Shown here: in pieces, positions 1 through 29,454 of the stretch | How positions within the stretch are numbered: the first letter of the stretch is position 1 | How the letters are laid out: each line of letters starts with the position of its first letter | Origin: Candidatus Thorarchaeota archaeon | Lineage (GTDB): Archaea; Asgardarchaeota; Thorarchaeia; Thorarchaeales; Thorarchaeaceae | Assembly: GCA_048882325.1 (NCBI GenBank) | Contig: JBHLRS010000015.1 | Coordinates: forward strand, 37,581-67,034 | Direction: 5' to 3' | Length of the DNA: 29,454 bases | Translations under genes and position numbers: made by a program | The notes under the pieces: model-generated | Database searches by the model: none | What the model saw: only the letters and a program-made list of their open reading frames with translations | What the model was told of the DNA's origin: nothing

Positions 1-335
1 ACACCCATGTTCAATGCCTTTTCAATTGCTAATCTCATTCCAAAGACACTGACTGGTTGTCCGAGTCCGTTTCTTGCGTCGATATTTGCAATGACTGGAC
101 TGTCCTTCACAACTTCCGGTTGAGCCTTTGGTAACATGTATCCTGACCTAATACCTTCAACATATCGCTTGAGTCGCCCGACACCGTGTGAGTCGATCCC
201 TCTAAGATTTGATGTGACCAGATTATCCGCAACATGAAATGCATCTTCCTCTGACAATCCCATCTTCGTCATGACTTGGATCGAGAATTCTAGTAGGTCT
301 TTATGATGAATCATCCTGTCCGACATTTTCTTCAT
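1..335 (-). CDS. Ldh_2-family (malate/L-lactate/L-sulfolactate/ureidoglycolate dehydrogenase-like) oxidoreductase, 5' part; runs off the window
   Basis: Not in the ORF track. Manual minus-strand translation gives MKKMSDRMIHHKDLLEFSIQVMTKMGLSEEDAFHVADNLVTSNLRGIDSHGVGRLKRY...IDARNGLGQ. The 'A..VA..LV...LRG..SHG..RL' and 'D..NGLG' motifs are typical of this family. Start at 335 or 326. Confidence 0.88.
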   Translation of the reverse strand, partial: MKKMSDRMIHHKDLLEFSIQVMTKMGLSEEDAFHVADNLVTSNLRGIDSHGVGRLKRYVEGIRSGYMLPKAQPEVVKDSPVIANIDARNGLGQPVSVFGMRLAIEKALNMG

Positions 336-387
336 CAACAAAGATGTCAATGCAGTTATAATTCACTATGGTTGAAGTCAAGAATCA

Positions 388-403
388 TTGACCACTTGGT
401 CAA
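388..403. promoter_or_regulatory. Perfect 7-2-7 inverted repeat TTGACCA-CT-TGGTCAA, putative operator in a divergent promoter region
   Basis: Seen directly. Lies between TATA-like TTATAA (~356-361) and ATTATAT (414-420), between the divergent Ldh_2 and ArsR-like genes. Confidence 0.6.
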
Positions 404-450
404 GGAACGTAGAATTATATCACTCTGTTACAAGGCATGTGTGAAGCATA

Positions 451-909
451 ATGACCTCGGATGAAATTTTTGAATCAATTTCACACCCCATTAGAATAGC
501 AATCCTCAAGGAACTAGCAAAAAAACCTACTCGCTTTGCTGATCTGAAGAGAAAGCTGAAAATCAAAAGCAGTGGTCGTCTGGACTTTCATCTAAAGAAG
601 ATGGAAGCAGTGATTGAAACTGACAAAGATGGCCTATATACCTTGAACTATAGAGGATTCGCGGCACTACGTGCTATACGCGTAGTGTCAAACTATGGAT
701 GGCAACGGAGATCGTGGATTATCAACATGATCATGTTAGGAGTAATCAACATCTACATGTTTTTCGCCGCTTCTGCTTATTATATCTTCATTGCTTTACC
801 AACGATTGGTTGGATGTTGTTCTATAGCTACTGGACCTTTGTTAAGCGACGTGTCCGACTTAGAGGCAATGATGTGGATCCTGAAGATCTGGAGGTGTTA
901 GGAGATTGA
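451..909 (+). CDS. ArsR-like winged-helix transcriptional regulator with two C-terminal transmembrane helices
   Basis: IFESISHPIRIAILKEL...RFADLKRKL...LDFHLKKM..VI...DGLYTL is an ArsR-type wHTH. It is followed by two hydrophobic segments (residues ~90-130). Confidence 0.85.
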   Translation: MTSDEIFESISHPIRIAILKELAKKPTRFADLKRKLKIKSSGRLDFHLKKMEAVIETDKDGLYTLNYRGFAALRAIRVVSNYGWQRRSWIINMIMLGVINIYMFFAASAYYIFIALPTIGWMLFYSYWTFVKRRVRLRGNDVDPEDLEVLGD

Positions 910-1000
910 ATTATCGCGTGGTTGTTAAGGGTTATATTTGCTCAAGCGAAAATAGCACATCCCGGTATCATTTACCAAACCGGAGGGAGTATGTATCAAG

Positions 1001-1780
1001 ATGTCTGCTGTAAGTATCGAGAATCTCGTGAAATCATTTGGAGAACAGGTTGCAGTTAATGACCTAACTCTCAATGTTCGAGAAGGTGAGATCTATGCCC
1101 TACTCGGACCGAACGGAGCTGGTAAGACAACTACCATTAAAATGCTCATGGGTCTTTTAGATCCAGATAGTGGCAAAGCGTTTGTTTTTGGTGTAAGTTC
1201 TCAGGATAATCCTGTTGAGGTGAAAAATCTCGTTGGCTATGTACCCGAAGAACAGCAACTATATGATTCACTCACTCCGAGGGAGTTATTCGACTTCATC
1301 GCATCAATTCGCAAGCTCCCTCAAGACACAATTACTAGGCGGATTCGTGAGTTTGTCAAGGCTCTGGACTTTGAACAATACTATGACAACATGATAGTCA
1401 CATTGAGTCAAGGCAACAAGCAGAAAACCATGCTGATTGCTGCTCTTCTTCACAGACCTAAGCTGCTGATTCTCGATGAACCTTTCTCTAGTCTTGATGT
1501 ACGATCCGCAAAGATCATGAAGGACATCGTCAGGATACATGCAGAGAATGGAGGTTCAGTCCTCCTGAGCACACACGTTATGGAAGTTGCTGAAGGCCTT
1601 TGTGACAGAGTTGGTATCATTGATGAGGGTGTTCTCATTGCTGAAGGCACACTCGAGGAGCTCCGGCGTCAGTCACAGAGAGAAGGAGCTACGCTTGAGT
1701 CCCTCTTCCTGAAGTTAACCGAACAGGAAGAAGAGGTTGCAGAAGGAGTATCTGTCCTAAAGGAGGCTCTATCTAATTGA
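1001..1780 (+). CDS. ABC-2 type exporter ATP-binding protein
   Basis: Walker A GPNGAGKTT, signature LSQGNKQ, Walker B LLILDEP, H-loop STH. Confidence 0.95.
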   Translation: MSAVSIENLVKSFGEQVAVNDLTLNVREGEIYALLGPNGAGKTTTIKMLMGLLDPDSGKAFVFGVSSQDNPVEVKNLVGYVPEEQQLYDSLTPRELFDFIASIRKLPQDTITRRIREFVKALDFEQYYDNMIVTLSQGNKQKTMLIAALLHRPKLLILDEPFSSLDVRSAKIMKDIVRIHAENGGSVLLSTHVMEVAEGLCDRVGIIDEGVLIAEGTLEELRRQSQREGATLESLFLKLTEQEEEVAEGVSVLKEALSN

Positions 1781-3441
1781 AATTCTCTGAGAGCTGGAGG
1801 CTTGCAGGTACCATCTCTCAGGAAGTAAGATTCCAAGCATTCCTAGAGGCGAACCCAAGCAATCTGGCTCGAGTGAAAGAAGAGCCTGCTAAGATCTCTC
1901 GAGCAATAAAATCTCAGAGTCGGATTAGTGTCTTTTTCACTGCGATGATTCTTGGTATGTTGGCAATAATCTCACTTGCGGCATCTGCTTTTGATACCAA
2001 TATTGCAAATCCTGACGCACCTGGAGCTCCACTAGCAGTTGGATTTGGTGTATATCTCACTCTCAGCTTTGTGGTCATCTTCTTCCTTAATCTAACTACA
2101 ACTACTGGATTGTTTTCTTCAGGTGCGATGAGGCTACCCTCCACATTGCCATTGACGAGGTCAGAGGTGGAGCAACTCAATTTCATGACATTCATTAGGA
2201 TATTCATAGCTCCTGTAGTACTAACACTAGTAGTCTTTCCTGTTGGTTGTCTAATCCTCTTTGGTCCAATAGTTGCTGTAATCTCAGTGGTTGCTTGTGC
2301 TGCAACTGCGTCAATATCTATTGGTGCATTGGTTCGTGTTTCGAAGTGGTTTCATAAGAAGACACATCAGACTGATGAATCACGAGCTGCTGCAATCGTA
2401 AGAATTGCAGCATCAGTTGGAATTGTACTTGGTATGATCAGCGTCTATAGTCTAGGTAGTTATCTACCCACACTGATGTTCTATATCATTGAATTAGGAA
2501 CCCAAATTGGAAATGAGGTATTTACTATTTTAGCCCTAATCTTCCCCTTTTCATATGGTTTCATGGCTGCAACAGCTGCATATGGACCAGGAATCCTAGT
2601 TTATGGTTGGAATCTTCCAATAGCCTCAATTATTGGAACACTCTTCTACACTGCAGTTGCGATAATCTCTATCAGAAGTAGTGGTAATTCACTCAGAGAA
2701 ATCACTCTTGGTGGGATATCAACAAGCAAGCCAAATCTCTTGAAGGAAGTAGATGTAAGCATCTTGAGTCCTCTTCGCGCTATGGTTCGGAAAGACCTGA
2801 AATTAGCCACGAGAAACATTGGTTCTGCTTTCATTTTTGCTATACCCATCTTTCTAATTGTCATGTTGCTCCCTATGCTGCAATATTGGAGAGATGATGC
2901 CAATCTTCTTCGAAGCATGAGTGCTCTTACTGCTGTTGAGTATGCGAATTTGTTTGGTGGAATCTCATTAGTTTCAATTCTGATGTTTGATACACAGGGA
3001 GCTTCTGTTCATGAAGGTCTACCTATCAGTTCGAAACTTGTGTTAAATACAAAAACTGCCATTATGGTTGTTCCATATCTATTCTGCATGATAGCATTAG
3101 ACATTGTGATTCTGATTAACAATCCGATAACACCCCTAGTGCTCCTAATTCCGTTAATCCAGATTCCTATGGGATATGTCATAGGAATGTGTGTGGGAGG
3201 TGCTGTTTTTAGAGTCAGAGGTGGTGGAAGGGCAGTAGCTGTAAACGTCACTTCCGATCAAGCGATGGGATTTCTATCAGCTTTTCTGGGAGCAATCATA
3301 GGCATGACGCCTCTCCTCGGATTCGGACTTGCAATGCTCCTCACAGGATCGCAAATCATCAGTTTAGCTGTTCAAGGACTAGTTGTCCTGATGATGATTT
3401 TCGTGTCATGGAAATTCATCCCTAATCTTCTCAAAGATTGA
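1777..3441 (+). CDS. ABC-2 type exporter permease (polytopic, two similar halves)
   Basis: TTG start overlaps the ATPase TGA. More than 10 hydrophobic segments; 'LPLT'/'LPIS' motifs in the two halves; 'MVRKDLKLATR' at the start of the second half. Confidence 0.82.
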   Translation: MKFSESWRLAGTISQEVRFQAFLEANPSNLARVKEEPAKISRAIKSQSRISVFFTAMILGMLAIISLAASAFDTNIANPDAPGAPLAVGFGVYLTLSFVVIFFLNLTTTTGLFSSGAMRLPSTLPLTRSEVEQLNFMTFIRIFIAPVVLTLVVFPVGCLILFGPIVAVISVVACAATASISIGALVRVSKWFHKKTHQTDESRAAAIVRIAASVGIVLGMISVYSLGSYLPTLMFYIIELGTQIGNEVFTILALIFPFSYGFMAATAAYGPGILVYGWNLPIASIIGTLFYTAVAIISIRSSGNSLREITLGGISTSKPNLLKEVDVSILSPLRAMVRKDLKLATRNIGSAFIFAIPIFLIVMLLPMLQYWRDDANLLRSMSALTAVEYANLFGGISLVSILMFDTQGASVHEGLPISSKLVLNTKTAIMVVPYLFCMIALDIVILINNPITPLVLLIPLIQIPMGYVIGMCVGGAVFRVRGGGRAVAVNVTSDQAMGFLSAFLGAIIGMTPLLGFGLAMLLTGSQIISLAVQGLVVLMMIFVSWKFIPNLLKD

Positions 3442-3516
3442 TAGTTGAACAAACGACCAAACCTTACATGTATAGTTCCAGTGAAATTCAGTATAAAATA
3501 GGTGGTTCTGTCGAAC

Positions 3517-4767
3517 ATGTCCGAAGAAGGAATTTTAGAATCAAAAGTATCCATTCTTCAGAGGATTCGCCAGATTCTGATAGAACCACCAGATGCTGTC
3601 AAATCTGACGTAATTCGGGTTAAAGCAAGGATACTGTCCTTCGCATTACTTTTGATTGTAATCGTTTTGCCAATAGTCCAACTTGTGCTTGGAATTCTAA
3701 TGGATAACCTCACCATCTTCCTTTTTGCTTGCACTATTTTCTTCATATTATACTTGATTAGTCGCACAAAGTATGTTTTTGTGGCCGGGACAGCTATGAC
3801 ACTGTGCTTGGCATTGATGCCATATCTGTTTCTATTGGTTGAATTCAACCAATCTGATATTCGTCTTGCACTAAACGTCATCATCTGGCCAGTGATTGCC
3901 GTACTTTTTGGGAGTCAATGGCTCTCTTCAAGATTTGAGGCTGTACTCATTGCATGCAACACCATAGGTCTAGTTATCTATCTCTCTCTTCATCCATTAA
4001 TCAGTTTGGAGATGGCTGTAGAGCCTCTTATTGACCAAGCTGCATTATCTCTAATTGTATTGTTCTTCACATGGCCAATGAACTACTATATATCTGAACT
4101 AGAGGAACACAAGCAGTTCCTGGAACAACGACAAAGGGAATTAGAAGTGTACACCTCTGTTCTAACGCATGATCTTGGCAATGATATGCAAATTGTAAGG
4201 GGTCACATCGAACTCCTCAATGAAACTCTGAGATTACCTATCGACAAAGCACCCTACCTGAATACTTCTCTTGCGGTGAGTGAGAGGATGGCACGAGTAA
4301 TCAAGCTGTTTTCGGTTGTTGGAAGAGGGAGTGAATATGATTTCCTCGAAACGGTTCAAACAATGGCTGACAGAGCGAAACAGGCAAACAGTGGAGCTAA
4401 AGTAAGTCTTCTAGTAGAACCAGATATTCGCTCTGCAGACATTCGACCAGGAATTCTCCTTCCACTTGTGTTGGAGAATCTTCTGAGGAACACAGCTGAC
4501 TACGTTGGAGATACAGCAGTCGTGACAATTCGCCTTGGTTTAGTAGAGAAGAGATTGATCATCACGTACAGGGATAATGGGCCCGGTATTGCCCCTGACA
4601 TCAGACCACGGATCTTCCAAAAAGGTGTCACTACAAAAGGTGAGGGGAAAGGTCTTGGGCTCTATCTCTCAAAGAGGATTGTTGAATCGTATGGTGGCAC
4701 AATAGAACTTCTGGATGAGAAAGAGGGTCATGGTGCTGCATTCCTCATCTCCGTGCCTGTTCTTTGA
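3517..4767 (+). CDS. Membrane-bound sensor histidine kinase (about 6 TM + HisKA + HATPase_c)
   Basis: H-box THDLGN, N-box ENLLRN, G1 DNGPGI, F-box IFQKG, G2 GKGLGL. ATG 3517 preferred over GTG 3502 because TATA-like GTATAAAATA lies at 3491-3500. Confidence 0.9.
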   Translation: MSEEGILESKVSILQRIRQILIEPPDAVKSDVIRVKARILSFALLLIVIVLPIVQLVLGILMDNLTIFLFACTIFFILYLISRTKYVFVAGTAMTLCLALMPYLFLLVEFNQSDIRLALNVIIWPVIAVLFGSQWLSSRFEAVLIACNTIGLVIYLSLHPLISLEMAVEPLIDQAALSLIVLFFTWPMNYYISELEEHKQFLEQRQRELEVYTSVLTHDLGNDMQIVRGHIELLNETLRLPIDKAPYLNTSLAVSERMARVIKLFSVVGRGSEYDFLETVQTMADRAKQANSGAKVSLLVEPDIRSADIRPGILLPLVLENLLRNTADYVGDTAVVTIRLGLVEKRLIITYRDNGPGIAPDIRPRIFQKGVTTKGEGKGLGLYLSKRIVESYGGTIELLDEKEGHGAAFLISVPVL

Positions 4768-4803
4768 ATGACTTGGATTAATTAGGATGATTGACCTTAG
4801 AGA

Positions 4804-5418
4804 ATGACTATGGGAATCTATAATCGTAATTATCCGTTGACGACCATTGGTGGGACATTGGTGATCGTCATATACTGCACTTTCACCCTGATTTCATGGG
4901 CTCTATATCCAGGCCCATATGGACCGATTACTCATTATCTAAGTAGATTAGGGAATTTTGATTACAGTCCCATTGGAGCATATTTCTACAACTGGGGTTG
5001 TATATTAACTGGGATTGCGATGTTTCCTTTCTTCTTTGGATTGAGGGTCTGGTACACCAAGAACGTTGTTCAAGGGGTCATCTTGTTCCTTGGACTTATT
5101 TTGGGTATCGCTTCAGGAGGTGCCCTCATGGCCATTGGTTTCTACTCCGAAGATCAAGGTGCGCCACACATGGATGCATCTCGGACTTTCTTTATTATGC
5201 TCTTTGTTGTCCTTCTACTTGTCATCATTGCACTACTCTTGAATCCTCATTTCAACAAACTTGTGGGTTTGTACGGCTTGGCTATGACTTTCTCAAGTCT
5301 TTACTTTGCTTTAACCGTTGGCGGGACATTAACTGAGTGGTACTCTGTCTTTGGGTCGCTTGTGTTTGTTGGATTAGTATCGTGGAACACAATGAAGAAG
5401 TGGGAATTTCTAAAGTAG
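4804..5418 (+). CDS. DUF998-like polytopic membrane protein
   Basis: About 6 TM segments with 'Y....HYLSRLG', 'FYNWG', 'IGFYSED...H' and 'E' near the C-terminus, the pattern typical of DUF998/Frag1-like proteins. Confidence 0.7.
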   Translation: MTMGIYNRNYPLTTIGGTLVIVIYCTFTLISWALYPGPYGPITHYLSRLGNFDYSPIGAYFYNWGCILTGIAMFPFFFGLRVWYTKNVVQGVILFLGLILGIASGGALMAIGFYSEDQGAPHMDASRTFFIMLFVVLLLVIIALLLNPHFNKLVGLYGLAMTFSSLYFALTVGGTLTEWYSVFGSLVFVGLVSWNTMKKWEFLK

Positions 5419-5513
5419 CGAACAAGTAGCTTACATCACAGGCGATAATATAGCAGTCATAGACACTGACTTAAGCGGGTCTTGTTCGTTCAAATCATCC
5501 AAGAGGCTACCCA

Positions 5514-6773
5514 ATGACAGAAAAGTGGGCCGCAGAGAAGTGGCTATCAGTAGACCCACAATCACGTCCGGGCAGATTTGGTCTGAGTCCGAATTTGTGG
5601 CGACTCGCTGCTGTTATTGCTATTGCTCAATTCTCGACAGCTCTATGGAAATGGCAGTTTGGAATCTTTCTAGAAGGATATCTAGAACCTTGGCAGATTG
5701 GTCTTGTGTTTTCTATAGCAACATTCACCGGACTAATCGGTAGTATATCTTCAGGCTACATCGCAGATTTCATTGGTCGAAAGTGGACAATCTCCATTGG
5801 GTTCTTGCCAATTGTCATTGGCCTCCTAACAATGTCTTTTTTTCCTATCTGGCCTTTTGTTGCTGTACAGTATGGCCTTGTTTGGTTTGGGATGAGCACT
5901 ACTCGTCTAATGTCAAGAGCCATTCCAGCTGATGAGATAGCTGCTGATGACGGAAGCAACCCCGCTCGCAGACTCATGATGGTTATGATGCCTCTCTGGT
6001 TCGTTGATGCATTGGGTCCCCTGACAGGATCTTTCCTCTTGGATGCTGGTTATCAGCCTGGAAATCTTCATCTAATCGGATCAATTTGTGCCATATTCAC
6101 CTTTGCTTCTTCCATTGTCTTGCTAAAGGAATCATTAGGAAGTGAGGTGATTAAGAAAGCACGTGCTGGTCCTAAGATATCCGTGCGAAATCTTGGTCGA
6201 AGTTTTTGGATTCTAGCAATCGGAATGATAGGTTTCGTCTTCTCATGGAGTAGTTCAATTCCCTATCTAGGTAATCTTAGTGTTGGTCCGTGGGCTGTTG
6301 ATACAGTGACGTACGGTCTTACTTGGAGTCTATTTTCTCTGACAAGCGCACTCATCATGTACCCTGCAAGCTCACTTGCTGATAGAAATCTGAAAGGAAC
6401 TCTCATTGCTGGTGTAGCTGGCAATGCTGCAATCTTCATGTGGTTTAGTCAGGGAAGCGGCGTTGTAATGATGTATATCATCAACTTTGTGTGGGCTATT
6501 CCTTTTGTACTTTGGACTGGGTCTGTGAAGAGTATAATTGTACTCGTTGTATCCGAAGAGGTGAAGGGAAGGGCATTAGGAACATACGACCTTTTGATGG
6601 GAATAGTAGGCATGGGTGCTCAAATTTCCGGGGCTACTATCTGGGAGTTTTCTGGAAGCCTTCGTTTAGTCTACGCAATAGCAGGAGTCATTGGAATGGC
6701 AACTGCTGCACTAATATCCATTTTACTAAGGTACATTCACATTCCAAATCATGCAACAATTATTGAGCAGTAG
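5514..6773 (+). CDS. Major facilitator superfamily transporter
   Basis: Motif A GYIADFIGRK, second-half 'LADR', 'KGRALG', about 12 TM segments. Confidence 0.92.
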   Translation: MTEKWAAEKWLSVDPQSRPGRFGLSPNLWRLAAVIAIAQFSTALWKWQFGIFLEGYLEPWQIGLVFSIATFTGLIGSISSGYIADFIGRKWTISIGFLPIVIGLLTMSFFPIWPFVAVQYGLVWFGMSTTRLMSRAIPADEIAADDGSNPARRLMMVMMPLWFVDALGPLTGSFLLDAGYQPGNLHLIGSICAIFTFASSIVLLKESLGSEVIKKARAGPKISVRNLGRSFWILAIGMIGFVFSWSSSIPYLGNLSVGPWAVDTVTYGLTWSLFSLTSALIMYPASSLADRNLKGTLIAGVAGNAAIFMWFSQGSGVVMMYIINFVWAIPFVLWTGSVKSIIVLVVSEEVKGRALGTYDLLMGIVGMGAQISGATIWEFSGSLRLVYAIAGVIGMATAALISILLRYIHIPNHATIIEQ

Positions 6774-6800
6774 TATGAGAAGCGTTTGATTAATAAGTAG

Positions 6801-6827
6801 GTAGAAATCTACGCAGTAGAAATCTAC
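6801..6827. promoter_or_regulatory. Tandem palindromic operator (GTAGA-AA-TCTAC) x2, putative PadR binding sites
   Basis: Identical 12-mers at 6801-6812 and 6816-6827, located between the AT-rich TATA-like TTAATAA (~6790-6796) and the PadR start. Confidence 0.7.
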
Positions 6828-6842
6828 GTAGTTGTGTATTCA

Positions 6843-7385
6843 ATGAGTAAACAGATCAAGCTGTTCCTACCAACACCTGAAAAGCTGACCCCAATACAAG
6901 CTTTAATTCTGATACAGCTCTTGGATACTCCCAAATATGGCTACGAGATACTTCGGGGTCTTCGAGATGGCTTTCGAGGTGCATGGGAACCTAAGACAGG
7001 AACTATTTACCCTACTCTTAAAGCACTTGAGAAAAAGGGGCACATTTCAAAGTCAACTCAAGGGGAGAAGACTCACTATACTCTTACTGAGAAAGGAAGA
7101 GAGGTGATTCAAGAGATGAGTGATTATGTGGCTGAATATCTCTTGATCAATTCACGATTTATAGAATCTACCGTAGACAATATGCCACCTCTTTTCACAC
7201 AAGAGGTATTTTCAAAGATTCACATGGCTGGTATTGATGAGATATTACCTGAAGCTACAATATTGGACGCTATCAGCAACCTCCCAGACGCTGAACTCAA
7301 GAGAGCATTCTTGGAACTAAGGAAATCAATTCTTCAACGAAAACTCCGACAGGTGAACAAACATCTCAAAGATTTAGATACCTGA
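6843..7385 (+). CDS. PadR-family transcriptional regulator
   Basis: LILIQLLDTPKYGYEI...GTIYPTLKALEKKG...HYTLTEKGR is a PadR wHTH. ATG 6843 preferred; the ORF track starts at 6834. Confidence 0.92.
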   Translation: MSKQIKLFLPTPEKLTPIQALILIQLLDTPKYGYEILRGLRDGFRGAWEPKTGTIYPTLKALEKKGHISKSTQGEKTHYTLTEKGREVIQEMSDYVAEYLLINSRFIESTVDNMPPLFTQEVFSKIHMAGIDEILPEATILDAISNLPDAELKRAFLELRKSILQRKLRQVNKHLKDLDT

Positions 7386-7394
7386 GGTGACCAA

Positions 7395-8801
7395 GTGAAA
7401 GAATACGATGTGATTATTGTTGGTGCAGGACCGGGAGGGTCAACTGCAGCAAAGGAGTCTGCAGAGAAGGGCTTTAAGACTATTTTCTTTGAGCGTGGCA
7501 GAAAACCAGGTGAGAAGAACTCTTCAGGAACAGGTCTTGGTCCACGTCTGTGGCGAGAGTTTGACATCATGAAGGAATTGAATCCTGAAGACTGTCCATC
7601 GATGAGACCTGGTGCTGCTGCAAGGAATTATTTCGTGGATACTGAGGGTGAGGTGACTGGCTACATAATGACCCGACCAACCAAGTCAGTATCCTATGAG
7701 CCTGCAAAAAGCATGATCACTATGAATTGCTACCGCAGCGAGTTTGACCCTTGGCTTGCGAATTTTGCTGTAAATGCGGGTGCTGAATTGAAGACATCCA
7801 CTCTTGTCACAGGTCTCTTGAAGGAGGACGGCAAGGTTGTTGGGGTGATAGATGAAAAGGGGGAGAAGTACAAAGGCCTGGTCATAGGTGCAGATGGGGC
7901 TGTATCCATGGTTGCCCAGCAATCAGGGTTGCGAAAAAGATGGGATCAGAAACACGTGACCTTGACCCTTCAGTATGACTTTGAGTGCTCAGCATCTAAG
8001 ATAGATGACATAATGGGCGATGAGGCATTAGCTGTGTGGTGGTCCGCTACATTTCCTGCAGCATATCAGGTATTCTTCAACTCCAGTTTTCATATTGGCT
8101 TTGGTAATTGGATGACTTGGTGGGATAAGAATCCTATTCATTATCTTAACAGAGTTGTCAATTTGAAGTATTTCCAACGATTGGCAAGAATTCTTGATGC
8201 CAAACCACGAGAGTTCCAAGTGCATCTTCTACCGTGGCAAGGAATGCCTGAGAACACTCACACGGATAACGTGATACTTATTGGTGATGCGGGCGGATTT
8301 CCATGTCCTCTTGAGGCTGAGGGGATTTACCCTGCCATGGTGACGGGTAGAGTCGCTATCGAAACTGCTGCTACAGCCTTATCCGCTGACGACACTTCAA
8401 AGTATTTCCTTTCACTATATGATGAGAAATGGATGGCCACATCCATTGGAGAGGATTTCAAGTCCGGTCCAGAACTGCAGAGTATATGGATGGCACTTCC
8501 TTTCAGTCCTAGAAAATCGATGTCTTGGTTCGTACCTTTGTTCATGGAAATAATAGGTGGCATCATCGATTGGTCCGAACCACATCCTGTGAGAATTCGT
8601 CAGGTTGCACGGAGAATCAAGAATTACCTTCCTCAACTAGTTCCATTCATCGTAAAAGAGGTGATTCCACTTCTCACTTCAGTATTAGGGGAGGACCGGA
8701 TGGATATGTTGACAGATCCTGAAAAGCTACTTACGGAAATTCCAGAGATAGAGGAAGCCTTAGCTATGGCCTTCATGAAAGAGGAGGATGCACAGAGATG
8801 A
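7395..8801 (+). CDS. FAD-dependent oxidoreductase, FixC/geranylgeranyl-reductase superfamily (FixC-like)
   Basis: GAGPGG dinucleotide-binding motif, ERG..PGEKN..G (FixC-type), RSEFDPWLA, ADG and GDAGG...EGI motifs. SD GAGGTGA at 7384-7390 precedes the GTG. Confidence 0.85.
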   Translation: MKEYDVIIVGAGPGGSTAAKESAEKGFKTIFFERGRKPGEKNSSGTGLGPRLWREFDIMKELNPEDCPSMRPGAAARNYFVDTEGEVTGYIMTRPTKSVSYEPAKSMITMNCYRSEFDPWLANFAVNAGAELKTSTLVTGLLKEDGKVVGVIDEKGEKYKGLVIGADGAVSMVAQQSGLRKRWDQKHVTLTLQYDFECSASKIDDIMGDEALAVWWSATFPAAYQVFFNSSFHIGFGNWMTWWDKNPIHYLNRVVNLKYFQRLARILDAKPREFQVHLLPWQGMPENTHTDNVILIGDAGGFPCPLEAEGIYPAMVTGRVAIETAATALSADDTSKYFLSLYDEKWMATSIGEDFKSGPELQSIWMALPFSPRKSMSWFVPLFMEIIGGIIDWSEPHPVRIRQVARRIKNYLPQLVPFIVKEVIPLLTSVLGEDRMDMLTDPEKLLTEIPEIEEALAMAFMKEEDAQR

Positions 8802-9067
8802 AGATAGACCATAAGAAACTCGTGAAGCGAATCCCCGGAGCCAGCGACTTCATCAGTATTGACACAGAAAAGTGTACTCTGTGCGAACGATGCCTCGTCA
8901 TCTGTGTGATGAACCTCTGGAAGAAAAGCGAAGACAAAGTGTACATCAAAGACGACTATACATCACTCTGTTTGGAGTGCGGAGCTTGTGCTCAGGTCTG
9001 CGAGAGTGACGCAATAGATTTTAGATTCCCTAATGGAGGAACTGGTATAGTCATCGAACAAGGATAA
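8798..9067 (+). CDS. FixX-like 2x[4Fe-4S] ferredoxin
   Basis: CTLCERCLVIC and CLECGACAQVC clusters, with a FixX-type C-terminus FRFPNGGTGIVIEQG. ATGA overlap with the upstream gene. Confidence 0.88.
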   Translation: MKIDHKKLVKRIPGASDFISIDTEKCTLCERCLVICVMNLWKKSEDKVYIKDDYTSLCLECGACAQVCESDAIDFRFPNGGTGIVIEQG

Positions 9068-9098
9068 CAACGACATAACAAGGACGCGAAACACAACC

Positions 9099-10532
9099 AT
9101 GATTACAGCGGTGACCAAGATTGTTGGAGATGATAGGGTCTCTGGCAAACCCGAGATACTAGAGAATTACACCGGAGATTTCTCTCCTTCATTAGTTGTC
9201 TGGCCAATGTCAACTGAAGAGATAGTTGAGATTATTTCTTGGGCCAACAAGAAATCAGTTGCACTTGTTCCAGTTAGTTCTGGAGGACCTAGGCGACGGG
9301 GTTCATCATTACCCAAAGTAAGGAATTCAGTAATCGTAGATTTAAGTAAGATGAATAGGATTCTTCGAGTTGACACTAAGAATAAGGTGGTCATGATTGA
9401 ACCTGGGGTTACATATGGACAACTTATTCCAGAACTCAAGAAGAACGGTCTACGGCCACTCATGCCCCTACTTCCAAAAGCTACCAAGTCCGTTTTGACT
9501 AGTTGTTTAGATCGAGAACCGACTACAATCCCACGATTTCATTGGGACCTCTCAGATCCATTGCTATGTACTGAAACTGTGTTTGGCTCAGGTGATACTT
9601 TACGTACAGGATCTGCTGCAGGTCCTGGCTCGATTGAGGAACAGTGGGCCTCAGGTCAAGCTCAGAAGAATCCTCAAGGACCTTCGCAGTTTGACCCCTT
9701 CAGGATTATTCAGGGGTCTCAAGGAACAATAGGAATCACAACCTGGATCACCATGAAATGTGAATTGCTCCCTGAGTTTCATCACATCTATCTTGCAGGT
9801 GCAGGGAGTCCGGGTGAATTTGAGGAGTTTAATCAAGCTCTTCTTCGTCGACGTCTAGTGGATGAGCATTTCATGATCAATTCTTCTGCTCTCTCAGCAG
9901 CTCTTAGGATGGAGAAAGAGATACCAACTTGGATCTTGGTTGTTGGAGTATCCGGACATGGAGTACTTTCCTCTGAAGAGATTCAATATCGATCTGATGA
10001 TACTTTGGACATTGCTCGAGGAATGAATATCGATCTCAGCACGTTTCTTGGAAACCTAACAGGAGAAGAGGTAGGCTCCATTCTAGATAGACCAAGTGGA
10101 AGAACTTACTGGAAATATGATAAGAGAGGTATCTGTAGAGAGGTCATTTTCACCACGACACTCGACCGAGTTAACCACCTATATACAGCTTTTACTCAGA
10201 TTGCTCATCATGTTGGGTTTCCCATCGAGCAGATTGGAGCATATATCCAACCAGTCGTGCAAGGAGTGATGGCTGAATGTATATTCGATCTTTATGGTAA
10301 TCCAGAGAACGCGGATGAAGCAAAATCCCTGAATGCACTCCTTCGAGATGGTAGGAAAAAGTTGCTTGATGAAGGTGCATTCTTCAGCAGGCCTTATGGT
10401 TCCATAACTGATTCAGTATTTGAAATTACTTCACCTGAGATGGTTAAAACGATCCAAAGCGTGAAGACGATTTTTGATCCCAATCATGTCTTGAATCCCG
10501 GCACTCTATGCTTCAAGGAGGTATCAAAATGA
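9099..10532 (+). CDS. FAD-binding oxidoreductase, VAO/PCMH (GlcD/GlcE-like) family
   Basis: PSLVVWP.STEE, VDLSKMNRIL.VD, IEPGVT, GSQGTIGITT, and C-terminal K..FDPNHVLNPG. Confidence 0.88.
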   Translation: MITAVTKIVGDDRVSGKPEILENYTGDFSPSLVVWPMSTEEIVEIISWANKKSVALVPVSSGGPRRRGSSLPKVRNSVIVDLSKMNRILRVDTKNKVVMIEPGVTYGQLIPELKKNGLRPLMPLLPKATKSVLTSCLDREPTTIPRFHWDLSDPLLCTETVFGSGDTLRTGSAAGPGSIEEQWASGQAQKNPQGPSQFDPFRIIQGSQGTIGITTWITMKCELLPEFHHIYLAGAGSPGEFEEFNQALLRRRLVDEHFMINSSALSAALRMEKEIPTWILVVGVSGHGVLSSEEIQYRSDDTLDIARGMNIDLSTFLGNLTGEEVGSILDRPSGRTYWKYDKRGICREVIFTTTLDRVNHLYTAFTQIAHHVGFPIEQIGAYIQPVVQGVMAECIFDLYGNPENADEAKSLNALLRDGRKKLLDEGAFFSRPYGSITDSVFEITSPEMVKTIQSVKTIFDPNHVLNPGTLCFKEVSK

Positions 10533-11800
10533 CTCTCGACAAGTTCGAAGAAATGATGGATAGCTGTGTCCGCTGTTCGAAGTGTAAATACATTCCACAG
10601 ATTGCCATCAGAAGTCAACGTTTCTCCCACATCTGTCCCTCCATCCAGTACTACAACTTCCATGCTTACTCAGGTGGTGGCAGGATGATTATGGCTAATG
10701 CCTATCACAAGGGACGACTTGAGTGGACCCAAGAGATGCTTGATATCCTCTACCAGTGTACGAACTGTGGTGGTTGCGAGGTTTCATGTAAGTGGGTATA
10801 TGACCTTGAGCCAAATGAGGTAATACACGAACTCAGGGTTCAGGCTGTCAAGTCTGGTGTTGGACCAATGCCAGCCCATAGGAAGTATATCGAACTTGTC
10901 AAGGGCGGCAAAAATCCCTACGGAGAACCCATTGAGAAACGAAGTGAATGGCTTACTGATGACATCGAGATTGATGAGAGTTCTTCGACCCTTTACTTTG
11001 TAGGGTGTACTGCATCACTCCGTAGAGAAGAGATTGCAATGAGTACTGCTAAGATCTTAAACATTGTCAATGAACCATTCAGAATCCTTGGGTCAGATGA
11101 GATGTGTTGTGGGAGTCCTGTGTATCGAGTAGGAGATAGACCGAGTGCAATTGAGATCATGAAGAAGAATATAGAGATTTTCAGGGAGCAGGGTATTGAG
11201 AGGATTATCACAAGCTGTTCTGGATGTTTCAACATGCTGAAAACAGAGTATCCTCGGTTTGTTGAACATGATTTCGAGGTTGTCCACACCTCACAGCTCA
11301 TTGAGCAACTTCTCATTGAAGAACGATTACGACCAATCAGAGAGGTTCCACTCAATGTCACCTATCATGACCCGTGTCATCTTGGTAGAATGTCCGAGCC
11401 ATATGAGCCCTATGAAGGTGAGAAGGTAGAGCTATTATCTCAAGTGTACATCTGGGATCCCCCAAAACCACTCAGACAAGGAACACATGGAGTCTATGAT
11501 GCTCCACGGTATGTTTTGAACCAACTCCCTGGTGTAGAATTCATCGAAATGGAGCGAATAAGAGAATACTCGTACTGTTGTGGTGCAGGAGCTGGATGCA
11601 AGTCCGCGTATCCTGACTTTGCTTTGTTTGCATCCAATGAAAGAGTAGAAGAGGCTGAATCTACGGGGGCTGAAGCTCTGATATCCACATGTCCCTTCTG
11701 CAAGACCAGCTTACAGGAAGCAATAATGACCGGGGAGAAACCTATGATCTTTCTTGACCTCACACAATTGGTGTTGAGAACACTGGAGGTGGATGAATAG
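10529..11800 (+). CDS. Fe-S oxidoreductase subunit, GlcF/GlpC/HdrD-like (ferredoxin domain + two CCG domains)
   Basis: CVRCSKC...CP, CTNCGGCEVSC, CCG...CSGC, YHDPCHLGR, CCGAGAG...CPFC. ATG 10529 (ATGA overlap) with SD GGAGGT preferred over 10508. Confidence 0.92.
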   Translation: MTLDKFEEMMDSCVRCSKCKYIPQIAIRSQRFSHICPSIQYYNFHAYSGGGRMIMANAYHKGRLEWTQEMLDILYQCTNCGGCEVSCKWVYDLEPNEVIHELRVQAVKSGVGPMPAHRKYIELVKGGKNPYGEPIEKRSEWLTDDIEIDESSSTLYFVGCTASLRREEIAMSTAKILNIVNEPFRILGSDEMCCGSPVYRVGDRPSAIEIMKKNIEIFREQGIERIITSCSGCFNMLKTEYPRFVEHDFEVVHTSQLIEQLLIEERLRPIREVPLNVTYHDPCHLGRMSEPYEPYEGEKVELLSQVYIWDPPKPLRQGTHGVYDAPRYVLNQLPGVEFIEMERIREYSYCCGAGAGCKSAYPDFALFASNERVEEAESTGAEALISTCPFCKTSLQEAIMTGEKPMIFLDLTQLVLRTLEVDE

Positions 11801-13384
11801 ATGCTAGAAGATAAAGTCTTCAATAGACTCAGCGCTGCAGTAGGAGAGCGCTATGCTACGCGATCACCAGCGATCCTTGACACTTATGCTTTCCAGTGGT
11901 GCTATGAGATTGAGAGTGTCCAGAGAGGTGATGAACCATCAAGATTTGGTATCCGTCCAGCGGCAGTGGTTCTACCAGAGACCACAGAACAAGTCCAGAA
12001 AATTGTTCGTATCTGCAACGAACATGATGTGAAGTTCAAACCCTTCAGTACTGGTATGGGTCCTTGGGCTGGGGTTTCTCATCCTCGGTCCATACAGATT
12101 GACCTCCGTCGAATGAACAAGATTGTTGAGGTAGATCCGAAGAACATGTATGTAGTCATTGAACCTTATGTCACCAATGCGGAGCTACAATCTGAGTTGT
12201 TCAAGTATGGTCTTATGCATCATGCACAAGGTGCAGGACCACAGACATCACCATTGGCTAGTCATACATCATTCGTAGGACCAGGGTTCACGTCACCATA
12301 TACTGGCTTTAGTGGTCGCAATCTTCTCGGAGCAGAGTGGGTGTTACCTAATGGTGAGCTTCTCAAGGTTGGCTCGTATGAGTACACCGGGAAATGGTTC
12401 AGCGGTGATGGTCCCGGATTCAGTTTGCGTGGTGTGATTCGAGGTTGGATGGGTGCTTATGGGGGACTTGGTGTTTTTACAAAGGCTGCTATCAAGCTCT
12501 ATTCTTGGCCAGCTCCGAAAGACTTCAAATGGGAGGTCAGTGGGACTGTGCCGCATTATAACTGGAAAGTCCCTCCACATTGGAAAATGTTCGTACTGAA
12601 TTTCCCTGAATGGGAACAGTTCGAACCTGCGTTCTATGAACTCAATGATCATGATGCAGTCATGATGGCGACCTGCTCCTCAGCTGAGGGTCTGGCTGGT
12701 CTTTTCACAGACACTAGGATGGAAGCGATTGAGACAATCTTTGGAGGATTGCTACTCAAAGCCAAGAGGTTCTTTATCGTCCTGGTGACTGCACACACAG
12801 AACGAGAGTTCAACTACAGAACGAAACTAATCCTGACAATTATGGAGAAGCACGGAGGGAATGATCTCATTGAGGATGGAGTGATCACTCCTAGAAATTC
12901 TCACTATGCAGAGTCCGTTCGGAATATGCTAGGTGGTCATGCATTTCGTTTCTCCAACTGTTTCCAGAGCACCCATGGTGGGATGGATACAATAGCACTC
13001 GCTGTAAAGATTGCAAAGGTCAATCAACCAATTAAATTCAAGTACATCGAAAAAGGAGTCATCGGAGATGATCGAGGCGAGGGTATCTGGACCACAGCTT
13101 ATGAAAGCGGTCATACAGCACACCTCGAGGTGCCTACTGTCTATAATGCGGCATCTGTTGACTCGTGCAAGGGATATGCAGAGTATCAGGACGAATGCAA
13201 TGAGGTTGACCTACAGAATGCGTTAGGTATGCCCTTCTTCATAGTTGGCGATAAAGTGCATGACAACTATGGTCCAAGGACTATGAATTATCCGAAGTGG
13301 TTGCGTAGGATTAAGACAACCTTTGACCCCAACAATGTCGGGGACTCAAGTCACTATATTTCTACACCAAAAAGCGAGGAATGA
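11801..13384 (+). CDS. Second FAD-binding oxidoreductase, VAO/PCMH family
   Basis: PAAVVLPETTEQVQKIV..CN, IDLRRMNKI.EVD, IEPYVT, LGAEWVLPNGE, GGLGVFTK, IK.TFDPNN. Start immediately follows the upstream TAG; SD GGAGGTG. Confidence 0.9.
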   Translation: MLEDKVFNRLSAAVGERYATRSPAILDTYAFQWCYEIESVQRGDEPSRFGIRPAAVVLPETTEQVQKIVRICNEHDVKFKPFSTGMGPWAGVSHPRSIQIDLRRMNKIVEVDPKNMYVVIEPYVTNAELQSELFKYGLMHHAQGAGPQTSPLASHTSFVGPGFTSPYTGFSGRNLLGAEWVLPNGELLKVGSYEYTGKWFSGDGPGFSLRGVIRGWMGAYGGLGVFTKAAIKLYSWPAPKDFKWEVSGTVPHYNWKVPPHWKMFVLNFPEWEQFEPAFYELNDHDAVMMATCSSAEGLAGLFTDTRMEAIETIFGGLLLKAKRFFIVLVTAHTEREFNYRTKLILTIMEKHGGNDLIEDGVITPRNSHYAESVRNMLGGHAFRFSNCFQSTHGGMDTIALAVKIAKVNQPIKFKYIEKGVIGDDRGEGIWTTAYESGHTAHLEVPTVYNAASVDSCKGYAEYQDECNEVDLQNALGMPFFIVGDKVHDNYGPRTMNYPKWLRRIKTTFDPNNVGDSSHYISTPKSEE

Positions 13385-14466
13385 CAATGAAAGACATTAT
13401 CAGTAAAAACGTTAGTGAAGGCTGGACGGGTCCTGGGAGGCGTGACGGTTCTATAGTTCCAATGGATCCAGAGGATGATGCATTACATATCGACGTTGGT
13501 AAAAAGAACCAGTTTGAATGGTGGTACTTTGATGCTCATCTTGATGGTGGCTACACTCTTGTTGCCTTTTTCCATGCAGGTAATCCGAATCCCGGACCAA
13601 CATCTGGTAAGGTAGGTGTAGAGCTTGTTCTCCTAAGACCCGATGGTAGAAAAACTCAGAAATTCGTGAAATATGACAAGTCTGAATTTTCTGCATCAAG
13701 AGAGAAAGCAGATGTTAAAATTGGTAATAACTATATGAGGGTCGATTACAATAAAGGCGACCTTCCGGTGTATGAACTTCATCTTGATGAGGGGGAGCTT
13801 GCTTTCGATCTTACCTACACTTGTGAAGTGAAACCTTGGAAGCCAGGAAATGGATTCATTCACTTTCATGAGAAGGACTTCCTTACTTGGATTGTTCCCT
13901 TTGCAAGGGCATCAGTAAAAGGAACTATCCGCGACGGTGAGCAGACAATGTCTGTCACTGGTGTAGGGTATCATGACCATAATTGGTTGAATTTCTCCTT
14001 TCAAAGTATTATTGAGTATTGGATGTGGGGTCGATTATATACAGACAATTTCACCGTTTCTTATGCATTCATTCAATGCAATGAGAAAGTCGATAATCAC
14101 CAGATTAAGGTCCTACTACTTGCAAAAGGCCAAGAACCGATTCTTAGTACTGGTGATTTCGAATTTGCAATTGATGATTTTGAGTATAATGATAGTGCAA
14201 AACATAGCTATCCACACAATCTCAGAATCCGTGTCCCTGATGAAATGGAAGCCAGTCTTAAAGTATCCAAGATTCTTGAGGCTGTAGACATGCTGGATAA
14301 TTTCAATCCAGTTCTTCGGTTTTTAGCGAAAAATCTCCTTCGTATGAAACCAGGCTACTTCCGTCTTCTCTCCAACTTTGAACTTGAAGTGCATCATCAA
14401 GGTCAAGCCTACAAAGAAACCGGATCTACACTCCACGAGATCGTATTATTCAAGTCTGCTGAATAA
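13381..14466 (+). CDS. CrtC/AttH-like (lipocalin-like double beta-barrel) hydratase/cyclase-fold protein
   Basis: FEWWYFDA, GYHDHNW and W.WGR motifs, characteristic of the hydroxyneurosporene synthase / kievitone hydratase / AttH-like superfamily. ATGA overlap with the upstream gene. Confidence 0.75.
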   Translation: MTMKDIISKNVSEGWTGPGRRDGSIVPMDPEDDALHIDVGKKNQFEWWYFDAHLDGGYTLVAFFHAGNPNPGPTSGKVGVELVLLRPDGRKTQKFVKYDKSEFSASREKADVKIGNNYMRVDYNKGDLPVYELHLDEGELAFDLTYTCEVKPWKPGNGFIHFHEKDFLTWIVPFARASVKGTIRDGEQTMSVTGVGYHDHNWLNFSFQSIIEYWMWGRLYTDNFTVSYAFIQCNEKVDNHQIKVLLLAKGQEPILSTGDFEFAIDDFEYNDSAKHSYPHNLRIRVPDEMEASLKVSKILEAVDMLDNFNPVLRFLAKNLLRMKPGYFRLLSNFELEVHHQGQAYKETGSTLHEIVLFKSAE

Positions 14467-14541
14467 TATCGGATACTGATGCACTATGACATGAATCCAC
14501 TTGGGTTCGTTGAGAAGAAAGAAGGAGTGTCAGACGATTTC

Positions 14542-15831
14542 TTATACAAACTCATCTGGAGACGCATGAACCTCTGAATCTATCTCTAACTCCATCATTT
14601 TGTCAATCTGAGCCTCAAGATTCTCGAGCACTGAACAAGACCCCTTTGAAAGAATTTCTTCAACAGTTTCTACCATTGAGCTATCAATCATAAGGTGTTG
14701 ATTTAATTCACCCTCCGCTTGAAGTTTCGAGAGATTGCCAACACCTTTCTCTATTCTTGCCGCGAGTTCCCAGTAAGGCTTGGATGCTTTTCGAGGCATA
14801 CCAAAGAATATGTTCATACGAAAGACTATGTCTAGTAACACGCCAAGGACTCGATTGTTGGATTCGAACTCGTGTGGTATCTTATGCCGAACAGATCGGT
14901 CACGGACTCCAAACTCTTTGCAGACATTGCGTCCTTGCACCATCACATTTGCTGGTAATCGTTTCCAGATAGGTTGACCATATGTATTGTTGTTTTCATA
15001 GATTCTTTTCATTGTGTTGTAGTTGTCAGGATATCTTCTATTTATGACTCGCATGAAGTACTCTTTCTGGCGACCCGGTTTGAGAGTCATACTTCCAAAC
15101 TGAATAAACTCACCATTTGCAGATTTTGTGGCCTTCACAAGTTCTGTCATGTTCTCGATGTTGTCTCCAATGGTTGGTATGATTGGAGTTGCCATTACCC
15201 CTCCGTAAAGGCCTTCTCTACGAATCTCTTTTAGTGCGGCAAACCTCTCTGAGCTTGTTGATGCCTTTGGTTCAAATACCCTTTGAACCTCATCATTTGC
15301 ACAAGTTATTGTGAAGACTATGTTTGCAAAGGCTCTTTCGTGAATCTCTTTCAAGAGGTCCATATATTCCAAAACCAGATCGGATTTTGTCAGGATGAAT
15401 ACAGGCAATCCATAATCCAGCAGAGTTTCGAGAATTCGATATGTTACTTTGTGCTTTCTTTCTGCTTGTTGAAACCCATCACTGACGCCCCCACATGCAC
15501 CAATTACAAGTTTGCGTGGGACTTTTTCTGCCATCCGTTTGGCATCCTCTTCATCAAGAAAGGACCACAGGGTTTCAGTTTCCAACTCAGACCTTGAGGT
15601 ATAGCCTAATTTCTTCAGTTCCTTTCTAAGAATTTGATCTGCATTCTCTTTTACTCTGATATGAGAGTAGAAATTATCGACATGATAGTACTCTGAGTTA
15701 CCATCACAATAGACACAGCCATGTTCACACCCTCGATATGCATTTAGACTTCGGTTCATGTGGAACCAACTATCTGCAACATGTGGTTTTGATAGCAGAG
15801 TTCTTGCCTTTACACACTCATATCGCATCAT
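14542..15831 (-). CDS. Radical SAM protein, SplB/Rv2578c-like, with C-terminal PolX-N-like helical domain
   Basis: LNAYRGCEHGCVYC (CxxxCxxC), IRVKENA, ILTKSDLV, FEP.A....RF, PIIP.I.D. Confidence 0.88.
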   Translation of the reverse strand: MMRYECVKARTLLSKPHVADSWFHMNRSLNAYRGCEHGCVYCDGNSEYYHVDNFYSHIRVKENADQILRKELKKLGYTSRSELETETLWSFLDEEDAKRMAEKVPRKLVIGACGGVSDGFQQAERKHKVTYRILETLLDYGLPVFILTKSDLVLEYMDLLKEIHERAFANIVFTITCANDEVQRVFEPKASTSSERFAALKEIRREGLYGGVMATPIIPTIGDNIENMTELVKATKSANGEFIQFGSMTLKPGRQKEYFMRVINRRYPDNYNTMKRIYENNNTYGQPIWKRLPANVMVQGRNVCKEFGVRDRSVRHKIPHEFESNNRVLGVLLDIVFRMNIFFGMPRKASKPYWELAARIEKGVGNLSKLQAEGELNQHLMIDSSMVETVEEILSKGSCSVLENLEAQIDKMMELEIDSEVHASPDEFV

Positions 15832-16001
15832 GAATCACACACATTAGTAGGGTAGAAGGATTCAACTGTTGTCATTTTACTACCATCAAGGACATAATCC
15901 TTTGGTGACATTGTGTTGGTAGATACTCTACACATCTTAAAAATCGAATGAAGACTAGCTACATTATTTTATGTGGAACTATGTAGACAATTTGAGAGCA
16001 G

Positions 16002-17741
16002 GTGTTCCCGGTGACTGATGAGAATCGCGATATCTCGTGGCTGCACAAGGTTATGGAGGTAGTCAGGGATGGTTTTATTGTGATTCAAGATGAAGACATC
16101 ATCCTCACCAATTCTGCCTTTTCTGATATGTTAGGATACGAGAAGGATGAATTGCTGGACACCGCATTTGAGGATCTTGTTGATTCAGTTTCAAAGAGAA
16201 GAGATCAGGATATGATTGAAGCCCTTGTCACTGGTGAGCATGCAACACGTTTCATCACTCGTCTGAATGCAAAGAATAACGATGTTCTACATGTTGAAAT
16301 AACACCAACTGAGATTAAACTAGAAGGAGAACCAGCGATTATTGCGACCGTCCGGGACATCACTTCCCAGATGGAACTAGAGGCTGCTGTGACAGAACTG
16401 GAGAACAGGTTTGCTACTCTATATGATATGTCACCTGTGGCATACTTGACCTTGAATCGTAATGGAATAATAGAGCAGGTCAATGCGGCAGCTGAGAGTC
16501 TACTCGGTTGTGAAGCTGATTATCTCATTGGAAAGTCCCTCTCAGAGTTCCTCCCAGCTCCAGAACCACAGTATGACCCTGGTGCAGACATAGTACGGGA
16601 AGCTCTGCGCGGCAAGGGGGTAAATGGTCTAGAGATTCAAATGAAACGTGGTGATGACAAAATCATATGGGTCAATATTTCTTCCAGTCCACTCAATTCA
16701 GGAACTGAAAAGGTCAGTGAAATTGGACTTACTGCCTTTGATGTGACAACTCGACGTGGAGTTGAACAAAGGCTTCGACATGAGAGTGAGAGAGCGAACT
16801 TGTACATGGAGGTCATGAGTAGTGATCTAAACATGACCAACCAGAATGTTCTCTTTGCTATGGAAGATCTTTCTATCTCACTTGATCTCCCTGACCGCCT
16901 CCAGGGTTTGTTAAGTGAAACCTCATGGAGCGTTCGTAGTGCAGGTAGAATGATTGCCAACATGGGTGTCTTGATTTCGCTGGGTCAAGCACCACCAGAG
17001 AAGATTGAGACCAAACTCCAACCGCACTATAACAAAGCCGTTAGAGAAGCGACTCGTGACTTTTCCTGGAAGACCTTGAATATTACTTCGAACATTCCTA
17101 AGCAATCTTTTGATGTTGTAGGACATGCATTCCTCTGGTATGTCTTCTTCAACATCATTCATTATTGCGCAAGCTCTGACCCCAACACAACCGTAGAGCT
17201 TGAAATTAAAGCGGACATCACTGAAGATGGTGATATGGTCCGGATAGAATTCTTGGACAGTGGCCCTGGTATCCCTGATGAACTTAAGGATCAGATTTTC
17301 AGACGAACTGGAGATTCAGAAGAACAACTAGCAGGCAAAGGTCTCGGCTTGACAGTAGTTGACAGATACATAGACCATCTTGGAGGGAGAGTCTGGGTTG
17401 AAGACAGAGACCCCAAAGATCTCTCTAAAGGTAGCAAGTTCATAGTTCTTATCCCGGCTTGGAAAGAGGAGCTCAAGATACCTCCTATCATCTTTTACAA
17501 ATCGGTTCATTGTGTATTTTGTGGGCCTGTATTGGAGTCACTGACCTCGGTCTTGTCCGAGATGAACATAAGTCCATCAAACATTCACATCATCAATGTG
17601 GATGATCCTACTTCGGAGGTCACTGAAGACGAGCTACCAGCACTTCCTACGATTAACATGGGTAATAAGCAACTTGCGGGATTCATCTCAGAGGATGACC
17701 TGAGGGTCGAAGTAACATCCATGCTTCTGATGTCTGGTTGA
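16002..17741 (+). CDS. PAS-PAS histidine-kinase-like protein lacking the phospho-His, with C-terminal thioredoxin-like (CVFC) domain
   Basis: Two PAS/PAC units (N.AF..MLGY...EL / RDIT; VNAAAE.LLG / DVT). Degenerate H-box MSSDLN, G1 DSGPGI, G2 GKGLGL. Tail FYKSVHCVFC...INVDD...LPT...G. GTG start. Confidence 0.85.
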   Translation: MFPVTDENRDISWLHKVMEVVRDGFIVIQDEDIILTNSAFSDMLGYEKDELLDTAFEDLVDSVSKRRDQDMIEALVTGEHATRFITRLNAKNNDVLHVEITPTEIKLEGEPAIIATVRDITSQMELEAAVTELENRFATLYDMSPVAYLTLNRNGIIEQVNAAAESLLGCEADYLIGKSLSEFLPAPEPQYDPGADIVREALRGKGVNGLEIQMKRGDDKIIWVNISSSPLNSGTEKVSEIGLTAFDVTTRRGVEQRLRHESERANLYMEVMSSDLNMTNQNVLFAMEDLSISLDLPDRLQGLLSETSWSVRSAGRMIANMGVLISLGQAPPEKIETKLQPHYNKAVREATRDFSWKTLNITSNIPKQSFDVVGHAFLWYVFFNIIHYCASSDPNTTVELEIKADITEDGDMVRIEFLDSGPGIPDELKDQIFRRTGDSEEQLAGKGLGLTVVDRYIDHLGGRVWVEDRDPKDLSKGSKFIVLIPAWKEELKIPPIIFYKSVHCVFCGPVLESLTSVLSEMNISPSNIHIINVDDPTSEVTEDELPALPTINMGNKQLAGFISEDDLRVEVTSMLLMSG

Positions 17742-17767
17742 TGCCAAACAGTTGAATTCATTTGTGA

Positions 17768-18238
17768 ATGCATCTATCTACAACAAAACAGGTGAGCCAA
17801 GTGGAGTTTAGAATCCGATCTATCGGTCATGTGGAGAAAAGGGATGATAACATATATCTCGTCATCAGTCCAGAGTTTTGGGATGCGACAGTTCACATTG
17901 ACTACTTTTCACATCTAATCGTTCTTTGGTGGATCCATGAACGCGATACAGAGGAGGACCGGAGCACATTACTAATGTATCCTCCCAAGAACAAAGGCGA
18001 CGAAGCCTCAGGAGCTTTCTCATGCAGATCCCCAGCGAGACCTAATCCAATAGGTCATACTATTGTCAAATTACTCTCAGTAGATAACCAAAACAAGCGG
18101 CTTAAGATAGACCATATGGATGCAAACGATGGCTCTCCCATCATTGATATCAAACCATACTTACCCACCTCAGATCGGGTGGATGACGCTCGTGTAGCTC
18201 CTTGGTTTGACACTTTAGAACCGCGTTACACTACTTAG
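17768..18238 (+). CDS. trmO: TrmO/TsaA-family tRNA (m6t6A37) methyltransferase-like protein
   Basis: FSHLIVLWW.H, GAFSCRSPARPNPIG, D..DGSPIIDIKPY. The true start may be GTG at about 17792-17801. Confidence 0.88.
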   Translation: MHLSTTKQVSQVEFRIRSIGHVEKRDDNIYLVISPEFWDATVHIDYFSHLIVLWWIHERDTEEDRSTLLMYPPKNKGDEASGAFSCRSPARPNPIGHTIVKLLSVDNQNKRLKIDHMDANDGSPIIDIKPYLPTSDRVDDARVAPWFDTLEPRYTT

Positions 18239-19154
18239 ATTTGGCTGTTTCCTTCATATAGAGCTCTAATAGGTCGTTCATGAACTCATTGCTTTTGTGT
18301 ACAATCACCATCGGGTCTTCTGTAATAAATGCGAAGCGATAAGTCACTGCTGCAGTAGGCTTTGCCCACACAATGTATGTTGGACGTGTCAGGAAAATAC
18401 TCTCATATGCTACGCAAACCTTGTCGAAATGCTTCCTCATAGCCAGATGATCATGATTCATATGAATTGTTAAATCAAAGGTGTATCTGTACGCATCCAT
18501 ACCTGTTGCCATATCCTTGAGTCTATCTAAAGCATTGTCAATCTTGCGTATGTAGGACTGTTCCTCTCCTTCATCTATTGAGATCTGAACTTCTTCCTCT
18601 CGTGACTCGATTAACTCCTCCACGTCAACCCGGAAGTTAGTAACCTCACTACTGACTACCTTGCTATTAGGCACTAGCTGAACTGACTCATCAGACATGA
18701 GGACTCTAGTGTAGTTTAGAGTCACTTCTCTCACAACACCTTCCACTGACCCTATACGAACATAATCTCCTACTCGGAAAGGTCTAGCTGCTAACACATA
18801 CAACCCACTCACAATGTTTCCAAGGGCTTGAGAAAAGGCTAGACCTAATGCAGTCCCGAAAATTGCACTCAGTGATAGGATTGTGGCAACGTCAGCCTCG
18901 AAAGCGCTCACCACGATAATGACCGCAGCGACAAAGAATATCAGTCTGAGAACCATCACTATGCCTGTTGCCGCCTCCATCCCCATTCCCACTGCTCTAA
19001 GAGATCGTCTTGTTAGTCTCGTCACAATGAGGTAAATGAGCATCAGAACAACGAGTCCCATTATTAGCATGAAATATGGCAAAAACTGTTCCCAGTAGAA
19101 CTGAACGAAGCCGATTGGATCAACAAAGAAATCAGGGGGTGTTATAGCTTGCAT
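18231..19154 (-). CDS. mscS: Small-conductance mechanosensitive channel family protein
   Basis: Three TM segments, then GLAFSQALGNIVSG, RPFRVGDYV.IG..EG.V, VPNS...VTN. Convergent 8-bp overlap with trmO. Confidence 0.9.
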   Translation of the reverse strand: MQAITPPDFFVDPIGFVQFYWEQFLPYFMLIMGLVVLMLIYLIVTRLTRRSLRAVGMGMEAATGIVMVLRLIFFVAAVIIVVSAFEADVATILSLSAIFGTALGLAFSQALGNIVSGLYVLAARPFRVGDYVRIGSVEGVVREVTLNYTRVLMSDESVQLVPNSKVVSSEVTNFRVDVEELIESREEEVQISIDEGEEQSYIRKIDNALDRLKDMATGMDAYRYTFDLTIHMNHDHLAMRKHFDKVCVAYESIFLTRPTYIVWAKPTAAVTYRFAFITEDPMVIVHKSNEFMNDLLELYMKETAKSK

Positions 19155-19268
19155 AGCACATCAACACAAAGCCCAATCATCAGCTATTTGAATGATATCC
19201 CTAGTTTTTGGGTAGTTGCTTTTTCTACGCAGTTTTAATAGGTACTTTTCCTATTGTGCGATTTGGAC

Positions 19269-20369
19269 ATGACAGGCAGAATTACGTGGCGGAAACCGAG
19301 TTTACCATTTATCATCAAACTCTTAGTCGTACTTCTGTTTCCACTAAATGTGTATTCAGAAGGCCAATATTACAGTTGGGTTTCCATCCTCTTTTCCATC
19401 AGCAATTATCAATCTCTTCGCCTCACATCATTCTATGCATTAGTAGTTGCAATAGTCATTCTCTTCCCTGGTTTCCTGTTTGAGCGTAGGCTCAATTCAA
19501 AACCATTCTCAGAATCTGCACGGAAGTTGACGGTTGTTTGCTGCATACTAACTTGGTTCATCGGTGTCATCCTGATGTTGTTCTTGGGTCCATTATGGCT
19601 GTCTGACTTACTTTATTTCATTATTATGAGTACACCAAACCTCACTTTTGCCTTCTTCATCATTCTTCCGACGATTATGCGTGAATCAACAAAGAGAGGT
19701 ATTACGAAAGACCTCTGGTATCTTAGCTACGGCTTTGTTAGTGCAACTTTTCGGAAGAAGTTTCGTCGCACGAGAATCCTAACAGGTGTCCTGTGGTTTG
19801 GGCTAGTATTCTCTCCCTTCCTCTTGCGTTTCAACTGGGGATGGTATTCACCAACATTTCAATTCATATCGTTGATTTTGGCAGGTTCTGCATTTCTGTA
19901 TATTCCATGGCTTGGCGCTTTTGGCTTCCAACTCCTTATCACAGTCTTCCCTGCATTGTATATACCAGTCATAGCAGTGTTGTCCTCCGTCCGTATCATC
20001 TTTGTTCGAGATATCTTCAGGTACCAAAACAAACTTGTCACAAGATCTAGACTCATATCAGTTGCTCTGCTTGGAGAGCTTCTTCCCTCAGCTCTTGTCA
20101 CAACATTTTACCTGATAACAATTCCATCATCAGGTTTTGTTTCTTACCTATTATTCTACCCCACGCCCATTCTTCCTATTATCGGACTTATCTATGCTAA
20201 GCTAGATAAAATCCAACCTATTAAAGAAGAACTCTGGCCTGATTATGAACACCGAATGTGGTTTGAGAAGGAGCGAGAACCTTACACACCTCCTCCCGCA
20301 GAGGAATCGATCAAGGTACCGTTGACATACCTTCTCATTTCCCAGATCAGAAAACGTCGAAATGGATAG
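19269..20369 (+). CDS. Hypothetical polytopic membrane protein (about 8 TM)
   Basis: Long hydrophobic ORF filling the gap between mscS and eutA, with a charged C-terminal tail. ATG 19269 preferred over GTG 19254. Confidence 0.75.
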   Translation: MTGRITWRKPSLPFIIKLLVVLLFPLNVYSEGQYYSWVSILFSISNYQSLRLTSFYALVVAIVILFPGFLFERRLNSKPFSESARKLTVVCCILTWFIGVILMLFLGPLWLSDLLYFIIMSTPNLTFAFFIILPTIMRESTKRGITKDLWYLSYGFVSATFRKKFRRTRILTGVLWFGLVFSPFLLRFNWGWYSPTFQFISLILAGSAFLYIPWLGAFGFQLLITVFPALYIPVIAVLSSVRIIFVRDIFRYQNKLVTRSRLISVALLGELLPSALVTTFYLITIPSSGFVSYLLFYPTPILPIIGLIYAKLDKIQPIKEELWPDYEHRMWFEKEREPYTPPPAEESIKVPLTYLLISQIRKRRNG

Positions 20370-20377
20370 GGGTTGGT

Positions 20378-21829
20378 TCAATCAGAATCAAACACTAAGG
20401 TCTTAATTACTACTGGAACAACAACATCCTCGATGATTGGTTCTCCTATGTCCACGAAGTCTCCTTCTTTAAGTCGAATCTCATCTATCGAGAGTAATTC
20501 GTTTGTAACTCCGGTTTCGCGTTTCATGACATTACCAACACTATTCCCAATATCAGCATCGAAGCACATGAAGATTGGTGCTTTGCTATTGATGGAGTTC
20601 GGCAATGCACTGACAACTCCTGTTGCGAACTCTGTGAGATTCTCATATGATGGTCTAACAGAGTTGTTGAACGCCAAGATGAGAGGGTCCAACCCTTCAA
20701 TCAAATCGAACCTTGAAAGTGCACTCTCTATGGCCCTCCTGACATCATCAGCTGAGGGTTTTCTTGTTCCAATGAATGGTTCGATTACGGGTAGATTTCG
20801 TAGTGGATATTTAAGACCCGAAGTGAGAAAGGTTGTAGATCCACTTACTTGAAGGCTAAAGTTTCCAGCTCCAATCACAGTTGCACGTATCCTGTGCTCG
20901 GGCTTACCAATTGGCAAGCTTGCATCCTCTGCTTTCTTCATGATTGCTTGTGCTAGGAAGACACCGAGGTCATTGAACTCACGTTCCTCGCTGTTGTAGA
21001 TGTATTCTGCAACACCGCCGGAGAATGTAAGGCTGTCAATCTTCTCATTGTAAATTAGTGGAGGTGCCATCATGAGCATCTTAGTTGTCTGGGACAACTG
21101 CTTCTGTTGGATACACTCCATGAGTGCTTCCGCTAATACATCCGCGAGTTTCATCTTGTCTGATTCTGAGATAATCTGACCTATCTCTAGATTGAGCCCG
21201 TTTGCTTTTGCTATATTCCTACCAGTATCTTCCAACCTCACGATGTGTTGATTCTCATCAATTGCAAGTAGCCGTCCTCCTACATTGATAGCAGTGGTTG
21301 CGACTACTCGACCCTCTTTGCATACAGCAATATTCGAAGATCCCCCGCCAATATCGACATTCATGATTGTTTCTTGAGTGTCAGCTGATTTTGTAACAGC
21401 GCCAGAACCATATGCTGCAAGAACTGATTCAAAGTTTGGTCCTGCTGTGGCTGCCACGAATTTCCCTGCCTCACCCGCTAGGGCACTGACAATCCACTCT
21501 GCATTCTCTTTCTTAGCTGTTTCGCCTGTGATGATGACTGCTCCCGTGTCGATATCCGAGACCTTGATTCCTGCTGTGTGGTAGTCATGAAGGAGTAGGT
21601 CTCTCAGTTGTTCAAAATCGATATTTCTATGGTCCCTAAAAGGAGTCAAATGTATTGGACCAGAATGGAGAATCTTGCGTTCCTTGACCTCGAACTTTTC
21701 GGTTCGGGAAGCTTCATCCTTCTCAAGTACAAGCTGACTGAACACGACATGTGAGGTTGATGAACCGATATCAACTCCCACACTAGTAAGTTCCTTTCGC
21801 TTTGTTTTGACAATCATGACCGTGTTCAC
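20378..21829 (-). CDS. eutA: Ethanolamine ammonia-lyase reactivating factor EutA-like ATPase (ASKHA fold)
   Basis: SVGVDIGSSTSHVVFS, TGAVIITGETAKKENA, AG.FVAATAGP..ES.LA..GSGA, DIGGG, NVGGRL, FSGGVA, IRATVIGAG, SIDEI...GDFVDIG.P....VVPVVIKTLVF. Confidence 0.92.
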   Translation of the reverse strand: MNTVMIVKTKRKELTSVGVDIGSSTSHVVFSQLVLEKDEASRTEKFEVKERKILHSGPIHLTPFRDHRNIDFEQLRDLLLHDYHTAGIKVSDIDTGAVIITGETAKKENAEWIVSALAGEAGKFVAATAGPNFESVLAAYGSGAVTKSADTQETIMNVDIGGGSSNIAVCKEGRVVATTAINVGGRLLAIDENQHIVRLEDTGRNIAKANGLNLEIGQIISESDKMKLADVLAEALMECIQQKQLSQTTKMLMMAPPLIYNEKIDSLTFSGGVAEYIYNSEEREFNDLGVFLAQAIMKKAEDASLPIGKPEHRIRATVIGAGNFSLQVSGSTTFLTSGLKYPLRNLPVIEPFIGTRKPSADDVRRAIESALSRFDLIEGLDPLILAFNNSVRPSYENLTEFATGVVSALPNSINSKAPIFMCFDADIGNSVGNVMKRETGVTNELLSIDEIRLKEGDFVDIGEPIIEDVVVPVVIKTLVFDSD

Positions 21830-21947
21830 CGTGGAAATGTAACGTGCGCGACGATAATCCTCCTTTTAGGTTTACTATAGCGTGCAATATTCATGGAATG
21901 TTATAGCCTTTATTAGAGCCACATTAGTTTTGTTTAATTCTTAATGG

Positions 21948-22307
21948 TTAACCTTGGTGAGGAGTGAGTCTACTTTGGTCAAGTCTTTTCTTCTCTTCTA
22001 AAGTAAACGATGCTAGATGTTCTTGAACATAAGCTCTTTTCATCTCATGGATGAATACTGTTCCAATTGATGGTTCATTTGCGATGATCTCTTTCACCTG
22101 CTCCTCTGGCAATTCACCATCAAACCAGTACTGACCACCACTTGGTGACATCGGGATGGCTGCAAATAAGTTTCCATCGTCAGCGTGTCTATTAATGAAG
22201 CTAAAATGCCCTTTCATTAGTCCCTCATGTCTTTCATCCTCATTATCCCACTTCGGATTGATCTTCAGATAGACCCACCAATACTCTTTGAATTTCATAT
22301 CGTTCAT
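21948..22307 (-). CDS. YciI-like small protein
   Basis: Pattern Y...L...H..F......G.L..A.P...GG......EP resembles YciI (dimeric alpha-beta barrel). Start uncertain (22298, 22307 or 22331). Confidence 0.5.
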   Translation of the reverse strand: MNDMKFKEYWWVYLKINPKWDNEDERHEGLMKGHFSFINRHADDGNLFAAIPMSPSGGQYWFDGELPEEQVKEIIANEPSIGTVFIHEMKRAYVQEHLASFTLEEKKRLDQSRLTPHQG

Positions 22308-22496
22308 AGAATAGAAACCTGCTGACAACACTCATAGATTTTGCCCATTATAGAATAGAAACAATAGTTTCCTGGTTTCCATCCACTCCCCGCAGAAATG
22401 CATGTGATCCCTGTTTCGATGATCTGTTTTAACAATAGTAGATGTCTATCGTTTAATTCATATTGTCCTTCTATATTGTTTGATTCGGAGAGAGCT

Positions 22497-23009
22497 ATGG
22501 ACACGATTAAAGCAATACGCGAGAGAAGAAGTATTAGGAAATATCTAGCTGACGATGTGGATGATGAAGCACTGGAAACCATCCTGCAAGCAGGCAGATG
22601 GGCTCCTTCAGCATCCAACAAGCAACCATGGCATTTCATAATCATCAAGGACGCTAACATGAGAAAGAAACTTGCTGAAATCCACAACTATGGACGATTC
22701 ATGCGAGAATCACCTGTAGTGATTGTTGTACTTGGAGACCCCTCAAAACACCACCGGTATCACCTAGCTGACCCGCATCAAGCAGTTCAAAACATGCTAC
22801 TAGCAGCTTATTCATTAGGTCTGTCAACTTGTTGGATGGGAGTCAGAGACACTGACTTAGAGCCGCAATTCAGAGATGCACTTGATATTCCAGAAAATTT
22901 GAGAGTTATCTGTTCGGTATCACTTGGTCATGGTGACCAAGAACGAACAAGTTCCAGATTCCCACTTGAAGAGATCGCTTCTTGGGAAAAATATGGTGGC
23001 AAGAAATAG
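22497..23009 (+). CDS. Nitroreductase family flavoprotein
   Basis: MDTIKAIRERRSIRKY, APSASNKQPWHF, QNMLLAAYSLGLSTCW. ATG 22497 (preceded by GGAG) preferred over 22398. Confidence 0.93.
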   Translation: MDTIKAIRERRSIRKYLADDVDDEALETILQAGRWAPSASNKQPWHFIIIKDANMRKKLAEIHNYGRFMRESPVVIVVLGDPSKHHRYHLADPHQAVQNMLLAAYSLGLSTCWMGVRDTDLEPQFRDALDIPENLRVICSVSLGHGDQERTSSRFPLEEIASWEKYGGKK

Positions 23010-23018
23010 GTGTGATCG

Positions 23019-23423
23019 ATGTCTGGTGAAACCAATCTTGACACTCTATTGAAACATATGAAACCAGTAGTTCAAGATGGCGAGTATGTATTCTGCGTAG
23101 TTTCTGAGAATAAACTGGAAGAGATAGAAACCCCAAAGATGATCTTCAGAGAACCTGAGGGAACAACTGTCATAGTTACGAAGGATATAGCTGAACGGAA
23201 CAGTCTGGATTATAGCTCATCCTGGGGGCTCATCACTCTCTCTATTCATTCTGCCTTAGAGGCAGAGGGATTTCTTGCCGCGATTACAGCGTATCTGGCA
23301 AAATCCAAGATTAGTGTGAATGCAGTGTCTGCATACTATCATGACCATTTGTTCGTTCCATATTCAAAGGTTCAGGATGCTCTACAAATTCTCGAGCGAA
23401 TTCCAGATACTCTAGAATCTTGA
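23019..23423 (+). CDS. ACT-domain protein (DUF2241/ACT_3-ACT_7-like)
   Basis: MSGETNL..LL..M.P....EYVFC, FRE.EG.T, ITL..HS.LEA.GF.A, S.N.VSAYYHDHLFVP. Confidence 0.88.
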   Translation: MSGETNLDTLLKHMKPVVQDGEYVFCVVSENKLEEIETPKMIFREPEGTTVIVTKDIAERNSLDYSSSWGLITLSIHSALEAEGFLAAITAYLAKSKISVNAVSAYYHDHLFVPYSKVQDALQILERIPDTLES

Positions 23424-23530
23424 TTTTTTCATACACAAGTCTTTTTCCAAACCTCTGAAGTTACTAACGATGTATGTGTAACTCTTCCAGTTGGCTGAAC
23501 CTGTCATTTCTGAACCACATACTTACTGAT

Positions 23531-23624
23531 GTACGCCCAACAAATGGGTATTGGAAGGAGGGAGGCAAGAGCCAGCTCCTTCCATCAGATCTTTAATTGG
23601 TCTATCGATTACCTCTTCATGATG
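23531..23624. repeat. Copy A of a diverged ~95-bp direct repeat containing hairpin TGGAAGGAG-N15-CTCCTTCCA (23552-23584)
   Basis: Hand alignment to 26851-26946 (see findings). Lies at and just past the stop codon of the LVIVD gene. Confidence 0.65.
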
Positions 23625-26600
23625 GTTTACGTTTCATGAAGACCACAATGATTACAATGATGACTACAGCCCCGAGTCCACCTAGAATGAGCGCCATGGT
23701 GCCAAGGTTCGGAGGCGCACTAGTAGTAGGTGTAGTGGTAGGCGTTGTGGGTGAAGTGGTAGTAGTGGGTGTAGTTATTTGCTGCTCCTGGACCGTGACT
23801 GAGAACTCACCACTCAGAACATTGTCATATGTATCATTCACCTGCACCTGAAGACCATATACGCCGGCTGTAAGGGGAGTCGTGTTGGTGATTACACCAA
23901 AGGAATCAATAGCGAAATGAGCCGTGTCATTGATCCACCAGCTGCTGATACCCGTTAACGCTGAAGCATTCAGGTCATAACGGAAAGGCGCAAGGAACTC
24001 GACCACCTTGTTGGTGGGCGTCTGATCCCATGTAGGACCAGTGGTATCAATTGTCATGATCCATGGTGAAGAAAAGAGGCTCAGGACACCATCTGTGTCA
24101 TTCACAGCAACTCTCCAGTACCAGACGCCATCTGGAAGCACTAGCGCAGTGCAGTTCTTCCAACCTACAGGCACGGTGATATTGACCAAGTTAATCGAAT
24201 CGAAGGTCGTTACCGTGTCCAGCTGGACTAGATAGCTCACGCCAACATAGATATCAGTCCATTGCAGGAGCGGCGTATTGTCACCTACATATTGTCCATT
24301 TGATGGTGAAGTCAGCGAGGGTGCATCAAGTCTGACACTATATGCAATACTCAAACTAGACAACACCGGGGTCTGATTCCACTGGGTCGTCGAAAAGACA
24401 GCACGCCAGCAGAGCTGGTTGCCGCTGTTCACAAAGTTATGCTGGACTCCTGGGGTGACAGGCTCCCAGTGCAGCCCATCATCCGCTGATAGATAGTATG
24501 TAGTTGAAGTGTTGAGTGACTGAGTCTCGGTCACTTGCAGTGTGGCATGGATTAGTGAATATCCTTGGTTGACTGCGACCGATTGAGCCATGGCAGAGGA
24601 TGCATATTCGCGACAGAGATTCCGCTGCACCTCTATCACCCGCAGCCCCAAACCTCGAACGGCGCCATAGACATAGTCACCGCTCACATAAACACCATTC
24701 AAAGCACCAGGAGATGTTTCATACTCACCTGCCAGTGACGGATGTGCAGGATCGGTGATGTTCACCACCTTCAAGCCTGAACTAAAATCAGCGACATAGG
24801 CATAGTCACCGCTCACATAGACGTTAACCGCAGTGGCAGTAGTATAGTTACCAGCCAAGGTGGGATGTGCAGGGTCGGTGATGTTGACCACCTGCAGCCC
24901 TGAATCATAATCAGCGACATAGGCATAGTTACCACTCACATACACCCCATACGCCGTAGAAGGAGTAGCACAGGTAGTAACAGTAGTGGGGTTAGTGGGG
25001 TCAGTGATGTTGACCACATCCAACCCTGAATTACTAGCGACATAGGCATAGTCACCGTTAACATACACACCATGCGCACCACTGGAGGGCATCTGGTAAC
25101 CTATAACAATGGGATCAGTGGGGTCCGTGATGTTGAACACCCAAAAATTGCCCGTTTGATCAACTGCATAGGCACAGCCACCACTTACATAAACTCCTTG
25201 GAAATTATTGCCACCGCTAAAGCGACCCACCACCGAGGGGTGAGTTGGATCGGTGATGTTAACCACAACCACGTACGTTCCAAAGTCACCAGCGATATAG
25301 GCATAGTCACCGCTCACATACACATCATACGCCATGCCAACAGCAGTATTCTCAGCAACCATAAAGGGATGAGCTGGGTCAGTGATGTTGACCACTTGCA
25401 GCCCCCTAGTGTAAGCAGCGATATAGGCAAAATCACCGCTCACGTATACATCATATGCGAGTCCAGCAAGAGGATTAGTATCGGCACCAGCCAACGAAGG
25501 TGGAATAGAGTTGGCGATTTTGACTACCTTCAGTCCTGAACCACCATCAGCAACATAGGCATACTCACCGCTAACATACACTCCCCCCGCATATGTAGTA
25601 GCACAGAAACCAGCCAGTGACGGATGTGCAGGATTGGTGATGTTCACTACCTCAAGACTTGATAAATCAGCAACATAGGCATAATCACCGCTCACATAGA
25701 CATCCACCGAATTACCTGGAGTGTCACTGGAACCTACCAACATCGGATGTGTCGGGTCAGTGATGTTCACTACCTGTAGCCCTGAAGTATAAGCAGCGAT
25801 ATAGGCATAGTCACCACTCACATACACCTCACGTGAATTGCCAGCAATAGCACCGGAACCAGCCAATGACGGATGTGTGGGGTCGGTTATATTGATCACA
25901 TTCAGCGTTGAGTATACATTAGTGACGTACGCATAGTCACCGCTTACATAGACTCCAGTTGCACCATTAATGCTGTATGAACCAGCCAGCGACGGATGTG
26001 TAGGATCTGTGATATTCACCACCTTCAAGCCTGAACTAAAATCAGAGACATAGGCATAGTCGCCACTCACATATACTCCAAATGGATTACTAGTAGCAAA
26101 GGAACCAGCCAGTGACGGATGTGCAGGGTCGGTGATGTTCACCACCTTCAAGTCTGAACCACCATCAGCGACATAGGCATAGTCGCCACTCACATACACT
26201 CGCTGCGCATTACTAGTAGGACAAGAACCAGCCAGCGACGGATGTGCAGGGTCGATGATGTTCACCACCAAGAGCCCTAAATTCCCACCAGCGACAAACG
26301 CATAGTCACCACTCACATATACTCCCCACGCGTTATTAGTAGCAAAGGAACCAGCGACGAAAGGATTCTTATGCGACAGGGTCAAATTGCCTGTTCCCCA
26401 GCCGGAGGTAGTCGAGTTGGCCGCATCCATGTAAGTAGTAGAGGTGAAGTCCTCAGTATAGACCTCATCTGCAGCTACTGCGAAATCTCCTCGCTGCGTG
26501 GTTGGATTTCTCGGTTCGGTCACAGACGTGTTTTGACTGACTGTTCGAACCGGATTACTGTTTATCGAAATCGGAACTTCGATAATCATCAATATAAAAA

Positions 26601-26646
26601 ATGTCAGCAGAACGATTTGCTGAGCCTTGCTCCATCCCAGTTTCAT
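23617..26646 (-). CDS. Cell-surface protein: N-terminal hydrophobic signal, 14 LVIVD repeats, Ig/Fn3-like domains, Thr/Pro stalk, C-terminal TM anchor
   Basis: Repeat consensus VYVSGDYAYVAD..SGL.VVNITDP.HP.LAG. APSLTSP.NG...P.L.W...WYWRV is Fn3/Ig-like. TTPTTTTSPTTPTTTPTT stalk, then a TM segment followed by KRK. Confidence 0.9.
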   Translation of the reverse strand: MKLGWSKAQQIVLLTFFILMIIEVPISINSNPVRTVSQNTSVTEPRNPTTQRGDFAVAADEVYTEDFTSTTYMDAANSTTSGWGTGNLTLSHKNPFVAGSFATNNAWGVYVSGDYAFVAGGNLGLLVVNIIDPAHPSLAGSCPTSNAQRVYVSGDYAYVADGGSDLKVVNITDPAHPSLAGSFATSNPFGVYVSGDYAYVSDFSSGLKVVNITDPTHPSLAGSYSINGATGVYVSGDYAYVTNVYSTLNVINITDPTHPSLAGSGAIAGNSREVYVSGDYAYIAAYTSGLQVVNITDPTHPMLVGSSDTPGNSVDVYVSGDYAYVADLSSLEVVNITNPAHPSLAGFCATTYAGGVYVSGEYAYVADGGSGLKVVKIANSIPPSLAGADTNPLAGLAYDVYVSGDFAYIAAYTRGLQVVNITDPAHPFMVAENTAVGMAYDVYVSGDYAYIAGDFGTYVVVVNITDPTHPSVVGRFSGGNNFQGVYVSGGCAYAVDQTGNFWVFNITDPTDPIVIGYQMPSSGAHGVYVNGDYAYVASNSGLDVVNITDPTNPTTVTTCATPSTAYGVYVSGNYAYVADYDSGLQVVNITDPAHPTLAGNYTTATAVNVYVSGDYAYVADFSSGLKVVNITDPAHPSLAGEYETSPGALNGVYVSGDYVYGAVRGLGLRVIEVQRNLCREYASSAMAQSVAVNQGYSLIHATLQVTETQSLNTSTTYYLSADDGLHWEPVTPGVQHNFVNSGNQLCWRAVFSTTQWNQTPVLSSLSIAYSVRLDAPSLTSPSNGQYVGDNTPLLQWTDIYVGVSYLVQLDTVTTFDSINLVNITVPVGWKNCTALVLPDGVWYWRVAVNDTDGVLSLFSSPWIMTIDTTGPTWDQTPTNKVVEFLAPFRYDLNASALTGISSWWINDTAHFAIDSFGVITNTTPLTAGVYGLQVQVNDTYDNVLSGEFSVTVQEQQITTPTTTTSPTTPTTTPTTSAPPNLGTMALILGGLGAVVIIVIIVVFMKRKPS
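24619..26334 (-). repeat. 14 tandem intragenic LVIVD repeats (about 40-43 aa, ~120-129 bp each)
   Basis: Counted in the translation and visible at DNA level (recurring 'acataggcatagtc' and 'gtgatgtt' blocks). Confidence 0.92.
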
Positions 26647-26694
26647 GTAGTTTCCATCTTCTTCTATATCTTAGACAGCTTCATTGAAATCCAA

Positions 26695-26710
26695 ATTGAT
26701 GGTCATCAAT
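26695..26710. promoter_or_regulatory. Perfect 7-2-7 inverted repeat ATTGATG-GT-CATCAAT upstream of the LVIVD gene
   Basis: Seen directly, about 50-65 bp upstream of the 26646 start. Confidence 0.5.
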
Positions 26711-26850
26711 GTATAGTACGCACCACGCGACACATATCAAGCGACCCACATCAGGAGCAAAGGTAGATATTAAGGATGTGCTATATAACCAGGGCGGGAT
26801 ACTCATTTCGATTGGCAATTCTCTCGTTTCTGTACTCGATGCCCAATCAC

Positions 26851-26946
26851 GTATTGCCAAAGAATGAGGAATGGAAAGAGCACAAAAGAAGTCAGCTCCA
26901 TCCATCAGGAGATTGGTGTCTGTTCATTGATTACTGTTTGATGATG
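26851..26946. repeat. Copy B of the diverged ~95-bp direct repeat, with hairpin ATGGAAAGAGC-N13-GCTCCATCCAT (26871-26905)
   Basis: CAGCTCCATCCATCAG (26893-26908) matches CAGCTCCTTCCATCAG (23573-23588) at 15/16, with further colinear blocks either side. Confidence 0.65.
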
Positions 26947-26976
26947 CTCGAAAAATTCTTGAGGAAATTCCATAAT

Positions 26977-27468
26977 CTATAATGAAGTGATTACCCCCTT
27001 TGCCTTTTTACCAGACATATATTCAATTTCGATTTTTCCAATATTGACTCGCTTTAGTGAGCTCTCAGTGATTTGCTCTTTGATGACCTTGGTTGGATTT
27101 GGTTCTAAAGCGTGAATCATTACCTCAAGCGCATGCCTTTTCTCTTCTTTTTCTTTAAGGAAAATTACCCGTCCTCTAAACTCTGCTGTCGCATAAAGGT
27201 GATCACATGCTCCCTCTACATATCCTTCATCATCAAGTGCTTGTCCCCAAACAATGTTGTTCTTCTTGAGAATGTCAATCTTCTTCCCTTCTTGCGCGCA
27301 ATGGAAATAGATGCAATAATTCTCCTCATCAAATCCATGACTCAGAGTAGCTAGGTATGGCTCATCATTAACACTCATAGCAATAGTGATGTATTTTGCT
27401 TTCTTGATGATGGCTATGATCTCATCCTTGCTCTCGATGGCTTTTTCCTTCCTTCTAATACCTCTCAT
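26977..27468 (-). CDS. Pyridoxamine 5'-phosphate oxidase-like FMN-binding protein (NimA/Pyridox_ox_2-like)
   Basis: MR..RRKEK.I, PY...LS.G, IYFHCA.EGKKIDIL..N..V, C-terminal I..MSGK. Confidence 0.88.
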   Translation of the reverse strand: MRGIRRKEKAIESKDEIIAIIKKAKYITIAMSVNDEPYLATLSHGFDEENYCIYFHCAQEGKKIDILKKNNIVWGQALDDEGYVEGACDHLYATAEFRGRVIFLKEKEEKRHALEVMIHALEPNPTKVIKEQITESSLKRVNIGKIEIEYMSGKKAKGVITSL

Positions 27469-27549
27469 TATGGGTCAATCTGGAAACTGGAAACGGAGCG
27501 TTAAACATTTCGAGTAATCTTTTTGTGTATTGAGAACCAACCCGCCATC

Positions 27550-28497
27550 ATGGTCGGGATTCAGGATATCTATGATGCACACGAACGGATTCGAGACTAC
27601 GCATTATGGACCCCGGTCATGACCTCTTCTACAATCGATAAAATGACCGAGTGCCAAGTGTTTTTCAAGTGCGAGAACTTTCAACGCGTAGGTGCGTTCA
27701 AATTCAGAGGTGCACTCAACGCTGTTTCTCAGCTAACAGAGAAGGAACGAGCAAGAGGAGTTATTGCACACTCGTCAGGCAACCATGCACAAGCATTGGC
27801 ATTGGCTGCATCACTTAAGGGAGTTAAAGCTACTATAGTAATGCCCCAAAACTCGCCCAAAGTGAAGGTAGACGCGACACGGGGTTATGGGGCTGAAATT
27901 GTATTCTGTGAGAATTCTACGGAGAGCAGAGTTAAAGTAGCTAATGAATTGGTCGAGAAGCATAGCTACACTTTGATCCATCCGTATAACGATGAACGTA
28001 TAGTCGCTGGAGCTGGAACTGCAACTTTGGAACTCATTGAGGAAGTGGATGAGCTAGACTATGTCTTTGCACCCGTTGGTGGTGGAGGACTTCTCAGTGG
28101 TACATCCATCGCGACTAAGAGTCTCTGTCCAAAGGCGAAAGTCATTGCTGTAGAACCTGAGAAGGCAGATGATGCATTCCGCTCATTCAGGGATGGACGA
28201 ATCTATCCAAGTGTCTATCCCGATACTATTGCTGATGGACTCAGGACCCAGTTGGGAGAGATTACTTTTCAAATCATCAAGGAATACGTGGATTCCATTA
28301 TCACTGTATCCGAACAAGAGATAGTGGATGCAATGAAGCTACTATGGGAGAGGATGAAACTAGTAGTTGAGCCCTCTGGAGCCGTTTCGCTTGCTGGTCT
28401 CCTTAAAATGATGGATGATTTGAATGATGAACGCGTTGGTGTAATCATCAGCGGTGGAAATATAGACCTCTCAGAGTTCTTGTCAAAACTTCTATAA
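27550..28497 (+). CDS. Fold-type II PLP enzyme, serine racemase / threonine-serine dehydratase family (no ACT domain)
   Basis: FKCENFQRVGAFKFRGA (PLP Lys), HSSGNHAQ, PVGGGGLLSG, TIADGL, EPSGA, SGGN. ATG 27550 preferred over TTG 27523. Confidence 0.93.
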   Translation: MVGIQDIYDAHERIRDYALWTPVMTSSTIDKMTECQVFFKCENFQRVGAFKFRGALNAVSQLTEKERARGVIAHSSGNHAQALALAASLKGVKATIVMPQNSPKVKVDATRGYGAEIVFCENSTESRVKVANELVEKHSYTLIHPYNDERIVAGAGTATLELIEEVDELDYVFAPVGGGGLLSGTSIATKSLCPKAKVIAVEPEKADDAFRSFRDGRIYPSVYPDTIADGLRTQLGEITFQIIKEYVDSIITVSEQEIVDAMKLLWERMKLVVEPSGAVSLAGLLKMMDDLNDERVGVIISGGNIDLSEFLSKLL

Positions 28498-29454
28498 TCC
28501 GTTTTCATTATCGCGAGTTTTGGGAAGCCATACAACAAATTCAGCACCACTCTTTGGCTGACCCTTTACCCGGTTTCTCACGTCAATACGACCGCCATAT
28601 TTTTCGCAGATCTGCTTTGATTGATGTAACCCCACACCTCCGTAACGTCTCGACACATCAAATATCGCAGTTTTTAGCGAGCTTGATATGCCCTCTCCAT
28701 TATCACCAATAGCTATCTCATACCCCTCTCCCTTCTCTTTGAGGGATACCCAGACTATCCTTTCCTCGCGTGGATTGTGTTCAATGGCATTCTCAATTAG
28801 ATTGTCAAGTAATTGTTCTAAGAATTGGTCTGCATCAATGAATGCATTAAGTACATTCATTGTTACTTTGAATTTAACATCCCAATGTCGCTCTTGTTGA
28901 GCTTTGACTACTGACTCAAGGGTTGTACTTAGTTTTCTGATTCTCAAAGGTAGTGACATCAATGACTCCGTTACTTTTACCTTTGAAATCATACTTTGAC
29001 ATCTTTCAACAGATGATACAATTTGCCCAAGAAGACGACGTGCGTCAGGATCCTGAAGTTTCAGCTCCATGACCATCGTGCTTCCTAGGATAATCTGCAA
29101 CTGGTTTCGGAAATCATGAGCCATGAGGTCAATGAGATGCATTGCACGCTCTTTTTGCGTTTCAATGTGTTTCTCTGCTTCAATGCGGTCAGTCACATCC
29201 ATTGCTAAAACTTGCAGTGCTGAGGTGCCTTCATACTCAACAGGCGAGCCAAATAGTTCAAGCCACTGCATATCCCCATCTCTTTGAAATACTCTGATCA
29301 ACATTGGAATCTTATTTGGTGGCTCTCCTTCCATTAACTCCTGGAGTCGAGTGGTAATCATCTCCCAGTCATCTGGGTGAATCAAATTTTGAATATCTTT
29401 CGGAGAGAGTGCAAGAACCTCGTCAACTGTAATCTCAAGGAATTCAGCAAATGC
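28492..29454 (-). CDS. PAS-domain sensor histidine kinase, 3' part; starts beyond the window
   Basis: The frame stays open to the window edge (AFAEFLEITVDEVLALSPKDIQNLIHPDD). H-box MAHDFRN, N-box NLIENA, G1 DNGEGI, G2 GGVGL. Convergent 6-bp overlap with the PLP enzyme gene. Confidence 0.9.
   Translation of the reverse strand, partial: AFAEFLEITVDEVLALSPKDIQNLIHPDDWEMITTRLQELMEGEPPNKIPMLIRVFQRDGDMQWLELFGSPVEYEGTSALQVLAMDVTDRIEAEKHIETQKERAMHLIDLMAHDFRNQLQIILGSTMVMELKLQDPDARRLLGQIVSSVERCQSMISKVKVTESLMSLPLRIRKLSTTLESVVKAQQERHWDVKFKVTMNVLNAFIDADQFLEQLLDNLIENAIEHNPREERIVWVSLKEKGEGYEIAIGDNGEGISSSLKTAIFDVSRRYGGVGLHQSKQICEKYGGRIDVRNRVKGQPKSGAEFVVWLPKTRDNENGL

Follow-up and report, generated by a model that had tools for sequence, protein, structure and literature searches.

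The window analysed here is a 29,454-nt stretch of Candidatus Thorarchaeota archaeon DNA (GCA_048882325.1, contig JBHLRS010000015.1, positions 37,581–67,034, forward strand). It contains seven co-oriented genes (6843–14466, + strand) in the order PadR, FixC-like, 2[4Fe-4S] ferredoxin, VAO1, CCG, VAO2 and AttH/CrtC-fold protein, joined by overlaps or by gaps of ≤31 nt (Table 1). On re-reading, all eight ORFs (an MFS gene plus the seven operon genes) were as described in a first-pass annotation of this DNA. ATGA overlaps occur at 8798 (a 4-nt overlap of the ferredoxin and FixC-like genes) and 10529, each preceded by an AGGAGG-type Shine-Dalgarno sequence; the CCG stop codon TAG abuts the VAO2 ATG (11800/11801) with GGAGGTG upstream of the junction, and a further ATGA overlap at 13381 joins VAO2 to the AttH-like gene. 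The start of the AttH-like gene is more likely the ATG at 13387 than that at 13381, since GAGGA then lies 7 nt rather than 1 nt upstream, and since homologues align from residue 3, with M3 near-invariant. All seven operon proteins are predicted to be soluble.

Table 1. Features of the operon and its upstream region (positions in the window).
Feature	Position	Strand	Basis
MFS transporter, doubtful operon member	5514..6773	+	MFS_1 42 bits
TATA-like box TTAATAAGTA, putative promoter element of the padR operon	6790..6799	+	read from sequence
Candidate PadR operator, tandem palindrome GTAGAAATCTAC x2	6801..6827 (copies 6801-6812, 6816-6827)	+	exact matches and conservation
PadR-family regulator, 180 aa, long (subfamily-1-size) form	6843..7385	+	PF03551 60.6 bits
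FixC/ETF-QO/GGR-superfamily FAD protein (FixC-like), 468 aa, soluble	7395..8801	+	FAD_binding_3, TIGR02032
FixX-like 2[4Fe-4S] ferredoxin, 89 aa	8798..9067	+	two CxxCxxCxxxC motifs
VAO1, VAO/PCMH-superfamily flavoprotein, 477 aa	9099..10532	+	FAD_binding_4 62 bits
CCG, GlcF/HdrD-like Fe-S subunit, 423 aa	10529..11800	+	Fer4_8 + 2xCCG, 122 bits
VAO2, VAO/PCMH-superfamily flavoprotein, divergent cap domain, 527 aa	11801..13384	+	FAD_binding_4 85.8 bits, sole domain
AttH/CrtC-fold hydro-lyase-like protein, 361 aa	13381..14466	+	PF07143 34.1 bits

The tandem palindrome lies between the TATA-like box and the padR start, and its two exact matches compare with 0.14 expected by chance. In 10 related loci padR heads the cluster; in two of these (L003 and L014) VAO1 follows it immediately, the FixC/X pair being absent. 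In 9 of the 10 the proximal palindrome copy precedes the padR ATG by 27–28 nt, and a second, degenerate copy lies further upstream. An A/T-rich ...ATAAGTA/ATAAAG element is found at the place equivalent to the TATA-like box in 9 related loci. This conserved candidate operator supports control of the operon by PadR, as proposed in the first-pass annotation. The MFS gene precedes both the TATA-like box and the operator and is conserved upstream in only one related locus (L024). Therefore, we place it outside the conserved unit, and the import step previously assigned to it is doubtful. An MFS paralogue (43%) is encoded elsewhere in the genome.

The domain profiles of VAO1, CCG and VAO2 fit the architecture of E. 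coli GlcDEF, which also combines two VAO/PCMH-type FAD subunits with one Fer4 + 2xCCG Fe-S subunit. The CCG protein can be aligned over its entire length with E. coli GlcF (20% identity), scores 194 bits with TfrB, and carries two ferredoxin-type clusters and two complete CCG motifs, every cluster cysteine being invariant or near-invariant in 15 homologues. VAO1 and VAO2 are 23–25% identical to GlcD, over the FAD domain only, both are full-length proteins in contrast to the short GlcE, and the operon lacks glc-type neighbours. The FAD-oxidase_C domain reaches only 16.7 bits in VAO1. We looked in VAO1 and VAO2 for the HxGDGNxH and GEHGxG motifs, the 2-hydroxyacid metal/substrate motifs present in GlcD, LctD, LDHD and the 9qgz glycolate oxidase, and found neither, so that these are not canonical glycolate/D-lactate dehydrogenases.

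The top profile-search match of VAO1 is the PCMH PchF (103.8 bits). From the phenolate-binding Tyr-Tyr-Arg triad of 4-phenol oxidases it keeps the Arg (R431) alone, both Tyr being replaced. The AF2 model of VAO2 (pLDDT 84.6) is equally near to LDHD and to 4-phenol oxidases in Foldseek (TM about 0.7), and the Tyr-Arg pair of the latter is absent. As the triad is kept in neither flavoprotein, the 4-alkylphenol substrate considered previously is doubtful. The conserved Arg residues of VAO1 (GPR loop and R431) hint at an anionic substrate group, carboxylate or phosphate, that would not obviously be called hydrophobic.

At 27% identity to E. coli FixC, the FixC-like protein has FixC (7koe_C, 77 bits) and GGR (3oz2, 65 bits) as its closest solved relatives. 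It is equally close to E. coli FixC and to the GGR paralogues of its own genome, and it scores below both family cut-offs: 137.2 against 158.8 bits for TIGR02032, and 82 against 610, far below, for NCBIfam FixC. YQVFFN replaces YxWxFP, which is present in 8 of the 10 other GGR paralogues of the genome (11 in all), and the GGR Cys is also substituted, KN being present as in FixC. No TM segments are predicted in this protein. The ferredoxin is 31% identical to E. coli FixX over residues 19–89 and matches FixX 7koe_D over its full length (25 bits), so the FixC/FixX-like label can be retained. As in FixABCX/EtfABCX (Thermotoga 7KOE; E. coli FixCX), a FixC-like FAD protein is followed by an overlapping ferredoxin of ~90 aa. 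Unlike in those systems, no ETF or FixAB genes were found adjacent to the operon; an ETF pair is on another contig. The partner of the FixC/X-like pair appears to be the VAO1-CCG-VAO2 trio in place of FixAB/ETF. The FixC-like protein is intermediate between FixC and GGR, and could be a C=C reductase itself instead of a partner in electron transfer.

The AttH-like protein matches the CrtC N-terminal lipocalin domain above its cut-off of 22.5 bits. Its AF2 model (pLDDT 95.9) retrieves AttH 2ich, kievitone hydratase 7a0t, fungal pericyclases and 25-phosphosteroid lyase 9fzn in Foldseek, consistent with the predicted CrtC/AttH fold. It thus shares the double beta-barrel (lipocalin-like) fold of hydro-lyases such as CrtC, kievitone hydratase, Hgs (OH-GDGT synthase) and 25-phosphosteroid lyase, at 7–17% identity to solved superfamily members. 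Among 73 relatives, E46, D51, Y197, H198, D199, H200, W202, W214, W216, R218, Y326, R328 and E353 are near-invariant. This Asp/His/Trp/Tyr cluster is of the type needed for acid-catalysed chemistry at prenyl carbons, any correspondence of its residues to CrtC H239/W241/Y266/D268 being tentative. Unlike those enzymes, the operon protein falls into a separate orthologous group linked to VAO1-CCG-VAO2.

The neighbourhood is strongly conserved. The trio and the AttH-like gene lie next to each other in 18 of the 19 Asgard-related loci whose flanks are long enough. They remain so in a second Asgard family in which the FixC/X-like pair is inverted (L046, L048, L053) and in another with the order CrtC-CCG-VAO1-VAO2 (L049, L050), as well as in Deltaproteobacteria, Chloroflexota, Actinomycetota, Nitrososphaerota and Bathyarchaeota. 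The set survives such inversions and reorderings, and the clustering is far beyond chance. Among 79 loci selected by VAO2 similarity alone, 18 have the AttH-like gene and 13 the FixC/X-like pair. Most loci therefore have the trio without the AttH-like gene, which argues that this gene is not required for the core function of the trio. Both the pair and the AttH-like gene are thus accessory modules, separable from the trio and recurring beside it through rearrangements. The AttH-like proteins form one supported clade, and the window copy is 56–62% identical to bacterial and TACK copies, against only 33–38% for the trio proteins. Locus context elsewhere is catabolic and hydrophobic: beta-oxidation genes are near the trio in a deltaproteobacterial MAG, and a Paraburkholderia locus encodes a CoA ligase, OmpW, an AraC regulator and an Amidohydro_2 (aromatic decarboxylase-type) protein.

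The trio also matches in architecture a flavoprotein of anaerobic benzene degraders, described as 'Magic' proteins #24-26 of Ca. Anaerobenzenivorax ORM2a (Toth et al. 2026, PMC13101534) and as BzS1_12970/80/90 (Musat et al. 2026, PMC13416013). The comparison is of published architectures rather than sequences, and membership of one clade is unproven. In both, an FAD-binding oxidoreductase, an (Fe-S)-binding HdrC/D-like protein and a second FAD-binding oxidoreductase are encoded consecutively, have similar sizes (54.5/46.5/65.8 kDa, compared with 477/423/527 aa here) and are predicted to form a GlcDEF-like heterotrimer. The first flavoprotein has FAD_binding_4 with an FAD-oxidase_C remnant, and the last an N-terminal FAD domain only. 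The benzene-degrader trios are extremely abundant in the proteomes, are flanked by hydratases and hydrophobic-substrate genes, and have been proposed, as candidates only, to activate benzene (PMC13101534, PMC13416013). Their clusters differ from ours in having MaoC/enoyl-CoA hydratases, CoA ligase/transferases and a TetR regulator, and in lacking the AttH-like gene, the FixC/X-like pair and PadR.

These trios are one argument for aromatic or phenolic catabolism, in which the operon trio would be a PCMH/VAO-like dehydrogenase of an alkylphenol, prenylated phenolic or aromatic hydrocarbon, PadR would sense a phenolic, and the AttH-like protein would hydrate a prenyl or alkenyl side chain (cf. 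kievitone hydratase). The closest solved relatives by sequence of both flavoproteins (PCMH, 4-ethylphenol oxidase and eugenol oxidase), the regulator family, the kievitone hydratase fold and the Paraburkholderia locus also point this way. However, the phenolate triad has not been kept, the window shows no genes of benzoyl-CoA or aromatic-ring pathways, and Musat et al. (PMC13416013) consider other functions likely for homologues of low identity (NaphS2, Desulfosarcina variabilis), so we consider this reading unlikely. Tailoring of archaeal membrane lipids, with the GGR paralogue and ferredoxin saturating archaeol/GDGT chains, an Hgs-like AttH hydratase hydroxylating them and the trio supplying or removing electrons, would fit the AttH-like origin of OH-GDGTs, the GGR-superfamily score and the many GGR paralogues. 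It is distinctly improbable, as AttH-like orthologues accompany the trio in bacteria that make no archaeal lipids (Chloroflexota, Deltaproteobacteria and Actinomycetota); the FAD protein lacks the GGR signatures; and a PadR repressor argues for an inducible rather than a housekeeping function. Moreover, Hgs homologues are almost exclusive to Methanobacteriota and Bathyarchaeota, Asgard being described without Hgs (Garcia et al.), and no B12-radical-SAM desaturase is adjacent to the operon, the neighbouring radical SAM gene being convergent and of the PA0069/Rv2578c type.

A purely energetic electron-bifurcating or confurcating module would have no dedicated organic substrate: the trio would replace EtfAB in an EtfABCX/FixABCX-like complex, ferredoxin would be coupled to disulfide or quinone at the CCG site, and the AttH-like protein would carry lipid or quinone. 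While recurrence of the FixC/X-like pair beside the trio without ETF, the complete CCG motifs (as in HdrB) and the bifurcation analogies raised in both benzene papers (PMC13101534, PMC13416013) are compatible with this, it is very unlikely given the PadR-type inducible control, the seemingly catalytic acidic/His cluster of the AttH-like protein and the hydratases, CoA ligases and beta-oxidation genes that accompany the trio elsewhere. MqnA/D were not detected, although a MenA-like match is present. Least probable is an ordinary GlcDEF or D-lactate-HdrD type 2-hydroxyacid dehydrogenase beside unrelated genes. Homologues are named 'glycolate oxidase' in databases, GlcD matches weakly (60–70 bits), GlcF aligns with CCG end to end and LDHD is among the top Foldseek matches. 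Yet similarity to GlcD is confined to the FAD domain, the 2-hydroxyacid motifs are missing, and the FAD-oxidase_C cap either scores under the threshold or is not detected, whereas other FAD_binding_4+CCG pairs in the genome have good FAD-oxidase_C domains. The linkage to AttH-like and FixC/X-like genes also outlasts rearrangement.

We tentatively favour, with a probability of roughly 0.45, an inducible system, independent of O2, in which a hydrophobic and probably isoprenoid-type substrate undergoes both dehydrogenation and the addition or elimination of water. The operon would be PadR-repressed and ligand-inducible in an anaerobic Asgard (Thorarchaeia-type) archaeon, and its products a soluble redox system. 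VAO1, CCG and VAO2 would form a GlcDEF-architecture complex that strips hydride or electrons off the substrate, its two FAD subunits being connected to an Fe-S subunit with ferredoxin-type and non-cubane (CCG) clusters. The FixC-like flavoprotein and FixX-like ferredoxin would pass these electrons to carriers of the cell, maybe ferredoxin, a lipophilic acceptor or a second substrate double bond. On the same molecule, the AttH/CrtC-fold enzyme would act at a C=C or a tertiary carbon, adding or eliminating water, and dehydrogenation and hydration together would amount to an anaerobic, water-dependent hydroxylation or oxidation. A prenyl chain or prenylated compound is the most likely substrate, judging solely from the AttH superfamily, whose characterised members all act at prenyl or tertiary carbons.

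The first-pass annotation had placed hydration before flavin-dependent oxidation. This order is doubtful since the products of CrtC, kievitone hydratase and Hgs are tertiary alcohols, which cannot be dehydrogenated. The reverse order is conjecture, because flavin-dependent hydride abstraction from an unactivated C–H is chemically hard. Overall, the gene content, tight coupling, PadR control, FixC/FixX-like label, GlcDEF-like architecture and CrtC/AttH fold of the earlier interpretation are supported, while MFS import, the step order and the 4-alkylphenol substrate are unsupported or doubtful. What it had missed is the match to the benzene degraders, the modular nature of the FixC/X-like and AttH-like genes, and the breadth of the trio: VAO1-CCG-VAO2 forms the core of a pan-prokaryotic family, very large and uncharacterised, that occurs in anaerobic bacteria and archaea in two gene orders.

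The seven genes of the operon lie on the forward strand between positions 6843 and 14466, joined by overlaps or by gaps of no more than 31 nt, which confirms the co-oriented cluster reported in the first-pass annotation. All of the gene junctions given there are real, with the exception that the start of the AttH-like gene was probably misassigned. ATG 13387 is more likely to be the true start because a Shine-Dalgarno motif then lies 7 nt upstream and homologues start at residue 3. No transmembrane segment was predicted in any of the seven proteins. The nearest relative of the AttH-like gene is found in a Promethearchaeota MAG (92% identity), and its remaining relatives are mostly from Thorarchaeota MAGs. 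The host is an Asgard archaeon, with a genome 3.6 Mb in size and 93% complete.

Positions of the operon genes and of other features in the window, the host genome and related loci (unprefixed positions, window; C, host contig; L, related locus; GGR, geranylgeranyl reductase)
Feature	Position	Strand	Description
MFS gene	5514-6773	+	
Palindrome, copy 1	6801-6812		candidate operator
Palindrome, copy 2	6816-6827		candidate operator
padR, operon gene 1	from 6843	+	winged-helix domain PF03551, 60.6 bits
FixC-like FAD protein, operon gene 2	7395-8801	+	FixC/ETF-QO/GGR superfamily
FixX-like ferredoxin, operon gene 3	8798-9067	+	89 aa; two CxxCxxCxxxC motifs
VAO1, operon gene 4	9099-10532	+	VAO/PCMH-type flavoprotein, 477 aa
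CCG, operon gene 5	10529-11800	+	Fe-S subunit, 423 aa; Fer4_8 and two CCG motifs
VAO2, operon gene 6	11801-13384	+	second VAO/PCMH-type flavoprotein, 527 aa
AttH-like protein, operon gene 7	13381-14466	+	CrtC N-terminal lipocalin domain
Radical SAM gene	14542-15831	-	PA0069/Rv2578c-type
PAS-PAS gene	16002-17741	+	histidine-kinase-like
EutA-like reactivase	20378-21829	-	full-length, 473 bits; eutBC not nearby
LVIVD-repeat protein	23617-26646	-	surface-type, 1009 aa
GGR-family paralogues	C1:139736, C3:133502, C61:4197, C2:68077, C18:57394, C52:15332, C55:13271, C14:9809, C7:67159, C28:12437, window 7395-8801		
Region of the top-scoring GGR paralogue	C1:117000-147000		MenA-like prenyltransferase, five CCG/HdrD-like genes
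Helarchaeota cluster (L038)	7213-13147		VAO1-CCG-VAO2-VAO2', no AttH-like gene
Lokiarchaeota cluster (L039)	5636-11590		VAO1-CCG-VAO2-VAO2', no AttH-like gene
Paraburkholderia sediminicola RL18-120-BIB-A (L062)	6582-12328		type B trio, then Amidohydro_2 gene and AraC regulator

The operon is followed by a convergent radical SAM gene and then by the PAS-PAS gene. In five close relatives (L008, L012, L024, L029 and L033) the cluster has the same two genes after it, probably reflecting synteny by descent and not function. A Methanosarcina-type methanophenazine biosynthesis locus, guessed from the LVIVD repeats and the GC content, was dropped as the relatives are Asgard archaea.

The 69-nt gap upstream of padR contains TTAATAAGTA, directly 3' of which the palindrome GTAGAAATCTAC occurs as a tandem pair (two exact matches observed, 0.14 expected). 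The same palindrome (GTAGA-A/T-ATCTAC) occurs 27–28 nt before the ATG in nine of the ten padR-bearing related loci, and in each of these nine a second, degenerate copy and an A/T-rich box lie upstream. PadR thus has both the winged-helix domain of its family and a palindromic candidate operator at its own promoter, and the conservation of this operator next to padR supports the PadR control originally proposed. Since an operator just downstream of a TATA box would block transcription initiation, we infer that PadR probably represses the entire unit, its own gene included. The padR promoter is preceded by the MFS gene, which accompanies the cluster at just one other locus, so we place it outside the conserved system.

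We used the AttH-like protein as query to retrieve 34 loci. Of these, 19 extend far enough on either side to show the neighbours, and in 18 of them VAO1, CCG, VAO2 and the AttH-like gene lie next to each other. PadR is present in 10 of the 34 loci and the FixC-like gene with its ferredoxin in 11. Atabeyarchaeia carry the four-gene core alone; a second large Asgard family has the FixC/X-like pair divergent from the core, and a third has the order AttH-CCG-VAO1-VAO2. Orthologues of the AttH-like protein were found in 106 of 400 Asgard species genomes. A single profile scan of species-representative genomes returned more than 584 relatives of VAO2, from Deltaproteobacteria, Chloroflexota, Actinomycetota, Nitrososphaerota, Bathyarchaeota, Methanomassiliicoccales, Jord- and Freyarchaeota and others.

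Two orders of the VAO1, CCG and VAO2 genes (the trio) occur among the best 79 loci of these VAO2 relatives. Type A (VAO1-CCG-VAO2, the order in the window; 38 loci) has a FixC/X-like pair in 13 cases and an AttH-like gene in none, whereas type B (CCG-VAO1-VAO2; 41 loci) has an AttH-like gene in 18 cases and a FixC-like gene in none. Therefore, the Thorarchaeia-type operon joins both accessory modules to a type A trio. Compared with bacterial and TACK copies, the AttH-like protein of the window is 56–62% identical, while the trio proteins reach only 33–38%. The AttH-like proteins form one clade, with bacterial and TACK sequences nested among those of Asgard archaea, in a quick maximum-likelihood tree that was midpoint-rooted and from which we do not read the donor.

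Hel- and Lokiarchaeota and some Dehalococcoidia carry a second VAO2 copy as fourth gene. The P. sediminicola locus has genes for a CoA ligase, OmpW and a molybdenum hydroxylase upstream of its trio; this bacterium is cultured and could be a genetic model for the trio family. Desulfobacterota loci considered as trios (L066–L071, L085 and L099) were rejected, being two-gene FAD and CCG pairs.

The GlcDEF-like architecture noted for the trio holds at the level of its subunits, two FAD_binding_4 proteins and a Fer4/2xCCG protein. CCG aligns with GlcF from end to end, and none of the cysteines of its two ferredoxin-type clusters and two CCG motifs is missing. VAO1 and VAO2 match E. coli GlcD in the FAD domain only (23–25% identity) and score 60–70 bits against TIGR00387 (glcD), which has a cut-off of 568. 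The metal/substrate motifs HxGDGNxH and GEHGxG of the cap/C-terminal region, plain in GlcD, LctD, LDHD and the 9qgz glycolate oxidase, are absent from both proteins. FAD-oxidase_C (PF02913) is below its cut-off in VAO1 (16.7 versus 21.2 bits) and gave no match in VAO2 in a Pfam search. On these grounds we rejected a canonical enzyme of this type and regard the 2-hydroxyacid reading in general as highly unlikely. A regular-expression search of the host genome found no canonical GlcD motifs, which weakens the case for another paralogue as the 'true' GlcD, though good FAD-oxidase_C paralogues exist. This genome has five further FAD_binding_4 and CCG pairs (L041 on C34, L042 and L043 on C11, L044 on C18 and L045 on C4), two or three of which have good FAD-oxidase_C domains. 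The immediate neighbours of one pair are a radical SAM gene and another CCG protein; a different pair adjoins an SDR, and yet another has an MFS gene in its vicinity. Aromatic or phenolic catabolism is an alternative that we consider unlikely. The best solved sequence relatives of VAO1 and VAO2 are PCMH and related 4-phenol oxidases, and an AF2 model of VAO2 (pLDDT 84.6) resembles LDHD and the 4-phenol oxidases to the same degree (TM ~0.7). Phenolate is bound by a Tyr-Tyr-Arg triad, which in PCMH is Tyr95, Tyr473 and Arg474. By HMM alignment, as distinct from structural superposition, VAO1 keeps the Arg (R431) but has Ser at the Tyr473 position and a variable Arg/Lys at that of Tyr95, and the VAO2 family has no counterpart of the insertion that holds the Tyr-Arg pair. 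Neither protein is thus a typical 4-phenol oxidase, and a 4-alkylphenol substrate is not supported. A complex prediction for VAO1 and CCG, made from separate alignments and without controls, scored 0.00 and counts neither for nor against binding.

Archaeal lipid tailoring, which we rate as quite improbable, turns in part on the FixC-like protein. This protein is 27% identical to E. coli FixC (88 bits, versus 56–110 bits for host GGR paralogues), residues 19–89 of the ferredoxin align with FixX (31% identity), and their coding regions share 4 nt, so the FixC/FixX-like label stands. GGR structures show a YxWxFP motif and an active-site Cys as hallmarks. The motif occurs in eight of the ten other host GGR paralogues, but the FixC-like protein has YQVFFN in its place and Ser aligned with the Cys; it also scores 137.2 bits against TIGR02032 (cut-off 158.8), and we rejected it as a proper GGR. 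The missing motifs weaken the lipid reading, as do the bacterial orthologues of the AttH-like protein. The FixC-FixX gene order is that of FixCX/EtfCX, but those systems work with FixAB/EtfAB, while the window and related loci lack ETF genes and the sole ETF pair of the host genome is on contig C48. A purely energetic bifurcating module is a further alternative, and a very doubtful one. With 11 GGR-family paralogues, of which nine exceed the TIGR02032 cut-off, the host genome shows a striking expansion of this family for a single archaeon. The gene of a MenA-like prenyltransferase, which passes its cut-off with 129.8 bits, is some 1.5 kb away from the paralogue with the top score, and five CCG/HdrD-like genes lie in the same 30 kb; this region is possibly an island of prenylated-quinone or lipid redox functions. 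MqnA/D were not found.

The CrtC/AttH fold assigned to the last gene is supported by PF07143 (34.1 bits, cut-off 22.5) and by Foldseek matches of the AF2 model (pLDDT 95.9) to the double beta-barrels of AttH (2ich, E 4e-13) and kievitone hydratase (7a0t, E 3e-12). Further structural matches are fungal pericyclases and the 25-phosphosteroid lyase 9fzn of anaerobic sterol degradation. Thirteen polar or aromatic residues are near-invariant across 73 diverse relatives, with a block Y197-H198-D199-H200-N-W202 plus E46, D51 and E353, which argues for an enzyme over a passive lipid binder. The catalytic set of CrtC is H239, W241, Y266 and D268 (PMC4717167). Characterised relatives (CrtC, kievitone hydratase, Hgs and the phosphosteroid lyase) carry out protonation or elimination at prenyl or tertiary carbons. 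Since CrtC-type hydratases yield tertiary alcohols, flavin oxidation of a newly made alcohol, the order first proposed, is unlikely. An initial dehydrogenation with hydration as the second step would fit better, and so would reactions at separate carbons. Hgs has an overlapping or adjacent B12-radical-SAM desaturase, Ted, but the radical SAM gene of the window is of another type and convergent, and Hgs homologues were found almost exclusively outside Asgard archaea (Garcia et al.). Fusions in the AttH-like family, a tandem double-AttH protein of 799 aa and a membrane Acyl_transf_3 fusion of 725 aa (P0005, P0102), gave no functional clue.

In the anaerobic benzene degraders Ca. Anaerobenzenivorax ORM2a, whose flavoprotein cluster is named 'Magic', and BzS1, consecutive genes encode an FAD oxidoreductase, an Fe-S protein and a second FAD oxidoreductase (Toth et al. 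2026, PMC13101534; Musat et al. 2026, PMC13416013). These genes are flanked by hydratase and beta-oxidation genes, and their products were modelled as a GlcDEF-like heterotrimer with a proposed role in benzene activation (PMC13101534, PMC13416013); about one fifth of the proteome detected in BzS1 consists of them (PMC13416013). Both papers are silent on Asgard archaea, AttH-like proteins and FixC/X-like partners. Compared by the papers' descriptions alone, VAO1-CCG-VAO2 resembles WAC08368-70 and BzS1_12970-90 in domain pattern, gene order and sizes. No relatives from ORM2a, Pelotomaculum BPL, BzS1 or NaphS2 surfaced in a protein search with a bacterial-type VAO2 or in the profile scan of genome contigs, so the resemblance to 'Magic' is architectural and not yet phylogenetic.

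Taken together, the gene cluster seen at first pass is confirmed, while its interpretation is supported in part only. Our main reading, to which we give a probability of roughly 0.45, is an inducible system for a hydrophobic substrate. PadR would keep the operon off until a hydrophobic ligand arrives; VAO1-CCG-VAO2 would oxidise the substrate, with electrons leaving through CCG, and the FixC/X-like pair would link them to ferredoxin, to a lipophilic acceptor or to another bond that can be reduced. Water chemistry on the same molecule would fall to the AttH-like enzyme. An isoprenoid-type substrate would be our best single guess, taken solely from the AttH superfamily.

What is new is the joining of a GlcDEF-architecture trio to a FixC/X-like pair, an AttH-like enzyme and PadR, in an enzyme family that is barely explored. 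This combination is conserved widely enough to matter, and the trio family is among the most widespread uncharacterised redox modules met in anaerobes and is newly proposed as the long-sought activating enzyme of anaerobic benzene degradation. The operon offers handles on it: a well-defined accessory enzyme of prenyl-hydratase fold, an electron-transfer pair of its own and a regulator that has a clear candidate operator and should respond to the substrate or a closely related compound. It is a long shot that the trio is a new class of flavin/Fe-S enzyme which, with a hydro-lyase as partner, uses water and no O2 to functionalise poorly activated C-H or C=C bonds of hydrocarbons or isoprenoid chains. 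If so, the Asgard operon and the 'Magic' cluster would be two specialisations of one ancient mechanism widespread in anoxic sediments. Solving the system could reveal a general anaerobic oxidation route for hydrophobic compounds, as well as a carbon source that Asgard archaea use in sediments.

Follow-up and report, generated by a model that had tools for sequence, protein, structure and literature searches.

A putative pseudo-histidine kinase conserved within a thioredoxin-tailed kinase family of Thorarchaeota

The window analysed, a 29,454-nucleotide stretch of genomic DNA from a Candidatus Thorarchaeota archaeon, contains a gene whose product combines two PAS domains, a DHp-like helical hairpin, a degenerate catalytic/ATP-binding (CA) domain and a C-terminal thioredoxin-fold (Trx) domain. 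The identical protein in the database is a gene call of 562 amino acids, and the true start may therefore be the ATG at 16053. The current annotation of this kinase-thioredoxin fusion is 'PAS domain S-box protein' only. The gene and its features are as follows.

16002..17741, + strand: whole gene, putative PAS-PAS-DHp-like-HATPase_c-Trx pseudo-histidine kinase (579 aa, GTG start)
16041..16388, + strand: PAS domain 1, residues ~14-129 (TIGR00229, 1.1e-30, and Pfam PAS families)
16404..16757, + strand: PAS domain 2, residues ~135-252 (PF13426 PAS_9 at residues 145-249, 3.7e-24)
16767..16988, + strand: DHp-like two-helix hairpin, residues 256-293 and 298-329 (AF2 helices, Foldseek)
16821..16823, + strand: Ser274 (AGT) at the phospho-acceptor His position (codon reading; His in the aligned sister kinase)
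16833..16835, + strand: Met278 at the H+4 position (phosphatase-motif Asn in the sister clade)
17004..17468, + strand: degenerate catalytic/ATP-binding (HATPase_c) domain, residues ~335-489 (PF02518, 2.1e-15)
17163..17165, + strand: Tyr388 at the position of the Mg2+-chelating N-box Asn, HK853 N380 (ungapped HMMER alignment)
17256..17270, + strand: G1 box DSGPG, residues 419-423 (D419 in 109/111 orthologues; glycines eroding clade-wide)
17334..17351, + strand: G2 box GKGLGL, residues 445-450 (conserved among orthologues)
17484..17738, + strand: thioredoxin-fold C-terminal domain, residues 495-579 (AF2, Foldseek, VIA)
17511..17522, + strand: CxxC, C504-V-F-C507 (TGT at 17511-13 and 17520-22; invariant H503 before and P509 after)
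17646..17648, + strand: Pro549 of the invariant LPALPT, at the thioredoxin cis-Pro position just before beta3

The AF2 model of the DHp-CA core has a pLDDT of 87 and places the hairpin ahead of a Bergerat-fold CA domain, the layout of a class I kinase. In Foldseek it matches CpxA, HK853 and WalK at E values of about 1e-12, and the HATPase_c region aligns with HK853 from the PDB at 1.4e-9 using HMMER. No HisKA domain was found in Pfam scans of the whole protein and of the DHp region, and an NCBIfam scan of the DHp was equally unhelpful. The H-box codons, ATG GAG GTC ATG AGT AGT GAT CTA AAC, read M-E-V-M-S-S-D-L-N, and the Ser which the preliminary description had placed at the phospho-acceptor position is borne out by this reading. 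Because AGT and a His codon (CAY) differ at two bases or more, misreading of one base is an improbable cause. The other two kinases of the window do carry, as had been stated, LTHDLGN with NLLRNT and MAHDFRN with NLIENA. Asn is present at H+4, a position of the E/DxxT/N phosphatase motif, in 122/124 sequences of the His-bearing clade and in 0/111 of the His-less one, where M, I, L or E is found throughout (111/111) and neither Asn nor Thr occurs.

The N-box of the window protein reads FFNIIHYC. N384 pairs with HK853 N376 and Tyr388 with N380 in the ungapped HMMER alignment; the first Asn is retained and the second, which in HK853 chelates Mg2+ (PMC4865847), has been lost, in agreement with the preliminary description. 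A reading in which N384 is the Mg-binding Asn shifted by four residues was rejected on the basis of that alignment, and is also ruled out by the presence of Asn388 in all His-bearing relatives and in basal members of the His-less clade. The G1 and G2 boxes of the window protein are intact, as first noted. With D419, G2 and its own G1 in place, it may still bind nucleotide or have some residual ATPase activity.

The losses are not peculiar to this genome. All 111 orthologues come from Thorarchaeota-type Asgard MAGs, and none has His at position 274 (0/111; Ser 89, Asn 11, Thr 6 and Gln 5). Reading the same column in tblastn-based genome searches gave S, N, T, Q, R or K, depending on the genus, so that no particular residue seems to be required there. 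Asn388 is missing in 101/111. In the tree the His-less sequences group together (SH-aLRT 97) inside the His-bearing HK-Trx proteins, and the basal members of this single clade combine Ser with Asn388 and still have both N-box Asn. Erosion of the N-box differs by lineage, with N388 replaced by Y, F or H in genus g1, N384 by V in g12, and N388 by S in G011. The domains are nevertheless constrained: dN/dS was 0.083 for PAS1, 0.048 for PAS2, 0.052 for DHp, 0.085 for CA and 0.070 for Trx, values obtained from nine closer orthologue pairs, as synonymous sites are saturated between the window gene and other species. The absence of both the His and the Mg-chelating Asn, claimed beforehand for the window protein, is thus a clade-wide property maintained under purifying selection. 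We give practically no credence to gene decay, a lesion confined to one strain or misassembly, for which nothing speaks besides the absent catalytic residues themselves. An open, full-length frame is present in at least 59 genomes, orthologues which are 50-87% identical show the same losses, dN/dS lies between 0.048 and 0.085, and the Ser codon is two changes from His. Strain-specific decay or sequence error, which the preliminary description had kept in view, is ruled out by the likewise His-less orthologues, and the window protein is best classed as a true pseudo-histidine kinase, its losses being conserved clade-wide.

The same genome encodes an intact sister kinase (P0122; G000:C7:117408-118382) of identical five-domain build, which is 46% identical to the His-less copy over DHp-CA-Trx and 35% over the PAS region. 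It shares the HCVFC and cis-Pro motifs, but retains the His, the H+4 Asn, both N-box Asn and strict G1 and G2 boxes (THDLNN, NISHNS, DQGPG and GRGLGL). In the alignment of the sister clade the His, the Mg-chelating Asn, the G1 Asp and both G1 Gly are invariant, as are two of the three G2 Gly, the third being nearly so. The sister tail has six Cys, namely those of CGRxTC before beta1, the CxxC, one in beta4 and one in a C-terminal CYP. The four accessory ones are kept in the sister and in stand-alone relatives of the tail, and are lost in the His-less clade. Among 88 genomes of the class, both forms were found in 50, the His-bearing form only in 16 and the His-less form only in nine; seven of these nine are less than 90% complete. 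At 90% completeness or more, the His-less form occurs without a classified sister in G081 and in G076, the latter having an unclassified second match.

The preliminary description had proposed that the Trx tail replaced the output of a dead kinase. This part does not hold, since the same tail is found in 124/124 His-bearing relatives, including the intact sister gene, which places the fusion before the loss of His. Nor does loss of His go together with the Trx fusion, as had been suggested, because 124 of the 235 CxxC-bearing family members keep the His. Judged from its sequences, the HK-Trx family is restricted to Thorarchaeota, with the Trx tail ancestral and the dead paralogue one of its branches. 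An intact HK-Trx gene can be shown to have duplicated, one lineage losing the His, the H+4 phosphatase Asn and the four accessory Trx cysteines. Either N-box Asn, including the Mg2+-chelating one, was lost later and independently in different genera, while the PAS domains, the hairpin, the CA fold and the H-CxxC/cis-Pro centre remained under strong purifying selection. The tail cysteines were probably the first to go, before the His and the phosphatase Asn.

The last 85 residues are modelled by AF2 with a pLDDT of 92 and follow the order beta-alpha-beta-beta-beta-alpha. After H503-C-V-F-C507-G-P come INVDD, then LPALPT, then the C-terminal helix. C504 and C507 flank the start of model helix 18-31, and P549 precedes strand 61-64. 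The best Foldseek matches are mostly thioredoxins and glutaredoxins (TM 0.65-0.72), and the best thioredoxin in VIA gave Z 9.6 and an rmsd of 3.2 over 85 aligned residues. A profile of the tail searched against the PDB found thioredoxin 6mos (E 0.0019) and, weakly, the MJ0307 thioredoxin 1fo5 (E 0.073). With phmmer, the tail sequence by itself matched only CheC/FliN in the PDB, by chance, and no Pfam or NCBIfam Trx/Grx family model matched the tail alone; stand-alone relatives of the tail match TIGR00411, the MJ0307-family thioredoxin model, below its cut-off. The CxxC is kept in 235/235 family members, and H503, C504, F506, C507, P509 and L545-P549 are invariant in the alignment. The AF2 model and its Foldseek and VIA matches, with a weak profile match beside them, supports a thioredoxin fold with an invariant CxxC and a cis-Pro-type motif, so that the fold and the conserved cysteines of the preliminary description both stand.

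That description had left the choice between a thiol-redox and a KaiB-like tail, and fold comparison separates them by only about 1 Z (KaiB 4kun, Z 8.8, and 8ubh, Z 8.1; the SasA N-domain 1t4z, Z 8.2; thioredoxins, Z 9.0-9.6). The CxxC, the cis-Pro and the C-terminal position favour the redox half of the proposal. An invariant CxxC together with cis-Pro marks redox thioredoxins and is not known as a mark of KaiB; with the C-terminal position, and with no Pfam match to KaiB, it points to a redox-type Trx. We consider it improbable that the tail is a KaiB/SasA-like adaptor, docking the sensor onto a KaiC-like ATPase with its cysteines incidental, even though KaiB and the SasA N-domain score within about 1.5 Z of the best thioredoxin. 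Seven PF06745 KaiC-type ATPase matches do occur elsewhere in the genome. A 110-aa protein which stands alone and is related to the tail (profile E 9e-9) reaches 27.3 bits, just at the Pfam KaiB cut-off, and its gene and the beginning of a KaiC-like one overlap on contig C32. That borderline match is not specific, as control genomes, eg Methanocaldococcus jannaschii, likewise yield Pfam KaiB matches below the cut-off. The KaiB signature (PF07689) is absent from residues 490-579 at E values up to 10, no KaiC-like ORF was found in the window, and the domain is C-terminal here, whereas it is N-terminal in SasA.

If the tail is a redox thioredoxin, the protein could be a PAS-controlled thiol-disulfide oxidoreductase acting independently of the sister, with the dead core as allosteric transmitter and the Trx domain as the output which would reduce, oxidise or form a mixed disulfide with a target protein. 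All 235 family members share the CxxC, the His ahead of it, P509 and the cis-Pro motif, the N-terminal Cys lies in the loop right before helix 1 as in active thioredoxins, the Trx dN/dS is 0.07, and besides the TIGR00411 matches of the stand-alone relatives (below cut-off) the tail profile aligns full-length with 1fo5. We nevertheless think this unlikely: curated Trx/Grx models fail to match the tail, neither a thioredoxin reductase nor an evident substrate is encoded in linkage with it, the loss of four accessory Cys means that Trx chemistry has been reduced and not elaborated, and DHp and CA are as strongly constrained as Trx, which a mere linker role would not explain. Much less probable still is a GHKL-type enzyme, either an ATP-binding kinase with a non-canonical acceptor in the manner of SpoIIAB/RsbW or the PDK/BCK-type kinases (another conserved His, namely H342, H375, H387 or H503, or a partner Ser/Thr), or an ATPase. 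The retention of D419 in 109/111, the conserved GxGLGL, the intact G1 of the window protein, four invariant His outside the H-box and both N-box Asn in basal members of the clade are consistent with such an activity. However, the Mg2+-chelating Asn is Tyr here and missing in 101/111, the G1 glycines are eroding (G421 68/111, G423 81/111), and the independent damage to the N-box, at different positions in each genus, is a sign of relaxed catalytic constraint. H375, H387 and H503 are also present in the intact sister clade, and hence are not new acceptors specific to the His-less clade.

On balance we favour a conserved dead paralogue within the Thorarchaeota-restricted family of cytoplasmic PAS-PAS-DHp-CA-Trx proteins, serving as a non-catalytic sensor through protein contacts, its dithiol or both. 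Phosphorylation-independent signalling or modulation of a partner kinase, as put forward in the preliminary description, would then be the best reading of the protein. It would no longer autophosphorylate, nor transfer or remove phosphate. PAS sensing would be kept and the signal passed on through protein-protein contacts of the DHp and CA domains in the manner of DivL or NifL, and the retained Trx dithiol would act as a redox switch or a contact site. The most economical partner would be the co-inherited intact sister kinase, engaged through heterodimerisation or competition.

The evidence on that partnership is mixed. The two genes share a contig and a strand, about 18-20 kb apart, in nine or more genomes of genus g1. 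Against the idea, they do not form one operon and there is no response regulator near either of them: neither the 29-kb window nor the 18 kb surrounding the sister yielded a REC domain, and ten REC matches lie elsewhere in the genome. The co-occurrence of the two forms is largely one inherited event and not independent evidence. DHp positions 258, 262, 288, 289 and 322 are fixed differently in the two clades, which could equally reflect insulation of the dead copy from its sister. A model of the heterodimer of the two DHp-CA cores gave an ipSAE of 0.50 against 0.00 for the best control, a weak score which does not separate heterodimer from homodimer, with contact agreement of at least 73% between runs and a partner pLDDT of at least 80. 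The ipSAE mark is reached by 58/80 solved complexes and 2/110 mismatches, and at values of 0.60 or less it is reached by only seven of those 80 solved complexes and by both passing mismatches. Solved histidine-kinase dimers exist, and the score may merely reflect likeness to them.

NifL is an anti-activator of NifA which works by protein-protein interaction and is not known to act through His phosphorylation. It resembles the window protein in its PAS-PAS region, helical domain and GHKL nucleotide-binding domain, but has no Trx domain; there is no nif context around the window gene, and the NifL model TIGR02938 scores 40.2 bits against a cut-off of 242, over residues 399-468 only. RegB/PrrB and ArcB couple thiol chemistry to a two-component kinase; there, however, a single Cys in the DHp or linker of an active kinase is used and no dedicated Trx domain is present. 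SasA also has a Trx-like fold covalently joined to a histidine-kinase core (Z 8.2), but this is an N-terminal domain not known to have a CxxC, which binds KaiC in an active kinase, whereas the window protein has a C-terminal CxxC domain on a putatively dead one. The MJ0307 family (TIGR00411; 1fo5) of small archaeal thioredoxins has the same minimal fold of about 85 residues, with CxxC at the start of helix 1 and cis-Pro before beta3; all scores against it lie far below its cut-off, and the tail has HC[VIL]FC in place of CPHC and is fused to a kinase. DivL of Caulobacter crescentus is a pseudo-histidine kinase thought to act by binding a response regulator and the kinase CckA and not by phosphotransfer (PMC4211667). 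Like the present protein it is conserved and has a multi-PAS region followed by a DHp-CA core in which the phospho-acceptor His is replaced. In DivL the replacement is Tyr and there is no thioredoxin domain; in the Asgard protein it varies (S, N, T, Q, R or K), the Mg-binding and H+4 Asn are also lost, and the CA domain leads into a CxxC Trx domain. Our literature search found no description of a kinase-thioredoxin fusion or of a Thorarchaeota pseudokinase, and a census of archaeal two-component systems reports REC-thioredoxin-reductase fusions in Heimdallarchaeota and does not mention the HK-Trx architecture (PMC5847659).

To our knowledge, the pseudo-histidine kinases described so far are a handful of bacterial ones. 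The Asgard orthologue group displays a stepwise route from kinase to pseudokinase, with an intact sister in the same genomes for comparison. Both paralogues are soluble and of about 580 residues, so that they can be produced and assayed with no need to grow the archaeon itself. Should the dithiol prove functional, two-component signalling in these anaerobic sediment archaea would be coupled directly to cellular redox state. A bolder proposal, which we think unlikely, is that HK-Trx proteins are an undescribed design in which a two-component kinase core is hard-wired to a thioredoxin-type dithiol, and that the output of the His-less end point, a PAS sensor, is thiol exchange or redox-gated binding only and no longer phosphotransfer. 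Were this true, the archaeal lineage closest to eukaryotes would possess a 'redox relay' as counterpart of the phosphorelay.

The features of the pseudokinase gene to which the analysis refers are:

16002..17741, + strand: pseudokinase ORF, 579 amino acids from a GTG start
16821-16823, + strand: codon AGT, Ser274 at the H-box His position
17511-17522, + strand: C-V-F-C motif, read from the DNA

A database entry with the identical protein is 562 amino acids long and starts at the ATG at 16053; residues are numbered below on the 579-amino-acid product. Pfam recognised two PAS domains and HATPase_c (residues 383-486, E 2.1e-15) and gave no match to HisKA; residues 255-400 and 490-579, scanned separately, matched nothing in Pfam. 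The DNA at 16806-16838 translates as M-E-V-M-S-S-D-L-N-M-T, and the reading bore out both the serine and the CVFC motif reported in the preliminary description. Its account of the other two kinases in the window (LTHDLGN with NLLRNT, MAHDFRN with NLIENA) was also verified.

Residues 255-579 were modelled with AlphaFold2 from a 72-sequence alignment (mean pLDDT 87). In the model a pair of long helices (256-293, 298-329) leads into an alpha/beta domain, and a small beta-alpha-beta-beta-beta-alpha domain closes the chain. In Foldseek the helices and the alpha/beta domain matched class I histidine kinases, CpxA, HK853 and WalK among them, with E about 1e-12. With HMMER the HATPase_c (CA) domain aligned to that of HK853 without gaps (E 1.4e-9), N384 falling on N376 and Tyr388 on N380. 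The latter is the conserved Mg2+-chelating residue of the HK853 N-box (PMC4865847), and the second N-box Asn is therefore lost, as had been proposed from the sequence. N384 as metal ligand in a shifted register was rejected, Asn388 being present in every His-bearing relative. At H+4, the phosphatase-motif position, Asn was found in 122 of the 124 His-bearing relatives (the intact clade) and in none of the His-less orthologues (the dead clade). The pseudokinase has a class I sensor-kinase fold from which the acceptor His, the Mg ligand and the phosphatase residue at H+4 are missing.

Residues 260-579, used as the query in a protein search, gave 293 relatives. Of these, the top 120 were almost all 560-610 amino acids long, covered the whole query including the tail at identities down to 53% and, where named, were from Thorarchaeota or related Asgard MAGs. 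Among 111 full-length orthologues, position 274 is S (89), N (11), T (6) or Q (5) and never His, and position 388 is Y (65), F (31), N (10) or H (5). N384 is invariant, D419 is present in 109 and G2 is conserved; the G1 glycines vary (G421 in 68/111, G423 in 81/111). Within the tail, H503, C504, F506, C507, P509 and L545-P-A-L-P549 are all invariant. Nine orthologue pairs with unsaturated synonymous sites gave dN/dS values of 0.083 (PAS1), 0.048 (PAS2), 0.052 (DHp), 0.085 (CA) and 0.070 (Trx), and every domain is under purifying selection. Strain-specific decay and unconserved cysteines, either of which would have undermined the preliminary description, are both contradicted: His is absent from 111/111 with dN/dS at 0.048-0.085, and C504 and C507 do not vary.

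A search of the window's own genome revealed a second gene, on contig C7 (G000:C7:117408-118382), which is 46% identical over DHp-CA-Trx. Its 594-aa product, the sister kinase, reads YLEVMTHDLNN, FFNISHNS, DQGPG, GRGLGL and KSNHCVFC...LPMLP, and the five-domain build recurs in its 217 relatives. An alignment of 67 sister-clade sequences shows no variation at the His, the Mg-chelating Asn, the G1 Asp or either G1 Gly. Of the three G2 Gly two are invariant, and of the six tail Cys five; the remaining Gly and Cys are nearly so. A joint alignment of 235 proteins has Asn388 in all 124 His-bearing members and lacks it in 101 of the 111 His-less ones; the CxxC is kept in 235/235. Since the intact sister and the His-bearing relatives have the same tail, the Trx domain is ancestral in a lineage-specific kinase family. 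The earlier idea that the kinase output had been replaced by this domain does not hold, the CxxC tail being present in all 124 His-bearing relatives too.

The sister kinase (L002 1474-3258, - strand, on C7) has four extra conserved Cys in its tail, found in CGRxTC ahead of strand 1, in strand 4 (one) and in a C-terminal CYP. A similar pattern, with CGQCSC, CVFC, VC and CFC, is seen in a stand-alone 110-aa protein encoded on contig C31 of this genome (L041 1438-1770, + strand). The Cys-rich pattern suggests that the ancestral domain had a metal or Fe-S site.

A maximum-likelihood tree, built from 43 non-redundant DHp-CA-Trx sequences, places the His-less proteins in a single clade (SH-aLRT 97) nested among His-bearing ones, and one change of state therefore suffices. 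The basal His-less branches retain Asn388; the derived clade, which includes the window protein, has Y, F or H. Six tail Cys (the CxxC pair with those of CGRxTC, strand 4 and CYP) occur in 113/124 of the intact clade, and all 111 dead-clade tails have the CxxC pair only, plus a stray Cys in ten. One family protein, P0127 (JGI metagenome, 582 aa), has the His (LTHDMTN), Asn388 and a tail with two Cys only, the four accessory Cys being absent, and its long branch adjoins the His-less clade. It may be an intermediate form, and its two-Cys tail is a weak hint that simplification of the tail came before loss of the His.

The tail modelled alone (residues 490-579) gave a pLDDT of 92 and a pTM of 0.84, in the order strand, helix, strand, two strands, helix. 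Its top Foldseek matches in the PDB were mostly thioredoxins and glutaredoxins (TM 0.65-0.72 on the query), and thioredoxins predominated in an exhaustive structural search (thioredoxin y1, Z 9.6), in agreement with the fold first read from the sequence. The tail profile matched the PDB thioredoxin 6mos weakly (E 0.0019) and aligned over the full length of the 85-residue MJ0307 thioredoxin 1fo5 (E 0.073); small archaeal thioredoxins of the MJ0307 type are its closest relatives. In the model C504 is in the loop preceding helix 1, C507 at the first turn of helix 1 and P549 ahead of strand 3, a predicted placement which is the classical active-site geometry. KaiB-type scores in the same structural search (KaiB Z 8.8, SasA N-domain Z 8.2, fold-switched KaiB Z 8.1) were about 1 to 1.5 units from the thioredoxins, so the fold alone does not part a thioredoxin from a KaiB-like domain. 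At the sequence level, the invariant CxxC and cis-Pro motif do separate the tail from a KaiB-like reading. The pseudokinase has retained a dithiol centre of the thioredoxin type. When 1.84 billion representative proteins were searched with the tail profile, only 78 matched, about twenty of kinase length and most others stand-alone CxFC proteins of about 105-120 aa; all those that carry a name are Thorarchaeota-type.

Contig C32 of the same genome encodes a relative of the tail, a stand-alone 110-aa CAFC thioredoxin-like ORF (L042 1450-1782, in the - strand locus L042 2-1782; profile E 9e-9) whose Pfam KaiB score (27.3 bits) barely attains the cut-off. A KaiC-type ATPase ORF (L042 707-1453), the start of which it overlaps, is followed by a second KaiC-type ORF (2-682), and a Ras-like small GTPase ORF (L042 2376-2960, + strand) is beside them. 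The CAFC and KaiC-type ORFs may together form an Asgard KaiB-like/KaiC-like module. On C7, a KaiC-type ATPase gene (C7:62282-63004, +) directly adjoins two single-domain receiver genes (C7:63054-63383 and 63467-63799, -).

All matches in the 88 genomes of the class, the window's own included, were fetched and the aligned columns read by tblastn; 76 genomes have a match. Both forms occur in 50 genomes, the intact form only in 16 (including the whole genera g2, g8, g10, g13 and g15), the dead form only in nine, seven of which are under 90% complete, and neither in 12, among which the unclassifiable genome G063 is counted. For genomes at least 90% complete the numbers are 28, 9, 2 and 2, respectively; by these counts the dead form is not without exception paired with its sister. 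The residue at the His position varies by genus (S, N, T, Q, R or K), and the N-box damage is lineage-specific: g1 has Y/F/H in place of N388, g12 has V in place of N384, and one genome, G011, has S in place of N388. This is the pattern expected once catalysis is no longer selected, and it speaks against residue 274 being a new Ser/Thr acceptor. At least nine genomes of genus g1 have the dead and intact genes on the same strand of a single contig, separated by 18-20 kb. The window's dead gene is 11.7 kb from the end of its contig, C15 (29454 in the window), and the sister 5.6 kb from the end of C7 (124004); these distances and the matching orientations fit the spacing of about 19 kb in related genomes, and the two ends are therefore probably neighbours. 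Because the genomes are related, the co-occurrence amounts in essence to a single inherited event and gives no independent support for functional dependence.

Other features of the window are:

17768-18238, + strand: TrmO_N-only protein, 156 aa (PF01980, 1.1e-27)
28492-29454, - strand: third kinase gene (PAS-HisKA-HATPase_c, MAHDFRN), running off the contig end, N-terminus outside the window
19254-20369, + strand: ORF of 371 aa, no Pfam match at E up to 10
4804-5418, + strand: ORF of 204 aa, no Pfam match at E up to 0.001
20373-20852, + strand: ORF of 159 aa, no Pfam match at E up to 0.001

The TrmO_N-like gene starts 26 nt after the pseudokinase stop and is the same neighbour in g1 and g14 (48-76% identity); a radical-SAM gene lies upstream on the opposite strand. 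None of these neighbours points to a partner. No receiver domain was found in the window or within 18 kb of the sister, and ten receiver matches lie elsewhere in the genome.

DivL, a multi-PAS pseudo-histidine kinase (PMC4211667), is the closest functional analogue, followed by NifL. In SasA, too, a kinase carries a Trx-fold domain, but the domain order differs, the CxxC is absent and the kinase is active. A kinase-thioredoxin fusion is not described in the literature searched or in the archaeal two-component census (PMC5847659), which is limited evidence of absence. We propose that the pseudokinase neither phosphorylates nor dephosphorylates. It would sense a signal via its PAS domains, possibly a cue other than the sister's because the PAS regions of the two are only 35% identical, and its output would be through contacts of the DHp/CA surface, after DivL and NifL. 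That the dithiol is itself the output, the protein being a PAS-gated oxidoreductase, seems to us improbable.

For an output through surface contacts, the most economical partner would be the co-inherited sister kinase. A complex prediction for the dead and sister DHp-CA cores lends this weak support, with an ipSAE of 0.50 (best control 0.00) where the mark is passed by 58/80 solved complexes and 2/110 mismatches, only 7 of the 80 and both mismatches passing at 0.60 or below. The runs shared at least 73% of contacts with a partner pLDDT of at least 80; because kinase dimers are solved, the score may simply reproduce homodimers, and it cannot tell a heterodimer from a homodimer. Five DHp positions (258, 262, 288, 289 and 322) are fixed differently between the two clades, and these differences could be either a new partner surface or an insulation of the pseudokinase from its sister.
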